Below, one piece after another: positions 1 through 54,810 of a stretch of 54,810 nucleotides of DNA; position 1 is the stretch's first letter; each line of letters opens with the position of its first letter. Source of the DNA: a virus (lineage: Duplodnaviria > Caudoviricetes); the IMG/VR virus record IMGVR_UViG_3300045119_000359, positions 1-54,810 of that record; one strand, 5' to 3'. The position numbers were made by a program, and so were the translations under genes. Under the pieces are notes generated by a model that saw only the letters and a program-made list of their open reading frames with translations, was not told where the DNA came from and ran no database searches.

Positions 1-192
1 CCGGGCGAAGCGGCCAGATGCGCGGCACTTCGCGGCGCGAGGACAATGTGTTCTGGATCGTCTCTATTGATGACATCAGGAAAGACTCGGACGAGAGCGG
101 GGCGCAGTTCACCACCAGATTCACGAAGCAGAGCCGCAACACGCCGGACGAGATTCCCGATTACGAATGGCATTTTGAGCCGGACAAGCTGA
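1..192. repeat. Terminal direct repeat (copy 1) of a circularly permuted contig
   Basis: 1-192 is identical to 54619-54810 except T65/C54683 (synonymous Ser TCT/TCC). It lies inside a CDS, so the circular length is 54618 bp. Confidence 0.97.
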
Positions 193-401
193 CCGGCCTG
201 ATTACGGTCACCCATAAGATGGCGCACTCACTGACGGTCTTCCGGTCGGTGATCGAGTCCGGCGTGACCAAGCCCAGCGAGATCGCCAAGGTGATGAGAG
301 TCGAGGACTATCAGGTCTCCAGAATGGCGCACAAAGCCATAGGTCAGGGATGGCTGGAAAGGGTCAATAGAGGGGAGTATGCACTCATTGAAGGTAAATA
401 G
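1..401 (+). CDS. C-terminal part of primase-helicase (continues from 53130 across the circular junction)
   Basis: In frame with the 53130 ORF through the repeat. GRSGQMRGTSRRED is a RecA-like helicase motif, followed by a C-terminal HTH-like segment. Confidence 0.9.
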   Translation, partial: GRSGQMRGTSRREDNVFWIVSIDDIRKDSDESGAQFTTRFTKQSRNTPDEIPDYEWHFEPDKLTGLITVTHKMAHSLTVFRSVIESGVTKPSEIAKVMRVEDYQVSRMAHKAIGQGWLERVNRGEYALIEGK

Positions 402-402
402 T

Positions 403-591
403 TCTTGCACACTCTTGCAAACCGTCTTGCAGACTCTTGCACTTGCAACGTCTATATGTGTTGCAACTGCAAGAACTACCCTTTTTCCGGAGAACGAGTG
501 TTGATTATGAGACACTTACATTCCTGCAACACTCTTGCAGCCATGAATGCTCTTGCAAGAGTTTTTCGGCCAGTTCTTGCAGTGTCTTGCA
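403..591. repeat. Iteron-like TCTTGCA cluster, putative replication origin
   Basis: TCTTGCA at 403, 413, 425, 435, 533, 551, 575 and 585, plus inverted and partial copies, flanking a more AT-rich core just downstream of the primase-helicase gene. Confidence 0.65.
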
Positions 592-603
592 GTATCTCTA
601 GCC

Positions 604-1812
604 ATGATACCTGATTTTCGCATCCTTGTCGGTGACGCACTGGAAAAGCTGCGAGACCTCCCGCCGAAAAGCGTTCAAATGGTGGTGACCTCACCGCCAT
701 ACTACGGCCTGCGGGACTACGGCGATCCACGGCAGCTCGGATCAGAAAATTCCCCCGGGGAATACATCGAACGGATGGTCGCTATCAGCCGCGAGATCCA
801 CCGAGTCCTCCGCGACGACGGCACCTACTGGCTCAACCTCGGGGACAGCTACTACAACTACCGACCCGGGGTTGGACAGGCTCTGGTGAAGCAGACCGTT
901 GCCTCAAATGGACAAGACCTGCCCCAAGAATGTCCACGGCGGGCGAACGTTCTGGAAGGGTTCAAGGAAAAAGACCGGATGATGATTCCGGCGCGGGCCG
1001 CCATTGCGTTACAGGCCGATGGCTGGTATCTGCGGGACGAGATCGTGTGGCACAAGCCCAACCCGATGCCGGAGAGTTGCACCGATCGCACCACCAAATG
1101 CCATGAATTCATCTACCTGCTGACCAAGCAGGAGCAGTATTTCTACGATGGTTACGCCATCAAAGAACCGTACCTCGCGCCCATGAACCGATGGGGCGGC
1201 CAGAAGCTGAAGGCCGATGGGGAATCCATGTGGGACGAAGGCACCGGGCAGGCGACGTACCGCGACCGGGACATGCGGCCAGATCCGGCGGGACGTAACA
1301 AACGTTCCGTTTGGACGGTCAACACATCACCTTACCCTGATGCCCACTTCGCCACCTATCCCCCGGAGCTGATTACTCCGTGCATTCTGGCGGGGACATC
1401 CCAGATGGGCTGCTGTTCAAAATGTGGAGCACCGTGGGAGAGAGTGGTGGAAAAGGGAGAACCAGACCTTGAGCATCAGCTCGCCTGTGGCTCAAACATG
1501 ACTGGAGAGTACAGTGGCAGGGCCACCAAGTCATACGCCGAGGGCGGAGCGCAAGACCCGAGCGCGGTGAAGGCGAGAATTCTGGAAGGGATGCGGGAGA
1601 GCTTCACTGTCGGGTGGGAGCCGGGCTGCAAGGATTCCTGCCTTGGTGACGTCATTCCCTGCACGGTTCTAGATCCTTTTGGCGGGCGCGGGACAACCGC
1701 TGAAGTTGCCATCCAGCTTGGCAGGAGCTGTATCCTGATTGAGCTGAATCCCAAATACGCAAAGCTGTGCGAGCGCAGTGCCCATACTACCCCGGGGCTT
1801 AACCTGTTATGA
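604..1812 (+). CDS. Beta-class N4-cytosine/N6-adenine DNA methyltransferase with Cys-rich insertion
   Basis: TSPPYYGLRDYG (motif IV), RVLRDDGTYWLNLGDSY, HFATYPPELITPCI, VLDPFGGRGTT (motif I). Start placed at ATG 604 because the upstream extension is iteron DNA. Confidence 0.93.
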   Translation: MIPDFRILVGDALEKLRDLPPKSVQMVVTSPPYYGLRDYGDPRQLGSENSPGEYIERMVAISREIHRVLRDDGTYWLNLGDSYYNYRPGVGQALVKQTVASNGQDLPQECPRRANVLEGFKEKDRMMIPARAAIALQADGWYLRDEIVWHKPNPMPESCTDRTTKCHEFIYLLTKQEQYFYDGYAIKEPYLAPMNRWGGQKLKADGESMWDEGTGQATYRDRDMRPDPAGRNKRSVWTVNTSPYPDAHFATYPPELITPCILAGTSQMGCCSKCGAPWERVVEKGEPDLEHQLACGSNMTGEYSGRATKSYAEGGAQDPSAVKARILEGMRESFTVGWEPGCKDSCLGDVIPCTVLDPFGGRGTTAEVAIQLGRSCILIELNPKYAKLCERSAHTTPGLNLL

Positions 1813-2054
1813 ATTTTGAATTGAGACAAAAGAAGTACGAGGCACTGGTGGAACGTTACTACGGTAAACTCGACCTGCTGGCTGCATGGCAGGAACATCC
1901 CAATCCGCCGGTCAATTACATCAGAGACCTGAAAAAAAGGCTGAGAACCCATAAAAATGATCTTGTGTATCGGGGAGTGATAGCTCCTAATGGCGAAGAA
2001 TTTTTGGAGGAAGGTAAACTAACAAAGGAAGGAAATAACAACCATGTTGTTTGA
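1809..2054 (+). CDS. Hypothetical protein
   Basis: ATGA overlap with the methyltransferase stop; 81 aa. Confidence 0.65.
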   Translation: MNFELRQKKYEALVERYYGKLDLLAAWQEHPNPPVNYIRDLKKRLRTHKNDLVYRGVIAPNGEEFLEEGKLTKEGNNNHVV

Positions 2055-2244
2055 AGTAGCTATCTTGGAAAAACCAACCAAGAAAGAAGTAGAGGAAGAA
2101 GGTAAGACAGAGAAACTGGTGTTCGGCCCCAAGGCCGTAGTCGCCAATGACCCACAGAGCGCGGCCATTTCTGCCGTGCTCGACGGAGAGAAGATCGAAG
2201 TGGATCGCGCCCGCATGACGGTGCTTGTGCGCCCTTTTGCGTAG
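2044..2244 (+). CDS. Small phage protein ending in a -1 slippery site
   Basis: AAGGAAGG upstream; 66 aa ending LVRPFA. Confidence 0.8.
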   Translation: MLFEVAILEKPTKKEVEEEGKTEKLVFGPKAVVANDPQSAAISAVLDGEKIEVDRARMTVLVRPFA

Positions 2245-2326
2245 AGCCGGTGCCAAGGCCAGCGGGGAATAAAACACCATGGGACGACCCAGTTGCCCGA
2301 GTCTCTCCCATTCCCCGTGGCATCGG
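2232..2326 (+). other. Putative -1 programmed ribosomal frameshift signal (C CCU UUU plus stem-loop)
   Basis: Heptamer 2232-2238 in correct phase; stems 2247-2255/2318-2326 and 2263-2270/2310-2317; the -1 frame stays open to 2453. Confidence 0.7.
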
Positions 2327-2453
2327 TGAGGATGATTGGCGTGTAAAATTCGGAGTCGCAGGCCCACTGGGGCCGCATGGTGCATCCTACATGATGGCCT
2401 CTGCTCCGGCAGGTGGACAGACCTACACCGCAGCAAACCTGGGAGTAAAATAA

Positions 2454-2933
2454 ATGCCGCTTCTCAACTACACCACGGAGGTAAGTGCCGAGCGATCGGT
2501 AGCGGAGATTCAGTCCAAGCTGGCCAAGGCCGGTGCATGGCAGATTCTCCATGAATACCAGCGCGGCACCGGAGAGTTGATCGGGCTGTCGTTTCAGATC
2601 GACACTCAGTTTGGCCCAATGGCGTTTCGCCTGCCTGCCAACATCGACGCGGTGGAGAAAGTCCTTATCCGGCAACGGGTACGTCGTCGGCCTGACCTCA
2701 AAGCCCGGGGTCAGGCCACTCGGGTAGCGTGGCGCATCCTCAAAGACTGGGTGGAAGCCCAGCTCGCCCTCATTGAAACCGAGCAGGTTAAAATGGAGCA
2801 GGTCTTTTTCGCCTTCGTGCAGGACAGCAAGGGACGGACACTCTACGAGGCGTATGAGGAGAAAAAGTTTGCTGGACTGTTGATGCCCGGCGAACGCAAA
2901 GTGGTTCACATGGAGGAATCGAAATGCTCGTAA
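2454..2933 (+). CDS. Conserved-looking phage hypothetical protein
   Basis: GGAG RBS; 159 aa; RVAWRILKDWVEAQLALIE motif. Confidence 0.8.
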   Translation: MPLLNYTTEVSAERSVAEIQSKLAKAGAWQILHEYQRGTGELIGLSFQIDTQFGPMAFRLPANIDAVEKVLIRQRVRRRPDLKARGQATRVAWRILKDWVEAQLALIETEQVKMEQVFFAFVQDSKGRTLYEAYEEKKFAGLLMPGERKVVHMEESKCS

Positions 2934-4636
2934 TCTACCCATTCAGCGTCGTTGACCAGGATCAGGCGCTCAAAAACGCGCTCTGGATCAAGGAACTCGG
3001 AGGAAGCGAGGCGCATGACATATTCATGCTGTCTGACAGGAGATGCGACCCGGAGATCTGTCGGCAGATCAGGGAAGCGTTCAAGGGCACATTCAAGCTT
3101 TTGCAGCACCGCATGACCAAGAACGACATTGATGGATGGCCGCAGGGCGCAAACCAGTTGTTCTGCTACTCCACCTGCCTCATCCAGAACGAGCGAGGAT
3201 GGCCGTATTTTCTCTGGCTTGAACCGGATGCCATTCCCATCCGCCCGGGTTGGCTGGACTCGCTGGAGGCAGAATACCGGCTCAAAGGCAAGCCGTTTAT
3301 GGGAGAGCGCGTTGACCTTGGAGAGAAAAGGCCGGACGTCCCGGTGCACATGAGCGGGGTCGCCATTTACCAGAACCCGATTTACCTGCTGGCCGGTGAA
3401 GCGTACCGCGCCCATGAAGTGGCCTGGGACATCGCCGCCAAAGACCAGATCCTGCCCAACGCGCACTTCACGAAACAGATTCAGCATTATTGGAAACACG
3501 GCACGTTCACCGACCTGAGCGGCATCAGGCCGGAAACCGTGATTTTTCATTCATCGAAGGACGGAAGTTTGATTGACTTGCTCCGCTCGCAACGCAATGG
3601 TGTGTCGCGGGATGGAGCAGCGGTAGCTCGCCACGCTCATAACGTGGAGGCCGTGGGTTCGATTCCCACTCCCGCGACCATCAAAAAACTCCCCCACGGT
3701 GTTTGGGTCATTGAAGGTGACACCATTATCAGCAAGCAGGTAGAAGACAGTGGACGCCTTGATTTTGATCTCCTCATTCCTCACATCCTCCAACACATCA
3801 GACCCGGTGATACCGTGGTTGATGTTGGTGCTTTTATTGGGGATCATACTATTGCGTATTCTCACGCGGTAGGGAAAGACGGCAAGGTCATTGCCTACGA
3901 ACCCAGCCTGTCTGCCTTCCACTGCCTTGTGCATAATGTGGAACGATGCGGAAATGTCTTTACCTTTAATCACGCCCTTGGCGCATCACCAGATGTGGTC
4001 AGAATGACCACTTCTGCCAACGCCGCCAGCAATTACATCGGCGGAGTTGAGGGCGATAACATCATTGTCCGGCCACTGGACGAGGACATCTCCATCTTTG
4101 AGCGGCTGGACTTAATCAAGATCGACACCGAAGGCTACGAGCTGAAAGTCCTCAAGGGAGCGGAGAAACTCATCGAGAAATTCCATCCCAAACTGGTGGT
4201 CGAGATAAATGAGATCGCCTTGAACCGGCAGCACGTTACTCCGGAGGACGTCATTGCTTGGATCGTGCGGAAGGGCTACCAGGTCAGCATCCTTCACCGA
4301 CATGGCCCTGACGTTCCCTTTTATGACATTTTGGCAGTCGCCAATCGGCCACCGGAGATTTCAAGTGACGTCGGGATTGCCCATACTGACGAATCGCCCG
4401 CCGTCGCGCCTCCGGTGGCTGCCCATCGGCATCCCACCATCAAGGAAGAAATCGCATGGCACGTTGAAGTGCTGAGAGCATTTTGTGAACACGACCCTCA
4501 AACAAAAGCTGCGGTCATGCAGAAGCTGGTGTATTCTGGTCTTAGACAACCTAACAAGAAAAAGAATGCCACTTCAAAAACTCATAAACAAACCAACGGG
4601 AAACGTAGGGCCGCTGCTGAAGAACGCCAAACCTGA
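2924..4636 (+). CDS. Fusion of glycosyltransferase-like domain and FkbM-family SAM methyltransferase
   Basis: N-terminal FLWLEPDAIP...HMSGVAIY...IFHSSKDGSL (GT-A-like); VVDVGAFIGDHT, VIAYEP and LIKIDTEGYELKVLKGA (FkbM). Confidence 0.85.
   Translation: MLVIYPFSVVDQDQALKNALWIKELGGSEAHDIFMLSDRRCDPEICRQIREAFKGTFKLLQHRMTKNDIDGWPQGANQLFCYSTCLIQNERGWPYFLWLEPDAIPIRPGWLDSLEAEYRLKGKPFMGERVDLGEKRPDVPVHMSGVAIYQNPIYLLAGEAYRAHEVAWDIAAKDQILPNAHFTKQIQHYWKHGTFTDLSGIRPETVIFHSSKDGSLIDLLRSQRNGVSRDGAAVARHAHNVEAVGSIPTPATIKKLPHGVWVIEGDTIISKQVEDSGRLDFDLLIPHILQHIRPGDTVVDVGAFIGDHTIAYSHAVGKDGKVIAYEPSLSAFHCLVHNVERCGNVFTFNHALGASPDVVRMTTSANAASNYIGGVEGDNIIVRPLDEDISIFERLDLIKIDTEGYELKVLKGAEKLIEKFHPKLVVEINEIALNRQHVTPEDVIAWIVRKGYQVSILHRHGPDVPFYDILAVANRPPEISSDVGIAHTDESPAVAPPVAAHRHPTIKEEIAWHVEVLRAFCEHDPQTKAAVMQKLVYSGLRQPNKKKNATSKTHKQTNGKRRAAAEERQT
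3606..3680 (+). tRNA. tRNA with CAT anticodon (Met, or Ile2), encoded CCA, located inside a CDS
   Basis: Acceptor CGCGGGA/TCCCGCG, D stem GAGC/GCTC, anticodon stem CCACG/CGTGG with loop CTCATAA, T stem GTGGG/CCCAC with loop TTCGATT, 3' ACCA. Confidence 0.92.
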
Positions 4637-4659
4637 CGGCACCTGGGATTACCGACCTG

Positions 4660-5298
4660 TTAAGCGCCGCCCTTCACGACAACCTTTGCCGACCCCGGGG
4701 GATCGACGGTCACGGTCAGCACCGGAATAGACACATCGCCAGTGGAAGGCGGTGGCGTGTAGGCCGGAGGAGTGTCCTCGATGTGAACCCCTGAGATCTT
4801 GCTGGCAATGGCCTGACAGATTGTTTCAAAGTTGCGGTCGTACAGCTCGGCATCAGCCGTGCTGTCCACGAAGCAGACTTCGATCAGAATAGCCGGTTCA
4901 TCCGTGTTGTTCAGGAAGTAAAGGTCGTCCCTTTCCTTGGGGCCGCGGTTCAGGAAGCCACCGGAATGCGAGATCGCTGCGGCCACTTCCGACGCAAGGT
5001 CTTCCTGTGACACGAACAGGCACTCTGTTCCCATGGGTTTGGTTGTGGTTTGGTAGGCGTTAAAATGAACGGACACATCAAGGTCGCGTTCCTCGCCGTT
5101 GTGGAAGGCCACAATCCGTTCCAGGTTCTCGCTTTGCCCGGTGGAGACGTCATCATGGAACACTTCCGTCTTTACGCCTGCTCCGGCGAGCATCTCCGCC
5201 ACCCTGTTGACCACTTTTCGTGCTTCATCCACTTCATCGAGGTATCCGCTTGCTCCCCGGATGAGTTTCCCGTGACCGCTGCTTATTACTATTTTCAT
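4660..5298 (-). CDS. N-acetylmuramoyl-L-alanine amidase (Amidase_3) endolysin
   Basis: ISSGHG, DEVDE, VSVHFNA, AILIEVCFVDS zinc-amidase motifs. Confidence 0.93.
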   Translation of the reverse strand: MKIVISSGHGKLIRGASGYLDEVDEARKVVNRVAEMLAGAGVKTEVFHDDVSTGQSENLERIVAFHNGEERDLDVSVHFNAYQTTTKPMGTECLFVSQEDLASEVAAAISHSGGFLNRGPKERDDLYFLNNTDEPAILIEVCFVDSTADAELYDRNFETICQAIASKISGVHIEDTPPAYTPPPSTGDVSIPVLTVTVDPPGSAKVVVKGGA

Positions 5299-5302
5299 AT
5301 TT

Positions 5303-6886
5303 TTATCCCGAAGTATAGACCGGCCTGTGCCCTTTTCCACGCTGCCCTTTTGGAGTAACGGTCGGCTGGTAGTAGTGCGTCCCGAGCATGGCGGGAATCA
5401 TCACCAGTACAGCTTTCCCGAATGACCGAAGGACTTTCTCGTTGAAATCCGCGGGAACCCCGGTGTCCTGCGACATCTCCTCGGCAAATTTATGGATGCC
5501 TTCCTCGGTGAAGATGGGGCCAAGTTCCGCTGTGACAAATTCCAGCCAGTGCGCTGTGTCAGCCGGTGCCTTTCCGAACGGTGCGGGAACATCAGTCCCA
5601 CCGAAACCGTAGCCTTTCATCAACGTGCCTACGAAGTTGATGAATGGATGAACCTTGCCCAGAGCGTAGTTTCCGAAGATGGTAGGAGCCTGTTTCGGGT
5701 GCATGCCCATTCTTATCAGAGTACGGATCATCGACGTCTCTCCGCCGGTCGGGTTCAGGATGCTGCCATCCGGCCCTTTGGCACTTCCCCAGTCCGGGGA
5801 ATCAAAATCACCAAGGTTGATCTTCTCATCGCTCCCGAAGAAATGCGTGAGCAGCAACTGGTTCAGCATCAGGAGCGAAGTTCCTGTCAGGGCTATGCGA
5901 ATCCATTGCCGTGTGTTGTAACCGGCCATGTAACGCGCTTCAGGGCTGGCGTCCCTCCACAGTTTCTGGAGCTGGTCTCCAACCACGGGCACCTTGTTCA
6001 GATTGTGCCGCGCCAGCGTGGTCATTGACTGCCCCAGGTCAACCGGACGCATCACGCGCCCCACATCAAGAGATGGCGCAAAGGAAACACCCCGGGCGAA
6101 TTCACCGAATTTTCCGGACAACGCCAGTGCCGCGCTGGGGCCGGGGGCACCTGTCATGTGGGCGACATTTACGGAAATTCTCTTGCGCAACTCATCCGTT
6201 CTCAGGTGCTCGGGCGCACCATCCCATGCGGCGTCCCAGGCCATGCTCCGGAGTTCCTTCAGGCCAAGGAAACTGTTTGAAAGCATCCTGCCGAGTTTGC
6301 CGAAGAACCCGCTGCGGTGCTGGATGTCGTCATAGATCTTGCGGGGATCAATGGGAAGGCCGCTTGTTACTTTCTCATCGAACCGTGGATCGAGCATGAT
6401 ACTCTGCGCAATCTGTCGGGCGTTGGATTCGCTCATGGAACGCCATGAATCAGCCCAGGTTTTTCCGTAGGCTTTCCACATCATCGGGTCGAAGGCATAC
6501 GGCCATGCGTGTGTTCCGTGCAACGCAGCCTGGTGCCCGACCACCTTCAGGGAATAGGGAGCCTGATAGAAACCCCGGAAGAACCTGTTGAGCGGCGATC
6601 GCTCCGTCCCTTCCACGAACGTACGCGCCTGCCGGAGCATCTGCGCCCTGTTCCTGTCGGCCAGCAGCAGGTTCTTGGTGCGGAGCCTCACCGATTTGGG
6701 AGTCGCCAGCAGGCGTGCCACCTCCTCCGGCACCATGCGGATGCCCTTCTGGGCGTAAATGTCGTCAGACAGCCTGTGCGTCAGCTCCTTGAAGTCCGGG
6801 TAACCGTAGCGACCGGGCTGCTTCAGATAGCGTTCCTTGGCGTAATCCCAAAGCTCCTTAGCCTCCTTGATGGTATAACAGGCCAT
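5303..6886 (-). CDS. Putative internal virion/ejection protein with hydrophobic segments
   Basis: TAATG-coupled to the giant ORF; hydrophobic helix IALTGTSLLMLNQLLL; position at the end of the ejectosome block. Confidence 0.7.
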   Translation of the reverse strand: MACYTIKEAKELWDYAKERYLKQPGRYGYPDFKELTHRLSDDIYAQKGIRMVPEEVARLLATPKSVRLRTKNLLLADRNRAQMLRQARTFVEGTERSPLNRFFRGFYQAPYSLKVVGHQAALHGTHAWPYAFDPMMWKAYGKTWADSWRSMSESNARQIAQSIMLDPRFDEKVTSGLPIDPRKIYDDIQHRSGFFGKLGRMLSNSFLGLKELRSMAWDAAWDGAPEHLRTDELRKRISVNVAHMTGAPGPSAALALSGKFGEFARGVSFAPSLDVGRVMRPVDLGQSMTTLARHNLNKVPVVGDQLQKLWRDASPEARYMAGYNTRQWIRIALTGTSLLMLNQLLLTHFFGSDEKINLGDFDSPDWGSAKGPDGSILNPTGGETSMIRTLIRMGMHPKQAPTIFGNYALGKVHPFINFVGTLMKGYGFGGTDVPAPFGKAPADTAHWLEFVTAELGPIFTEEGIHKFAEEMSQDTGVPADFNEKVLRSFGKAVLVMIPAMLGTHYYQPTVTPKGQRGKGHRPVYTSG

Positions 6887-9800
6887 TAGCCGCAGACCTC
6901 CCTTAGTTTGGTGACCCAATCCAGCGTTGCTGGCCCTTCACGGTCAGTCCTGATGCGCTTAAATTCGTTGTCCATGGTATTGTAAACGTCAGCATTGGAC
7001 TTCATGTAGTCAGTCTGGGTCTCTTTTGTCTTCTGAGCAATCCTGCGGGCTGCGCCTTCCTCGGTCACCATGGGATCCCTGCCGCGAATCTCCCTGAACC
7101 GCCGCATTAGCCCGGTGTAGGATGTGGCGGATGCCGGATCTAGCGGCGCGTAGCCATTGAGCACCGGCAGCGTCTCCCTGGCCACTGCATCCATTGGCCG
7201 GTAGGCATTGGAAAATTTCTCCTCGACATTCAATGCTTCGTTGAACCTTTTCAGGAGACCTTCATCCTTCGGGTGCTTGGTCAGCGCGTCACCAACCTGA
7301 TTGGTAATCGACTGGAGATCGTTCAGGTGCGCCCGGGCTATTCCCATGGACGAAGTGGTGACCTTTCCGGTTCTCTGGAAATCCCTGACCACCTGATTGG
7401 GATCACCGCCTTTGGCCAGCCAGTCCTTCCCCTTGGTCAGAGCTTCATCCCATCCAATGGGTTCCCGGGGTTTCTGGTCTTCTACTGTCCGAACGGGTTC
7501 TTCATCGTGCCCGTAATGCCGGGCGGCTTCGGCAGCTCCGGTAGCTGCGTCTTCGTTGCTGGCGGTGCCTTCAAGGATGTCACCGAGGGATCCAGCCTGC
7601 TGATCTGTCTCTCCAGCTCGTTCAGCGCCGGTTGGTCTTTGTCTTTGAAACCTGACATCTCCCTGTGCATAGAACGAAGATACACGCTTGCGAGGAACTT
7701 CTGTTTCGTCGGGTCGTTCGGGGCCAAGGGCCGCACTAGACTTAAAGCTCTCGGCACGATTTTTCGTATTGTAATCCTGGAGTCTTTCATTGATCTGGTT
7801 GAAGGTATCCCAATGTTCAGCATAGATGTTTCTGAGGGCTTGTAAAAACTTTTCCTGTGGCACGCCCTTGGCTACCCTTCGCGCCTCGTTAGTCCCTTCC
7901 TCCGTGGTAAACGGCTCACCCTCGGTGCGTTTGGCAACATGGGTGATTTCGTGGTTGAACAGGTAAAAGGTTTCCGCTGCTGCTGCCTCTGGGCTGGTTC
8001 TGGCATAATGCGACAGAGCACCGGGGTTGACCCAGATGGCCTTGAAAGGACTGACCGTGTTGAGACCACGATAGCTCTTGTCGTAGGAAACACCGCCGAA
8101 CCATCCGGTGTGATCGGTCTTGGCGAGGTCAGCGTATTTCTCGCCAACCGCCTTCCCGAATTCCCGCATGTACTTGATGAGCGCGTTCCCGATCTTGGTT
8201 TCAAACTCCGCCGCCCCGGGTATGTCATCGAACTTGGCGTCGGTGTTATTGTGCAGATACGGCTTGGTAGGATCGAGGTGGCTTACGTCCAGCTTGGTCT
8301 TTTCAAAATCGACTTCCCTTTCCGGCTTGAAAGAAGGCTTGATGTACTGCTCAGGCGTGGTCTCGGTTGATTCACCGCCGGTGTAATGCGTTACGATCCT
8401 GTCCTTGCCAATATCTACGCTGGTCACCTTCCTTGGAGTGTATGGCGCGATCTCCCGCTGGGATTTGGCGGCGGCATTGATCCTGTCCACCTGCTCTTTA
8501 GTCAGGCTCTTGGTAGGATCAATGTCAGGAAGCTGCTTGATGGTCTTGAACACATCCTGTGCCTCAAGTAACTGCTGCTCGACAGCCTGGTTCTTGAAGT
8601 ACTGGTACATGGAATCCACATCTTTCTTGATGGTGGATCGGAATCCCTCCCGCTGGTTGTTAAAGGGATAAGCCGGGTTGTCGCCTCTTACATTGGGCCT
8701 GACGTCCAGCGCGAAATTGTAGGGGATCTTGGCCTCCCCGTAGCCGTAAACATCATTGCCATAAATGTCGAACTGATGCAGCCCGGCTGAAAGGACGTTG
8801 AACTTCGGGTAGTCGGTCTTGAATTTCGGATCGACGTAAACGTTGATCTTACCCCATGAGAAATTGAAGGTGTTATCCTTCTGCCAGTCCTTCTGGTGAA
8901 CCCCGAGAGGAAGCGTTTCCCCGTTCTTAACCACCTCGACAGGTGCCAGCAGTGGCTTGTCCAGAAAGGCCGGGTACTTGTGAAAATCAATGGCATGCGT
9001 TTCGCCATTGTTGTCAATGTAGCTCTTGGGTATCTTCACGGTGACCGTTGTGCCGTTAGGCTCATTGGTCTGTTCCTTCAGGATTTTAATAGTGGCCTTC
9101 GATCCTTCCTCAAGTGTCTGGGCTATCTCGTCGCTGCTGACATCTACGGTGGATTTCAGTTTGTCTTTGACTGTTTCCAGTCTGATTCGCTCCGACCCGA
9201 GCTGGAATGCCATCTTTGCCGCGCCCAGGCCGCCGGAGGTGTTTTCCGGAGAGCCAGTCTTTTTGGTTCCACCGATCGTGAAGAACGCCTTGCGCACTGT
9301 CTCCGGGGTCATGCCGATTCCGGTGTCCTTTACGGTGATCGTCCTTTTGTCGGCATCGTAATCTATGTGGATTGTCTTGGGATTTTTCGCCGTCGAACCG
9401 GCTTCACGCGAAGCATCGAGGGCGTTTTGCAGCAGCTCCTTGGTGGTCACCTCCAGTATCGGCTTTTCGTACATCGACTTTCCGAGTAGCTGGACGATCT
9501 GCCTCTTGTTCATCCCCATCTGGATTTGATCTTCACCACTGGAGGAATGAATGAGCGTGCTCCCCTTGTCGGCAGCCGCCGCAAGATCCATGTCGAGTTG
9601 CTCCGGAGACTTCTCATACCCCGGGGCAGAGGATTTCATTGGAAGCTCAGATCCCGGGAGGTCAGGCCCGAACTCGCCCTCATGGGTGAGTGCCACCAGA
9701 TCGGGATGCATCGGCCAGTTCTGCCACCGTGCCAGTTCAGCCTTCAACTGTTCGATCTTCCTTTGAACCGCCACCGGGTCTTTGACATCCACTCCCAGAC

Positions 9801-12800
9801 GCGCTGCCAGCTTTGGGTTTCTGGCCGCGCCCTGTACCGCGGAAATCTGCTGCCGAAGGCCGCGCTGGATCTTCATGGCGCGAGCTGCCTGCTTCTCCAT
9901 CTGTCGCATGGCGGCGTCATCGAACCTGAACAGGTCTCCTGTCTCTGGATGCTCGGCGGCGCGACCCAGTGCCGCCTTCACCAGATTGGCTGCGAAATTG
10001 GCGGGCTTCCCTTCAAGGGATGACCTGATTCCTACCTGCTGCGCACCGGGGTTGCTCGGCGCTGCCTCCGCTATCTCCTGAGCCGCACTGTCGGTAATCC
10101 TGCCCGACTGGTGTAGCGCAAAAAGGTCTTCGCTGCCGTCTCGCGCAATTTGGAATCCGGCTTGGCCTTTTGCTCTCGCCAGAAGTCCTCTGGATTCGGC
10201 ATCTGCTTGGCTGAGTTCCGAGTGTTTGAAGTAGTTTGCATAATCTCCTACGCTCCCTTTCTCGTCTCTGATGTTTAGCTCGGCGTCAAGCCGCGCTGCT
10301 GCTGTCGCATCGAATCCATCAGACTCACGATGGATCTGCGATGGAATAGTGTCCTCTCCAGTTCGACGCGCCAGATCGAAGCGATGACGACCGGAAATCA
10401 GCTCCAGGTCGCCATTGTTACGCTGCCAGAGTTGAACCGGTGCTGTGCCTGTGCGCTCATATTTTCCGGCCAGCGGCTCAACAACTCCGCGCTCATTTGC
10501 ACCGGCCTTGAACTGCGGGACGTCTTTGGACAGGGTGATATTGTCCAGCGGGATCTCCATGGTAGGCTTGCCGGTAACCTGCGTGGTGGTTTCCGGAGGA
10601 GGACGCCGCGTTGGTGGCAATGGCAGCGGAAATACATCGCCACCAGCTTGCTGCTGTTGCTGCTGTTGTGGCTGCGCAAGCGCGTGAAGCGCGTTCTTAG
10701 GGACTTTAGGCGGCGGTTCCGGTGGAGGAAGCTCTCTCGTCTTTTCTGCGCTCGTTTTCGACGTCACTCTGGAGGTAGGCACGCTCCTCGTCGGAGATGG
10801 GATACTCGGGCCACCAGTTGAGGTCGTCGATGGCTCCGATTCCGGAGTTTGTGTCGATGTCGTCTCCGCTGGTTTCTCGGTTTCCGGAGTTACCGTCTGG
10901 GCCGGTGTTTCGTCCGTCCATCCCTTGAGTCGCTTCAGCTCCAAATCCGCTGCTTCGATCTCCTGCTTGCTCGCCTTCCATTCAGGCAGTTTACCAGTCC
11001 TCCGTGCTTTTACAATATCGGATACAGCACTCGCGGCGATGTCCGTGGCGTCACCTTCCGCCTTGTCAATCCGGCGCGGCTTCTTCTCCCCAGGAAGGGC
11101 TTCCCTGATGTCTCCGCCAACATAAACGCCCGGCATACTGGTCTTCAGGCTGGCATCCTGTGGAATTACCGGCCCCGGGATTGGGTTACCCTTTCGGTCG
11201 AAAGTCGGTCTTCTGGCAATTCCTTCCGGCATCCATCCGGTGTTCAGGCCAGTGGACAGGAAGTTTTCCAGATGCGCCACAGGAATGTCCACCACTTCTC
11301 CGGTAAGTTTCGATTTCCCATTGGCATCTGTTACTCTTTTCGCCACCTGCACAGTAACTCCACCAGTGGATGGATCTGGTGTTATTTTCTTGACCTCACC
11401 CTGCACAAACTCAACCCGGCCTTGTTTCTCGTAGGCTCTGAGCCTTTCCATTTGATCCGCGCTTGTCTCAGGGCCGAATGGACTTCGGGACAATGCGACG
11501 ACCTTTTTGGTTCCTTCCCGAAGTGCTCCAATGATTGCCTGAGTAGCACTGTTACCTGCGCCATTGGTCATCCCCACCTTTCCAGTAGAAAGGCGACTAA
11601 ACCGTTCGGCGTTTCCCCATCCGGAATGCTCAAATCCTGGTAGTTCTACTATCTTTGATCCGGTCAGGATGCCTACCCGCATGGCAGGTATTACTCCGTG
11701 GTGTTTTGTAATGATGTCCACTCCGCCGTCTGGTCGTGGCTTCAGATTAACCACCTCAACTCCTGTGCGAATCTCTGCTCCTCGATTTCGGGCTGTCAGG
11801 TAACGTGGACGAAAATAATCCCTGCCGGTAGTCCCTTCACCGGATGCCCCGGTGTTGATAATCTCCAGTGACCTCTTGGATTGGCCTCCGGTGCTTGTTT
11901 CCCTCTCCACTACAACAGTGTCAACGCCCTCGTAGGCAGCTTGAGCGGCAGCTTTTAATCCGCCTGCTCCTCCACCGATGATAACAAATTCCCGGGGCTT
12001 TCCTGATTCGTTGCGAATCTTATGTATGGCATCCCATGTGTTCCATAGGTCGGTCAGCACGCGGTCGTGCTCTATCGCAATGGTGCGCCGGTCTTCGCGT
12101 GCCTGTCGGGATTCACCCACCGGCTTCTTTTGTTTCAGGATATTGCCTGCCTGATTTCTCAGGTCGGCTGTCCGGGCCAGAAGCTCAGTAAGCCTTGGAT
12201 CATCCGATACCTGCTGGCCGGGTACGGCTGCGTCTGCCTTTCTTTTCGCCAGTTCCTGCGTGTATGCCATCCCTACAGGCGGCGCATTGGGATCGGCGTT
12301 CTGTGACTTGATGTACTCCTCAAGTTGAGGAGTGGTCATCTTGACTGGATCGGTTGTTACCGGCAGTCCACCAGGTTCCTGTTCCGGCTCAGTGGGTGTT
12401 TTAACAACCTCCTTCGCTGCCGCTGCCGCGTTCTGGAGAAAGTCGGAATCCAGCGTTGCTTTACTGGCAGTGGCCTCCTCGATCGTGTCAGTCAGATCTC
12501 CTACAGTGGCCGTGGGATTTCGTTCATCCACGACGGCGTATTGCTCGCCTCGTTTCTCGATGACGAACGGAGTCTCTCCCAGTGGCGACCCCTTGCCGTA
12601 TCCACCGGTTGCCGCGTACATCTCCTCGGCTCTCTTTACTTCTCCAGCCCGGGATGACTCAGGTGACGGCTCTAGTTCGGGCGGCGGTTCTTCACCGGAA
12701 ATGATTTTCCTGAGATGGGCTATCTCGTCCACCCTCTCCTGAATTTTCTCCTTTGGTATTCCATCTATTTTCGACAGAATGTTAATCTCGTTCTGTGCTT

Positions 12801-13650
12801 CCCCGATACGCCGCTGGAAACCCTCCATTTGATTTGGAGCTATCTGGACTGGCGGCTTGTCGATCGGCATGGCTTCAGTGCCCGGAGCTGGTATCGGTGC
12901 ACCGGGTAGTGGCTGTTCAACTCTTGCCGTTTCGGACACCACGCCGGGTGGAGAAAACTGCTCGGGCTTAAACGCTCCTGGCACTGGCGGGATTGCCGCG
13001 CCGGGTCGCGGCACTGCTCTTACGCCCGCAGGAAGAAACGGTTTCGCCATGGTGATCCCCATGATTGCATTGGCTACATCGCCTCCTACTGTCTCGACCT
13101 GCTCTGCAAGAGGCTTCTGACCAAAATTCTCGTAGCGGTAAGCCTCTGGATACATCTCCCTGTTGACCTGTTCCATCGGCTCGCCCTGAGCCAGTTTGTT
13201 TATGGCCTGACCGCTTTTGATAACTTCCTCGACTCCACCAACGACCGGGGTGGCAAACTCCGCCGCTCCACGCCATGATGTCGGCACAAAACCTGCCAGC
13301 ACCCTTCTCATGCCTTCGGCCACCTGATTTGCTTCCGGAGTGTTACGCCATAGATACTTGCCGGGATCTTGGGAAAACGGAGTTTCGGTTGTTCCGTAGA
13401 GCGACCGCGCCCTCTGGTTTACTTGAGCAAGGTATCCGGCTGCGCTGCCAAGTGCCTGATCCGTGGCTGGCTGGCTTGGAGGCGGTGTGGACGACTGAGC
13501 CGGAGCGGGTGTGCTTACCAGCTTTCCCCCAAGATCCGATAAATCAGAACCACCGCCACCGGGCGAAGGTGTGTTTACCGGAGTAGCTCCAAGATCGGAT
13601 AGATCAAGGGACGATGACGAGTCCTGGGTCACGTTGCTTGGCTTGGTCAA
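6886..13650 (-). CDS. Giant polyvalent virion protein: TrxB-like flavoprotein, ParB-like, GHKL ATPase and HExxH domains
   Basis: VIIGGGAGG/VVVERE/GAGNSA/TSMPGVYVGGDIR; LISGRHRFDLARR; KELLQNALDA/DTGIGMT/GGLGAAK/GTTV; NHEITH. The start codon is uncertain. Confidence 0.85.
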   Translation of the reverse strand: MTKPSNVTQDSSSSLDLSDLGATPVNTPSPGGGGSDLSDLGGKLVSTPAPAQSSTPPPSQPATDQALGSAAGYLAQVNQRARSLYGTTETPFSQDPGKYLWRNTPEANQVAEGMRRVLAGFVPTSWRGAAEFATPVVGGVEEVIKSGQAINKLAQGEPMEQVNREMYPEAYRYENFGQKPLAEQVETVGGDVANAIMGITMAKPFLPAGVRAVPRPGAAIPPVPGAFKPEQFSPPGVVSETARVEQPLPGAPIPAPGTEAMPIDKPPVQIAPNQMEGFQRRIGEAQNEINILSKIDGIPKEKIQERVDEIAHLRKIISGEEPPPELEPSPESSRAGEVKRAEEMYAATGGYGKGSPLGETPFVIEKRGEQYAVVDERNPTATVGDLTDTIEEATASKATLDSDFLQNAAAAAKEVVKTPTEPEQEPGGLPVTTDPVKMTTPQLEEYIKSQNADPNAPPVGMAYTQELAKRKADAAVPGQQVSDDPRLTELLARTADLRNQAGNILKQKKPVGESRQAREDRRTIAIEHDRVLTDLWNTWDAIHKIRNESGKPREFVIIGGGAGGLKAAAQAAYEGVDTVVVERETSTGGQSKRSLEIINTGASGEGTTGRDYFRPRYLTARNRGAEIRTGVEVVNLKPRPDGGVDIITKHHGVIPAMRVGILTGSKIVELPGFEHSGWGNAERFSRLSTGKVGMTNGAGNSATQAIIGALREGTKKVVALSRSPFGPETSADQMERLRAYEKQGRVEFVQGEVKKITPDPSTGGVTVQVAKRVTDANGKSKLTGEVVDIPVAHLENFLSTGLNTGWMPEGIARRPTFDRKGNPIPGPVIPQDASLKTSMPGVYVGGDIREALPGEKKPRRIDKAEGDATDIAASAVSDIVKARRTGKLPEWKASKQEIEAADLELKRLKGWTDETPAQTVTPETEKPAETTSTQTPESEPSTTSTGGPSIPSPTRSVPTSRVTSKTSAEKTRELPPPEPPPKVPKNALHALAQPQQQQQQQAGGDVFPLPLPPTRRPPPETTTQVTGKPTMEIPLDNITLSKDVPQFKAGANERGVVEPLAGKYERTGTAPVQLWQRNNGDLELISGRHRFDLARRTGEDTIPSQIHRESDGFDATAAARLDAELNIRDEKGSVGDYANYFKHSELSQADAESRGLLARAKGQAGFQIARDGSEDLFALHQSGRITDSAAQEIAEAAPSNPGAQQVGIRSSLEGKPANFAANLVKAALGRAAEHPETGDLFRFDDAAMRQMEKQAARAMKIQRGLRQQISAVQGAARNPKLAARLGVDVKDPVAVQRKIEQLKAELARWQNWPMHPDLVALTHEGEFGPDLPGSELPMKSSAPGYEKSPEQLDMDLAAAADKGSTLIHSSSGEDQIQMGMNKRQIVQLLGKSMYEKPILEVTTKELLQNALDASREAGSTAKNPKTIHIDYDADKRTITVKDTGIGMTPETVRKAFFTIGGTKKTGSPENTSGGLGAAKMAFQLGSERIRLETVKDKLKSTVDVSSDEIAQTLEEGSKATIKILKEQTNEPNGTTVTVKIPKSYIDNNGETHAIDFHKYPAFLDKPLLAPVEVVKNGETLPLGVHQKDWQKDNTFNFSWGKINVYVDPKFKTDYPKFNVLSAGLHQFDIYGNDVYGYGEAKIPYNFALDVRPNVRGDNPAYPFNNQREGFRSTIKKDVDSMYQYFKNQAVEQQLLEAQDVFKTIKQLPDIDPTKSLTKEQVDRINAAAKSQREIAPYTPRKVTSVDIGKDRIVTHYTGGESTETTPEQYIKPSFKPEREVDFEKTKLDVSHLDPTKPYLHNNTDAKFDDIPGAAEFETKIGNALIKYMREFGKAVGEKYADLAKTDHTGWFGGVSYDKSYRGLNTVSPFKAIWVNPGALSHYARTSPEAAAAETFYLFNHEITHVAKRTEGEPFTTEEGTNEARRVAKGVPQEKFLQALRNIYAEHWDTFNQINERLQDYNTKNRAESFKSSAALGPERPDETEVPRKRVSSFYAQGDVRFQRQRPTGAERAGETDQQAGSLGDILEGTASNEDAATGAAEAARHYGHDEEPVRTVEDQKPREPIGWDEALTKGKDWLAKGGDPNQVVRDFQRTGKVTTSSMGIARAHLNDLQSITNQVGDALTKHPKDEGLLKRFNEALNVEEKFSNAYRPMDAVARETLPVLNGYAPLDPASATSYTGLMRRFREIRGRDPMVTEEGAARRIAQKTKETQTDYMKSNADVYNTMDNEFKRIRTDREGPATLDWVTKLREVCG

Positions 13651-14605
13651 CCTGGTCTGGAGAAATTGCCCACTGCTTGCCGTCCGATGTCCTGACGTTC
13701 ACCGTGGTTCCTGATGGTGCGGGAATTGGAGCTATGGTCGATTTTTGTGCCTGAAGGTCTTGCCACTGCCTGTTCAGATCGACAAACGTCTGGGTAGGCA
13801 CCTTTCTGGGATTGGGAAGGATCTTTCCCGTGGCATCCCTTTGGTAAACCAGCTTGTATCCTGTCGGCTCAGGTGGTGTTGGTGCTGGGCCGAAACCCGG
13901 TATGTGCCATCCTTGAGGTTTGTACTCAGTCTTGAGCGTCGGGCTGTCCTGCTGGTAGTTCAGCACGGGATTCAGATCCGTGTTAGTTCGCGTGCCATAG
14001 AGCGTGTCGCTCATGGTGTGCATGAAGTCCTGCGTTTTCGCGCCAAGAGCTTTCTGCTTCAGGTTGATGGCGGCGGTCTCGTCCTTGTCCACCTGATTGG
14101 TGAAGTTGTTCAGGACGGATGGCGGAAGCTTTCCTGTCAGGGACGCTGCGCCATTGAGCATGAAGGTTCGGTATCCCGGGTCACCTGGGTTAAGACCTTT
14201 CGCTGCGGCCTGCGACTTGAGACCCAGCAGCGATGTTTGTCCCGACATCAGGTCGTCGTATTTCTGGTAGGCCAACTGGGAAACATCGGTCTGATGCTGG
14301 TAATCATTCTGCATCTTCTGGCGGGCTATGTCAGCCATGGTCATCTTGTAGTCGTTGCCCAGTTGCTGCTGGCCCATCCTCAGTGCAAACTCTTTTTCCT
14401 TGAGCTGGCTGTCGGCTTCCAGTTGAGAATTCCTAAGTGCCAATGCCTGCATTTTACCCTCAAACTCGTCCCTCTTGAGTTTCAGGCCGGTAGTGAGCGC
14501 CCATGCGTTCAGGAACTTTTCCGCCGGGTTACCCAGTGCGATGTTCTCATAGGGAATCCTGTCAGCAGCCGCCTGCTGCTGGTTTAATCCTGATGCGTCT
14601 GGCAT
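13604..14605 (-). CDS. Putative internal virion protein
   Basis: GGAGG RBS; Q/A-rich helical composition; position in the ejectosome block. Confidence 0.7.
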   Translation of the reverse strand: MPDASGLNQQQAAADRIPYENIALGNPAEKFLNAWALTTGLKLKRDEFEGKMQALALRNSQLEADSQLKEKEFALRMGQQQLGNDYKMTMADIARQKMQNDYQHQTDVSQLAYQKYDDLMSGQTSLLGLKSQAAAKGLNPGDPGYRTFMLNGAASLTGKLPPSVLNNFTNQVDKDETAAINLKQKALGAKTQDFMHTMSDTLYGTRTNTDLNPVLNYQQDSPTLKTEYKPQGWHIPGFGPAPTPPEPTGYKLVYQRDATGKILPNPRKVPTQTFVDLNRQWQDLQAQKSTIAPIPAPSGTTVNVRTSDGKQWAISPDQVDQAKQRDPGLVIVP

Positions 14606-14614
14606 AATGACCTC

Positions 14615-15652
14615 CTAGAGTACTAAGTCTTCAAAACCGGCTCCGCCGGAAGGAACTTGGTTGAACAAAACCGGGTTACCGCTCGCACCACTCGGGTAAC
14701 CAGACCCAAACCCGGGGCCGAAACTTCCTCCGAACCCGAATGGATTGTAACCTGCGGATGGCTGGAACGAACTCCACATATCCACTCCTCCGGTTGGGCC
14801 GGTGCTGAGATTGTATGAAGTAGGATCGCCGGGCTGACCAAAGGGACTCATCGCACCGGCGTTGAATTCATCCGCGCCCTGAAAGGGAGCGCCACCGGCG
14901 TTGCCGCTGAACAGGTTTCCTGGCTGAATGGCCTGCTCACCGGCGTACTGGGAAGGGCTGTAACTCGGCGCTGTTCCGCCGCCACCCTTGCCACCTCCTC
15001 CATGAAGCCCGCCGAGGTAAGCACCAAGCAGGTTGATAATGGTGTCGCTCACGCCCTTGGCCACCGGGTTGGGAGCAGCGTTCAGGTTGTTCTGAAGCTG
15101 CTTGGTCTGCTGCTGGTAGAGCCTGTTCTGCATGGTTGCCCCGAACTGCTCCGATGGCGACACGAAGAACGAGGCCGGATTCATCACCAGACCGGAAGCG
15201 ATCTGCGCCCATCGCTGCGCGGCGTTTCCCGCAGTTTCCTGCAACTTTGATCCCTGGTTAATCATGTCCAGTGAAGTCAGCCCAAGGTTGCGTGCCGTGT
15301 TCGACATTCCCATGGCTCCGCTCATAAGCCCGGACTGGAGGTTCTGGAACGCGGAGCTTCTGGTGACCGAGTTGATGACGTCCTGCGGTATCTGGCCGCT
15401 CAGAAACTCGCTGGCGGTTCCCTGCATTTTCTTGGTGAGATCGCCACCCATGGCGAGGATGTCGGAAAACCCGGGGATGGATTTGTCCATGAACCCGAGC
15501 ATGTAATCGTAGTACTTGCCGCCGAGTTTTGATATGTCGCCAAAGGCAGCCAGGTTCTCCTTGAGCGCCTTGATCTGTTCTTCGCCCAGGTTGGTTGGAA
15601 TGTAGGGAGCTACGTCAGGGGTATCCCCGAAGACTTCTGTTAGCGGATTCAT
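14615..15652 (-). CDS. Putative DNA pilot/ejection protein
   Basis: G/A/S/Q-rich with a Gly-rich C-terminus; position. Confidence 0.7.
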   Translation of the reverse strand: MNPLTEVFGDTPDVAPYIPTNLGEEQIKALKENLAAFGDISKLGGKYYDYMLGFMDKSIPGFSDILAMGGDLTKKMQGTASEFLSGQIPQDVINSVTRSSAFQNLQSGLMSGAMGMSNTARNLGLTSLDMINQGSKLQETAGNAAQRWAQIASGLVMNPASFFVSPSEQFGATMQNRLYQQQTKQLQNNLNAAPNPVAKGVSDTIINLLGAYLGGLHGGGGKGGGGTAPSYSPSQYAGEQAIQPGNLFSGNAGGAPFQGADEFNAGAMSPFGQPGDPTSYNLSTGPTGGVDMWSSFQPSAGYNPFGFGGSFGPGFGSGYPSGASGNPVLFNQVPSGGAGFEDLVL

Positions 15653-15657
15653 AGTGG

Positions 15658-17064
15658 TTATCTCGTCATGTAGTTGGAAACGTCACCCAAACCAAAGCCG
15701 TAAGTCTGTATGTGGATGGTGCGCCGGATCCCACCCAGATAAGCCTGGAGTTCCTTGTCCAGAATGTCGATGGCCGCAGCCCCGTTGAGCTGGGCGTTCT
15801 GCACATCCTTGGCTTCCTCCTGGAATTTCGCCATTGTCATCAGGCGGATGGCTTCGTAATTCTTGATGGTCATCATGTCCCCGGGCTGCTTCTGCACCCA
15901 GCGTAGCTTACAGACCGCCGTGATGCACGATCCATCCTGGCAGGGAGCGACCAGTTTGTATTTCCTCCTAGGCATTTCAAACCCGGGCTGCTTGTGATCG
16001 CCTTCGTCAATCAACATCGCGCTTTGCGGGTTCATCCCAGGCCCGTTATCGAGATGCTGGAAATACTGGCTGCGGATCGGGATCGGTGCCCCGTTGAGGT
16101 CAATGGCGTGAACCGCTCCCACGGCCTGCGGAAAGTAGATGTGACCGCCAACCACATTGGCTGTTATGGTAACCACGGTGTCTTTCCATGAGCCGCGCTC
16201 CATCAGTCGGCGCTCGGCCTGATTGATTGTCCATGTGAGGTCGAACTTTGAAACCCGGAGACCTTCCGGTACGTCGAGCGCAATCTGGGCGCGTGTCCAG
16301 CCCAGTGTGCCCTGAGCGAAGTTCACCAGGTCATCTCGGTATGCGGCCTTCCGGAACATATAGTTCCGTGGGTCGAAGATGTGCTTCTTCACCTCGGCCT
16401 GAAGCAGATCCATTCCTTCCTTTCGGTACGCCTGCGCCTGCTCGACGGCGTTGTTCTCGTAACGCTCGATCGACAGGATGATGCATTTCAGGGCTTCGAT
16501 GTTCTGCACGATGAGGTAGTCGTCGTCATTGGTCACCGGCAGGTAACGCTTCGCTCCCGTCGCCTGCACCACGCCGTTGGAAGGCTCTAACCCGGGGTAG
16601 AAATACACCCGACGAACATCCTGCGGATCGGCAGGATTCCCATTCAGCCCAAAGTCCAGAAGCGGATTATCCATCGCCATGCTGGGATCCATGTAGGCCG
16701 ACTGGTTGATGATCTCGTACCAGCCTCCGGTGGTGTCGCGGTTTCCGAACGCCTTGACGTCACCGACCGGGTGCACCTCGATGATGTTCTCCATCTGCGG
16801 AGGAAGGAACAGAAACCGGCTCTGGGCTGTTATGTTGGTGACCATCATGCCGCCGACCGGTATCATGTTGTCCAGCACGATCTTGGTAGCTTCGTTGAGG
16901 CGCACCAGCACACGCGGGTCATCCGCACACACGCCGTTGTCCACGACCCCGCAAATCATCGGGGCTGCGTCCCGGAATTGCAGGCCGCCCTGCAACGGCA
17001 AAGTTTCGCCCGGTTGCGGCGGAGGAGGAAACCCGACATCAATACTGGAAGGTGTGTCGATCAT
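15658..17064 (-). CDS. Putative head-tail adaptor/tail tubular protein with two tandem homologous domains
   Basis: RLNEATKIVL...AKRYLPV...IVQNIEALKCII mirrors INQAERRLM...KLRWVQK...TIKNYEAIRLMT. Confidence 0.6.
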   Translation of the reverse strand: MIDTPSSIDVGFPPPPQPGETLPLQGGLQFRDAAPMICGVVDNGVCADDPRVLVRLNEATKIVLDNMIPVGGMMVTNITAQSRFLFLPPQMENIIEVHPVGDVKAFGNRDTTGGWYEIINQSAYMDPSMAMDNPLLDFGLNGNPADPQDVRRVYFYPGLEPSNGVVQATGAKRYLPVTNDDDYLIVQNIEALKCIILSIERYENNAVEQAQAYRKEGMDLLQAEVKKHIFDPRNYMFRKAAYRDDLVNFAQGTLGWTRAQIALDVPEGLRVSKFDLTWTINQAERRLMERGSWKDTVVTITANVVGGHIYFPQAVGAVHAIDLNGAPIPIRSQYFQHLDNGPGMNPQSAMLIDEGDHKQPGFEMPRRKYKLVAPCQDGSCITAVCKLRWVQKQPGDMMTIKNYEAIRLMTMAKFQEEAKDVQNAQLNGAAAIDILDKELQAYLGGIRRTIHIQTYGFGLGDVSNYMTR

Positions 17065-17065
17065 G

Positions 17066-17881
17066 TTAGTACCCCACGAAGATGATCCATCCAAGGGCGA
17101 TGAATGGGTTGATAATGCTGACCGGATCAGGCGTGGCGTTGCCGTCATCGCCAGCGTAAATCAGCCTGTTCTCGGTGTTGCTGGGATCAGGAGGAGACCC
17201 TGGCCCGCTTATCAGGTGCGGGTCACCAAACATCTGACCGGTGTCGCTTCTAGCGTTCCCGCTGGCAAACCACCGGCCTGACCACAGTTCCGGTCTGGCT
17301 TTCTGGTAGGTGTTGTCGGCAGTGGAGGTGAAATCAATCGCGCCACCGGTGGCCTTTGCCGCCTTTTTGTCTATCCAGCTCACCCACTCTCCGTCCTCAT
17401 AGTCGTTCTTGCTGTCGGTCTTGTTCATGTGCGCCCCGAGGAGGAACTTGTCCGACAAATCCGGAGTGCCATCCTTACCGTTGCAGATGTGCCAGCCGTC
17501 ATACTCCAGACCGGAGTTCCCCATCCCATTGGTGTTGAACAGGGCAGGAGCAGGGCCGTAGCCCGGTGCACCATGGTAAGCCCTGATCTCTCCAAGCATC
17601 CCGTTGTACACCCTGCGCCACGCACCATTGGGGCCGCTTCCCTGCCAGAACACCTTGATGGCAATCGGGCGTCCCTGGCTGTCTAGCTGAAACCACACCT
17701 TGTCTTGGTCATCGACATCCGGAGTGCCGTTCTTAACCACGTAAGGAAGGTAGCTTCCCACGATCTCGGAATGCACCAGAGAGTTGGCCAAGGTAAAGAG
17801 CTGAGTCAGGTTCAGTGGTGCCGCTCCGGGCAATGGCATCGAAAATTCGGTATGAACCGGAGGATTTATATTGTTAGGCAT
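17066..17881 (-). CDS. Tail protein with tail-collar-like domain
   Basis: GEIRAYHG...GWHICNGKDGTPDLSDKFLLGA...NPFIALGWII. Confidence 0.75.
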   Translation of the reverse strand: MPNNINPPVHTEFSMPLPGAAPLNLTQLFTLANSLVHSEIVGSYLPYVVKNGTPDVDDQDKVWFQLDSQGRPIAIKVFWQGSGPNGAWRRVYNGMLGEIRAYHGAPGYGPAPALFNTNGMGNSGLEYDGWHICNGKDGTPDLSDKFLLGAHMNKTDSKNDYEDGEWVSWIDKKAAKATGGAIDFTSTADNTYQKARPELWSGRWFASGNARSDTGQMFGDPHLISGPGSPPDPSNTENRLIYAGDDGNATPDPVSIINPFIALGWIIFVGY

Positions 17882-17882
17882 G

Positions 17883-18197
17883 TTAAGTTTTTGAGGTTGA
17901 TTTCTCTATAATTATCATGGCGTGCAGCCGAAACCGGTCGAGTACCACATGGCCGCTCCCGCTGAATTTCACCTGAAATGCAAATCCCCGGCGCAGGCTT
18001 CTCTTGGTGGTGCCATCGCAGGAGTTCTGAGGTTTACCCATTGAGACCCGTGGAGCAAACCCGGGCTTTGCGGTAGGATTACCACCGGCGTCAATCTCCC
18101 CAGGGTCACCGATCATGTCGAATTTCTGGGTGAATTCACGCCATGGCACCCAGTATGGGAAATTGTCTGGTCGGTATTCAACTTTCAGCGTGTGCAT
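17883..18197 (-). CDS. C-terminal fragment of split tail tubular protein
   Basis: VEYRPDNFPYW...RRGFAFQVKFSGSGH beta-rich end; TAATG-coupled to the endonuclease. Confidence 0.7.
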   Translation of the reverse strand: MHTLKVEYRPDNFPYWVPWREFTQKFDMIGDPGEIDAGGNPTAKPGFAPRVSMGKPQNSCDGTTKRSLRRGFAFQVKFSGSGHVVLDRFRLHAMIIIEKSTSKT

Positions 18198-18496
18198 TAC
18201 TCAATATACCTCCGGCACTTCTCCATGAACTCCTTGTCCTCGACTACTGAAACCTTCCAGTTACAATTTTGGCACAGTAAACCCCTGACCCTTCCGGTGT
18301 CGTGATGATGGTCAGCCGCAAGACTGTAACGGAGTTCTGATTGATGTTTCCCACATAGGGCGCAGCTCCCGTTTTGGAACGCAAAAAGGATCACATAATC
18401 ATCCCGCGTGAACTGAGTTCCGTTACGGTTCTTAATGCCATACTTCTTCCAGTTGTGCTGTCTTTGCTTCCTGCCAGTTCTGTCCCTGATTTTCAT
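18197..18496 (-). mobile_element. Endonuclease VII-like homing endonuclease inserted in the tail gene
   Basis: KYGI...CALC...LAADHHHDTGRVRGLLCQNCN; ATG 2 nt after the upstream TAG. Confidence 0.88.
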
Positions 18497-18498
18497 TT

Positions 18499-20169
18499 CT
18501 ACTCGATGATCTCCCTTAGCCACAGGTCGGCGTCGTAAAGCTCGTTCTCGGTGAAAGGCGTTGACTGCTGGGACAGCTTCTGGAAATCGAAGCTCCTGCT
18601 GACCATTTCCCATTGAATGCGCTGGCCGTCCCAGTCGTCCTTGTCGTCAACCGATAACTCAAAAAGCTGATTCTGATGCGTGCCATCACTAACCGGTACA
18701 ACCGCGAACATAAAAGCCCGCGTAATCCCGTTAAATGTTCCCGTGAGCAGTTGTGTTGGCAAAATGGACTTCTCCACCCACCAAAAACCTTCCCATGCTG
18801 GCTTGGTTGCTTCCGGTGCCTGAACCGAACCGCCGAACGAGCTGATGATGTCAAAATCAACCGCCACCAGTCCCCAGTGAAGCGGCCTGCCCTGGTTCCA
18901 CATCGGAGAGGTGGTGCATATGATCCGGTTATCGAAATAGATCGCGGAACAAAACTTCAGGAGGAACTCGCTGTCGTTTTCAAGGTATTGCCTCACCGGG
19001 GTTGAAAGAGGAATGTGCGCCCACCCGGTAGGCTCGCTGCGGGCCTGACGGTAGGAGCGCACGCCGTCATCGCTTCTGAACCAGAGGTCTTCGTTCACCA
19101 CCGCTATGGATCGGTGGCCACGCAGCCCGGTGGTCAGCATTGAAAGGATCTGGAAGGCGCTGGTTTTCCACTGCTCGCGTGGGATCGAAAGAAAGAAGTT
19201 GGTTGCTCCGCGCTCGGCAAACACAATGAGCTGCCCGTTTCCGGTGGAAGTGTCCTGCTGCGGAAAGAACATCATTCCGGTAACGATGCCCTGCGTGAAT
19301 GGAATGGCGGCATCCTGACCTTCAGCCAGAAAATTGCGCTCAGTGAAAAGGACGAGCGAGTCAGCCGGATCTGGAAGGTCGTGGCTTCCAATAAGGTCGC
19401 CAAAGGCAACGTCCCGGTCGTTGACGGTCACCACGATGCGTCCCATGCCATACGCCATGATTGTTCCAACGGGAATTTCTGTTTCATCCGGAAGACCGCT
19501 GGTTTTGGATCTCCTGGCCTTCGATCCATCGTAGATGATGGGCGCACTGATGCCGTCCTGAGCGATCAGCCATTTGTCGGCCTGAAGCATGTAGCCAAGC
19601 GGCATCCGCTTCATGTTCCGGAGATTCCTTGGCTCGTCCTCAATGATGATCTCCCTGACCTTGGCGGTACTTATACCCGGTATGATCTTAAAGAGACGAC
19701 CTCCAACGAGAGCCATAATGCAGTCTTCGCCATTGTGCGGAGAGTAAGCCTGGGCGCACTGAAAGATACCGTTCCTGTAGATGTATTCGGAATTCTCATT
19801 GGTAAGGTGGGTGTCCATCCGGTAATACGGCGGGTTTGGCAGAGTTGTGTACCAGTGCGCGTTGTCTTTCGGGTTCACATACTCGCCACCGATCTTGTCC
19901 ACCGATCCAACCTGGTAGGGAGCGTTGTAACACCAGACCTGTTTCTCAGGGTGAGGCACATGATGGATGTCATCAGGATCCACGATGAGTGGGAACGACT
20001 CGTCCAGTTTCCTGACGCCCGGGCGAGTGGCTGGACTGCCTCCACGGAAAGTCAGATTTATGGCGCTCTGCACCTGATTGATGTCAATAGTGTCCGGCTC
20101 ACGACCGGCATCTACGCCACCTTCCAGTGACAGCCATCCGTCGAACACTCTGTTTTTGTCAGCAATCAT
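18499..20169 (-). CDS. Tail tubular/nozzle (stabilisation) protein, N-terminal part
   Basis: Beta-rich 556 aa; SAINLTFRGGSPATRPG, NEDLWFRSDDGVRS; position in the tail block. Confidence 0.75.
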   Translation of the reverse strand: MIADKNRVFDGWLSLEGGVDAGREPDTIDINQVQSAINLTFRGGSPATRPGVRKLDESFPLIVDPDDIHHVPHPEKQVWCYNAPYQVGSVDKIGGEYVNPKDNAHWYTTLPNPPYYRMDTHLTNENSEYIYRNGIFQCAQAYSPHNGEDCIMALVGGRLFKIIPGISTAKVREIIIEDEPRNLRNMKRMPLGYMLQADKWLIAQDGISAPIIYDGSKARRSKTSGLPDETEIPVGTIMAYGMGRIVVTVNDRDVAFGDLIGSHDLPDPADSLVLFTERNFLAEGQDAAIPFTQGIVTGMMFFPQQDTSTGNGQLIVFAERGATNFFLSIPREQWKTSAFQILSMLTTGLRGHRSIAVVNEDLWFRSDDGVRSYRQARSEPTGWAHIPLSTPVRQYLENDSEFLLKFCSAIYFDNRIICTTSPMWNQGRPLHWGLVAVDFDIISSFGGSVQAPEATKPAWEGFWWVEKSILPTQLLTGTFNGITRAFMFAVVPVSDGTHQNQLFELSVDDKDDWDGQRIQWEMVSRSFDFQKLSQQSTPFTENELYDADLWLREIIE

Positions 20170-22013
20170 ACCGGTAGCGTGTGCGGTGTTCCCCGATTGA
20201 TGTTTGCCGATCGGCCACTTACCCGTGGAGCCATCAATGATGGATTGGCCCTGAGTATGTTACCGAGATTCACCTGACCCTGGTGGAATTGCTGGAATGT
20301 TTGACCTGGTGCCACGCTGGTTGCTCCGGAAAACGGACTTGGAGACTGCGCTCTGTTCATGCCATAAATTCCTGCTGGAGTGTAAAGCCCCTTGTACATC
20401 TTCCGCAGGTAACTCTGATTCATGGCGTTACCCATTGATGTGCCACCCAGATTCACAGGCCCGCTTCCACCGAGATTGTAAAACGCGCCTGCTACGGAAG
20501 TCGCGCCATGTGGCTGACCTGCGCTTGCACCGCCATGGAAATAACTGCCGGAATTTATTGCTCCGTACGCACCCGTGTCAGCCGCGCCAACGGTCGGCCC
20601 TGATACTCCGCCGGGAATAGATTCACCGGTGTTCATTTCGGTGTAACCAAGCGAGGCCAGATAATCCGGAGTCGTGTTCCTCGGATCGTTCATTATGTTG
20701 TCGATGAAATCCCTGCCCAGATTACCGGCTCCTTTGGCCAGATCGCCAAGAGTTCCCATCACCTTCCCGGCGGCATCGACAATATTGCCAGCCGCGTCCC
20801 TGAACAGTTGTCCGGCGTGCGACCAGTCAGTTGGGGCATTCAACTGAGCCAGTAACCCGGGCTGGATAGGAGTCAGTCCCTGCCTGTTGTAAATGTTGGC
20901 CTCATCCTGCGGGCTGAGTGCTGTTCCGGCTATCGGATTGCCTTCCGTGTCGAGCTGTCCCGGTTGTCCGGTGGCAAAAACGGGACTGCCTCGCAGCTCA
21001 GTGAACGGATTGGCCGGAAGATCCTCCGGCGTCACGCCGGGAGGCGTCGGCAGATTGCCCGGATCGTTCGGGTATGGAGTATTTAGAGGGCCGCCGCTCC
21101 AGTCGATGTTGGCCTGTCCTCCCCAGATGTCCGTCGCTCCAGGCGCTACCGCAGGAGGCGCGGTCAGATCCTCACCGGGGTAATTTGTAGCGCCATAATC
21201 AGGAGCTTGTTGAAGGTTTTGCCAGTCGATCGGTACGGCATCCGCACTGAAAATGTCAGGTGTTGGCTGGTAATCCTGATAGGTGTCCACCGGAGTCGGC
21301 GTCATTGCCTCGTTAGGTGCTGGGTTGTTGGGAAACATCTGGTCGTAGATCCCGGCGTACGGGTTCGATGGCGGGTTCGGAGCGTTGACATCAAAATGCA
21401 CGGTGTCGTCCCACGGATTCGGAGCGATTCCGGAAGGCTGACCGTACGGGTTGACCGGCAAATCCTGAAACGGGCCAAATGTTCCAGGTGGAACATCCAT
21501 GGCCTCATGCGGGTAATTGCCGCCCGCCGCGTTCACTGGAATTGGACTCGGCTCAATGCTGGGATCTGAGAAATCCATGCTCGGCCTGTTGGGGTTCGGG
21601 AGGTTCTGCTGTGGCCCTCCGAGCAGTCCTTCCTTGAACAGTCGAGAAGCGAAACGATTGTAGATGTCCTGCTCGTCCTGTCCCCACCGCGCCCTTTCAA
21701 AATTATTGTAGATCGGTGGATCGGCGGTGATGCGACCGAACGTCCCCGGGTTATCAACCTGCGGAACAGGCTGCGGAGTTCCAACCGGAATCGGCCTCGG
21801 TGCCGGGAAGGAAGGATCATCCAGCCAGACATTCGGCTCTGTGGTTGACCGATAGATATTCGGGTTGGGAGACAACTGATTCGGATCCAGCGGCCTACCA
21901 GACACGAAAGGATCTATTCCCTGACGAAAATGAGGATAGCTGCCAGCAACGGGGCTGCTGTCACCTCCACCGTTGTAGAGCTGCATCAAATATCTGAACT
22001 GGTCTTCGTTCAT
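20166..22013 (-). CDS. Pro/Asn/Gly-rich, likely disordered virion-associated protein
   Basis: Long ORF coupled on both sides by ATGA overlaps. Confidence 0.7.
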   Translation of the reverse strand: MNEDQFRYLMQLYNGGGDSSPVAGSYPHFRQGIDPFVSGRPLDPNQLSPNPNIYRSTTEPNVWLDDPSFPAPRPIPVGTPQPVPQVDNPGTFGRITADPPIYNNFERARWGQDEQDIYNRFASRLFKEGLLGGPQQNLPNPNRPSMDFSDPSIEPSPIPVNAAGGNYPHEAMDVPPGTFGPFQDLPVNPYGQPSGIAPNPWDDTVHFDVNAPNPPSNPYAGIYDQMFPNNPAPNEAMTPTPVDTYQDYQPTPDIFSADAVPIDWQNLQQAPDYGATNYPGEDLTAPPAVAPGATDIWGGQANIDWSGGPLNTPYPNDPGNLPTPPGVTPEDLPANPFTELRGSPVFATGQPGQLDTEGNPIAGTALSPQDEANIYNRQGLTPIQPGLLAQLNAPTDWSHAGQLFRDAAGNIVDAAGKVMGTLGDLAKGAGNLGRDFIDNIMNDPRNTTPDYLASLGYTEMNTGESIPGGVSGPTVGAADTGAYGAINSGSYFHGGASAGQPHGATSVAGAFYNLGGSGPVNLGGTSMGNAMNQSYLRKMYKGLYTPAGIYGMNRAQSPSPFSGATSVAPGQTFQQFHQGQVNLGNILRANPSLMAPRVSGRSANINRGTPHTLPV

Positions 22014-23413
22014 GGAATTTCGCAAACAGAGATAGCAACTCCGCCGACATTGCAGTCACCAGTGGTCACAGGTGCCAGTATAAGGTCATACCAATACCTG
22101 ATGCCTGGTGTGAGCTGGATAACATCACTGACCGAGAAGGGAACTGCTTTAGAAGTGCCTCCCTCAAACGCAAGGATTATGGCTCCTACCGCCAAATAGG
22201 TGTTTGAAGGCGGTTTAACCGCTCCTCTGTCCGGTGCTGTTCCTGTCCCGATGGCCATCCGCACGGTCGCCTGTCCAGCCGCATTGGAATTCCAGATGTA
22301 GCCAGCAATGGTAGCTACGAGTTTTCCGTTCGCGGAAGGCTGAATGTAGCCAGCCAGACCAGCCATCCTGCCAGCAGTGTCGGTGATCCCGGTGATGTTC
22401 CCCGTTGGGACAGTTTGCAGGTATTGGTACACCGGCGGCTGACCTCCAACTCCGCCTGTGGGATCAACCCAGTGCGTGTTGTAATCCTCAGGCCCAGCTT
22501 TGGCCAGAACCTGATTGATTGCGCCACCCTGTGGAACGCCAGCCCCGGGAGGGCCGGGAGGCCCAATGGCGGATGCGCTGGAAAACAGCACGAAGTTCTT
22601 TGCCTCAAGGATGTAGTCCGGATCTGGATTGACGCAGTGATTGACCTGAACCCAGGCAGTTCCGGCGTTCAAGTTTCCTTCCAGAACAGTGCAGTAAGCT
22701 CGATTGAGATCAGTTTCAGGGTGCGCGGGATCAGTGTGGTTGCAGTCGGGAGATCGCGTCCAGGTGTGATTGGTGTCCGTGCCAATGACGTAGATGCCGA
22801 TCTTGTGAGGCTCAGTCTGCCGGTTCTTTACCAGAATCCTGTTGTTCGGAGCGGTCTGAATGCCATCAACGATTGGCAGTCCGAACAGGTTCGTTGGAGC
22901 TGCCGTGGCAAGCCGCACCGCCGCCTTCGGGTTCAGTCCTTCGACCATTGAATCCAGAAATCGAAGGTTCACAGCGTCCTGTGCATTGGTGGGATCGGCA
23001 AGACCGGTGAGCTTGTGACCGGCCATGCTGACATCGGTCACGGGAGCACGAATGGCATTAAGGTTGGGAAGGAACGCCGGGTTGATTATCGACGCCTGCC
23101 ATACGCCAACGGTGACTGTCCCGAGCTGGGTAATGGCACGCTGCTGCGCCTGCGTCAGATTGCCAGCCAGATGGCTGAAATTGGGCTGAGTTGTTGTCCA
23201 TGCGTGCGCGGCAGTGTCCCAGTCATGCAGCCACTGGTTGGCCGGGGGATGAATGGTCGGAGGAGCACCCAGCCCGATCAGGTTGGATGTGTCTAGGTTG
23301 AGCAACTGGTGGTGCGCCATGTCAACATCGGTCTGAGCCAATGCCGCATACAGGAGCGTCCTTCCCCAGTGCTGGATCTCGGGAACATCAGAATCTAAAG
23401 TGGTTGGTTCCAT
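22010..23413 (-). CDS. Tail fibre/spike protein
   Basis: KLTGLADPTNAQDAVN, NRILVKNRQ, short Gly-X-Y stretch; C-terminal beta domain shared with 26744-28141. Confidence 0.75.
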   Translation of the reverse strand: MEPTTLDSDVPEIQHWGRTLLYAALAQTDVDMAHHQLLNLDTSNLIGLGAPPTIHPPANQWLHDWDTAAHAWTTTQPNFSHLAGNLTQAQQRAITQLGTVTVGVWQASIINPAFLPNLNAIRAPVTDVSMAGHKLTGLADPTNAQDAVNLRFLDSMVEGLNPKAAVRLATAAPTNLFGLPIVDGIQTAPNNRILVKNRQTEPHKIGIYVIGTDTNHTWTRSPDCNHTDPAHPETDLNRAYCTVLEGNLNAGTAWVQVNHCVNPDPDYILEAKNFVLFSSASAIGPPGPPGAGVPQGGAINQVLAKAGPEDYNTHWVDPTGGVGGQPPVYQYLQTVPTGNITGITDTAGRMAGLAGYIQPSANGKLVATIAGYIWNSNAAGQATVRMAIGTGTAPDRGAVKPPSNTYLAVGAIILAFEGGTSKAVPFSVSDVIQLTPGIRYWYDLILAPVTTGDCNVGGVAISVCEIP

Positions 23414-23414
23414 A

Positions 23415-24470
23415 TCAGGGTATTTGTGTTAATGGCGTTATGACCTGCCAGATGGCGATGTCGCTGTTGTTGTAGCCAGCCTTTGCCGCGTATGCGGTTA
23501 TGATGTCGAAATCCTTCACCGATATGGTGTCGTGAACGTCATCAGTGACGACACCGTGATACTTCACCTGACCCTGCTTGTACGGGTTTCCGTTGATGGA
23601 AATGAACATGGCTGAATCCCTGAGAGGTGAGCGCACCGTCACCAGGACTTCCGTCTTCGACCAGGTATCCAGAGTGATGACCGGCTTAGGGCAGGTCGGC
23701 TGATATTCGACATCCACCTGAAATTGGTGCCACTGCATGTCTCGACCGAGGTAGTCGGTGGGTTCTCCCATTTCACCGGGATCTGGGACAGCGCCGGGAG
23801 CGTTACCAGTTCCAATCCCAATGGCGACGGGAAGAAATTCAGGAGGAAATACGCCGGAGGTAAACTTGGAAGCATCCAGGGGAGGCATTATCCCGGGAGG
23901 CATCCGTTCCACCTTGAATGAAGGCTTCAGCACTCCGTCCAGACCTACGCCATGGACTCCGAACCAGCTTCCATCGGGAACATCGTTCCATTGAGGACTG
24001 AAAACTCCGCTGTCCGTGATCGGGGGCGTTGCCGTCAGCTCCGGTGGAAGCAGAAACGCAACCGAGGTGACTGTCCCAAGACCAGCTCCTGCGGCAACAT
24101 TAGACAGGGGAATCTTACCGGCGGCATCCAGCGCCGCGTATCCGTTTGGAGCGCCTTTGCGTGACCGGAACTCCGCGCTGCTTCCCTTTGCCGCCACTTT
24201 CTGGCCTGAAATGATTGCCGTTCCATCCGTAAGCCACTCCGGGGGAATGACGTCATTGAGGTTGAGTTTGCTCTGGGAAATCTCAGCGGCGGGACTCACG
24301 CTGTCATTGGTCACCGAAGCGAACGGAGGCACCCGTGGGTCGTACAGGGTCGGATCGTTCTTATCCACCAGTCCATCCGGCACCGGGTAAAAATGACCGA
24401 TGTTCTGGAGGTCAAGGTTCTGGCAATCCAGATCGCTTTCCAGAGCTGCTTCCTCAAGGATTGGGGTCAT
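23415..24470 (-). CDS. Tail structural protein, paralog A
   Basis: GYAALDAAGKIP, GTVTSVA; full-length similarity to 24467-25489. Confidence 0.75.
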   Translation of the reverse strand: MTPILEEAALESDLDCQNLDLQNIGHFYPVPDGLVDKNDPTLYDPRVPPFASVTNDSVSPAAEISQSKLNLNDVIPPEWLTDGTAIISGQKVAAKGSSAEFRSRKGAPNGYAALDAAGKIPLSNVAAGAGLGTVTSVAFLLPPELTATPPITDSGVFSPQWNDVPDGSWFGVHGVGLDGVLKPSFKVERMPPGIMPPLDASKFTSGVFPPEFLPVAIGIGTGNAPGAVPDPGEMGEPTDYLGRDMQWHQFQVDVEYQPTCPKPVITLDTWSKTEVLVTVRSPLRDSAMFISINGNPYKQGQVKYHGVVTDDVHDTISVKDFDIITAYAAKAGYNNSDIAIWQVITPLTQIP

Positions 24471-25489
24471 ATGTTGAGACTCACAATGGCGGAGTTCTTG
24501 TAACCGGCGTGCGCGGCGTAGGCGTAAATGGTGTCGGGATGTTTCACATGCACGAACTTCTCCGGAGGAAATTCAGTGAACGGGCCTGCTGCCGCTGTCA
24601 GCGAGTAAAAGAAGACGGTGTGCGTGTCATCCAGCGGGTTGCCGGAGGCGTCGGCAAGGGAGATCATCACCGCCACCGGATCGTCCACCGTGCTGTCCGG
24701 GGTAAGAACCGGATTTGGCAGCGTAGGCTCGTAGGCTGGATCGGTGTCCGGAAGATTATGAAACACCATGTCGCGCCCGAGGTAATCATTCGGGAACACG
24801 CCCGGCCCCGTTCCATCACCCGGCGACGGAACCGCTCCCGAGGCGTGGGAGAGACCAACGCCCACGGCCACCGGGAGACGAGCCGGAGCGAACACTCCAG
24901 AGGTAACCATGGAGGCATCCAGAGCAGGAATCAGGGAAGGAGGAAGCGCGTCTGTGTAAAACTTTGGCTGCCCAGACGCGCCTTCCTTGTTGCCGAACCA
25001 AGAAAGATCAGCTACCGCTCCCCACACCACTGCGAGCGTCCCAGCTCCAGTGACCGGGCTTCCACTGACTCCAAACTGCGGAGGCATGGTGAGTCCGACA
25101 GAGGTCACGGTGCCAAGCCCTACCGCCGTGGGAAGATTGGCCGGTGGAACTTTCCCGGTGGCATCCAGTCCGGCGTAACCTCCGGGAACGTTCTTGTTTG
25201 AGAGATATTCGGCCAGATCCCCTTGTGCTGCCGTGGTGGAGGAGGTGCCCAACCATGCCGTAGGGATCTGGCCGTCCAAACTGAGTTTCGACTGAACGAT
25301 CGCCGCGTCATCCGCCACACTATCGTCTGTCACGCTCCCTGGGATCGGCGGCCTTGAGTCGCTCAACCCCGGGTGATCGCTGGTGGCGAGGTTTGCTGGC
25401 ACCGGCACCAAAGCTCCGACGTTCAGCAGGTCGTAGAACCTGCCATCCAGGTCAGTGCCGAGAATGGAATCTTCGATGATCGGGGTCAT
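24467..25489 (-). CDS. Tail structural protein, paralog B
   Basis: GYAGLDATGKVP, GTVTSVG, C-terminal AYAAHAGYKNS. Confidence 0.75.
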   Translation of the reverse strand: MTPIIEDSILGTDLDGRFYDLLNVGALVPVPANLATSDHPGLSDSRPPIPGSVTDDSVADDAAIVQSKLSLDGQIPTAWLGTSSTTAAQGDLAEYLSNKNVPGGYAGLDATGKVPPANLPTAVGLGTVTSVGLTMPPQFGVSGSPVTGAGTLAVVWGAVADLSWFGNKEGASGQPKFYTDALPPSLIPALDASMVTSGVFAPARLPVAVGVGLSHASGAVPSPGDGTGPGVFPNDYLGRDMVFHNLPDTDPAYEPTLPNPVLTPDSTVDDPVAVMISLADASGNPLDDTHTVFFYSLTAAAGPFTEFPPEKFVHVKHPDTIYAYAAHAGYKNSAIVSLNI

Positions 25490-26106
25490 GGAGTTCTCAC
25501 CTTCAGGAAATAGAAATCCGAACGCGGAGTTGGATTCACTGCAACGAAGAACCCGTTCAACGTCTTGGCGTACACCTGAACGCGAATGAGCGCCTGAACC
25601 GCCGGTGCTTCGGTGAGATTTTCCACACGAAGCTCGCTGAACCCGTAATTGAGGTTGCTGCGCGGGTTGACGAAATTGATCGCCATTGTGTTGGTGCGCG
25701 GCATTTGCAAATACAGGTTCTCGGGCGCATCGACCTGAACGATTGACGATGTTCTTACAATCGTCGCCCGCCAGTGCAGGACGTAACCATCCGCGATCGG
25801 AGTACCGGCGAAAACAACCCCGAACCCTTCTCTGGCTCTTACCGTGGGAATGATCTGGATCGCCCCGGGGAAGTTGAACCCAGGATCGCCCATGGCGTCG
25901 ATGTAGAGGTATTCAAAGTTGTACTCGGCGGTGATCTTTGGCACCTGAAAGACGACAACTGCCTGAGTCTGGCCGGGCGTAAGCTCAAGAGAGCCTCGCT
26001 CGTCCATGTCGCTGCTGGTGCCGCCGGTATCGACCAGCAGGTCGTCCTTCGGTTCAATGATCTGAACCGTGTCGCAGTTGGCGATGCAGTTGTTGTTGCC
26101 GTTCAT
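25486..26106 (-). CDS. Beta-rich structural protein
   Basis: Coupled ORF in the tail block. Confidence 0.65.
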   Translation of the reverse strand: MNGNNNCIANCDTVQIIEPKDDLLVDTGGTSSDMDERGSLELTPGQTQAVVVFQVPKITAEYNFEYLYIDAMGDPGFNFPGAIQIIPTVRAREGFGVVFAGTPIADGYVLHWRATIVRTSSIVQVDAPENLYLQMPRTNTMAINFVNPRSNLNYGFSELRVENLTEAPAVQALIRVQVYAKTLNGFFVAVNPTPRSDFYFLKVRTP

Positions 26107-26270
26107 CGTGCGCCGCCCTGGATCGCGTGGATCGCTCCGCCTCCCATCAGGAACGCGAGCAAGCCCGTCCAGAACATGATCCGCCCGACTTCAACGATTT
26201 TCGGGTTGGATGATAGGACGTACATGAGCAGTCCGATGATGGCGATTAGCAATGGTAGGTAGATAATCAT
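26103..26270 (-). CDS. Small two-TM membrane protein (55 aa), holin-like
   Basis: MIIYLPLLIAIIGLLMYVLSSNPKIVEVGRIMFWTGLLAFLMGG; ATGA overlaps on both sides; not in the supplied ORF track. Confidence 0.75.
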   Translation of the reverse strand: MIIYLPLLIAIIGLLMYVLSSNPKIVEVGRIMFWTGLLAFLMGGGAIHAIQGGAR

Positions 26271-26515
26271 GGTGTTGGTTTCTCCTGTTGTTGGTTGTCT
26301 GCTGAAGGTTCCTGTCCGTTGCGCAGTTTTCTGAGTTCCTCGATGCCTCCTGTTATCTGGGCAAAGCGGGTCTGGTTCTTGACTACCTGCTGTTGGAACT
26401 CCTGGTTCATCCTCTGATTTTGTTTCAACATGGCGTTATGAATGTTGTCCAGGTTCTGCTGCTCGGCTGTCAGTTTGCTGATTCTCTCGTCTATTAGTGT
26501 GTTTAGGTTTTCCAT
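26267..26515 (-). CDS. Coiled-coil protein (possible fibre chaperone)
   Basis: Q/E/L heptads; 82 aa. Confidence 0.6.
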   Translation of the reverse strand: MENLNTLIDERISKLTAEQQNLDNIHNAMLKQNQRMNQEFQQQVVKNQTRFAQITGGIEELRKLRNGQEPSADNQQQEKPTP

Positions 26516-26747
26516 TGCGATCGTGTACTATTTCCCAGGTGCGAAGGCCAGATAAACCGAACACCAGAATGGCCAGCGCCCTCTGAAACTCGTAAAGGTA
26601 TTTGAACTCGGCTTGTGGCAGCTCCTTGGAAAGAACGTCCGGGAAAGCCAGCGCCAATAACTGGATCACCATGATAAGCACCGGCATCCCCAGAAACATG
26701 ATGACCACTCCCCAGTTGAGAAAATGTTTCCAATTCTCCTCCTTCAT
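26436..26747 (-). CDS. Putative holin
   Basis: TM helices and [12 protein letters not shown], resembling the GLGGLRTxEK motif of 3TM holins. Confidence 0.65.
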
Positions 26748-28141
26748 GGAATTTCCACTGCCGAGAAAAAGCAACCAGTCAGGTTCGCGTTGCCGCTGCT
26801 GACAGCCAGCGAAAGATCGAACCATAACTGAGTTCCCACAGTCAGTCCGGTAAGCACCAACGGCATGGTGAAGAAATTCATTTGAGCCGCTGCGTTTCCA
26901 GCACCACCGCGAGTAAACCCGATGCCCGCGCTTGTACCACCCGTGGGGAGAGCACCGTTCGGTGGCGCAATTCCGGTGCCGTAACGCACGTTTAAGAAGA
27001 TGGTGGAGGCAGCAACGCTTCCCGAAACACCTCCACTGATAACAAACATTACCTTGCCGCTTGCGGTCGGAGTGAATACGAAAGGCCCATACGTTACCCC
27101 GCCAAGTCCCATCATCACTCCACCAGCGGCACTGGACGCTGGCGGATTAGCCGGAGAAGCGACCTGTGCTACTGCAAATGTCTGCCATGCCGTATCGTTG
27201 TCAGTTGCAGTTTTCTTTCGCAGGATCGCGCCGGTTGCGCCGCCAAGCGGGACTCCCGCTCCCTGTGGGCCTGTAGCCCCGGTTGCTCCATTTGTGCCGG
27301 GATCACCCTTTGCGCCTGGTGCACCTTGAAGACCTTGCGCACCTTGCGGGCCGGTTGCTCCCGTTGCTCCCGTGTTGCCGGTTGCCCCTTTTGCTCCGGT
27401 TGGCCCTTGGATTCCCTGAATTCCCTGCGCTCCGGTAGCACCTGGGTCGCCTTTGAGTCCCTGTGCGCCGGTCGCTCCGATCGGCCCCTGCGGGCCGGGA
27501 TCCCCTTTTGATCCCTGCGGGCCGGTCGCTCCTGCTGGGCCTTGAGCGCCTGGTGCACCTGTCGCTCCAGTTGCCCCGGGCGGGCCTTGGATCGGCCCAA
27601 TGTCGCTCCATTGACCAGGCAGTCCCCAGACCCAGCCGTGTCCCGTGTCGATCGTAATCCATAAATCCCCCGGGGTATTTCCGGTTGGCGGAAGGGCGGC
27701 GGAATTGGCAACAGAACCTTTGATGGAAACACTGGTGCCGTCAGCTCCCTTCGGCCCCGTTGGGCCTGCTGGCCCCTGAATGCCTTGTCCTCCGGTTGCA
27801 CCGGGGACTCCCTGTGCTCCGGTGTCACCCGTTGGGCCGGGGACGCCCGGCGGGCCTTGCGGGCCGGGAGTTGTGGAAACTGCACCGGGATCTCCCTGCG
27901 GCCCTTGCGGGCCGGGTGGCCCCTGTGGGCCGGTGTCTCCCGGCGGGCCGGGTGGCCCTTGGGTTTCAGTGGGTGGCGCGGGTTCATCGACCTGACCGCT
28001 GCCGGGAGTTTCTCCGAAGACCACCTGAATGGGCGCATCTACCGCCCCGAAGATCTGCACTCCGCCAAAGGGTGTCTCGGGATTCGTCACCTCGACTATG
28101 ATGGCCGACAAATCAAGATCCGGATCGTCCAGTGAAGTCAT
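26744..28141 (-). CDS. Collagen-like tail fibre
   Basis: Extended Gly-X-Y repeats interrupted by an IKGSV...[10 protein letters not shown] knob; C-terminal beta domain. Confidence 0.88.
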
Positions 28142-28530
28142 GTGGTGGAAGGAGGCGCGGGCTGCGGGGGAATCGGATTACGCCCGTTGCCGCCATTGAA
28201 TTTGCTGGTTGGCTGCCTGATCGCCACCTGACCGGCAAGGAAAGGCGGAAACCTGTAGTCGGTAGGAGTCCTGTTGTGCTCCCAAATCCAGTCCCATGAT
28301 TCCGTTCCCAGTCTCAGGTTGGCGGTCTCATCCCTGGTGAGCGACAGGGTAACAACTCCGCCAGCAGGATCGGTAACCGTTGGGTTCAGGTCGATATTGA
28401 GAGACTTGGCCACTGGCCGGAACTGGGAAACGTTCAGGGCGACACCATTGGCGTCTTTCCACTTGAATGTGACCGGCCCCCAGTCGCAGCCGCGCCATAT
28501 TGTTGGTAAATCGAGCTTGCCGGGTTTCAT
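28138..28530 (-). CDS. Fibre-adaptor-like structural protein
   Basis: TIWRGCDW...[21 protein letters not shown]. Confidence 0.6.
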
Positions 28531-30158
28531 AGCGCATCCGCCTTCCACCATGCCATCATCCCGGGAATAGACGTTGGATCAACCGCTGTACCTCCGGCTA
28601 CCGCGATTCCGTATTTCTGACCGAGGTATTTCTCGATGTTGGCCCTGTCTCCAGCTGCCATTGGCTCCGGCTCCACTTCCTGTTCTTCCTGCTCCGGTGG
28701 AGTGAGCGGGCCTCCTGGAGTTATCAGCGCGGGGATCAGCGGGATTAGCTTGAGTTTTCTCATCAACGCAGCCAGCGCACTGTTGTAAATTATGATCTCG
28801 GCTATATCGCCATCGCTATAGTAGGGAGTAGATGGTTCATATCCGATCTTGGTGTAATCGCCTTGATTTGACACTGGCGATGCTCCACTCAGCCTTTCTG
28901 TTCCGTCCCTGTAAAGCATGGTGTAAACTCCATTCAACAAATCCGCTGTAATGATGTGAAAAACAGTGTTATCTCCCGGCCCTATGACGACGGTGCTTCT
29001 GCTAGTGCTGTAAATATTCCCATCACCACCACACGACGGGCCATACGGATTAGAAATATCTCCACGCAGGCTATACAGTCCCACGGTATTGGAAACTGCT
29101 TTCATCACCACGAAACAGGTGGTGTCTCCCGCTCCTGACACTGGCAGTGCCAGATCAAGTCCTGACTGACCGGCGGTAGTGAAGCGCACCACCGGCTTGC
29201 CATTAAGGATGTTTTTCTTCAGGATGGGACGCTTGCTTCCGGTTTGAGTGGCATGATGCCCGAAACCGCTAAAGTCCGGCCACATGGAAACCGGGTCACC
29301 GTCTGCCAACAAGGGCGGCGTCCATAGGGAGTCTGCTTTCCACCAGCCTTGCAGACCGGGAACAGTGGTGGGATCAATCACCGTTCCGGTGGTGACATTG
29401 ATCCCGTATTTCGCGCCCAGATACTTGCAGACATTACAGCGATCAGGGACACTGGCTCCTACATCGGTGTTATAGAGGAGAATTTCAGCAATGTCGCCGT
29501 CGCTGTTTGTGTCTCCTATCCTGGTCCAATTATTATTGGAAGCGTTGGCCTGTAGGGCACTTGTGCCAAACTGGTTGCTGGGATCACCGCCATCCAGGTA
29601 ACTCCACATCGTGGTAGGCGAATCACTACGCACGAAGTAAATGTGAAAGGCGTTAGCCCAGGAATCGCCTGCGTAAACAAATCCGACCGTGGTGGCAGCG
29701 TAAAAGGTTCCCTGATATTCGGTTGCCGCCTGCGGGCCATTGACGCCACCTATGAGTGAAGTCAGGTTTTTGGAGATGGACGGAGAAGCTACCCTCATCA
29801 CCACGAAAGCGCACCACGGCGAAACGCCTGGTATGGCAGACAGGATGTTAAATGTCGTGGAGTTCGCGGAGCTGAAGCGCACCACCGGAAGACCGTTGAG
29901 GATGTATGTTTTGAGGATTGGTCTTGCTGTTCCGGACTGCGTGGCATCGTGACCATGCCCGCTGCTGTCTGCCCACAGACTTACCGGATCGCCGTCATTC
30001 AGGCCGGTTACTGGCGGAGTAACTCCTCCGGTCAGTCCCAGCCACCGGTCAGTCTGGTATCGGTCACCACGCCGCCAAAGGCCGTAGCCGCGATCAGGAA
30101 GATACCTGTCGCCTCCGGTCTGGTTCCTGTCACCACTGCGAGTGCTTCCTCTTGCCAT
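28527..30158 (-). CDS. Tandem LamG/concanavalin-like lectin-domain virion protein
   Basis: Two repeats of DGDPVS.W.D.SG.GH.ATQ...LNG.PVVRF...DGDIAEI..YN...KYLG.KYGI...WWKAD. Confidence 0.8.
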   Translation of the reverse strand: MARGSTRSGDRNQTGGDRYLPDRGYGLWRRGDRYQTDRWLGLTGGVTPPVTGLNDGDPVSLWADSSGHGHDATQSGTARPILKTYILNGLPVVRFSSANSTTFNILSAIPGVSPWCAFVVMRVASPSISKNLTSLIGGVNGPQAATEYQGTFYAATTVGFVYAGDSWANAFHIYFVRSDSPTTMWSYLDGGDPSNQFGTSALQANASNNNWTRIGDTNSDGDIAEILLYNTDVGASVPDRCNVCKYLGAKYGINVTTGTVIDPTTVPGLQGWWKADSLWTPPLLADGDPVSMWPDFSGFGHHATQTGSKRPILKKNILNGKPVVRFTTAGQSGLDLALPVSGAGDTTCFVVMKAVSNTVGLYSLRGDISNPYGPSCGGDGNIYSTSRSTVVIGPGDNTVFHIITADLLNGVYTMLYRDGTERLSGASPVSNQGDYTKIGYEPSTPYYSDGDIAEIIIYNSALAALMRKLKLIPLIPALITPGGPLTPPEQEEQEVEPEPMAAGDRANIEKYLGQKYGIAVAGGTAVDPTSIPGMMAWWKADAL

Positions 30159-30177
30159 TTAACAATGTAGTTATCGA

Positions 30178-30204
30178 CCAGCACTACCTTGGGCGTAATG
30201 CTGG
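30178..30204 (-). terminator. Stem-loop after the capsid gene (mRNA stabiliser or weak terminator)
   Basis: Minus strand CCAGCATTAC-GCCCAAG-GTAGTGCTGG; no clear U tract. Confidence 0.45.
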
Positions 30205-30219
30205 CGCATAACTACACTC

Positions 30220-31437
30220 CTAGGAGTAGCAGGAGGTGTGCGGCACACGCAGCGGCGGGCAGTTCAAGTGCGCGATCGCGTAGCCCAGGTAGGTTTGACC
30301 CGGCTGGGAGGCGCTCGCATAGAGCGCATCGAAGAAGCCGAGTTCACCACGCGGGTTGCAAGCCTTGTCGGTGATGACAAGGAATTGGAACTCGCCCATG
30401 TGGGACGCGAAATCGAACTTGAGACCACCGCCAGGAGCGGTGCTGGGCCTCTCGTACAGGCAGGTGAACACCGTGGGGATGAAGATGAAGCTGACCTGGA
30501 ACTTGGCGTAAATGTACGCCGGGTTAACTTCACGTTTCCATCCTTTGGTGGTCGTTGCAGGCGGCAGATAGGGGTAAACCCTCGCGCCCGCTGCGTCGTA
30601 ACGCGGCGGGAATTTCAGCCAGACATGCTTGTAGCCATTATAGCTGTAAGGCGTGCCCAGCGTGTTGATGAGTTTATCCGGATCAGCGTACCGGAAGTCC
30701 ATTCGCAGGTCGGGGTCTTGCCGGATCAGGTCGCGGGAGGTGACCGCATCGGTGAACAGAGCGAAGATCGGCTGATCGTTCGCGCCTTTTCCGATTGCGC
30801 CACTTGTGGCGACAGCACCGTCAAGGACGAGCTGCGTGTAGATTTGTTCCAGTGTTCCCTGCACCAGACGGCTGGTTGCTGTCGTCGGGATGGTAGCCGG
30901 TGTGAACGGGGTGGTGGCCTTCACATCCTGAATGGCACCTGTGCCAGTCTCGATGATGTTGTGGCCAGCAAGGTTCAGATACTCGTTCTGAAACCTGTTG
31001 CTCCAAACCCATTCCGTGACCGTCTCCAACTGATCCATCACGTTGCCCAGCGTCTGCGCGATCATAAAATCGTTTTGCAGATCGTTGATGCAGAAGTTCT
31101 CCGTCTGGATATTTCTGCGCTGCATCGTGAAAGGAGTCAGCGTCTGACCGAATTTCAGCAGCTCGGGAGTAGGCAGGCAGTTGTTGTGGTCAACAACGCC
31201 ACCGTCAATACCGTTGGTACTGGACGGGGTTGCATTTACCCACTCATGTCCGTCTTCTGAGTCTGTCAACGTGCGCTCCAGCATCATCGAGTTGATGGTG
31301 AAGCCCATGCCGGTGGGCCATTCGCCCTTCTCGACATAAGCGACCCACGGGTCGTTAATGCTGATGCGGTTGTACAGACGCGGAGACACCTGTCCTGTCA
31401 GAGCGTAGAAAGCGTTCTTGATGTTTTCGCAAGCCAT
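30220..31437 (-). CDS. Major capsid protein
   Basis: About 405 aa after the scaffold gene; AAGGA RBS before MACENIK; position and size. Confidence 0.8.
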   Translation of the reverse strand: MACENIKNAFYALTGQVSPRLYNRISINDPWVAYVEKGEWPTGMGFTINSMMLERTLTDSEDGHEWVNATPSSTNGIDGGVVDHNNCLPTPELLKFGQTLTPFTMQRRNIQTENFCINDLQNDFMIAQTLGNVMDQLETVTEWVWSNRFQNEYLNLAGHNIIETGTGAIQDVKATTPFTPATIPTTATSRLVQGTLEQIYTQLVLDGAVATSGAIGKGANDQPIFALFTDAVTSRDLIRQDPDLRMDFRYADPDKLINTLGTPYSYNGYKHVWLKFPPRYDAAGARVYPYLPPATTTKGWKREVNPAYIYAKFQVSFIFIPTVFTCLYERPSTAPGGGLKFDFASHMGEFQFLVITDKACNPRGELGFFDALYASASQPGQTYLGYAIAHLNCPPLRVPHTSCYS

Positions 31438-31660
31438 CGAAGTAGTCCTTTCGTAAGTCTCAAACAGTTTTGCCGGATGAAGTTCCTCCTCCGATGGAGA
31501 AGGCATCCTGCGTTTTCCGGGTGGCTGGCTTCCGGTATTCAGCCGTTCTGTTTGAGATCGGGACTACATCTCAGACTGCGTTACGCCCTTCGGTGGATGA
31601 GGCCGCGATTACATCCAAGAAGGCTTGTAAGACCCCGGGGCAAACCGGTCAAGATGAATT
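31438..31660 (-). promoter_or_regulatory. Capsid gene promoter and structured 5' leader
   Basis: TTGACC-17-TACAAG; inverted repeat TCTCAAACAG 31458-31467/31548-31557 enclosing further hairpins. Confidence 0.5.
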
Positions 31661-31700
31661 TTCTTGCAGCCGAAAAAAGCGGTGCTACGAATCGAAGGTT

Positions 31701-31889
31701 ATGGATAAACACACCACCACGCACCACGACAAGGACAGCAAAGACGCCAAGGCAGGCGAGGAATTCCGCGATTCACTCGGTCAGGCGAATCCGGCCCACG
31801 ACCTGGAGAAGAAAAACATTGCCGATGTGAAAACACGGCAGGACGAAGCTGACAAAGAGGCCAAGAAAGCAGAGAAAGCCGAAAAATAA
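31701..31889 (+). CDS. Small highly charged protein, antisense to the structural operon
   Basis: GAAGG RBS; MDKHTTTHHDKDSK...; 62 aa. Confidence 0.6.
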   Translation: MDKHTTTHHDKDSKDAKAGEEFRDSLGQANPAHDLEKKNIADVKTRQDEADKEAKKAEKAEK

Positions 31890-31890
31890 G

Positions 31891-32079
31891 CTACTCCACC
31901 GGGTCGGGCTGAAGGGCAAGAGGCGGTATCGAAGGATCGCTGGGGATCCAGCGGGCGATCTTTTTCCAGTAGTCCAGCTTTTTGCGCAGTATCGGAGCGC
32001 AGACGGTCACTTCGCCGTCACGCACCACGAATGCGGCGGTGATATTTTCCCGGTTAACGACATAGAGACCGTCTCTCAT
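31891..32079 (-). CDS. Hypothetical protein
   Basis: ATGA-coupled to the scaffold gene; AAFVV...CAPILRK. Confidence 0.6.
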   Translation of the reverse strand: MRDGLYVVNRENITAAFVVRDGEVTVCAPILRKKLDYWKKIARWIPSDPSIPPLALQPDPVE

Positions 32080-33332
32080 CTTGACTTCGCCCTGGCCTTG
32101 TGAAATTCCCGCAGGAACACATCAGCGAATGGTTTTTTCAGATCTTCATTGAACTGGCCGGAAGGCGTAAGGTTGCCCGCGTTCCCCGGACTCTCTGACA
32201 GGTTAGGCTCGTTGCCGAACCGGTCGTCCACCAGTTTTTGAAGCTCTGTTACCTTCTTTTGTGACGCCAGGAACAGTTTCCGGTAGGCGTCGGCGGCAGG
32301 CGCGAGCAGGCAGGCCAGCGCCACCCGATCCAGGTCGGTGTTTTCCAGAAAGAGATCCCGCCCCTGCTGAACCAGCCGCTCTCCCTGCTCGTTCCACCAT
32401 GCTGACTCGGGATCGCTGGTCTTCTGGAAGACTTCCACCTTGGCCTCGTCACGCAGACGGAGCAGTGCGCGGTCGAACATGCTGGCCATGTCGTTTCGCT
32501 GCTTGCTGATTTCCTGGAACTGCCGCTCGGTTTCCCGCGCACGGATGGCTTCCAGCGTTTTCGGGGCATTGGCCACGGCGCGTTGCCGCGCTTCCTCGTA
32601 ACGCCGGTAGGATCGCAGCGCGTCATTGGCTTCCATCTTTGCGCTCTCCGGCATTTCCGAAAAGAGAAGGTCGAGTCCTTCAAACTGCGCCTTTCCAGAG
32701 AGCGACATCACCTTGGCCAGTTCCTGCGGATCACCGCCAGCATCACGCACGATCCGGGCTGCCTCGTTCCATGACGCGGTGAGCGGTGCCATGATTTTCT
32801 GCTGGAACTCCGCCGAGTGTTCCACACCTACCCGTGACAGCATTTCGGCCATCTGCCGGTTCTGACCTTCCAGCCACTGGAGCCTTTGCTGCTCCTGCGG
32901 ATCTCGGTTTGGCTGGGAGCGAAGCGTCTCCACTTCACCTTTGAGTTTCTTATACGCCTCCCGCAAACCTTTGATGCGGCTCTTGCGCTCCTCCGGTGGA
33001 AGCTCCTCGGGGAACTCGGCATCAGGCTCCGCGGCGGCTGGCGGCTTCGCTGGCTCGCTTGTCGTTTTGAGCGCCTCCTCCAGAAACGAAGGGATCTTCA
33101 GCTCCTCCGGCGGTTTGGCAGGCTCCTCGGATGGCGGCGGCGCGGGATCGGTCGGCGGCGGCGGAGTCGTCGGCTTCGGTGGCTCGGCAGGCTCCTTGGA
33201 TGGACGCCTGATGTCCGGCAGCACCTGGTCGAATGCTCTTTGCACCTGTTCCAGACCCGGGGAATTGTCCTCGGCTCCCGGTGACGGCTGGGAAATTGTC
33301 GGTGGCGGCGGTACGATTACTGGTTCGGGCAT
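32076..33332 (-). CDS. Putative capsid scaffolding protein
   Basis: Pro/Glu-rich N-terminus plus coiled coil, between portal and capsid. Confidence 0.75.
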   Translation of the reverse strand: MPEPVIVPPPPTISQPSPGAEDNSPGLEQVQRAFDQVLPDIRRPSKEPAEPPKPTTPPPPTDPAPPPSEEPAKPPEELKIPSFLEEALKTTSEPAKPPAAAEPDAEFPEELPPEERKSRIKGLREAYKKLKGEVETLRSQPNRDPQEQQRLQWLEGQNRQMAEMLSRVGVEHSAEFQQKIMAPLTASWNEAARIVRDAGGDPQELAKVMSLSGKAQFEGLDLLFSEMPESAKMEANDALRSYRRYEEARQRAVANAPKTLEAIRARETERQFQEISKQRNDMASMFDRALLRLRDEAKVEVFQKTSDPESAWWNEQGERLVQQGRDLFLENTDLDRVALACLLAPAADAYRKLFLASQKKVTELQKLVDDRFGNEPNLSESPGNAGNLTPSGQFNEDLKKPFADVFLREFHKARAKSR

Positions 33333-33335
33333 GGT

Positions 33336-33638
33336 TTACTTTTTCTCCTCCTTTGGCGGCGGTTCGTAGGTTGGTTCTCCGGCAGCTTGGGCCACCAGCA
33401 CCGGCTTGGCCAGCAGTATGAGAGTATCTCCGTACTTGGAATAACCCCGGGTAAGCCCAAGCTCAATAGCTGCGCGAGTAGGAGAAACGTCCTCGTCCTT
33501 GTCCCCGCGTATTGCGAAATGGGATGGATGATTGTCCTGCATGACCTGAATAACGGCTTGCAGGATTCCGTTGGTAGCCAGTTCCTTGCTCCACTGGGAA
33601 GGAAGGAACTTATGCTTTCTGAACTCCTCAATGGTCAC
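33336..33638 (-). CDS. Hypothetical head-module protein
   Basis: GTGA-coupled to the portal gene. Confidence 0.65.
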   Translation of the reverse strand: MTIEEFRKHKFLPSQWSKELATNGILQAVIQVMQDNHPSHFAIRGDKDEDVSPTRAAIELGLTRGYSKYGDTLILLAKPVLVAQAAGEPTYEPPPKEEKK

Positions 33639-36295
33639 TCGCGTTTCGGTTTCTGTTTGGCCTGCTTATCCTGTTGCGCGGCCTTCTTCTCTGCCAGCCG
33701 TGCGGCATGGCGGGCCTTGCGTTCGGCCAGAGACATTCCGTGCTGCGTCCTTACCCGCTCGATCCCCATTCCATGCTGCGCCTGTGCGCGTTCCAGTCCC
33801 ATCGACTGTCCTGTTCGTGCGCGTTCCAAGCCGGTGCTGGCCACCGTGCGGCCAATGTCAGCGGTGGTCTTGGCTGTCCCGAGCTGGATGCCGTGAGCGG
33901 TCTTCTTGTCGGCCAGAGCCTCGCTGAATTCCTGTTTCCGCTGCTTCAGGTTGAGGTCAAAATCCTGCTTCGATTTTTTCAGGTTCAGATCCCCGATCAC
34001 CTTGGTCATCTTGGGAATCATCTCGGGATGCATGTCCTCCCCGGGCTGCAATCCGCCGTTGCCGTTCTGCTCCTGAGCCTGAGCGGATTCCTCCACCTGC
34101 TGCTGCAACTGGTCGGTCTGTTTGCCGAGTTGATCGAGCTGCTGCTGCTTCTGCTTTACCTCGTTCTTGCGGGTGGGATCTCCCTGAAGCATCTGAAGGT
34201 GCTGCGCCATGTGCGGCCCTGCCTGCTCAAGATGGATGAGAACCGGCATCGGATCGGTAGGCGCGGGAGGAGCAGCGCCCGGCGGCATGCCGTTGCCTCC
34301 GTTCATTCCAAGGGTCGGCCCCATCACGCCGGTTGCGTTGCCGTTGCCCAGCAGCCCGGTTTGCGGCGGGACGTTCTGCGCTCCCACCGCTCCGCCCGCC
34401 AGCGTCTGGTAATGCGCCATGGCGTCTTTCATGTGGACATCGAAATGGATGGAATGGTTCTGGAGCGGCTCAACCAGCGCCTTTCCTCCGGGCTGTCGAA
34501 GGGCGTTGTTTTCAAGGACGGCCATGGAAGCGTGCGCGTTGGGGACGCCCTGCTTCTCTATGGGCGGGAAAAAGGAATCGACCGAGAACATGCCGATGCC
34601 CGGGAGTGACGCGGCGCGTGCGCGGAGCGCGTGGTTGCGGCTTACCTCATCCATGTACGGGATCATGCTCACCAGTTCGCGGGTGGCGATGTCGCGGAGC
34701 TGCGGCGAACCGTAACCGATCGAGCGCGTGGAGATCACCCGCTTAATGGATTTCATGTTCATCACCTGCGCCGGTATCCCGCGCATGACGCACCTGTCCA
34801 CGAACTCCATGGCTTCCTGTCCTCCGGGGATGGATGGCGACTGGGCCGGATCCAGGAGGCGTCTCACGGTTTCCTTGTGCCATTTGTCGAAATTGGAGTA
34901 GTAGCGGTTGGTGCTTCCCTTGGTCAGCATGCCCTGTTGCTGCTGCACCAGCTCGGCCTGTCCCAGAGTCGGCTCTGGCCTTCCCTCGTCGGTTCGCTGG
35001 CGGTAGCTGCCGGTGTTGGCCTGCAACGTCCCGTGCAGCTCGCGCCGCATTTCCATTGCGCCGTTCAGGGCTTCAGCGATCCTGGTCTGGACGACCTTGT
35101 AACCCGGGGCGACAACCGCTGCGCCGCCAACCAGGGAGATCTGGGTTTCCTCCATGGCGTTCCCGTCGCCGGTTTCCAGTGTTATGCCTGACCCAATCAC
35201 CGCGCCATCGAGCATCTGGCAGAACGTCCTGTTGCTGATGTCGCAGAAATCGTAGATCTTCGGCCCCAGCCCCTTGATGGCGTGCCATGTCCCATCCGGC
35301 CCTGAGTCGAAGAAGAAGGGGCAAAGCACCTGGGAAAAGGAATCGAATTTCCGTCGCCGCTTAAACAGGTATCCGGTCTCCTCCGACAAATCGTCGCCTG
35401 CCGTCTCGGCCTGGTGTCCCAGCACCGAGTCGGTAATCATGTAGTGGCTTACCTTTCCGCCGAATTCCTTGATGAAAAGGCTTGCCACATAAATGCGATC
35501 AGAACGATGAATGCCGTAAAACAGATCGCCAGTTCTAATAGCACGCTGATAGAGGTCATAGTTTTCCATGCCATAGGTCTGCCTCATTTCCCGGAAGGCG
35601 GAGTCGATGATGGCCTGCTTGCAAAGCGGTATGTTCCAGCCATCGCCGTCAGGCTCATAGGTGCCTCCGCGCATGATGAAAGCTTCCAGCTCGTCGGCCC
35701 GATAGGAGTGCAGCACCGCGCACATTTCCAGCTCGTCCACGTTGGCCTTGGTCTCCATCGGGACAAGCACCTTGCGGCACTTGATGGCCTCGGAATGCCA
35801 GCCGATGTAATGCGGCCAGAACAGCGGGCCTATCCCGTTGACCACCATCTGCCACTGGTGAAGCTGGATCTGGTGATCGAACCCGTTCCACTGTGAAAGG
35901 GTGTCGGTGTATTCCTCGGTAAAGATGTCGCCCCATTGATCGACCACATGCGGCTCCGCGCCCTGAACGCCAAACTCGATCTTGGCAAAGAAGGGAACCT
36001 CAAAAACAAGGTCGTAATAGGGCGTCTTGGCCGCTTCAACGATGCCTTCGCTTTCGCGGAGATTGAAATTGGCGCGGTGCCCCTGTCCGATGTCGATCAG
36101 CTTCTGGCTGCTCCACGGCGGGTTGCCGTCCATCAGCCCCATCATGTTTGTGTAGCGGAACATCCGCGACTCATCTTCGTACTTGAGCCGCTGGACGAGG
36201 GAGCGTGCGTTACCGGCGTTGCCTATTCGTGAAGAAGGACGCTGCCCGGTTTCCGGGTCTAATGTGGCAAGCCGTTGACCGTAGGTTTCAGTCAT
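33635..36295 (-). CDS. Portal protein with long C-terminal extension
   Basis: About 886 aa downstream of terminase; MDGNPPW...RANFN; C-terminal Q-rich coil and 11-aa repeats. Confidence 0.8.
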   Translation of the reverse strand: MTETYGQRLATLDPETGQRPSSRIGNAGNARSLVQRLKYEDESRMFRYTNMMGLMDGNPPWSSQKLIDIGQGHRANFNLRESEGIVEAAKTPYYDLVFEVPFFAKIEFGVQGAEPHVVDQWGDIFTEEYTDTLSQWNGFDHQIQLHQWQMVVNGIGPLFWPHYIGWHSEAIKCRKVLVPMETKANVDELEMCAVLHSYRADELEAFIMRGGTYEPDGDGWNIPLCKQAIIDSAFREMRQTYGMENYDLYQRAIRTGDLFYGIHRSDRIYVASLFIKEFGGKVSHYMITDSVLGHQAETAGDDLSEETGYLFKRRRKFDSFSQVLCPFFFDSGPDGTWHAIKGLGPKIYDFCDISNRTFCQMLDGAVIGSGITLETGDGNAMEETQISLVGGAAVVAPGYKVVQTRIAEALNGAMEMRRELHGTLQANTGSYRQRTDEGRPEPTLGQAELVQQQQGMLTKGSTNRYYSNFDKWHKETVRRLLDPAQSPSIPGGQEAMEFVDRCVMRGIPAQVMNMKSIKRVISTRSIGYGSPQLRDIATRELVSMIPYMDEVSRNHALRARAASLPGIGMFSVDSFFPPIEKQGVPNAHASMAVLENNALRQPGGKALVEPLQNHSIHFDVHMKDAMAHYQTLAGGAVGAQNVPPQTGLLGNGNATGVMGPTLGMNGGNGMPPGAAPPAPTDPMPVLIHLEQAGPHMAQHLQMLQGDPTRKNEVKQKQQQLDQLGKQTDQLQQQVEESAQAQEQNGNGGLQPGEDMHPEMIPKMTKVIGDLNLKKSKQDFDLNLKQRKQEFSEALADKKTAHGIQLGTAKTTADIGRTVASTGLERARTGQSMGLERAQAQHGMGIERVRTQHGMSLAERKARHAARLAEKKAAQQDKQAKQKPKRE

Positions 36296-36386
36296 CGTAG
36301 TGATTGTCGTGGTTTCCGCCAAGAAAGATGGCCAGCCCGATAGCCGCTAACAAGGCCAGCAGGGAAGCAATGAAAAGGATCTTCAT
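36288..36386 (-). CDS. 32-aa single-TM peptide
   Basis: MKILFIASLLALLAAIGLAIFLGG; TGATG overlap with the upstream gene. Confidence 0.5.
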   Translation of the reverse strand: MKILFIASLLALLAAIGLAIFLGGNHDNHYDD

Positions 36387-36592
36387 CACGGCTTTGGGAA
36401 TGCCTCGATGCGCTCTCCCAGGATGGAGGAGTAACGCATCATCACCCTGAGCTGGTCGCGCAGCCTGTACTTTTCGTCCGGCGGCAAAGCCGCGAAGATT
36501 TCTTCACCGGTTATGAACTTGTCCAGCTTGGAAATTTTCTCATCGAGTTCCCTGCGCTCATCGACCACCCGTTGCTGGTAGGGCTGCATCAT
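36386..36592 (-). CDS. crAss001_48-like small helical protein
   Basis: YQQRVVDERRELDEKISKLDKFI...QLRVMMRYSSILGERI. Confidence 0.75.
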   Translation of the reverse strand: MMQPYQQRVVDERRELDEKISKLDKFITGEEIFAALPPDEKYRLRDQLRVMMRYSSILGERIEAFPKP

Positions 36593-36828
36593 AGCTCCAG
36601 GTTATCGGCTGTTGGATCGACCACCGGGCTGGAAGGATCGTAGCTGGTGGGATAGGGATTGGGTTCATTCAGGCGCTTCAAATCCATTCCCAGCCACATG
36701 ATCGACTCCTGCAACTTGGTAATTGCCAGTGCGCGTTCCCGGCTCCCAGGGAGGCTCTTTAGGTGCTGAAGCTGTTCATCGAGATTTTTCCGGAGCTGTT
36801 TGTCTTCCTTTACTTCGTCGGCGTTCAT
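36589..36828 (-). CDS. Acb2/Tad1-like candidate immune-signal sponge
   Basis: SRERALAITKLQESIMWLG motif. Confidence 0.65.
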   Translation of the reverse strand: MNADEVKEDKQLRKNLDEQLQHLKSLPGSRERALAITKLQESIMWLGMDLKRLNEPNPYPTSYDPSSPVVDPTADNLEL

Positions 36829-37094
36829 GGCTGGAATCCTGGTGGTGTTATGATGGCAGGCGCTCCGTTGGGTGTTATGACGTTATGCGGCTCTCCGTGT
36901 TCGTGCTCCATGGGAAAACGCCGCTGACTTTCGGCTTCCTCGTTAAGCACGTTGCGAAGGCGGGAAGTGATCTGCTGCATGGAATTTCCCTTGATGCCTT
37001 TCTGCCGGTTGTTGACCACATCAAGGACGGCGCAGCCGTAGCCCCGATCGGGATCAAAGCCGATGTCGATTCGGTACATGAGCTGGACAGCCAT
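36825..37094 (-). CDS. Hypothetical protein
   Basis: Coupled ORF; 89 aa. Confidence 0.6.
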   Translation of the reverse strand: MAVQLMYRIDIGFDPDRGYGCAVLDVVNNRQKGIKGNSMQQITSRLRNVLNEEAESQRRFPMEHEHGEPHNVITPNGAPAIITPPGFQP

Positions 37095-37246
37095 TATTTT
37101 CCTTTCCTGGCCTTGGCCATGGCCTTGAACCGGCGGGCCAGCGCGGCCCTGCGCGGAGTGCAGGTGCTTTTACTCATCGGGGTGCAGTAACCGGCGTGTT
37201 TCGGGTTCACGGCACCGGCGATCCAATTCTTTTTAGCTTTGGACAT
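37094..37246 (-). CDS. Small basic protein (50 aa), regenerated copy after endonuclease insertion
   Basis: MSKAKKNWIAGAVNPKHAGYCTPMSKSTCTPRRAALARRFKAMAKARKGK; not in the ORF track. Confidence 0.75.
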   Translation of the reverse strand: MSKAKKNWIAGAVNPKHAGYCTPMSKSTCTPRRAALARRFKAMAKARKGK

Positions 37247-37547
37247 GATGAACGAGCCTTTCCAGCATTCCTTTGTTTTTGTCGAACCTCCCGATCACTC
37301 TGTTACAGCCATTACAGATGACGCCCCTGACTTTTCCGGTTTCGTGGTTGTGGTCAACGTGCGTGGCGGGGTTCACCTCGCAGATGGGGCATTGGTCGTC
37401 AGTCTTGGCCGCCAGAGCGACGAAATCCTCAAAAGTCATCCCGTAGAGCCGCCGCAAATCCCTATCACGATACCAGTCCCTGGTTCGCTTCTTGGTGGTC
37501 GGGAGTTTGTTGTAAACCCGCATGTAGGCGACTTTATCAAACATCAC
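37233..37547 (-). mobile_element. Endonuclease VII-like homing endonuclease
   Basis: LYGMT...CPIC...HVDHNHETGKVRGVICNGCN. Confidence 0.88.
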
Positions 37548-37605
37548 AGTATCCCTTGTGCTTTGGGTTGACCGCGCCTTGGATCCAGTTCTTCTTTGCC
37601 GCCAT
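37537..37605 (-). pseudogene. Orphaned 5' end of the small basic protein gene
   Basis: MAAKKNWIQGAVNPKHKGYCDV* duplicates the N-terminus of 37094-37246. Confidence 0.75.
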
Positions 37606-38221
37606 GGAAATTCTCGCTTTCTTTGTTGAGCCAGCAGAAGCCCGGGTACATTGATTGCACCTTTTGTGATTCTGTGTCAAGGGTCTCGATTGGAAAATGC
37701 ACCTTTGCCTGTAAAAAGCATTTGCAGACGGCGCAGGTATTTATGGAGGCGTCATGCTTGGAATGCTTGTCCCGGACAACCTCCTGAATGGCCTGCTGGC
37801 AACCGGCGCATCCCTGCACATTGACGTTGAGGTAGCAGCGCGAGCAGATCAGCGCACGCCGGTCGGCTTCCTCCTGTGAGACGTACTTGCATCCACCGGC
37901 GATCCATCGGGCAAAGGTTTTCAGGCCGCCAGCGACATCGTTGTAGGAGAGCGACAGCGTTGGCCTTGGCCGGTTGTCGTCATCGTACCTGCACCAGCCC
38001 GGGGGAAGGCTCTGGCAAAGCTGGTTCTGCATCTGCGCTCCCAGGTCGAGCGGAATTTCCCTGTTGTTGACCTGAAGGTGACGCGCCTGGATGTCCACCC
38101 AGTCAACGTAAGTCCAGGCGTGGGCGATGAAGCCGTCCACCGGATCGACGTATCGGAAACCGTCCGGCGGGCATGGCCCCCACTCGTTAGCGAGACAGAG
38201 CTGCGTATTGCGGGATGACAT
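37544..38221 (-). CDS. Cys-rich phage protein
   Basis: PPDGFRY...RRALICSRC...CAGC...CAVCKC. Confidence 0.75.
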   Translation of the reverse strand: MSSRNTQLCLANEWGPCPPDGFRYVDPVDGFIAHAWTYVDWVDIQARHLQVNNREIPLDLGAQMQNQLCQSLPPGWCRYDDDNRPRPTLSLSYNDVAGGLKTFARWIAGGCKYVSQEEADRRALICSRCYLNVNVQGCAGCQQAIQEVVRDKHSKHDASINTCAVCKCFLQAKVHFPIETLDTESQKVQSMYPGFCWLNKESENFHGGKEELDPRRGQPKAQGIL

Positions 38222-39854
38222 TGCGTTTCTGGAGAAAGCGTTTCCACGGCGTATCCGGGCGCTCCTCGGAATGGGAATACTCGTTAGGCGAAAGATGGCA
38301 TCGGGCCGCGGCCACCTGCGCGGTGACCACATCGGCGTCGGCGATGTCGGGGCTTCTTCGGGTGCGGTCTTTCATTTTCTGCTTGGTTTCCAATGAGATG
38401 ACAGGGCCGCGCATCATCCACCAGCGGCGGCAGAATTCCATGGCGCTCTCAGGGTCGAGTCCCCGGATCTGCTCGTTGAGGAGGATCAGCCGGAAGAAGA
38501 ACCACAGCTCTGTGACGCGGCGGTCATATTCCTGATCCGCTCTCTTAGGGTTGGTATTGGAAACCGGATTGCTACTCGGCCTTCCCCCGAACTCGACACA
38601 GAGGATTTCACGACTCCATTCCCTTTGAAAAATTGAAGCCAGGCCGCCGCCTTCTCCCGTAGAGTCGAGTCCGAAATAATATGGTGTAACGCCTTCATTC
38701 TTGCATGCCTCCTTTACCTGCCTGACAATCTGGTAATGCGCGGGGTCATCCGGCTTCACTTTTGTCTTGATAAAAAGCTTCCGGCCCAGCCTGAGTGTCA
38801 TCTTACCATTGACCTTCCCGCAGTGACCGAGCCTGAGCACGCATCGGTCATCCCCTTCAAAGGCCGGATCGAGACCAGCTACGGGAAACACTTCCTGATC
38901 GAAGGAACAATCCTCAAAGCTGCTGCTTCTCATAATCATGGGCATGGTGAGGACGGTCTTGGTGATTCCTTCGGGTGCCCAGAACCCGCGCCGCATCTGC
39001 CAGAACTGCGGTGAATCGACGCCGTACACCTCGGTCGTGGTATTGATGTCGGCCTGCGTCAGAAGCCCGGGGTAATTCTTGGTCTTGTCGGTGATGTTGG
39101 GAGATTTGAGGCCATCGAGGTGGATGCATGTCCCACGGCGCGTTTCCCATTCCGTGGATTCTACATCCACGGAGTTCCAGCCAGCACGCGGCTCGGACAT
39201 GCGCCCGTGCGGGTCGAGCATGTCGTCGGCGTTGCCCAGGCCGATGAACTGGAAGGATTTGGCCCCTGTTTCAAGGTTTACGCACGCTTCCACGATCGCT
39301 TCAGGCGTGTAAGGCATCTCATCCACGATGACCACCATGTTGGGAGCGTGAAACCCGATGATTTTTCCGATTGCCTTGTCGATTTCCCCTTTGTCAGTAG
39401 CCAGTCCGAAAATACCCGCATCATCATGGCCTTTTCGGTATTGGATACAGTTGCGGGACTGAACCATGTGACCGAAAAGTGGTCGCAGCCGGTGGAAATG
39501 AGATATTTCCTTCCAAACTCGTCGTCGGAGACCGTCCAGTGTAGTGGAGGTGACGATGACAACAGTGTCTTTCGGGCTGGAATAGAACCGGGCAAGGCCA
39601 AAGAGTCCGGCGGAGGTGGTTTTCCAGGAGGCGGCAGGGCCGGTGACCGTGCACCAGGGATTTTCAGCGAATGTGCGCTGCATCCACTCGCTCCAGTCGT
39701 TCCAGATGTAGGTTCCTGGGTGATATTTGTTCCAGGTGAGATCAATGGCGTTGCGCAGATGCTGATATTTGCCAAGTCCAAGAGGCGGATCATTGGCAAA
39801 GCACCAAAACTCAATCGCTTTCTGGTCGCTGGTTGGAAAGTTCAGGCCGTACAT
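38187..39854 (-). CDS. terL: Terminase large subunit
   Basis: Walker A GPAASWKTT, Walker B VIVDEM, GLGN, nuclease GLDPAF, DSTGEGG, RSPDIADA. Confidence 0.92.
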   Translation of the reverse strand: MYGLNFPTSDQKAIEFWCFANDPPLGLGKYQHLRNAIDLTWNKYHPGTYIWNDWSEWMQRTFAENPWCTVTGPAASWKTTSAGLFGLARFYSSPKDTVVIVTSTTLDGLRRRVWKEISHFHRLRPLFGHMVQSRNCIQYRKGHDDAGIFGLATDKGEIDKAIGKIIGFHAPNMVVIVDEMPYTPEAIVEACVNLETGAKSFQFIGLGNADDMLDPHGRMSEPRAGWNSVDVESTEWETRRGTCIHLDGLKSPNITDKTKNYPGLLTQADINTTTEVYGVDSPQFWQMRRGFWAPEGITKTVLTMPMIMRSSSFEDCSFDQEVFPVAGLDPAFEGDDRCVLRLGHCGKVNGKMTLRLGRKLFIKTKVKPDDPAHYQIVRQVKEACKNEGVTPYYFGLDSTGEGGGLASIFQREWSREILCVEFGGRPSSNPVSNTNPKRADQEYDRRVTELWFFFRLILLNEQIRGLDPESAMEFCRRWWMMRGPVISLETKQKMKDRTRRSPDIADADVVTAQVAAARCHLSPNEYSHSEERPDTPWKRFLQKRNVIPQYAALSR

Positions 39855-40332
39855 CTTCGATTACTCGTCCTTCCACCGCCCGGGCTTCCACTTCGGCGGG
39901 GTTAATGGTCGGTTTCGCGCTTCCCAGCAGGATTGCGCCCTCAATCAGTCCCTCGCCGCCCTCCTCCGCCGGAAATAGCACCTGGTGGACACCAGCGACG
40001 TCGCGCACTTTGCGGGCTACCTCCAGCGGATCTCTGTGCTCGGCAGCTTTCTTGGCTGCTTTATCGACGTACTTGGCCAGGTTCAGAGTGGAAGCGTTCT
40101 TGTGTTTCTCCAAAGCTTCCGCCAACAGGTCAGCAGCGTCCTTGCCGGTAACGCCATCGTGCCGCCGCGGCTCCTTCTTGAATGTCGCTTTCTTCCATTT
40201 GTAGCGGAACGCATACGCGGAGATCGTACCGTAAGGAACGCCGGACACCCGGGATGCCTCCCGCGTCCCGTAAACGGTAACCAGCGCCTTCAATGCACCA
40301 AGTTCCGCGTCAGGTCGCTTCGGTAACGCCAT
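39811..40332 (-). CDS. Putative terminase small subunit
   Basis: HTH-like TREASRVSGVPYGTISAYAFRYKW, directly upstream of terL. Confidence 0.7.
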   Translation of the reverse strand: MALPKRPDAELGALKALVTVYGTREASRVSGVPYGTISAYAFRYKWKKATFKKEPRRHDGVTGKDAADLLAEALEKHKNASTLNLAKYVDKAAKKAAEHRDPLEVARKVRDVAGVHQVLFPAEEGGEGLIEGAILLGSAKPTINPAEVEARAVEGRVIEDVRPELSNQRPESD

Positions 40333-40377
40333 TGTGTCCTTGGGATGATGTTTACCTCCAGGGGTTCTTCCCTGCAA

Positions 40378-40750
40378 GAAGAATCTCTCCCCCGGGCTTC
40401 TTAATAGGAAATAATAACCCCGGGGTTCCTAGTAATTGATAATTTTTCCAGTACTGGATCGGCCTTTCACCAGTAAGAGAATCTCCAGGTAACTAGCCCC
40501 CCCGAACCCCCGGCATTCGCAGTAAATTATTCTGTGGCATAGCCGGTAACCCGCTGCCACCCTTCAGGTTAGACATCAAGGCATGCTTTAGGATCTCCTG
40601 TAAGTCACGCTTACCCCGGGGTAACTCCTTTACTTATGCTGTCTCCCGCTCTCTGGTCGGCTTGACTGGTTTGGATGCTGACTGAATGCGTACACAGCGA
40701 AGCCGCACCATTACTGATGCGGCTTGCTTATGACCTTACTGCTCTTGTGA
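40378..40750. other. Non-coding region with CCCCGGGG palindromes; candidate late promoter/packaging region
   Basis: AACCCCGGGGTT 40416-40427, TTACCCCGGGGTAA 40611-40624, AT-rich patches, hairpin AAGCCGCA/TGCGGCTT near 40700-40725. Confidence 0.45.
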
Positions 40751-42187
40751 TTATTCGGCCATGACTTTCTTCATCCGGCGTGCTGCTCTTGCTGCTCGTA
40801 CGGCAATGATGCGCTTCTCTCTTTCCTTCCTTCGCTCGGCGTCTGCCAAGTTCTTTTTCCCGCCGAATGCTTCATAAGCCGCATCGAGTGAACGGTAAAC
40901 CGTCAGTTCTCCGCGACGTTCGGCACGTTCAACGAGCGCATGCGCAATGGTCTCGCTTCCCAATATCCCGCAGCAAAACTCCAAGTCACTGACGAGAGTC
41001 CACGGCTTGCTTTGTTGCATCATCCATCGAATAGCCGGAAGATCAACGGAGTTCCCGCCGTGAAGCGTCTTTTGTGGCAACTCTCCCGCGTACCGCTTGC
41101 CTTGGTGCGCGTAAATGGACAAGTCACCTTTTGCCGTGTCATATCCCGAATAGTAACCCACGGTTGCGGTCGGGACTAAGGCACAAAGCTCGCTCAGGTT
41201 GTCTCGGTTTGCGCCCATTGAACCGCTCGCGTCGATCAACACCGTTCCACCGGGTTTTTGTCTCACTCGGCGCGAGAAAAGCCCGTTGGCATCTCCACTG
41301 ACTACCGCAGAAACGTAGCGTGTCGGGTTAATGATTACACCGTTGGGCGCGTTGCGTCGGCTGATGGTCTTTTCCTTGGCGCAAAAGACAGACTTTGGCC
41401 GGAGGTCGTGAATGTCCATTTTACCGTCGAATGCGTCACCGTGTTCCGGTGGCATCAGTATTTCGCCGCCTTCCTCGGTTTCGATTTCCTCACCTTGTTC
41501 CGGTTCGGGTTGCTCCATCAGGGCAACGAGCATCGAAATCGCTCTGGCGCGTTTACTGCGAAGCTTCGCCATTTTAACGACTTGGGCGACTCCCGAAAAC
41601 ATGTTGTCACCGATCGCCTTCCGTACCTTGTGGTAACCTTTCGTCCGTGCCTTAATCTCGGAAGCGTTCCCCTGCCCGTAATGATGCAACATCGCCACGG
41701 TTCGCACCGCGTTTAAGAGGTTGCCGTTGCGAAGCTGTGCCGTGTCGTCTTTCGGGTGGCGCGTGATGTGCCGCTTGTTCTTCAACAGGACTCGGACTCC
41801 ATCCATGGCCGTCTTTAGGTGCGCTCGGCGGTACGGCCGAATTGAGGCAACGTCAGGAAGCGGCGAAGTTTCAATGTTTACATCGTCCACGATCTGTCCG
41901 GCGATTGCCTCGTTTTCGGTTTTGGGTTTCTTCCGGCGCGGAGTGTGCCGTGTGGCGTGCCGTGTCTCATGGCCGCGCACGGTGATTCCATACGCATCAT
42001 CCGAAGCGGGTGCGCCGATCTTAACAACATTCCCGCCTCCTGTCTCTCTCTCGTACTCGGTGAAGCCGCCAATTTGCATTGCGTCGGTTCGCTCCTTCAG
42101 TACGATTTGCGCCTTTCGTAACTTTCCGTCCGGTACGCTGGCGCGTATTGCATCGCGCACCGTTCGTTTACTCGGTTTTGCTTTCAA
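40751..42187 (-). CDS. vWA-domain protein with N-terminal HExxH
   Basis: HETRH; MIDAS motif VLIDASGSM; GGNSVD, LVSD. Confidence 0.8.
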   Translation of the reverse strand: MKAKPSKRTVRDAIRASVPDGKLRKAQIVLKERTDAMQIGGFTEYERETGGGNVVKIGAPASDDAYGITVRGHETRHATRHTPRRKKPKTENEAIAGQIVDDVNIETSPLPDVASIRPYRRAHLKTAMDGVRVLLKNKRHITRHPKDDTAQLRNGNLLNAVRTVAMLHHYGQGNASEIKARTKGYHKVRKAIGDNMFSGVAQVVKMAKLRSKRARAISMLVALMEQPEPEQGEEIETEEGGEILMPPEHGDAFDGKMDIHDLRPKSVFCAKEKTISRRNAPNGVIINPTRYVSAVVSGDANGLFSRRVRQKPGGTVLIDASGSMGANRDNLSELCALVPTATVGYYSGYDTAKGDLSIYAHQGKRYAGELPQKTLHGGNSVDLPAIRWMMQQSKPWTLVSDLEFCCGILGSETIAHALVERAERRGELTVYRSLDAAYEAFGGKKNLADAERRKEREKRIIAVRAARAARRMKKVMAE

Positions 42188-42188
42188 T

Positions 42189-42458
42189 TTAGCCGCCTTT
42201 CCTTGTTAGACCGTCAACGAATCGGAAAAAGTCCTCAACGTTGGACAGGTCAATTTCGGGTTTCGTGTCCTGTGGCATGCTGGCGCAACTGATCGAAAAC
42301 GCCTTGTCCGGCATGTAATCCCAGTACCATTGGACGTTCAGACAAATAACGCAGGTGTGCGCCTTCGTGTTGTTAATGCATGAATCCTCATGCTCCCAAA
42401 CAAAGCCGCAAAAGTCGCATTTGTGCTTGTGTGTTCCGGTGTTGTGTTCGTGTTCCAT
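42189..42458 (-). CDS. Small Cys/His-rich protein
   Basis: HKHKCDFCGFVWEH...HTCVIC. Confidence 0.65.
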   Translation of the reverse strand: MEHEHNTGTHKHKCDFCGFVWEHEDSCINNTKAHTCVICLNVQWYWDYMPDKAFSISCASMPQDTKPEIDLSNVEDFFRFVDGLTRKGG

Positions 42459-42460
42459 GA

Positions 42461-43210
42461 TTAGTCAGCCTTCAGAGCGTTCCGTTGAGCGTCCACCATT
42501 GCCATAAGGACGGTTTTGCCTTGTCCCTCACCGAATACCAGTTCGGCGGCCAGTTCGTCGCTCAAGCCCTGCTTTCGCAGATGCTCAAAGGATAACATCC
42601 GGCGCGGCGTGATGGTCGGTGTCCAGTTGTACTCGTCCGGCTCGTTCTGCACCTTGTTTAAGATGAAAGCCGCGCTTTCGGGCGATAGCCGCCGGATAAT
42701 TCCGTCGTGCGGTGTGTCGCATCGCAGAACGATGTCGAACCTATCAAGTACCGCCTCGGCCAGTTGATCGGGTGAACCGTTCATGGTCGCAATTACGCGG
42801 TAGCCTTTGGCGGGTTTGATCGCCTCGCCATTGTCCAAGTTTAGGACGCATACCGCCTCGTCGTCGAGTACGGCTTGCAAGGTCGAATCAAGTTCGCCTC
42901 CGGCTTTGTGGATTTCGTCCGTCACCAGTGGAACGCCTTTGATTGCTGCCCTTGCAGCCGGAGCGTTCGCCCAGAACGTCGAACCGTCACGGAGTAGAAA
43001 CTTGCCGTAAAGGGCATCCGGAAACATGCCCTGTGTTAAGGTGATGCGCTCGCTTTCCGGTGAGAGTGAGAGCGCGTAAGTAGTTTTGCCGCTTCCGGGT
43101 TTGCCATAGAGCAACTGTCGGCGCGGCGGGTTCGGGAGAGCATTCACGATGGAAAGCACCCTCGGCCAATCCTGAATTGAAACTTTCTCAGTTCCGATGG
43201 TTTTTGTCAT
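42461..43210 (-). CDS. MoxR/CbbQ-like AAA+ ATPase
   Basis: LLYGKPGSGKTT, VTDEIHK, VIATMN, AVLDRF, ITPR. Confidence 0.88.
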   Translation of the reverse strand: MTKTIGTEKVSIQDWPRVLSIVNALPNPPRRQLLYGKPGSGKTTYALSLSPESERITLTQGMFPDALYGKFLLRDGSTFWANAPAARAAIKGVPLVTDEIHKAGGELDSTLQAVLDDEAVCVLNLDNGEAIKPAKGYRVIATMNGSPDQLAEAVLDRFDIVLRCDTPHDGIIRRLSPESAAFILNKVQNEPDEYNWTPTITPRRMLSFEHLRKQGLSDELAAELVFGEGQGKTVLMAMVDAQRNALKAD

Positions 43211-43227
43211 ATAGAGTTAGAACACTG

Positions 43228-43240
43228 CGAAGCCGTTCCG
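43228..43240. promoter_or_regulatory. Operator-like 13-mer upstream of the AAA+ gene
   Basis: CGAAGCCGTTCCG, a degenerate copy of the early palindrome. Confidence 0.4.
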
Positions 43241-43376
43241 TTCAATCAAAAGGTGAAGAAAGTTTAGCCGGTGGCATCATATCTAAGACTCCCCCCTATA
43301 GTCCCCCCAAAGCAACGGTTTTTTCGGGCTTTCGGGACGGGTTGGCATGCTTTACGCTCTTATGACAAGGTGACAC

Positions 43377-43598
43377 ATGACAACAAGACGCAAGAGCGAC
43401 AAAGCGATACGCGACTACATGGCGCGGCTCGGATCGCAGAAAAAGCGCATGTCTCCGGCTGCCATCGAGCAACGACGCGCCGCCGGGGCTAGGAGCGGTG
43501 CCGCCCGCCGCGCCGCCGCGACGACGCGCCCCCCCAGCCCGCCCGCGACCCGGACTAGCACAACTCGACCTTTGGAAGATCACGCCCATGAAGCCTGA
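43377..43598 (+). CDS. Small basic protein, candidate DNA-binding regulator
   Basis: IRDYMARLGS...QRRAAGARSG. Confidence 0.6.
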   Translation: MTTRRKSDKAIRDYMARLGSQKKRMSPAAIEQRRAAGARSGAARRAAATTRPPSPPATRTSTTRPLEDHAHEA

Positions 43599-43633
43599 CG
43601 GCACAGCACAACTTGACTTTTTTCCATGATCTA

Positions 43634-43652
43634 CGAAGCTACTTGGTATTAT
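43634..43652 (+). promoter_or_regulatory. Operator copy abutting a -10-like box
   Basis: CGAAGCTACTTGG followed by TATTAT. Confidence 0.55.
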
Positions 43653-43812
43653 GACAACAACATCGACAGCAATCAAGGACTTTCTAAGGAAAGCCGGTAG
43701 CAAAGGCGGGAAGAAATCCGCCCAACATCCAGAGAGAAAACGGCTCAATCGTGAAGCGGCAATTTCACGGTGGCGAGGCCACATGCCAGCACCAAAAGAA
43801 ATCCCGAAATAG
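43651..43812 (+). CDS. Small basic KGG-motif protein (53 aa), candidate regulator
   Basis: FLRKAGSKGGKKSA...REAAISRW; not in the ORF track. Confidence 0.7.
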   Translation: MTTTSTAIKDFLRKAGSKGGKKSAQHPERKRLNREAAISRWRGHMPAPKEIPK

Positions 43813-43816
43813 TTAC

Positions 43817-43844
43817 TTGCCAAGCTGCTTGGAATGGCTATAAT
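43817..43844 (+). promoter_or_regulatory. Sigma70-like promoter overlapped by operator
   Basis: TTGCCA-16-TATAAT with CCAAGCTGCTTGG at 43820-43832. Confidence 0.75.
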
Positions 43845-43853
43845 AGCAGCAAG

Positions 43854-44078
43854 ATGAAACACCGAAACTCAATAAGAATCAGACTTCCCCCCTCAACCTC
43901 CTACGAGGAACGATGCGCGGCCAGAGAGCGAGCCAAGTACCGAATCGTGGAAGAAATCGACGGGAAGTTTAACGTCTTTCTCAGCAACACCGACCCTGAC
44001 GACCTTGTGTTTGGCAGGGCATTCCCACTGGCGACATTCAACACTCACGACGAGGCAGTCGCGTTTACCACAACATGA
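43854..44078 (+). CDS. Hypothetical early protein
   Basis: ATG just downstream of the promoter. Confidence 0.6.
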   Translation: MKHRNSIRIRLPPSTSYEERCAARERAKYRIVEEIDGKFNVFLSNTDPDDLVFGRAFPLATFNTHDEAVAFTTT

Positions 44079-44216
44079 AACGACCACCCGTTGAGTCCAT
44101 CGCAGACTTCAAGCACCGCATCGCGCTAATCATGCGCAACAGGGAAGGTGGCAAGGTGTACTCCATCATTGGAGCAGCGCGGCCAGACCCCTGCGTCATT
44201 CGACCGAAACAATCTC

Positions 44217-44245
44217 TTGACAAATGCCAAGCAGCATGGCATAAT
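44217..44245 (+). promoter_or_regulatory. Sigma70-like promoter with operator in spacer
   Basis: TTGACA-17-CATAAT with CCAAGCAGCATGG at 44227-44239. Confidence 0.8.
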
Positions 44246-44250
44246 GAAGC

Positions 44251-44511
44251 ATGACCAAGAAACACTTTATCGAACTGGCCGATACCATACGGTACCAGAA
44301 CGAGCGCAGAAGGAAGGCCAGTCTGCCGCTGATGTTCGACATTGCGACTATTGAGGCACTGGCTGATTTCTGCCAGTCTCAGAACCCGCATTTCAACCGC
44401 TCCCGCTGGCTCGGCTACATCGCCGGAACAAACGGCAGTAACGGGGGAGCAATCAAGCCAAGCACCACCAGCACAACCAAAGATTTGGACGAGATCATCG
44501 AACAAACATGA
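44251..44511 (+). CDS. Hypothetical early protein
   Basis: MTKKHFIELADTIR...LADFCQSQNPHFNRSRWL, a typical small phage protein. Confidence 0.75.
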   Translation: MTKKHFIELADTIRYQNERRRKASLPLMFDIATIEALADFCQSQNPHFNRSRWLGYIAGTNGSNGGAIKPSTTSTTKDLDEIIEQT

Positions 44512-45152
44512 ACACACTAACACCTAACAGGATTTTACAGCAAGGCGACGAGTACCGAGACAACGGGAAATGGAAACTAATTCCCAATCGGGACTTTGGA
44601 TTGCAGATTCAATTCACCGACTACAAAGAGGTACGACGACCGAACGAAACTTTACGGGAGACGCCAGATACGGCCAAAGATGCGCCGACTGAAGCACCCA
44701 AGCGGGTAGCGTCTCCCACCCCAATCTCGCCGGACAGGTCACAATCCCCTGCGAAGGCAGAGAGTGACAAATCTCCCGTAGCTAGTCACTCGGCTACGGG
44801 AGACGCCTCTTACCTTCCCACAGTGGTAAGCAAAAAGGCGCACGGCAGCGTAAAGGTCGTTGACCCCACTGATAACAGAGGCACAAAAGACATGCCAGTG
44901 ATTATCACGAAGATTTACCACCCACAGGCTGATGTTACATGGCATTCGTCCGAGCCGCCCACCCGGTGGATTGGGCGCAATGGCACGTTCAGCAGTGTTG
45001 GACTGAAGCTTATCAGGAATAAGTCCGGCACGATCACCATCAAACCAGTGGGCAAGCGGGGATTGGCCAAGAACGCGGAGATTGAGTTTCCGATCAATGC
45101 CATCCCGCAGATCATTCACTTTCTAACAGACAACAAAACACCGACAACATGA
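44508..45152 (+). CDS. Hypothetical protein with hairpin-encoded linker
   Basis: ATGA-coupled on both sides. Confidence 0.7.
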   Translation: MNTLTPNRILQQGDEYRDNGKWKLIPNRDFGLQIQFTDYKEVRRPNETLRETPDTAKDAPTEAPKRVASPTPISPDRSQSPAKAESDKSPVASHSATGDASYLPTVVSKKAHGSVKVVDPTDNRGTKDMPVIITKIYHPQADVTWHSSEPPTRWIGRNGTFSSVGLKLIRNKSGTITIKPVGKRGLAKNAEIEFPINAIPQIIHFLTDNKTPTT

Positions 45153-45475
45153 CAATGAACGCAAAACGAATTGCAGTACAACCCGACCACGACGAGGAAT
45201 GCGAAGCAGCACTCCACGCAGAGCTAAGATCGCTCCGCGCCCACAAGCTGCGGCTCGACCGCGAGCTGCCGCTGATGCGCAAAGAGAATCAACGGCTGAC
45301 AGGATTCCTACAGGATGCTGCGGCCTACGTTCGCGTCATGGATGGCACAGAGGATAACCAGACCCTGGCGACCCTGGTGCACGACATCAACGGACTGGCC
45401 AATGACGAACCCTGCTTTCTGCCCCGGGTCAGCGGTTACGCGAAAGCAGAAGCACAACAACAACTCAAACGATGA
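45149..45475 (+). CDS. Hypothetical protein
   Basis: Coupled ORF. Confidence 0.65.
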   Translation: MTMNAKRIAVQPDHDEECEAALHAELRSLRAHKLRLDRELPLMRKENQRLTGFLQDAAAYVRVMDGTEDNQTLATLVHDINGLANDEPCFLPRVSGYAKAEAQQQLKR

Positions 45476-45780
45476 AGACAAACGAATTTCAGGATTTACC
45501 CCGGAGTTATTGGGAGACACTCGATACTCTGGTGGATGGCGGCTGGGAACCACTCATTAACTGGCTCAAAGCCGAGGGAAGATGGCATGTCAATCTCAGC
45601 CACCACACCGCACCCGTTCCAGTGGTGTACGTTGACTTGGATTCCGGCACTCAGCACTACAATCCGCACCGCTACCGTAAGCACGGCTACGGAGCAACAC
45701 TGGCCGAAGCACTGGACGAGGCATTCAAACAAGTCCTGCACCTGATTGAACCCGCACCGCCGCAAACACCAACGATATGA
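45472..45780 (+). CDS. Hypothetical protein
   Basis: Coupled ORF. Confidence 0.65.
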   Translation: MKTNEFQDLPRSYWETLDTLVDGGWEPLINWLKAEGRWHVNLSHHTAPVPVVYVDLDSGTQHYNPHRYRKHGYGATLAEALDEAFKQVLHLIEPAPPQTPTI

Positions 45781-46037
45781 ACATCGACAAAGTAGAGCAA
45801 TTCGTCGCCGCAGGACAGCGAGCGCAGAACGCCGCAGATGAAATCATCAAGCGGCACTCCCGCGTCATTAACCGGGAATACGTCAAGCGGTGGGCATTGG
45901 ACTACGCTCGCACCAAACGCTCTCACCCTTTCAGCCGCGTCTCGGAGCAGTTTCTGAATATGATCGAATGCGACACCAAAGCTGCCATCCGTAGCAGGAT
46001 TGACCGGCATCCCTCCAAGGGAAAAACTTTAATGTAA
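45777..46037 (+). CDS. Hypothetical protein
   Basis: Coupled ORF ending HPSKGKTLM. Confidence 0.65.
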   Translation: MNIDKVEQFVAAGQRAQNAADEIIKRHSRVINREYVKRWALDYARTKRSHPFSRVSEQFLNMIECDTKAAIRSRIDRHPSKGKTLM

Positions 46038-46043
46038 CCCCCC

Positions 46044-46072
46044 TTGACAAATACGAAGCAGGTTGGTAATTT
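46044..46072 (+). promoter_or_regulatory. Sigma70-like promoter with operator in spacer
   Basis: TTGACA-17-TAATTT with CGAAGCAGGTTGG at 46054-46066. Confidence 0.7.
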
Positions 46073-46088
46073 GCACAACTTCAAACCT

Positions 46089-46622
46089 ATGGATAGTAAC
46101 ACCGATACAGATCACACAGAGCAGCTAACCACTTTGGAGAACATCGCAATCTCAGAGAAATTGCCGATGCCTCTTAACCCGTCAGAAATGCCATGTCCGA
46201 AATGCGGCAAGGTATTTGGGAGCAAGAACGCGCTCCATATGCACGACATGAGAGTCCACTCCAAGAAACTTGGGGATGGATTCCGATGGAAGGGCAAGGG
46301 CGTAGCCGTTCCGGTACTAACCCGCGAACAACGACTGGCGAATCGGAGAGCATACAACCGCAAATGGCGCATGGAGCGCGGCATGAAGCCACGACCATCG
46401 TCCTACAGGGGCGGCAACAAGGGCATGAAGCTTTCCAAGTGGACGCCCGAAAGACGCCGGAAATTCATCGCCACCATGAAGGCGAAGAACCAGAGCAACA
46501 AGCCTATCGAGCTGAAGCCGAAGGCAGTTACCCCGGTGCTGCAATCGGTCAACTTCTGTCCACGCTGCGGCTGCAACGTCGAAGTGGTGCGCAAAGCAAT
46601 CGAGTTTGCCGATCGAGTATGA
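46089..46622 (+). CDS. C2H2 zinc-finger basic DNA-binding protein
   Basis: CPKCGKVFGSKNALHMHDMRVH; C-terminal FCPRCG. Confidence 0.75.
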   Translation: MDSNTDTDHTEQLTTLENIAISEKLPMPLNPSEMPCPKCGKVFGSKNALHMHDMRVHSKKLGDGFRWKGKGVAVPVLTREQRLANRRAYNRKWRMERGMKPRPSSYRGGNKGMKLSKWTPERRRKFIATMKAKNQSNKPIELKPKAVTPVLQSVNFCPRCGCNVEVVRKAIEFADRV

Positions 46623-46903
46623 AACAGACATTCATGGCCGCGAGAGGCAAGCCGCGTCGGGTGGATTTCGGACTTCACAAGCAGGACTTTGAGGCCGCGC
46701 TGTTGGGGTCACTTGGACAATCCACACTCTCCATTGCAGTAAGCACTCAACTCTCAAGAGGGCAGGTCACCTACAGGCTTCGCAAGGCCGGAGTACGCCT
46801 TGGCGACTACCGCAGTGGCCAAAGCACCATTGCCAGACTGGTGATGCGCAACATGCGTCCAGTTTTGGAACGGGAGCTGCACGATCACTTGAGGAAACTC
46901 TGA
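46619..46903 (+). CDS. Small HTH-like protein
   Basis: STLSIAVSTQLSRGQVTYRLRK. Confidence 0.6.
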   Translation: MKQTFMAARGKPRRVDFGLHKQDFEAALLGSLGQSTLSIAVSTQLSRGQVTYRLRKAGVRLGDYRSGQSTIARLVMRNMRPVLERELHDHLRKL

Positions 46904-47097
46904 TGTTCAACAACCTGACCAAACGAGAATTGACGGCAGTCCGTAGCTCGGTGCGCAACTCCATCGAGTTATACAAGGGCTACGTCAAGCTGCGTCCCGA
47001 ATCGCCAGTCATGGCACGAAAACAGGGACAGAAGCGTCAACGTCTGATCGACCTGACGTCTGCCCTTGAGAAACTCAGCGACAAACATTTTTTATGA
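46903..47097 (+). CDS. Hypothetical protein
   Basis: TGATG-coupled. Confidence 0.55.
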   Translation: MFNNLTKRELTAVRSSVRNSIELYKGYVKLRPESPVMARKQGQKRQRLIDLTSALEKLSDKHFL

Positions 47098-47451
47098 GCA
47101 AAAACACACACTGCGATGCAGGGCCACCTTCACCGACCGCGATCAGGCTGGCGCACAGGCTGGCCGAGAAATTCCTTGAGAAAGGCCAAGCACTGGTAAT
47201 CAAGCCGGATGGTTCGATTACCACGGTAACCCCGGAGAACGGAACAGAACTTTCAGTTGGAAGAACTGAACCGGTTCGTGGATGGCTACATCGAAGTCAT
47301 ACGACCACCCGGCATCCCCGGTGTAATCATGGTTATCAATGAGGAAGGGAAACTCAAAGATCTGAAATTCAACGCCGTGGCCACCGTGATATGGCAGGTG
47401 GACGCAATCGTGGGCAATGCCCTTTTGTGCCACAGCGACCAGGTGAAATGA
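47094..47451 (+). pseudogene. DUF3846-like gene broken by a +1 frameshift near 47248
   Basis: LVIKPDG...PENGT in one frame; LEELNRFVDGYIEV...INEEGK...IVGNALL in the +1 frame. Confidence 0.7.
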
Positions 47452-47672
47452 AGTCGCTTTGTCTTTTGATGGCACTGGCGACAATCACCTTTGGCCAAAC
47501 ACTTGCTCCGGAGATTCCCTACATCGAACCGCCGTGGCTACAGGTCAACGCCATTCAGCATAAGCGAGCCGACCTGAAGCCGGAGAGCGTCAACATCATC
47601 ACCAGCGCAAAGCCGACCGTGAAACAGATCGACTTCAACCACTGGCAAATCACTTTCAGCAGCAGATTCTAA
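47448..47672 (+). CDS. Small protein with signal-peptide-like N-terminus
   Basis: MKSLCLLMALATITFG. Confidence 0.55.
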   Translation: MKSLCLLMALATITFGQTLAPEIPYIEPPWLQVNAIQHKRADLKPESVNIITSAKPTVKQIDFNHWQITFSSRF

Positions 47673-47962
47673 TGAAGATCAACAAAACGAAATGTCCCAC
47701 CTGTCCATGGCGGGAGAACAGTCCCTATGCCTATCTGCGGGAAGAATTGACTCTGAGCGCGTTGAGTCGCACTTCCCGCATCTGTCATTGCACCGGAAGC
47801 AACGCCATTAACGCCGACACTGGCAAGCCAGAGTCAATCTGCCGTGGGGCGCGTGACGAGCAGCTACAATTCTTTGCGGCCACAGGATTCCTTCCGGAAG
47901 CAACCGACGAGGCGTGGATTGCCAAGTGCAAAAAGTTGAAAATAAAGCCTGATAATAATTGA
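47672..47962 (+). CDS. Cys-rich hypothetical protein
   Basis: CPTCPWRE...ICHCTG...ICRG. Confidence 0.7.
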   Translation: MKINKTKCPTCPWRENSPYAYLREELTLSALSRTSRICHCTGSNAINADTGKPESICRGARDEQLQFFAATGFLPEATDEAWIAKCKKLKIKPDNN

Positions 47963-47986
47963 CAATACGAACCAGCTTCGTATCTT
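47959..47986 (+). promoter_or_regulatory. Sigma70-like promoter with operator in spacer
   Basis: TTGACA-16-TATCTT with TACGAACCAGCTTCGTA palindrome. Confidence 0.75.
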
Positions 47987-47993
47987 AGCAGCG

Positions 47994-48545
47994 ATGAACG
48001 ATAAAAGCATAACTATCACCGAAGCGTTGGCCGAAATTAAGACTATCGGCAAGCGCGTTGAAACCAAACAGTCTCAGCTACAGGCTTACCTGTACCGTGA
48101 TTCCCGAATGAGAGACCCGATGGAGAAGGAAGGCGGAAGCGCGGAGTACATCAAGCGCGAGCGACAGGCCGTGACCGACCTGCAAAAGCGCGTGGTCGAA
48201 CTGCGGCTGGCCATCCAGAAATCCAACATGGCCACTAAGCTGGCCATGAACGGCACTGAAATGACCGTTTACGAGTGGCTGATCTGGCGGCGTGAAGTCG
48301 CCCCGGGCATCCAGAACCACCTGATGCAGCTATGGTCTGGCTTGCAGACCGCCCGTCGCTCCGCTCAACAGCGCGGCGTGAACGTGGTCGCTGCGGCGGC
48401 TGCTGTGCAGGGAAGTAACGACGTCCAGGAGCTGATCGTGAACGTCAACGAGCAGGAGCTGGCCGAGCAGCGCGAGAACATCGAGAAGATGCTCGGTGAT
48501 CTGGACGGTCGCCTGTCCCTGATTAACGCCACCACCACAATCTAA
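47994..48545 (+). CDS. DIP1984/DUF6847-like long coiled-coil protein
   Basis: ITEAL...AIQKSN..T...MTVYEW...LDGRLSLINATTTI pattern recalled for this family. Confidence 0.7.
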   Translation: MNDKSITITEALAEIKTIGKRVETKQSQLQAYLYRDSRMRDPMEKEGGSAEYIKRERQAVTDLQKRVVELRLAIQKSNMATKLAMNGTEMTVYEWLIWRREVAPGIQNHLMQLWSGLQTARRSAQQRGVNVVAAAAAVQGSNDVQELIVNVNEQELAEQRENIEKMLGDLDGRLSLINATTTI

Positions 48546-48552
48546 CAACAAT

Positions 48553-48818
48553 TTGCCTTCGATAGCGAAACAAAAGGAAACGCATACAACAAAGCAAGGA
48601 TTCGTCCTTTAAGACGACCCACCCTGCAATGGTGTTGAAACCAAAAAACCACTCAAAGCTTAAAGCGTGAAAGGTCAGAAGCTGAAACTAATCAACGCTC
48701 ACCGATGAAACTACAAAAGCTGGATAAAATCCGTGGTAACAACCCTCCCGAGCGGAGACGTTCGGAAACGCGCCGTGTGTGGCGCACTTTTGGGTTCATG
48801 GCTGCGATTTGGAGGCAA
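48553..48818 (+). ncRNA. Candidate structured ncRNA with internal tandem A-rich repeats
   Basis: Closing stem 48553-48562/48809-48818, nested stems, GAGA tetraloop, repeat tract 48653-48720. Confidence 0.75.
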
Positions 48819-48835
48819 CCCTTTTTAACAAAACT

Positions 48836-49048
48836 ATGAGAACCAAATACCAACTATGGAAAGTAAGTAACGGCTGGCTGCTTGTGCCGGAAGGCAAGGA
48901 TGGCCAGATCGTTTCTGCCGACGCGCCACAGTGCGTCGTGTTCAGAACACTGAAAGAATTTGCGGATTACAAACCCAAGAGGGAACGCAAAAGCAGAGCG
49001 GCGGTCAAAACACCGTCACCAGAAGAACCCCAACACACGAAAGACTAA
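48836..49048 (+). CDS. Hypothetical protein
   Basis: YQLWKVSNGWLL. Confidence 0.65.
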   Translation: MRTKYQLWKVSNGWLLVPEGKDGQIVSADAPQCVVFRTLKEFADYKPKRERKSRAAVKTPSPEEPQHTKD

Positions 49049-49053
49049 ACACA

Positions 49054-49320
49054 ATGCCAATCTCAATTAACGTCAATATCGAAAAAGTAGATAAGGAACG
49101 TTTCTTCAAAGGGAAGAAAGGCCGCTACATGGACTTGGTGCTTTTTGAAACCCCGGACTCCGAGTACGGAGACTACATGGTCAAACAGCGCGGAGACAAA
49201 GGCGAGAAGATGCCGATTCTTGGGAATGGCAAGTACTTCAAGCCGAAAGATGGAACGGCAGGAGCAAAGAAAGGAAAACCTGATGAATCCGAATCCGGCA
49301 GCGGCGGAGACCCTTGGTAA
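49054..49320 (+). CDS. Putative single-stranded DNA-binding protein
   Basis: INVNIEKVDK...GKKGRYMDL...PILGNGK with acidic/aromatic tail GGDPW. Confidence 0.6.
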   Translation: MPISINVNIEKVDKERFFKGKKGRYMDLVLFETPDSEYGDYMVKQRGDKGEKMPILGNGKYFKPKDGTAGAKKGKPDESESGSGGDPW

Positions 49321-49539
49321 CATAACACCCTGCCCTTACTGCGGCTGTCCTGACGAGTTTGACCACACCGAGGAATGCCCTGTGCTTCCCGAAGTGGTGG
49401 CATTGCAGCGGCGGGTTAAGGCTTTGGAACAAAATCAGGCCATACTGACCACGGCACTACAGGGCACTGTTACCCAATGCATGGAGCTGGCCAAGCTGAT
49501 AGCTGATATTGGCCGAGTCATGCAGGGACTTAAACCCGC

Positions 49540-49722
49540 ATGAAATACCGACTGCTAAAATCCACCAAAGCCAGCGGATTCGTCCTTTGGGTAGTCCAGA
49601 AAAAAGTCTTGTGGTGGTGGGATTACGTCGATTCCTACATGGACGAACAGAAGGCGTTGCTTGTCTTGGACAAACTCCGTGAAGGAACACCCGAAGAAAC
49701 CAGAGAAGTAATCAACGCATGA
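49540..49722 (+). CDS. Hypothetical protein
   Basis: MKYRLLK...VQKKVLWWW. Confidence 0.6.
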   Translation: MKYRLLKSTKASGFVLWVVQKKVLWWWDYVDSYMDEQKALLVLDKLREGTPEETREVINA

Positions 49723-50141
49723 AACTAACAGGCAACTATAAACACGGCCATGGTCGCGGGAGTCGAGCCTATTACTGCTGGCGTAACATGCTCAATCGCT
49801 GCCAGAATCCCAAGGTTAAATCCTTCAAGGATTACGGAGCGAAGGGCATCACGGTTTGTAGCCGGTGGTGGGACTTCAGGAATTTCCTTGCTGACATGGG
49901 GGAACCACCCCCGGGCATGACCATTGATCGCATCGAGAATCACAAGGGCTACTTCAAAGGAAATTGCCGTTGGGCTACCAGACTTCAACAACTTCAAAAC
50001 AAATCCAATAAAATCACCTTCCGTGGCAGGACGCAGACTCTCAGAGCGTGGGCAAAGGAATTAGGGATAAAGGAAACCACGATCTGGATGCGCTTGAATG
50101 CCTACGGTTGGCCAATAGAAAGGGCTTTCCAGTGCGCTTAA
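49719..50141 (+). mobile_element. HNH homing endonuclease
   Basis: WRNMLNRC...YGAKGITVC.RW..F.NFLADMG...TIDRIEN.KGY..GNCRWAT..QQ..N. Confidence 0.9.
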
Positions 50142-51064
50142 CAAACCGATTCAACCTGCCGGAACCCTTTGTTGCTGCTGTCAGCAGTGACGACTACGAG
50201 CGCGGCGGTGCCGAATACACGGCCACCGAGCTGATTAAGCCGAGCCGCATTGTAGCCTACTCCCGTAAATACGACGACATTATGACAGAGGATGCCTCTG
50301 AGCGCGTGTGGCGTTTCCAAGGCCAGACCAAACATGTTGTTCTTGAGCGCATCGCCAAGACCAACCCTGTCCGTTACCTGGTGGAGCAACGCTTTGAAAC
50401 CACCATGCCCGGGACTGGCGCGAAGATCAGCGGCAAGATCGACCTGTTCGACAAGCAGATGGACTGCCGCACCCTTTACGACTGGAAGGAAACCTCTGTA
50501 TGGAAATTTATGATGGGCGACACCGAGGAATGGGAGCAACAGGCCAACATCAACCTTTATCTAATGCGGGTAAACGGCTTCAATGTCGAGAAACTTATCA
50601 ACATCGCAATCCTAAAAGACTGGAAAGCGCGTGAAGCGCGTTTCAGCCGAAAGCCTGACTATCCAAAGTGTGCGGTTCATGTCATGCCGCTTCCTATGTG
50701 GAGTATCGGACAGGCTCAGGATTACATCAACAAGCGGGTGGAGAAACACCGCGCAGAGGCGGCTAACCCTCCGGTGTGCAACAAAAAGGAACGCTGGCAG
50801 CGGGACGCAAGTTTCGCTGTCATGCGCACCGACCGGAAGAGGGCCATCAAGCTGTGCATGAGCCGCGATCAGGCCGAGGCTGTCATGATGCATGGAATGA
50901 AGATAGCTCCCCCGGGGGACTCCAAGAAATTTTACATCGAGGAACGCGCAGCCGAGCCTGTTCGCTGTCTCGATTTCTGTGCAGTGCAGCTACAATGCGA
51001 CTTTGGCGTGGATGCCGAAACGAAATGGAAGGCCAAGCATGCGACGACTGAAACTGAGAGTTAA
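50132..51064 (+). CDS. PD-(D/E)XK (Cas4/RecB-like) exonuclease
   Basis: TNRFNLPEPF, ATELIKP, ISGKIDLF, DWKETS, QANINLY, C-terminal RC..FC....QC; GTG start with GAAAGGG RBS. Confidence 0.85.
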   Translation: MRLTNRFNLPEPFVAAVSSDDYERGGAEYTATELIKPSRIVAYSRKYDDIMTEDASERVWRFQGQTKHVVLERIAKTNPVRYLVEQRFETTMPGTGAKISGKIDLFDKQMDCRTLYDWKETSVWKFMMGDTEEWEQQANINLYLMRVNGFNVEKLINIAILKDWKAREARFSRKPDYPKCAVHVMPLPMWSIGQAQDYINKRVEKHRAEAANPPVCNKKERWQRDASFAVMRTDRKRAIKLCMSRDQAEAVMMHGMKIAPPGDSKKFYIEERAAEPVRCLDFCAVQLQCDFGVDAETKWKAKHATTETES

Positions 51065-51157
51065 ACTCCTGTGGCATTGCCTGATTCACTTGCACAGGCC
51101 AGCCTACGATAGCACCCATCCCGATAGCTCGTTCTGTTGGGACTGCGATTACATGCC

Positions 51158-51697
51158 ATGAACACACACACAGCATATTCAGGAAAGCGAGACCCGATCA
51201 ACTGTCCGGCCAATCAACCAGACCCGAGGAAGTCACTACAAAGATTAAAAAGTGCGGTTGGGTCATGCACCTGCCTAACAAAAACACCCGAAGTGAAGTT
51301 TCATTCACCGGACTGCCAATACCGCAAGATAATGGAGCAGCCAGCTACGGACAAGCAGTGGACGCCTGTTTATGGCAGCATTGATTGTGGGAATGGTAAG
51401 CCGTTTTTGTCTTGCGGCACCTACGATAACGCAAAATCAATATGTGACGCTCACAACGCAGAGCGGGACGCGCACAGGACTGTTCGGCATGAATATCAGC
51501 ACGTTCTTGTGTTTACGCGCCAGCAACTCGCCGCCGAGCAGGAGAAGGTGAAGAACCTTCACAGGATTCTCGGAAAGAAACGCACCGAGATAAGGGACTT
51601 GAAAGAGCAGCTTGCTACCGTCAGGGAGCTACGGGAAGACGATCTGAGAACAATTATGCAGCTTCGTGAACGAGTGGAGCAGCCGGAGGAAAAATGA
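51158..51697 (+). CDS. Hypothetical mosaic protein
   Basis: CTCLTKTPEVKFH..DC motif followed by a coiled coil. Confidence 0.6.
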   Translation: MNTHTAYSGKRDPINCPANQPDPRKSLQRLKSAVGSCTCLTKTPEVKFHSPDCQYRKIMEQPATDKQWTPVYGSIDCGNGKPFLSCGTYDNAKSICDAHNAERDAHRTVRHEYQHVLVFTRQQLAAEQEKVKNLHRILGKKRTEIRDLKEQLATVRELREDDLRTIMQLRERVEQPEEK

Positions 51698-51894
51698 TCG
51701 ACCCAAAGGAAGTGAAAGGATTACAGTGTCACTGGAAAGCGGGAGACAAAATAAAAGTCCCGGGGATTGAAGGTTATGCGACCATTCTCAGGGTTACCGA
51801 CAGCTCATTGATCGACGTTCTGTATTACGACAGGGTTCTCACAGATCAGGAAAAGCGGTGCATGGAACAGTATCTCAGGGAGAAAATGAAATGA
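51694..51894 (+). CDS. Small protein resembling the ends of the LamG-like repeat
   Basis: IDPKEVKGLQCHWKA...LYYDRVLTDQEKRCMEQYL. Confidence 0.6.
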   Translation: MIDPKEVKGLQCHWKAGDKIKVPGIEGYATILRVTDSSLIDVLYYDRVLTDQEKRCMEQYLREKMK

Positions 51895-52244
51895 TCGAAG
51901 ACGAAGAAATAAGAGACATCGAAAAAAAAATGCAGGAGTGCATCGCCCGCATGAAAACGCTCGCTCCACTGGTGGGTGTGGCGAGGCAGGTCAAGGAATT
52001 TAGCGGTGACCAGCGCAAGAACGCTCTGGCTGCCGAGCAGATCAAATACATCACTCGCGGGGAATCGGTGGCCGCATCAGAAACGCTGGCACGTTCCAAT
52101 CCCGCCTACCTTGAAGTCTTCAAGTCATTGGAAAAGAACTATGCCGATGCCTGTGGCACCATTGCCGAGTGGGAATCTACCTTTGCCCGTTATGAGGCTT
52201 GCCGTAGCATGCTGGCCATGGCGAGGGAAACTCTCGGGCTATGA
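51891..52244 (+). CDS. Helical hypothetical protein
   Basis: ATGA-coupled; ends EACRSMLAMARETLGL. Confidence 0.7.
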   Translation: MIEDEEIRDIEKKMQECIARMKTLAPLVGVARQVKEFSGDQRKNALAAEQIKYITRGESVAASETLARSNPAYLEVFKSLEKNYADACGTIAEWESTFARYEACRSMLAMARETLGL

Positions 52245-52425
52245 GTGATGCGTGGGCAACCGTCGGAGCATTTTTCAACGGGCTGGCGAAGTCCCGGTTC
52301 ATCCGGTGGACAGGCCGCACCACTAAAAGCGAGCGTGTTGATCGCCACACCGGGATGAACCGGATCTGGTTGAAGATCAAATGACCGCTTGACAACCCCG
52401 GAGTTGCGTCGCTTAATCAGAGGCG

Positions 52426-52617
52426 ATGAAAACTACATCGCAGAAAAACGCCTTCGGCGGTGGCTACGGAATCAATCGCGGCCTCAAGGGTAGCTCCCAT
52501 CTGACCACTGCACTTCCTCCGCATGCCAACGTGCGGGTTTCCCCGGGTCTCCACAAGATAACTCCCGGCAGTCCCAAATCCGGCCATGCCAGAGTCACGG
52601 CCAAGCGCAACGCCTGA
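52426..52617 (+). CDS. Small basic protein
   Basis: TTGACA promoter at 52389; GAGG RBS. Confidence 0.55.
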   Translation: MKTTSQKNAFGGGYGINRGLKGSSHLTTALPPHANVRVSPGLHKITPGSPKSGHARVTAKRNA

Positions 52618-52671
52618 TGGCCAAGAAAAAGAAAAAGAGGAAGGGCGGTAAACCGCCCATGCCCTACTGAC

Positions 52672-52833
52672 ATGCCGCTCAAACAAGGGAAATCCGAGAA
52701 GGTGGTGGGTGAGAACATCCGTGAGTTTCATTCCGGAAAAACGTATCAGCGCACGTTGAAGAAATTCGGTCGCAGCGCAGCCAACAAGCAAGCCATCGCA
52801 GTGGCTTTGTCGATTCGGCGCAAGGGTAGATAA
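52672..52833 (+). CDS. Small basic protein (53 aa)
   Basis: MPLKQGKSEKVVGENIREF...KQAIAVALSIRRKGR; not in the ORF track. Confidence 0.75.
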   Translation: MPLKQGKSEKVVGENIREFHSGKTYQRTLKKFGRSAANKQAIAVALSIRRKGR

Positions 52834-52837
52834 GAAA

Positions 52838-52879
52838 GCGGCGCAGGCACACCGATGAGCCTACGCCGCCATTTCTTCT
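52838..52879 (+). terminator. Putative intrinsic terminator
   Basis: GCGGCG-C-AGGC...GCCT-A-CGCCGC followed by ATTTCTTCT. Confidence 0.5.
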
Positions 52880-52977
52880 CACTTCAACCTCGTTGTCCGG
52901 AAGCTAAAATCAAAATTTTCTGCCGCAAGCATCTTTTTTCTTGCGCACCATCCGCGCAGTGGCGAAGATGCGATTCA

Positions 52978-53079
52978 TGCGAGTAGGAATTCACCAGTCT
53001 CCCAGTGGGTGCTCTGTGTGTATCTTCGGCATCACGCTGAAACTACTCGCAAAGCACGGAGCATCCACTGGGGGGCTGG
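52978..53079 (+). promoter_or_regulatory. Long hairpin/pseudoknot leader upstream of the primase-helicase
   Basis: 26-bp stem 52994-53019/53054-53079 plus 52978-52986 complementary to loop 53043-53051. Confidence 0.65.
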
Positions 53080-53129
53080 CCAATGTCGTCTGACCAGCAG
53101 CGGCAAACACTTCACCGGGAGGGTTGCCT

Positions 53130-54810
53130 ATGACTGTCTCGATGGTGAAACGCTGTCACCAGACAGAAACCCATCCGATCACGTTCGATGAAATCTGGTT
53201 AGCCATTAGATCCGGCGACCACGGCCTCAAGGAAAAGATCACTCAGATCCGGAATCGCTACGAGGTAGAGAAAGACATCACCGGAGATGTAGCAAAGGCC
53301 AAGAAAGCCATTGCTGACCTCAAGCTGGAACTGCCGGGCTTCCTGCCCAGTGGGACGTTTTCAAAGCGGGAGAGCGGCAGCCTGGTTGAATACTCCGGTG
53401 TTCTGTGCGCCGACATGGACTCACTGGGAGATCGGCTGGCCGAGATCCGGGCGCTTTTCAAGACGATGCCGTTCGTGCGAGCGATCGCGCTGTCGCCATC
53501 TGGTGATGGGCTGAAGGTTTTCTTCAACGTCATCAAAGATCCTCTCCGGCATGAGGATTCCTTCCGGTCGATCCGGGACAACGTTCGGGACTTGGGCATC
53601 GAGATTGACGAGAAATGCAAAGATCCGTGCCGCATCTGCTTTTTCACCTACGATCCCGACTTATGGCTGCGGGAGGACGGAAACGAGATCCTTCCACCCG
53701 CCGACCCGTTGCCCCGGGGTAAGACATTGCCTGTCCCACCCCCGACGTCAGCCGACGTCAGCTCCGCGTTGTCTCGGGAGCAGATTGCATTCAGGCTGCT
53801 GGGCGAGCTGCGGCCTGCTCCGGAGAAGGGCGGATACTTCGTGGATTGCCCCGGGGTAACTTTTCACACCAACAAGAGCGGGGAAAAGCACACCATTTTA
53901 TACTTGGATTCCGTCCCAACTCTGTCGTGCCAGCATGCCTCTTGTTCCCATGTTGTTGAGTCCTTCAACAAGGTGCTCCGATCCGAGATCGGGAAGGCCG
54001 AATTCAAGCCCGGGGTTAATCGTCCGTCCCCGAATGGAAGGAACGGAGAGGAGGCGGTGCCGGAAGTTCCATGGATCGAGATTCTGACCAAGGGAGCTGT
54101 CACCGCGACAGAGCTGAGTGGCCTGAACATCGTCCCGCGCAAGAAACTGCTCGGGGAATGGTTCTGCGAAGCCGACCTGGGGTTCTTTTTCGGGCCGCGG
54201 GGAGCAGGCAAGACCTGGTTCACGCTCGGGTTCATCGGTGCCGTCACCACAGCAGGGTCGTTCGGAGACTGGAAAGCGCCCGAGGCAGTCAAGGTGCTCT
54301 ACGTCGATGGCGAAATGCCGCCTGATTCGATGAAGGCGCGGTGCGAAGGGCTGCGAACGGTCAATGATAACCTGACCATCATCAATCACTCCATCCTGTT
54401 CGACCGCACCGACAAAACCATGAACGTCACAAACCCGCTGATTCAGGATGCGCTGACGACCTACTGTCTGAACAACGCCATGCGGGTGCTGGTTCTGGAC
54501 AACCTTTCCACGCTCGGCGTGGGCATGAAGGAAAACGACGCCGACTCATGGGAGCTGGTCAATGCGTGGCTGCTGAACCTTCGCAAGCGCGGGATCTCGG
54601 TGGTCATAATCCACCACTCCGGGCGAAGCGGCCAGATGCGCGGCACTTCGCGGCGCGAGGACAATGTGTTCTGGATCGTCTCCATTGATGACATCAGGAA
54701 AGACTCGGACGAGAGCGGGGCGCAGTTCACCACCAGATTCACGAAGCAGAGCCGCAACACGCCGGACGAGATTCCCGATTACGAATGGCATTTTGAGCCG
54801 GACAAGCTGA
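53130..54810 (+). CDS. VirE-N/BT4734-like primase fused to RecA-like (AAA_25) helicase, about 629 aa across the junction
   Basis: GGAGG RBS; LPGFLPSGTF...YSGVLCADMD, SPSGDGLKVF, KDPCRICFFTYDP; GPRGAGKT, VLYVDGEM, LVLDNL. Missing from the ORF track because there is no stop before the window end. Confidence 0.9.
   Translation, partial: MTVSMVKRCHQTETHPITFDEIWLAIRSGDHGLKEKITQIRNRYEVEKDITGDVAKAKKAIADLKLELPGFLPSGTFSKRESGSLVEYSGVLCADMDSLGDRLAEIRALFKTMPFVRAIALSPSGDGLKVFFNVIKDPLRHEDSFRSIRDNVRDLGIEIDEKCKDPCRICFFTYDPDLWLREDGNEILPPADPLPRGKTLPVPPPTSADVSSALSREQIAFRLLGELRPAPEKGGYFVDCPGVTFHTNKSGEKHTILYLDSVPTLSCQHASCSHVVESFNKVLRSEIGKAEFKPGVNRPSPNGRNGEEAVPEVPWIEILTKGAVTATELSGLNIVPRKKLLGEWFCEADLGFFFGPRGAGKTWFTLGFIGAVTTAGSFGDWKAPEAVKVLYVDGEMPPDSMKARCEGLRTVNDNLTIINHSILFDRTDKTMNVTNPLIQDALTTYCLNNAMRVLVLDNLSTLGVGMKENDADSWELVNAWLLNLRKRGISVVIIHHSGRSGQMRGTSRREDNVFWIVSIDDIRKDSDESGAQFTTRFTKQSRNTPDEIPDYEWHFEPDKL
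54619..54810. repeat. Terminal direct repeat (copy 2)
   Basis: Matches 1-192. Confidence 0.97.

What the first reader, a model, noticed from the sequence alone, without database searches (positions are those of the whole stretch)
3590..3700. A perfectly intact tRNA(CAT) forms the in-frame linker between two enzyme domains
Seen: 3606-3680 has all four stems fully Watson-Crick paired and an encoded CCA, yet it is read without a stop (SRDGAAVARHAHNVEAVGSIPTPATI) exactly between the GT-like and FkbM domains, on the same strand. It has an fMet-like D arm (A11-U24), but a paired C1-G72 and no three G-C anticodon pairs, so it is not a standard initiator. Inference: dual coding. RNase P/E excision would cut the mRNA, leaving a non-stop 5' half, so tRNA production and full-length protein would be mutually exclusive per transcript. 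It could alternatively be a decoy or replacement for anticodon-nuclease defences.
Basis: partly seen in the sequence, partly recalled or inferred. Interest (0 to 1): 0.8.

Follow-up and report, generated by a model that had tools for sequence, protein, structure and literature searches.

The report
tRNA gene nested inside phage enzyme
A complete methionine tRNA gene lies in frame in the flexible linker of a two-enzyme gene of a soil phage, and related phages show the same arrangement, so one stretch of DNA appears to serve both as a tRNA and as a protein linker.

Summary
Window 3606-3680 (+) is an intact tRNA(CAT): ARAGORN finds it and Rfam scores it 69.2 bits (gathering score 29). All 21 stem pairs are Watson-Crick and CCA is encoded. 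It lies wholly inside one 570-aa ORF (2924-4636), between a GT-A-fold glycosyltransferase-like domain and an FkbM methyltransferase domain. It is read in the only + frame of the tRNA that has no stop.

It is not a one-off. Four other gene clusters, from other assemblies, carry the same tRNA-derived peptide at the same linker. Two-domain and three-domain forms are both among them. Their peptides allow 20-21 of 21 cloverleaf pairs, against 13.4 ± 2.0 for controls. The His/Val to Leu/Gln swap fits a double compensatory change in the anticodon stem.

Twenty-six other phage contigs with a similar tRNA have it in frames of only 12-101 aa.

The tRNA is patchy among relatives. Most carry a different conserved hairpin element at this site, and five related phage records hold no tRNA at all.

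My reading is a real dual-use tRNA/linker, probably a swappable cassette. Expression and processing are untested: I had no RNA data and no DNA for the tRNA-bearing relatives.

The parts
2924..4636 (+). Single ORF of 570 aa (P0001): GT-A-like domain, tRNA-encoded linker, FkbM methyltransferase domain, basic C-terminal tail
   Evidence: About 28 full-length homologues at 44-78% identity.
2924..3601 (+). N-terminal domain (aa 1-226), GT-A glycosyltransferase-like fold, no Pfam family
   Evidence: AlphaFold2 pLDDT 95.7, pTM 0.92. The top Foldseek PDB matches are GT-A glycosyltransferases. No Pfam match.
3590..3605 (+). Short spacer (QRNGV-) between the conserved ...SKDGSLIDLLR end of the N-domain and tRNA position 1. 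It is shared with P0007 (AQRNGEV).
3606..3680 (+). tRNA(CAT), 75 nt, cloverleaf with all 21 pairs Watson-Crick and encoded CCA. It is translated as residues 228-253 in the one + frame without a stop.
3638..3640 (+). Anticodon CAT, read in the ORF as codon His239
3680..3682 (+). ATC (Ile253), whose A is the last base of CCA. It sits where stand-alone FkbM homologues have their Met1 (MKILPNG... aligned with IKKLPHG...).
3821..4285 (+). FkbM methyltransferase domain (PF05050, aa 300-454)
   Evidence: The top Foldseek match of the full model is the FkbM structure 2py6.

Best explanation
A real, structurally intact phage tRNA(CAU) gene is nested in frame in the disordered inter-domain linker of a bifunctional glycan-modifying enzyme gene (GT-A-like domain plus FkbM methyltransferase). 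The same 75 bases are kept by selection for two uses.

Shown here:
- The tRNA is intact.
- The ORF is continuous.
- Both flanks are conserved enzyme domains.
- The arrangement recurs in four other gene clusters from other assemblies.
- The peptides of those clusters remain compatible with a full cloverleaf.
- The tRNA block is more conserved than the enzyme domains.
- The encoded 25 residues are predicted to be disordered.

Inferred:
- The gene is transcribed as part of the + strand block 1-4636.
- Transcripts that ribosomes traverse yield the full-length 63-kDa enzyme, with the tRNA read as a neutral linker.
- Transcripts on which the cloverleaf folds are cut by RNase P at the 5' end and by 3' processing enzymes. 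This releases the tRNA and destroys that mRNA copy.
- So tRNA and enzyme are made from one transcript pool, in competition.

The tRNA has an initiator-like body. Because C1-G72 is paired and the three anticodon-stem G-C pairs are absent, it would be expected to act in elongation rather than initiation. Whether it is charged as Met, or as Ile after lysidine modification, is open.

The tRNA is an accessory, swappable cassette. Relatives carry other elements at the same site, or nothing.
For: The tRNA is intact: ARAGORN, Rfam 69.2 bits against a gathering score of 29, cloverleaf fold.

The ORF is continuous, and it uses the only open + frame of the tRNA.

Between the tRNA and the SAM motif there is no in-frame ATG or TTG. 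The only in-frame GTGs after position 3602 lie inside the tRNA (3644, 3653) or inside the SAM motif (3815).

Stand-alone FkbM homologues start exactly where the tRNA ends.

The arrangement recurs:
- P0007 (559 aa) carries RDGAAVARLAHNQEAVGSIPTPA.
- The three-domain proteins P0039, P0038 and P0036 carry the same peptide directly after ...DLLR.
- Further cluster members P0258 and P0261 show it too.

Cloverleaf feasibility from the peptides:
- Window, P0007 and P0039 allow 21 of 21 pairs. P0036 and P0038 allow 20 of 21.
- 400 control 25-mers from other linkers give 13.4 ± 2.0, maximum 19.
- 300 shuffles give 14.2 ± 1.7, maximum 19.

The His/Val (CAC/GTG) to Leu/Gln swap is what a double compensatory change at pairs 29-41 and 30-40 would give.

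Conservation:
- P0007 and P0039 are 55% (N-domain) and 40% (FkbM) identical, but 21 of 21 identical in the tRNA block.
- P0001 and P0038 are 54% and 36% identical, but 16 of 17 identical in the 3' block.

In-frame length changes: P0007 lacks one codon at the CCA. An independent contig (run X3, record 11) matches 3577-3677 with one difference, then has 86 letters in place of 5 (net +81, or 27 codons), then rejoins at 3683.

The linker is disordered: pLDDT is below 50 at residues 226-250.

Controls: in 0 of 26 similar phage tRNAs is the same-phase frame longer than 101 aa.
Against: - There is no expression evidence of any kind. No RNA run is available, and the reads were contigs only.
- I could not obtain the DNA of any other tRNA-bearing relative. 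Covariation is therefore inferred from peptides, with third codon positions free.
- The D-arm of P0036 and P0038 cannot be fully paired (3 of 4 pairs), so some copies may be decaying.
- The tRNA is dispensable for the group. Five of five related phage records, four of them at least 90% complete, have no tRNA anywhere. The closest full-length homologue, P0002 (78% identical), has an unrelated linker.
- High conservation of the tRNA block could reflect recent horizontal spread rather than long purifying selection.
- Excision would leave a non-stop 5' fragment and a 3' fragment without a start codon, which is a real cost.
- No sigma-70-like promoter or terminator marks the tRNA, so its expression depends entirely on read-through transcription.
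Confidence: 0.58

Rival explanations
1. Mobile in-frame cassette. The linker after the GT-A domain is a tolerant landing site where small hairpin-bracketed structured elements (the tRNA, the 'REEIG' hairpin element and others) insert or are swapped by recombination, much like Rickettsia palindromic elements. On this reading the tRNA is there mainly because the element spreads, not because the phage needs tRNA or linker in this form. It overlaps with the best explanation and differs on what selection maintains.
For: On an N-domain tree of 110 proteins, the 5 tRNA-bearing rows need 5 changes, and well-supported branches alone force at least 3. The nearest kin of each carry other linkers. The REEIG element occurs in 23 of these rows, in both two-domain and three-domain forms. 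Its core also occurs in frame in two unrelated phage ORFs (L028, L029) and in one context with stops in all frames (L025, same as L027). The element is bracketed by 9-11-bp inverted repeats with compensatory changes. A relative in run X2 has 269 other letters in place of 3519-3751. In-frame palindromic insertions are known in Rickettsia (PMC10969869, passages read).
Against: The window holds one copy only, with no second tRNA fragment and no REEIG core beyond chance. I saw no transposase or homing endonuclease next to it, though I did not search for one exhaustively. The tree is FastTree with many weak forks, and recombination inside the gene could mimic mobility. No target-site duplication was examined.
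Confidence: 0.3
2. Exapted relic. A tRNA gene, perhaps once intergenic between separate GT and FkbM genes, was swallowed when the genes fused. It now serves only as a linker and is no longer matured into a working tRNA.
For: The N-domain and the FkbM domain also exist as stand-alone proteins, and the tRNA sits exactly at their boundary. The linker tolerates almost any sequence. Relatives do without any tRNA. The D-arm of P0036 and P0038 is imperfect.
Against: Other linkers in this family are hypervariable, yet the tRNA block is the most conserved segment between proteins that are 40-55% identical. All 21 pairs and the loop signatures are intact in the window. The amino-acid changes that do occur are the ones that keep pairing. 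A neutral linker would not keep a 69-bit tRNA score.
Confidence: 0.12
3. Two genes after all. The tRNA is functionally intergenic, and the FkbM part is translated separately, for example from the ATC at 3680 or after processing. The open frame would then be incidental.
For: ATC at 3680 aligns with Met1 of stand-alone FkbM proteins. At least one database gene call (P0259) begins right after the tRNA-derived peptide. This may only reflect a pipeline that masks tRNAs, or a contig end.
Against: There is no canonical start and no Shine-Dalgarno-like sequence before 3680. The GGAGG at 3646-3650 is only 2 nt from the GTG at 3653 (sequence). Most family members continue from the N-domain into a downstream domain in the same ORF: 91 of 110 rows were classed as two-domain or three-domain. 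Length changes at the site are multiples of three.
Confidence: 0.08
4. attP-like recombination site: a copy of a host tRNA kept for integration into the host tRNA-Met gene.
For: P0036 and P0038 conserve mainly the 3' two-thirds of the tRNA at peptide level, as attP sites often do. That attP sites often do so is recalled knowledge.
Against: Six-frame searches of the record, which CheckV estimates as 100% complete, find no tyrosine integrase (PF00589) and no serine recombinase (PF00239). Pfam and PHROGs scans of the ORFs find none either. No relative of the gene occurs in 185,579 species genomes. The D-arm plus anticodon-loop pattern of this tRNA is absent from those genomes. The full 5' half is present and paired in the window.
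Confidence: 0.03
5. Assembly artefact or chimera at a repeated tRNA sequence.
For: The window is a metagenome assembly. Short contigs in run X2 break near the linker.
Against: The same arrangement appears in independent assemblies from other sources: P0007, P0036, P0038/P0258 and P0039/P0261. An independent contig from run X3 bridges from 3577 into the tRNA and out again into the FkbM part. Both flanks belong to one conserved gene.
Confidence: 0.02

Closest known systems
Polycistronic tRNA-mRNA transcripts processed by RNase P/RNase E (for example bacterial tRNA-tufB operons and phage T4 tRNA clusters; recalled knowledge, not tested here)
   Same: A tRNA is made from a transcript that also carries protein-coding sequence. 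Maturation needs endonucleolytic release from the mRNA.
   Different: In those cases the tRNA lies between cistrons. Here it lies inside one ORF, in frame, and is itself translated, so release of the tRNA must destroy the message.
Ordinary phage-encoded tRNA-Met genes of the same sequence type (26 IMG/VR contigs; Mesyanzhinovviridae phages Xoo-sp2 and vB_Sm_QDWS359)
   Same: Similar sequence (80-88% identity to annotated phage tRNA-Met/fMet genes), similar D-arm, and the same CAT anticodon loop and T-arm.
   Different: Those genes are intergenic, for example after the large terminase gene. The same-phase frame through them is 12-101 aa in all 26 contigs, against 592 aa here.
Rickettsia palindromic elements and other intragenic MITEs (PMC10969869, passages read)
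   Same: Small structured or palindromic elements inserted in frame into ORFs, translated as extra peptide, tolerated in the protein, and patchy among homologues.
   Different: Those elements are multi-copy repeats with no RNA-gene function. This is a single-copy canonical tRNA gene in a phage.
Mitochondrial tRNA punctuation and short tRNA/CDS overlaps (recalled; seen only as titles in the listings)
   Same: tRNA structures inside long transcripts define processing sites next to coding sequence.
   Different: There the tRNAs separate ORFs that have their own starts and stops, and overlaps are short. Here the whole tRNA is internal to one ORF.
Phage tRNAs proposed to replace host tRNAs cut by anticodon nucleases (PMC10264068, abstract and passages read)
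   Same: A lone phage tRNA with an altered anticodon arm, of a species (initiator-type Met) that VapC-type nucleases are reported to target.
   Different: No defence system, host or cleavage is known here. That paper reports that phages generally avoid encoding tRNA-fMet. It says nothing about tRNAs inside ORFs.

Membership tests
tRNA (Rfam RF00005) | Covariance-model score above the curated gathering score, over the full model | tested here: met
   69.2 bits against 29, E 5.6e-15, model positions 1-71 of 71. ARAGORN calls tRNA-Met(cat).
tRNA (Rfam RF00005) | Cloverleaf with 7/4/5/5-bp stems, a 7-nt anticodon loop with U33, and a T-loop TTCGATT | tested here: met
   MFE and centroid structures are the cloverleaf. 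All 21 pairs are Watson-Crick. The loop is CTCATAA.
tRNA (Rfam RF00005) | Transcribed, processed, CCA-ended and aminoacylated | not testable with these tools
   CCA is encoded. No RNA data could be reached.
Bacterial initiator tRNA(fMet) (criteria recalled from textbook knowledge) | Unpaired 1-72 position | tested here: not met
   C1-G72 is a Watson-Crick pair.
Bacterial initiator tRNA(fMet) (criteria recalled) | Three consecutive G-C pairs 29-41, 30-40, 31-39 | tested here: not met
   The pairs are A-U, C-G, G-C.
Bacterial initiator tRNA(fMet) (criteria recalled) | A11-U24 in the D stem | tested here: met
   The D stem is GAGC/GCTC, which gives A11-U24.
FkbM methyltransferase (PF05050) | Pfam match above the curated cut-off | tested here: met
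   72 bits against 22.7, aa 300-454, profile positions 1-173 of 173. The top structural match is the FkbM structure 2py6.
GT-A fold glycosyltransferase | GT-A fold | tested here: met
   Model pLDDT 95.7. The listed Foldseek matches are almost all nucleotide-sugar glycosyltransferases of this fold, best E 1.5e-07, TMq 0.4-0.62.
GT-A fold glycosyltransferase | Membership of a described sequence family, and a DxD metal-binding motif | tested here: inconclusive
   No Pfam family matches the N-domain. E100-P101-D102 is invariant in 30 homologues, but I did not check whether it occupies the DxD position.
Phage attP at a tRNA gene | An integrase in the phage, and integrated copies in host genomes | tested here: not met
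   PF00589 and PF00239 are absent in six frames. No relatives occur in 185,579 species genomes.
Intragenic MITE / Rickettsia-palindromic-element-like insertion | In-frame insertion in an ORF, patchy among homologues | tested here: met
Intragenic MITE / Rickettsia-palindromic-element-like insertion | Multiple copies in the genome, and target-site duplications | tested here: not met
   There is one copy in the window with up to 3 mismatches allowed. Target-site duplications were not examined.

The most novel reading that the evidence does not exclude
The linker after the GT-A domain of this phage gene family is a dedicated, frame-preserving slot for exchangeable RNA-gene cassettes. The cassettes would include a canonical tRNA-Met, probably other tRNAs (a class II Leu/Ser-like one in P0141, inferred from the peptide only), and an undescribed 45-95-nt hairpin RNA that also occurs in frame in unrelated phage ORFs. 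That would be a new class of RNA genes carried inside protein genes. Each cassette would be matured at the expense of its host mRNA, so that RNA output and enzyme output are coupled.
Probability: 0.25. Interest if true: 0.88.

Novelty: new variant of a known kind. Interest (0 to 1): 0.74.

Why it matters
Gene finders and annotation rules treat an overlap between a tRNA and a coding sequence as an error. They split or trim such genes, so cases like this one are systematically hidden.

Here a canonical tRNA is nested in frame between two conserved enzyme domains. The arrangement recurs in several phage lineages, with changes that preserve the cloverleaf. This means an RNA gene and a protein gene can share the same bases on the same strand under selection for both.

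It also offers a natural system for a long-standing question: how translation and RNase P processing compete on one transcript. Clone, express, mutate the stems, and measure tRNA against full-length protein.

The wider pattern is several alternative structured cassettes at one linker. It suggests an unrecognised way for phages to carry and exchange small RNA genes.

Tried and rejected
- **DNA of the tRNA-bearing relatives.** A stricter pattern in viral contigs found nothing. The search for related loci with the single protein found nothing. With alignment A1 it gave 11 viral loci, none with a tRNA.
- **Cellular genomes.** Genome contigs held no relative of the gene and no match to the tRNA pattern.
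- **Short proteins.** The region search among shorter proteins gave one unrelated 71-aa ORF that reads into a similar tRNA.
- **Sequencing runs.** No RNA holder was listed. In run X2 the near-identical short contigs stop at 3498 and start at 3821, so they give no cover of the linker.
- **E. coli genomes.** Only two tRNA-Met genes matched, at 79% identity, which does not help to type the tRNA.
- **Promoters and terminators.** The scan of 2300-4800 found no promoter-like site and only one terminator-like site, on the minus strand, which is below the shuffle expectation.
- **The second (REEIG) element.** Rfam gave no match at E up to 1. Fold z-scores were mixed: -2.89, -1.89, -0.72 and -0.23.
- **Weak Rfam matches.** The reverse-strand Plastid-ycf2 match (39 bits against 65.7) and the Tymo_tRNA-like match (16.6 against 40) are below threshold. 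They are just the tRNA seen by other models.
- **Rejected readings.** attP was rejected because there is no integrase. Assembly artefact was rejected because independent assemblies show the same arrangement.
- **Literature.** Seven searches found no report of a tRNA nested in frame in a phage ORF. Only listings and abstracts were seen, except for passages of PMC10969869 and PMC10264068. Subscription journals are not covered.
Full report
**What the window is.** The 54,810-base window is a whole IMG/VR virus record that CheckV estimates as 100% complete. It looks like a tailed phage of a peptidoglycan-bearing host. It has an amidase endolysin, tail-fibre and head proteins, a DNA methylase and a primase/helicase, and most of its ORFs have no family. 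Near-identical DNA is held by soil metagenome runs.

**The observation.** ARAGORN finds exactly one tRNA in the window, tRNA-Met(cat) at 3606-3680 on the + strand. The Rfam tRNA model matches at 69.2 bits against a gathering score of 29, with E 5.6e-15 over the full model. The minimum-energy and centroid folds are the cloverleaf.

- All 21 stem pairs are Watson-Crick in the sequence.
- C1-G72 is paired and A11-U24 is present.
- The anticodon stem reads C-G, C-G, A-U, C-G, G-C.
- The 3' end is ACCA.
- The fold energy by itself is unremarkable (z -1.93). The case for a tRNA rests on the covariance model.

ORF 2924-4636 (570 aa) runs straight through the tRNA. The tRNA covers codons 228-253, and its anticodon is read as His239. 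Of the tRNA's three + frames, two are closed by TAG and TAA, and the ORF uses the third.

**The flanks.** Residues 300-454 match FkbM (PF05050, E 8.7e-20), and the best structural match of the full model is the FkbM structure 2py6. The N-terminal 226 residues have no Pfam family. They fold confidently (pLDDT 95.7) into a GT-A-type glycosyltransferase fold. The listed Foldseek matches are nearly all nucleotide-sugar transferases, with best E 1.5e-07. In the full-length model the only long low-confidence stretch between the domains is 226-250, which is the tRNA-encoded peptide. Stand-alone FkbM homologues begin MKILPNG..., aligned with the window's IKKLPHG.... So the ATC that overlaps the last base of CCA sits where their ATG is. 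After the tRNA there is no in-frame ATG, GTG or TTG before the SAM-binding motif.

**Is it chance?** I collected 26 other IMG/VR contigs with a tRNA-Met of the same 3' half. In all 26 the same-phase stop-to-stop frame through the tRNA is 12-101 aa. In the window it is 592 aa. The frame inside this tRNA type is often open by itself, so what is unusual is that both flanks are coding and in phase.

**Relatives.** The protein has about 28 full-length homologues at 44-78% identity and many three-domain relatives of about 800-900 aa. A search with the linker alone found the tRNA-derived peptide in P0007 (two-domain) and in P0039, P0038 and P0036 (three-domain). In the three-domain proteins it sits directly after the conserved ...SKDGSLIDLLR end of the N-domain. 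Two further members of the 90% clusters show it as well. These proteins come from different sources and assemblies.

I could not obtain their DNA, so I asked whether each peptide can be back-translated into the window's cloverleaf.

- The window, P0007 and P0039 allow 21 of 21 pairs.
- P0036 and P0038 allow 20 of 21, with one D-stem pair lost.
- 400 control 25-mers from other linkers of the family give 13.4 ± 2.0, maximum 19.
- 300 shuffles give 14.2 ± 1.7, maximum 19.

The only paired-residue change in the anticodon stem is His/Val to Leu/Gln. At the codon level this is CAC/GTG to CTG/CAG, a double compensatory change. The intergenic tRNAs show the same kind of residue pairs. The tRNA block is also the most conserved part of these proteins. 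P0007 and P0039 are 55% and 40% identical in the two enzyme domains but 21 of 21 identical in the block. P0001 and P0038 are 54% and 36% identical but 16 of 17 identical in the block.

Length changes at the site keep the frame. P0007 lacks the codon that completes CCA. A contig of run X3 matches 3577-3677 with one difference, replaces five letters after the discriminator base with 86 (net +81), and rejoins at 3683. That joint was seen with contigs only and at a likeness threshold of 85, although the X3 pieces themselves are 95-99% alike.

**Patchiness.** Of 113 family proteins that carry the ...SKDGSL motif, 5 have the tRNA peptide. By the motif search, 24 have a different conserved linker (...NSVxTEPTSGxPSREEIGT...), and the rest have other linkers. 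On a FastTree tree of the N-domain (110 rows; 3 proteins with the motif outside positions 180-230 were left out), the five tRNA rows need five changes. Well-supported branches alone force at least three. Each row's nearest kin carry other linkers. Many forks of that tree are weak, and recombination within the gene would have the same effect. Five related phage records, four of them at least 90% complete, contain no tRNA at all. The tRNA is therefore an accessory cassette, not a fixed feature of the lineage.

**The other cassette.** At the DNA level the common alternative linker (L005, L008, L009) has a core GAACCGACGAS-loop-STCGCGYGAAGAAATCGG. It is bracketed by a 9-11-bp inverted repeat, with compensatory changes both in the bracket and in the inner hairpin. 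The same core occurs in frame in two unrelated phage ORFs (L028, L029), and once where all frames carry stops (L025, the same as L027). It matches no Rfam family at E up to 1. The sample is small (six distinct sequences) and the fold z-scores are mixed. I treat it as a lead that supports a 'slot for structured elements' reading, not as a finding.

**Rivals tested.**
- attP: no tyrosine or serine recombinase in six frames, no relatives in 185,579 species genomes, no second tRNA fragment in the window, and the tRNA's D-arm plus loop pattern is absent from those genomes.
- Artefact: excluded by the independent assemblies and by the X3 contig.
- Relic linker: hard to square with the conservation pattern, but not excluded without RNA data.
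- Separate translation of FkbM: no canonical start is available.

**Mechanism.** It is shown that the DNA specifies both an intact tRNA and a continuous two-domain ORF, in several lineages. It is inferred that ribosome-covered transcripts give the full enzyme with a disordered 25-residue linker. It is also inferred that transcripts on which the cloverleaf forms are cut by RNase P and by 3' processing enzymes, which yields the tRNA and kills that message. The 5' fragment would lack a stop codon and the 3' fragment would lack a start codon.

By the classical initiator criteria (recalled, not tested), a paired 1-72 and the loss of the three G-C pairs predict elongator rather than initiator behaviour. 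Ile2 identity through lysidine cannot be judged here. A role in replacing host tRNA lost to anticodon nucleases has been proposed for phage tRNAs in general (PMC10264068, abstract and passages). For this tRNA it is pure speculation.

**Novelty.** Seven full-text searches found no description of a tRNA nested in frame in a phage ORF. The closest known things are tRNA-mRNA co-transcripts, mitochondrial tRNA punctuation, and in-frame palindromic elements of Rickettsia (PMC10969869, passages). I file it as a new variant of known kinds: overlapping genes and tRNA-mRNA co-processing.

**What is missing.** There is no expression evidence and no DNA of the other tRNA-bearing genes, and my confidence (0.58) reflects that.

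Noticed in passing
L008:3668-3760, L005:1140-1235, L009:3671-3763; also L028, L029, L025 (same as L027): A second conserved element fills the same linker in most relatives (peptide ...TEPTSGxPSREEIGT...). Its core is GAACCGACGAS-loop-STCGCGYGAAGAAATCGG, bracketed by a 9-11-bp inverted repeat, with compensatory changes. The same core lies in frame in two unrelated phage ORFs and once in a context with stops in all frames. It has no Rfam match.
   Followed up: partly
protein P0141 (567 aa), linker after ...HASKDGSLIARLRE: The linker peptide GGVAKLADASDLKSDGPQARDGSNPSTA looks like a class II tRNA read in frame. S-D-L-K-S-D back-translates to a self-complementary 5-bp stem around a 7-nt loop with anticodon TAA or TGA, and GSNP back-translates to the T-loop GGTTCGAATCC. 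This rests on the peptide only; no DNA was seen.
   Followed up: partly
proteins P0035, P0037, P0053, P0069; P0068, P0083; P0147: Further recurrent linker peptides end in T-loop-like translations (AGSSPVQA, AGSTPVAA, AGSNPAP). They may be other tRNA-like inserts at the same site.
   Followed up: no
window 3677-3683, run X3 record 11: An independent 346-nt contig carries the tRNA with one difference, then 86 other letters in place of 5 directly after the discriminator base (net +81 nt, in frame). The inserted letters were not shown.
   Followed up: no
window 3519-3751, run X2 record 5: A relative about 82% identical upstream has 269 other letters in place of the 233 that include the tRNA. Alternative linkers therefore co-occur in soil samples that also hold this phage (the joint was seen at a likeness threshold of 85).
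   Followed up: no
L006/L007:3670-3795: A third, unrelated linker (P0018 type) is also bracketed by an 8-bp inverted repeat, TTGAGCGG...CCGCTCAG.
   Followed up: no
many three-domain relatives (for example P0030, P0038, P0052, P0064, P0096, P0101, P0061): Recurrent linker motifs ...FPAVPVLAE...GGEAREST...DSRGG... occur, collapsed to FPAVPNGDSRGG in P0061, as well as ...KEPDKPGSPSP.... They may be further cassettes or plain Pro/Ser-rich linkers.
   Followed up: no
proteins P0122 (316 aa, terminase small subunit PF03592) and P0257 (71 aa): Unrelated ORFs also contain tRNA-like peptides in the same phase (GGAAVARGTHYPEAVGSIPTPA near the N-terminus of P0122; QDGAAVARHAHNVEAVGSTPTPATK at the end of P0257). 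Reading into this tRNA type therefore happens elsewhere too.
   Followed up: no
protein P0259 (603 aa, same 90% cluster as P0039): A database gene call begins (with L) exactly after the tRNA-derived peptide. This could be a pipeline that masks tRNAs and trims the CDS, or a contig end.
   Followed up: no
window 6886-13650 (-): A 2254-aa ORF has weak PHROG matches to a ribonucleotide reductase large subunit (aa 553-875) and to RIIA-like proteins (aa 1365-1545). It is an unusual giant protein next to the lysis and structural genes.
   Followed up: no
G001-G005 (records behind L008, L009, L007, L005, L011): Five related phage records of 36-56 kb, four of them at least 90% complete, contain no tRNA gene at all.
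   Followed up: yes

Follow-up and report, generated by a model that had tools for sequence, protein, structure and literature searches.

A putative free-standing homing endonuclease gene lies between two already separate genes for a likely tail nozzle protein in a soil phage

Results

Organization of the locus

The window, that is, the whole 54,810-nt stretch of viral DNA analyzed here, carries on its minus strand a compact string of three genes named A, E, and B (Table 1). A preliminary description had reported that A ends in TAG and is followed by 2 nt, an endonuclease VII (EndoVII) ORF, and a TAATG-coupled gene B, and all of these features were found. In the ORF list, the coding sequence of A (18502–20169) ended in DADLWLREIIE, with the TAG at 18499–18501. 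Two nucleotides (AA) separated this stop from the ATG of E at 18496. The coding sequence of E extended to 18200 with the C-terminus RRYIE, and the final A of its TAA (18197–18199) was also the first base of the ATG of B. Gene B (coding sequence 17886–18197, 104 aa) began with the N-terminus MHTLKVEYRPDNFPYW. A GGAGG motif was located 11 nt upstream of its ATG, within the right junction, and a GGGAG motif occurred at an equal distance in the relative L002. A longer reading of E from an ATG at 18613, giving 138 aa and overlapping A by 115 nt, is possible and was judged a less likely second choice than the 99-aa reading.

Table 1. Genes and junctions of the locus in the window
Feature	Position	Strand	Description
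Gene A	18499..20169	minus	556 aa + TAG stop; large nozzle/tail-hub-like chain: N-terminal part + beta-propeller
Gene E	18197..18496	minus	99 aa + TAA stop; free-standing endonuclease VII-motif ORF, putative homing endonuclease
Gene B	17883..18197	minus	104 aa + stop; small C-terminal nozzle/hub chain
Left junction	18497..18507	minus	End of A (ATCGAGTAG) + 2 nt, then ATG of E
Right junction	18195..18216	minus	Last codons of E (R-R-Y-I-E), TAA, overlapping ATG of B

The 301 nt from the stop of A to the start of B consisted of the 297-nt E ORF and only 4 noncoding nt, and an Rfam search of positions 17300–20600 at E ≤ 1 returned 0 matches, which together indicate that there is no intron core at E. 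Gene E had its own ATG, stop codons on both sides, and no intein blocks; it is thus not of the intron- or intein-encoded type, in agreement with the preliminary description. Scans of positions 16900–20400 revealed three promoter-like sites (2.0 expected), all on the plus strand, and one terminator-like site inside A on the minus strand; shuffled sequences gave similar counts.

The sequence AT(C/T)GAGTA, to which attention had been drawn earlier, was indeed present at both junctions (18500–18507 and 18198–18205), though at chance level. There were three copies in the window against 1.36 expected, at least three copies were reached in 11 of 100 shuffles, and the repeat search returned 7 further direct repeats of at least 10 nt in the same 900 nt around the junctions. 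As a bare repeat, it is within chance. It arises because A and E both terminate in I-E-stop, each ending being conserved in its own family. We considered a target-site duplication and rejected it on the basis of this count, of the nuclease family's own conserved end motif (Y-[IL]-[EK]), and of the nearest E-less junction, which reads TAG-CC-ATG and not TAATG.

Gene E encodes a protein with the endonuclease VII motif

The E protein matched the Pfam family PF02945 with 61.5 bits (cut-off 23.6, E-value 7.3e-17), residues 27–98 aligning to positions 8–80 of the 82-position profile, and a six-frame search of the genome with the same profile gave 61.6 bits for this gene. The match to PHROG 2914 had an E-value of 3e-20. 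According to the part of PMC6083498 that deals with the family, the F-CphI/EndoVII motif consists of CX2-4C, D-H-(D)-H, R, CX2C, and N, and is C-terminal in an 'endonuclease clade' but N-terminal, followed by a dimerisation domain, in a 'resolvase clade'. The motif, with its catalytic and zinc residues, was complete in E (C45-x2-C48, D62-H63-H64-H65, R71, C75-x2-C78, N79). In an alignment of 15 sequences, C45, C48, D62, H63, H65, R71, C75, and N79 were invariant and C78 was at least 90% conserved; Y97 also fell in an invariant column of the EndoVII alignment. The motif occupied residues 45–79 of 99, and the protein stopped 20 residues later, so that E has both all the motif residues and the C-terminal motif position that PMC6083498, in the part concerned, gives for the endonuclease clade.

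E was the shortest family member in its alignment, with a short N-terminal part, which is presumed to bind DNA, and no residues past Y-I-E. For these reasons, the protein may be inactive. Its best relative among 5.8 billion database clusters was only 47% identical, giving no sign of a recent spread of E to other sites or genomes. The G+C content of the gene was 48.1% compared with 55.9% for the genome, which places it among the lowest 2.4% of 300-nt windows. A second ORF of the PF02945 family was found in the window at 37233–37547; the 50-aa gene adjoining it was not found in five relatives.

Intact, degenerate, and empty alleles at the insertion site

We defined informative loci as those in which both the end of A and B were visible. 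A tblastn search for EndoVII at the 35 informative loci of relatives (E ≤ 1e-3) found it in 0 of 35, and none of five relatives that are 99–100% complete had a match to PF02945. The closest relative, L029, shares 97% identity with the window in A and 94% in B, and its gene A ends in the same TAG stop as in the window. At the site of E it carried a 45-aa ORF without the entire nuclease core, which shares with E the last five codons and the preceding 12 nt (before ATYGARTAA). Local DNA similarity between the interior of this insert and E was not significant (62 of 500 shuffles reached the score). Comparison of the 45-aa ORF with the N-termini of longer EndoVII proteins gave weak matches (phmmer, 17 proteins, best E-value 0.055), and a PHROGs search at E ≤ 1 returned nothing. 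The solid evidence for a relation between the L029 insert and E thus appears to lie in the shared ends only, and on this evidence we regard the insert as a putative remnant at the site of E from which the nuclease has been deleted.

Contigs from three sequencing runs contained the locus. A 732-nt contig of run X2 covered 18179–18910, including all of E, and a 276-nt contig of run X3 covered 18286–18561, both with 0 differences from the window. Run X3 also yielded a 77-nt contig at a depth of 3.5 in which only CC separated the TAG of A from the ATG of B, without E. In run X1, the likely source of the window, a 3444-nt contig linked the end of A to the gene that follows B and was 315 bases shorter over this stretch; the joint had a likeness of 88% and could stem from another organism, and is read here as a related phage. 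These contigs weakly suggest that an E-less allele co-occurs with the E-containing one in the same soil samples. All three E-containing runs are soil metagenomes from a single year, and a single phage population could account for them. Homing endonuclease genes are recognized by a patchy presence among close relatives, with empty and degenerate alleles at one site; both kinds of allele were found here, the E-less contigs being short and weak. The same contigs bear on the question of whether the insertion is an assembly chimera, as might be suspected of a record that was assembled from a metagenome. Contigs of two other runs, from other studies, spanned the A/E junction with 0 differences and one of them covered E completely, which practically rules out such an artifact.

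The distribution also speaks to the function of E. Given that the EndoVII family includes resolvases, E might be a working phage enzyme, such as a Holliday-junction resolvase or a packaging nuclease, that stands in the tail operon by happenstance. The relevant part of PMC6083498 suggests that podoviruses without endonuclease I may use a resolvase of the EndoVII type, and the second PF02945 ORF gives the impression that this genome retains such genes. Against this, the five complete relatives had no PF02945 match, the nuclease core was deleted in the closest relative, and an E-less allele appears to co-occur. The C-terminal motif and the length of only 99 aa are unlike the N-terminal-motif 'resolvase clade' as described in that part of PMC6083498, and the G+C content of E is atypical. 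We consider a working enzyme of this kind very unlikely.

A and B are separate genes in most relatives without E

B was located directly 3′ of A in all 35 informative relatives, fused or separate, and its alignment of 21 sequences contained 27 invariant columns. The contiguity of A and B in homologues, which the preliminary description had proposed to check by alignment, was borne out at 9 of the 35 loci, where the two formed one polypeptide, but not at 24 others, where they were two tightly coupled ORFs with no gene between them. At 20 of the 35 loci the stop of A and the start of B lay within −4 to +4 nt, and at 4 a C-terminal extension of A, whether short or long, preceded the coupled B. 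The remaining 2 loci had extra coding DNA between A and B. The insert-free split junctions read TAATG, TAAATG, ATGA, GTGA, and similar, and some placed A and B in different frames. Among the 120 listed of 319 homologues of A, 93 ended at most two residues from the last residue of A, and 4 had A and B fused. In the alignment of fused forms, the last residue of A was followed by a linker of at most six alignment columns and then by the first residue of B, and M1 of B aligned with a Met just upstream of the B part in the fused proteins of L009 and L011.

In a tree of A, the window and L029 formed a clade (SH-aLRT 99) inside a clade of 14 rows (support 96), and the remaining 12 rows of the latter were all split and insert-free. 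Fused forms were found only in more distant lineages and were the deepest branches at the midpoint root; P0144–P0146 are further, more remote homologues of the fused type. One fused clade of five rows was nested among split rows, which requires at least two fission or fusion changes. We take the fused form as the outgroup state because the solved nozzle/hub structures matched (see below) are single chains and the fused forms are deepest at the midpoint root; the polarity from fused to split depends on this root and on the structural outgroups. Since 24 of the 35 loci show the split with no insert and the window is nested within an otherwise split clade, the split is older than E. The preliminary description had held that the endonuclease split the gene in two, and had named homologues with two genes but no endonuclease as the observation that would speak against it. 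Exactly such homologues, divided at the same point, make up the 24 loci. An uninterrupted gene in close E-free relatives, by which a case of the Aeh1 mobE–nrdA type is recognized, was not found. On the comparison of these loci, the A/B split predates E, and E is not its cause.

Could the split itself be a scar of earlier invasions? A homing endonuclease gene may have inserted into a nozzle gene that was still contiguous, giving rise to the stop and the new start, and may then have been lost almost precisely from most lineages, the window and L029 being survivors or re-invasions. Insertions recur at the A|B boundary, with E in the window, the remnant in L029, an extra 246-aa ORF in L036, a beta-helix or proline-rich module fused ahead of B in P0138 and P0139, and Cys-rich C-terminal extensions of A in P0021, P0116, and P0117. 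Insertions of mobE and mobA that split their host genes are documented in the relevant sections of the review PMC2988022. Yet none of the 24 insert-free split loci had a remnant, their junctions lying within −4 to +4 nt or overlapping after an extension of A, so that repeated near-perfect deletions would be needed. Moreover, no EndoVII match occurred anywhere in the five complete relatives, and the other inserts at the site were not nucleases: the 246-aa ORF of L036 had no PHROG match at E ≤ 1, and neither it nor a 211-aa extension of A in the same relative gave a convincing one. The alignment of M1 of B with the Met preceding the B part in L009 and L011 favors a point mutation to a stop codon together with a pre-existing Met. 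Such a scar is therefore quite unlikely. In a broader version, mobile DNA would have landed repeatedly at the domain boundary of the nozzle protein, and invasion by endonucleases, with their subsequent loss, would have driven the fission throughout the clade. E would then be hard to lose, since translation of B would depend on coupling to the stop of E and only precise excision would leave a viable virion. We regard this broader version as unlikely.

The preliminary description had offered, as an alternative, an unusual bypass or splicing event that would rejoin A and B across E. Translational bypass, RNA splicing, or protein splicing could draw only on the contiguity of A and B in the fused relatives and on the similar 8-mers at the two junctions, and the 8-mer is at chance level. 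The insert is an intact ORF between stop codons and lacks intein blocks, and the Rfam search was empty. The predicted RNA fold around the A/E junction was no better than that of shuffled sequences (z +1.70), with no hairpin over the start of E. In relatives without any insert, A and B come from distinct ORFs that may differ in frame; a single chain is hence not required, and bypass or splicing is unnecessary. With nothing in its support, rejoining is effectively refuted.

Predicted fold and pairing of the A and B products

Pfam and PHROG searches of A and B at E ≤ 0.01 found no family, searches of the neighbor proteins of 619 and 496 aa against the same databases found nothing, and neither A nor B had a tblastn match among 50,697 GenBank phage records. 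The two genes are located within a late structural block. The fold model (mean pLDDT 67.7) was that of P0071, a fused relative with 57% identity to A, and not of the window's own two chains. The best 27 of the 50 structure matches listed for this model were single-chain podophage nozzle, hub, or muzzle proteins (Z 12.6–15.9). These matches spanned about residues 6–618 of the model, including the B part (520–623), whereas generic beta-propellers matched over about 36–466 only (Z ≤ 12.3). The nozzle/hub chains of P22 gp10, T7 gp12, Pa223, and VP1 gave Z 13–16; for 9nwi_Y, Z was 15.9 (rmsd 4.1, 415 aligned residues), and for 8eap_D it was 14.4 (rmsd 4.9, 409 aligned). Foldseek matched the model to nozzle/hub chains with E-values of 4e-11 (3.7e-11) to 1e-6 and probabilities of 0.97–1.00, at a sequence identity to the solved chains of only 6–12%. 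The P0071 model thus has the whole-chain fold of a podophage nozzle/tail-hub protein, that is, a beta-propeller with N- and C-terminal elements, and the earlier designation as a tail gene is upheld. Judging from this model, the products of A and B likely make up, as two chains, a podovirus-type tail nozzle/hub protein.

A structure prediction for the complex of A and B scored 0.85, while the best of three controls scored 0.00. Of 157 solved complexes, 116 attained the mark used, as did 2 of 215 mismatched pairs; these counts apply here only approximately because the prediction was run on alignments made for this analysis. The runs agreed in at least 97% of contacts, with a partner pLDDT of at least 73. 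The predicted contacts were between strands 69–97 of B and residues 517–529 and 538–556 of A, together with the N-terminus of A. The prediction may pass via likeness to the solved single-chain nozzles; the fold model supports binding of A and B, short of demonstrating it. Assembly of the nozzle/hub from two separate chains, as the preliminary description had suggested, is thus likely.

Discussion

Taken together, we consider it probable that E is a free-standing homing endonuclease gene with the EndoVII motif that invaded the tiny spacer between genes A and B when these were already separate. That E is a homing endonuclease, with nuclease activity, a target site, and homing, is in all three respects what we infer from sequence comparison. 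The likely nozzle protein is a single chain in solved phages and in the more distant relatives; in a large clade of soil phages, a stop codon with an overlapping or adjacent start cuts it in two at a domain boundary. E, a putative His-Me finger nuclease likened to cyanophage F-CphI, would then have entered this junction. A, E, and B would remain one translationally coupled string, through a 2-nt gap and then TAATG, in which B keeps the Shine-Dalgarno-like GGAGG at the usual distance. As in E-free relatives, A and B would be made as separate polypeptides and associate noncovalently, B contributing beta-strands to a sheet built from the N- and C-terminal segments of A. E would most likely spread by intronless homing, in which it would cut E-less alleles in co-infected cells and recombinational repair would then copy it in, and it would decay once targets run out.

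The closest precedent is seg43(25) in the already split gene 43. The sections of the review PMC2988022 on such genes describe it between 43A and 43B of Aeromonas phage 25, in comparison with phage 44RR. According to these sections, it too is a free-standing homing endonuclease gene between ORFs that are one gene elsewhere, and a related phage is split at the same place without the endonuclease. On the same account, seg43(25) is a GIY-YIG gene in an enzyme gene and its prior split was recognized from one relative, whereas E has the EndoVII motif, lies in a gene for a likely virion nozzle protein, and has a prior split supported, from sequence alone, by 24 insert-free relatives and a tree. In the same sections, mobE in Aeh1 nrdA and mobA between T4 genes 60 and 39 are likewise free-standing endonuclease ORFs between gene halves, with no intron or intein, and the halves are believed, or have been demonstrated, to reassemble while remaining distinct polypeptides. 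Those insertions are held to have caused the split, the related phages being contiguous, whereas the nearest E-free relatives here are already split; mobE and mobA also belong to the HNH family, unlike E with its EndoVII motif. The portion of PMC6083498 on F-CphI describes this protein of cyanophage S-PM2 (proposed 'DHHRN' family) as a small free-standing phage protein with the same C-terminal motif as E, and proteins of the F-CphI type as proposed or shown to be homing endonucleases. E, unlike F-CphI as presented there, has no intron context, and the likeness of the two lies in the shared Pfam family and motif.

The proteins to which the fused P0071 model shows near-full-length fold likeness include P22 gp10, Sf6 gp8, T7 gp12, Pa223, VP1, Pam1, and the phicrAss001 muzzle (PDB). 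Each of these solved nozzle/hub proteins is one chain; in the window and in most relatives, by contrast, a gene of its own encodes the final ~104 residues. In a literature search on nozzle proteins and homing endonucleases, judged by titles and the openings of abstracts, no such insertion was found.

This locus would offer a natural example of a free-standing homing endonuclease gene entering a structural gene that was already split, and the intact, decayed, and empty alleles in close soil phages would be of use in research on the homing cycle beyond T4-like phages. The split point tolerates insertions, which suggests a site for engineering or decorating the nozzle. If the nozzle boundary were in fact a recurrent landing site, the junction would be a natural place for accessory modules to plug in (a beta-helix enzyme, Cys-rich repeats, and extra ORFs), and a full homing cycle, from intact through decayed to empty, would be readable from metagenomes there. 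An ORF that lies between two gene halves need not have caused their split. For the phages themselves, the nozzle/tail-hub protein, a single chain in every solved podophage structure matched, would be made as two polypeptides in a large uncultured clade.

An endonuclease VII ORF between two tail ORFs

Three minus-strand ORFs, termed A, E, and B, lie end to end in this complete, metagenome-derived virus record of 54,810 bp. Codons of E fill 297 of the 301 bases between the stop of A and the start of B, and a search of Rfam over 17300-20600 gave zero matches at E ≤ 1. Given the ORF map, the endonuclease VII (EndoVII) match, the coding-filled gap, and the Rfam result, the preliminary description of this locus proved accurate in its coordinates, in the identity of E, and in reporting neither intron nor intein. 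The 8-mer that it had noted at both junctions is real, but as a repeat it is not above chance. It reflects that A and E both end in I-E-stop, a type of ending conserved separately in the two families: the consensus C-terminus of the A family is ...WLRxIxE, and in the nuclease family the invariant Y97 is followed by [IL]-[EK].

Coordinates of the ORFs described, in window positions
Feature	Position	Strand	Description
A	18502-20169	minus	556 aa, end ...REIIE-TAG
E	ATG at 18496, TAA at 18197-18199	minus	99 aa, opens two bases past the stop of A
B	17886-18197	minus	104 aa, ATG overlapped by the TAA of E
Second EndoVII ORF	37233-37547	minus	104 aa; PF02945, 69 bits
Small-gene copies	37094-37246 and 37537-37680	minus	one small gene, its 5' part present twice in diverged form
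crAss001_48 protein	36386-36592	minus	68 aa; Pfam match, E 7e-21
2254-aa ORF	6886-13650	minus	residues about 555-866 resemble a pyridine-nucleotide/FAD oxidoreductase, and about 1400-1545 a GHKL ATPase
Methylase gene	547-1809	plus	N6/N4 DNA methylase, E 2e-40
570-aa protein	2924-4636	plus	FkbM-type methyltransferase domain

The three ORFs sit in a long minus-strand late block, which also encodes collagen-like and other fibre-like proteins, an amidase endolysin, and the 2254-aa protein. In the latter, presumably a virion or ejected protein, the pairing of oxidoreductase-like and GHKL-like regions is unusual. The methylase gene and the FkbM-type protein are located at the left end of the window.

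E belongs to the EndoVII family (PF02945, 61.5 bits; PHROG 2914) and keeps all residues (C45/C48, D62-H63-x-H65, R71, C75/C78, and N79) of the motif that PMC6083498 sets out for T4 EndoVII and for F-CphI, a homing endonuclease; the motif is positioned in the C-terminal part, as in the 'endonuclease clade' of that paper. It is the shortest of 15 aligned relatives, ending straight after Y-I-E where the other 14 continue for 2-20 residues, and its nearest relative is 47% identical. The G+C content of E is 48.1% versus 55.9% for the genome, within the lowest 2.4% of 300-nt windows. PF02945 had no match in five of five relatives that are 99-100% complete, and two in the window, E and the second EndoVII ORF.

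This second ORF, likewise lacking in the five complete relatives, is flanked by the two small-gene copies, the upstream one being cut off where the nuclease ORF begins. The copies share the peptide ...KKNWI-GAVNPKH-GYC... and ~75% DNA identity over ~60 nt, with differences mostly at wobble positions; none of the five relatives searched yielded the small gene. The arrangement has the look of a homing endonuclease insertion accompanied by partial duplication of its target.

The A/B junction in relatives

A has 319 database homologues, and we scored the C-terminal ends of the 120 listed. All but one (119/120) reached the C-terminal end of A, and 93 stopped within 2 residues of its last residue. 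Extensions of 6-75 residues were found in 21 and of at least 100 residues in five; four of these long forms (P0057, P0071, P0078, and P0085) are in-frame fusions to B, and the fifth, P0021, carries a Cys-rich repeat. Forty related loci were then taken from 12 viral and 28 metagenome contigs. Five (L019, L032, and L039-L041) end short of the junction, leaving 35 informative loci with at least 31 distinct A proteins, as A is identical in four locus pairs. B follows A in all 35, fused or separate. In 20, a stop is accompanied by a B start at −4 to +4 nt (TAATG, TAAATG, ATGA, GTGA, TGATG, TAAGAAATG and similar), several of these placing B in another frame; A and B form one fused ORF in nine, a C-terminal extension of A precedes a coupled B in four, and additional coding DNA separates them in two (L029 and L036). 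EndoVII had no match in any of the 35. Aligned jointly, A extends to column 888 and B starts at column 895, and the linker of fused forms spans at most 6 columns. Comparison with uninterrupted homologues thus bears out the expected contiguity of A and B, and the widespread split is equally real.

The order of split and insertion was read from an A-protein tree of 36 rows (IQ-TREE quick mode, LG+G4), rooted at the midpoint and not by inference from the data. L029 is the sister of the window (SH-aLRT 99), and the pair falls inside a 14-row clade (SH-aLRT 96), the other 12 rows of which are all split and insert-free. The deepest branches under this root are fused forms, and one 5-row fused clade is nested among split rows, so the fused/split character needs at least two changes. 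A fused ancestral state is favoured, since every structural outgroup is a single chain. Together, the tree and the insert-free split relatives show that the split is older than E, which entered an already-split gene pair. The earlier proposal that the endonuclease split the gene therefore fails: homologues free of E also encode two separate genes at this point, including all 12 other clade members.

Alleles at the insertion site

The closest relative, the 2252-bp metagenome contig L029, is 97% identical to A over the last 267 residues and 94% to B. Its 143 nt from the TAG of A to the ATG of B encode a 45-aa ORF (L029:807-949) without any nuclease core, which, like E, opens a few bases past the TAG. 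It ends in R-R-Y-I-E-stop as E does, and it matches E at all 12 nt preceding ATYGARTAA. Because Y97 is an invariant EndoVII column, this tail is probably a relic of an EndoVII gene, of which L029 would carry a decayed copy. The last third of the ORF is colinear with E codons 10-20; 62 of 500 shuffles reach this match, which is not significant, although it would fit an in-frame deletion.

Contigs of four soil runs were also compared with 17300-19400 (likeness 88%, short pieces). Sequence containing E was recovered with 0 differences in run X2 (732 nt, 18179-18910) and run X3 (276 nt, 18286-18561). A 77-nt contig of X3 contains the end of A (3 differences in 63) followed by ten letters, namely CC and then the initial eight bases of B, and is read as an empty site. 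In X1, the likely source run, a 3444-nt contig at double depth links the end of A to the gene that follows B across 662 bases instead of 977, i.e., 315 fewer. The two contigs share a G>C change at 18530. This is a weak but concordant suggestion that E-less relatives co-occur with the E-containing phage.

A and B as parts of a tail nozzle

Neither A nor B had a Pfam, PHROG or GenBank-phage match. We modelled P0071, a natural fused relative of 625 aa that is 57% identical to A, with AlphaFold2 (mean pLDDT 67.7, pTM 0.72) from a 47-row alignment in which separately encoded A and B proteins were included. Foldseek retrieved podophage tail nozzle/hub proteins, led by Pa223 (E 3.7e-11) and followed by P22 gp10, Pan3, VP1, Sf6 gp8, T7 gp12, and Pam1. 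In VIA-align the best 27 rows were all nozzle/hub-type chains (Z 12.6-15.9), such as 9nwi_Y (Z 15.9, rmsd 4.1, 415 aligned) and P22 gp10 8eap_D (Z 14.4, rmsd 4.9, 409 aligned). These matches cover model residues about 6-618 and almost the entire target, whereas unrelated beta-propellers (Z ≤ 12.3) cover about 36-466 only. The B part (model residues 520-623) thus belongs to the nozzle fold. 'Tail gene' was correct, and the fold of the model specifies it as a nozzle/tail-hub protein in two chains.

The phicrAss001 muzzle protein was also among the structural matches (Z 14.6). With the crAss001_48 protein of the window, it hints that the tail architecture of this soil phage group is distantly linked to the crAss-like one.

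Complex prediction for A and B, with custom alignments (29 and 21 rows), scored 0.85; the best of 3 controls scored 0.00. Among solved complexes 116 of 157 reach this mark, against 2 of 215 mismatched pairs, a calibration that is rough for custom alignments. Three runs agreed in at least 97% of contacts (partner pLDDT at least 73), which place B 69-97 against A 517-529 and 538-556, and also against A N-terminal residues 4-15 and 45-48. The model supports A-B binding and does not show it; since single-chain nozzles are already solved, likeness to them may account for the score. Assembly from two chains, as suggested earlier, is likely.

A probable passenger in a split nozzle gene

Other cargo occurs at the boundary in relatives. 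A carries Cys-rich extensions with 'GACC...PNPC' repeats in P0021, P0116, and P0117; L036 (1120-2496) has a Gly-rich repeat extension of 211 aa and, in addition, an ORF of 246 aa matching no known family; and in P0138 and P0139 B is preceded by a fused module, either a parallel beta-helix (PF12708) or proline-rich. Given such variety, the nozzle seems to tolerate insertions at the A/B boundary.

Bypass or splicing, raised earlier as a way to rejoin A and B, is not involved, as E-free relatives already make two ORFs. The locus would instead be read as three coupled ORFs. A weak GAG, and nothing stronger, lies 6-8 nt upstream of the ATG of E, and re-initiation past the stop of A is probable; B keeps a GGAGG 11 nt upstream of its start codon, the distance also seen for GGGAG in relatives lacking E, L002 among them.

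The case represents a known type of event, and the first view of it is partly supported. The review PMC2988022 describes mobE splitting nrdA in phage Aeh1, mobA between T4 genes 60 and 39, and, as the closest precedent there, seg43(25) in the split gene 43 of Aeromonas phage 25; the event here is of the same kind, but the nuclease belongs to another family and the host gene is structural. A and B would assemble as two chains, as in many E-free relatives. E, whose nuclease activity, target site, and homing we infer, would be a selfish passenger that spreads by cutting E-less alleles in mixed infections, in the manner of the intronless homing treated in that review.
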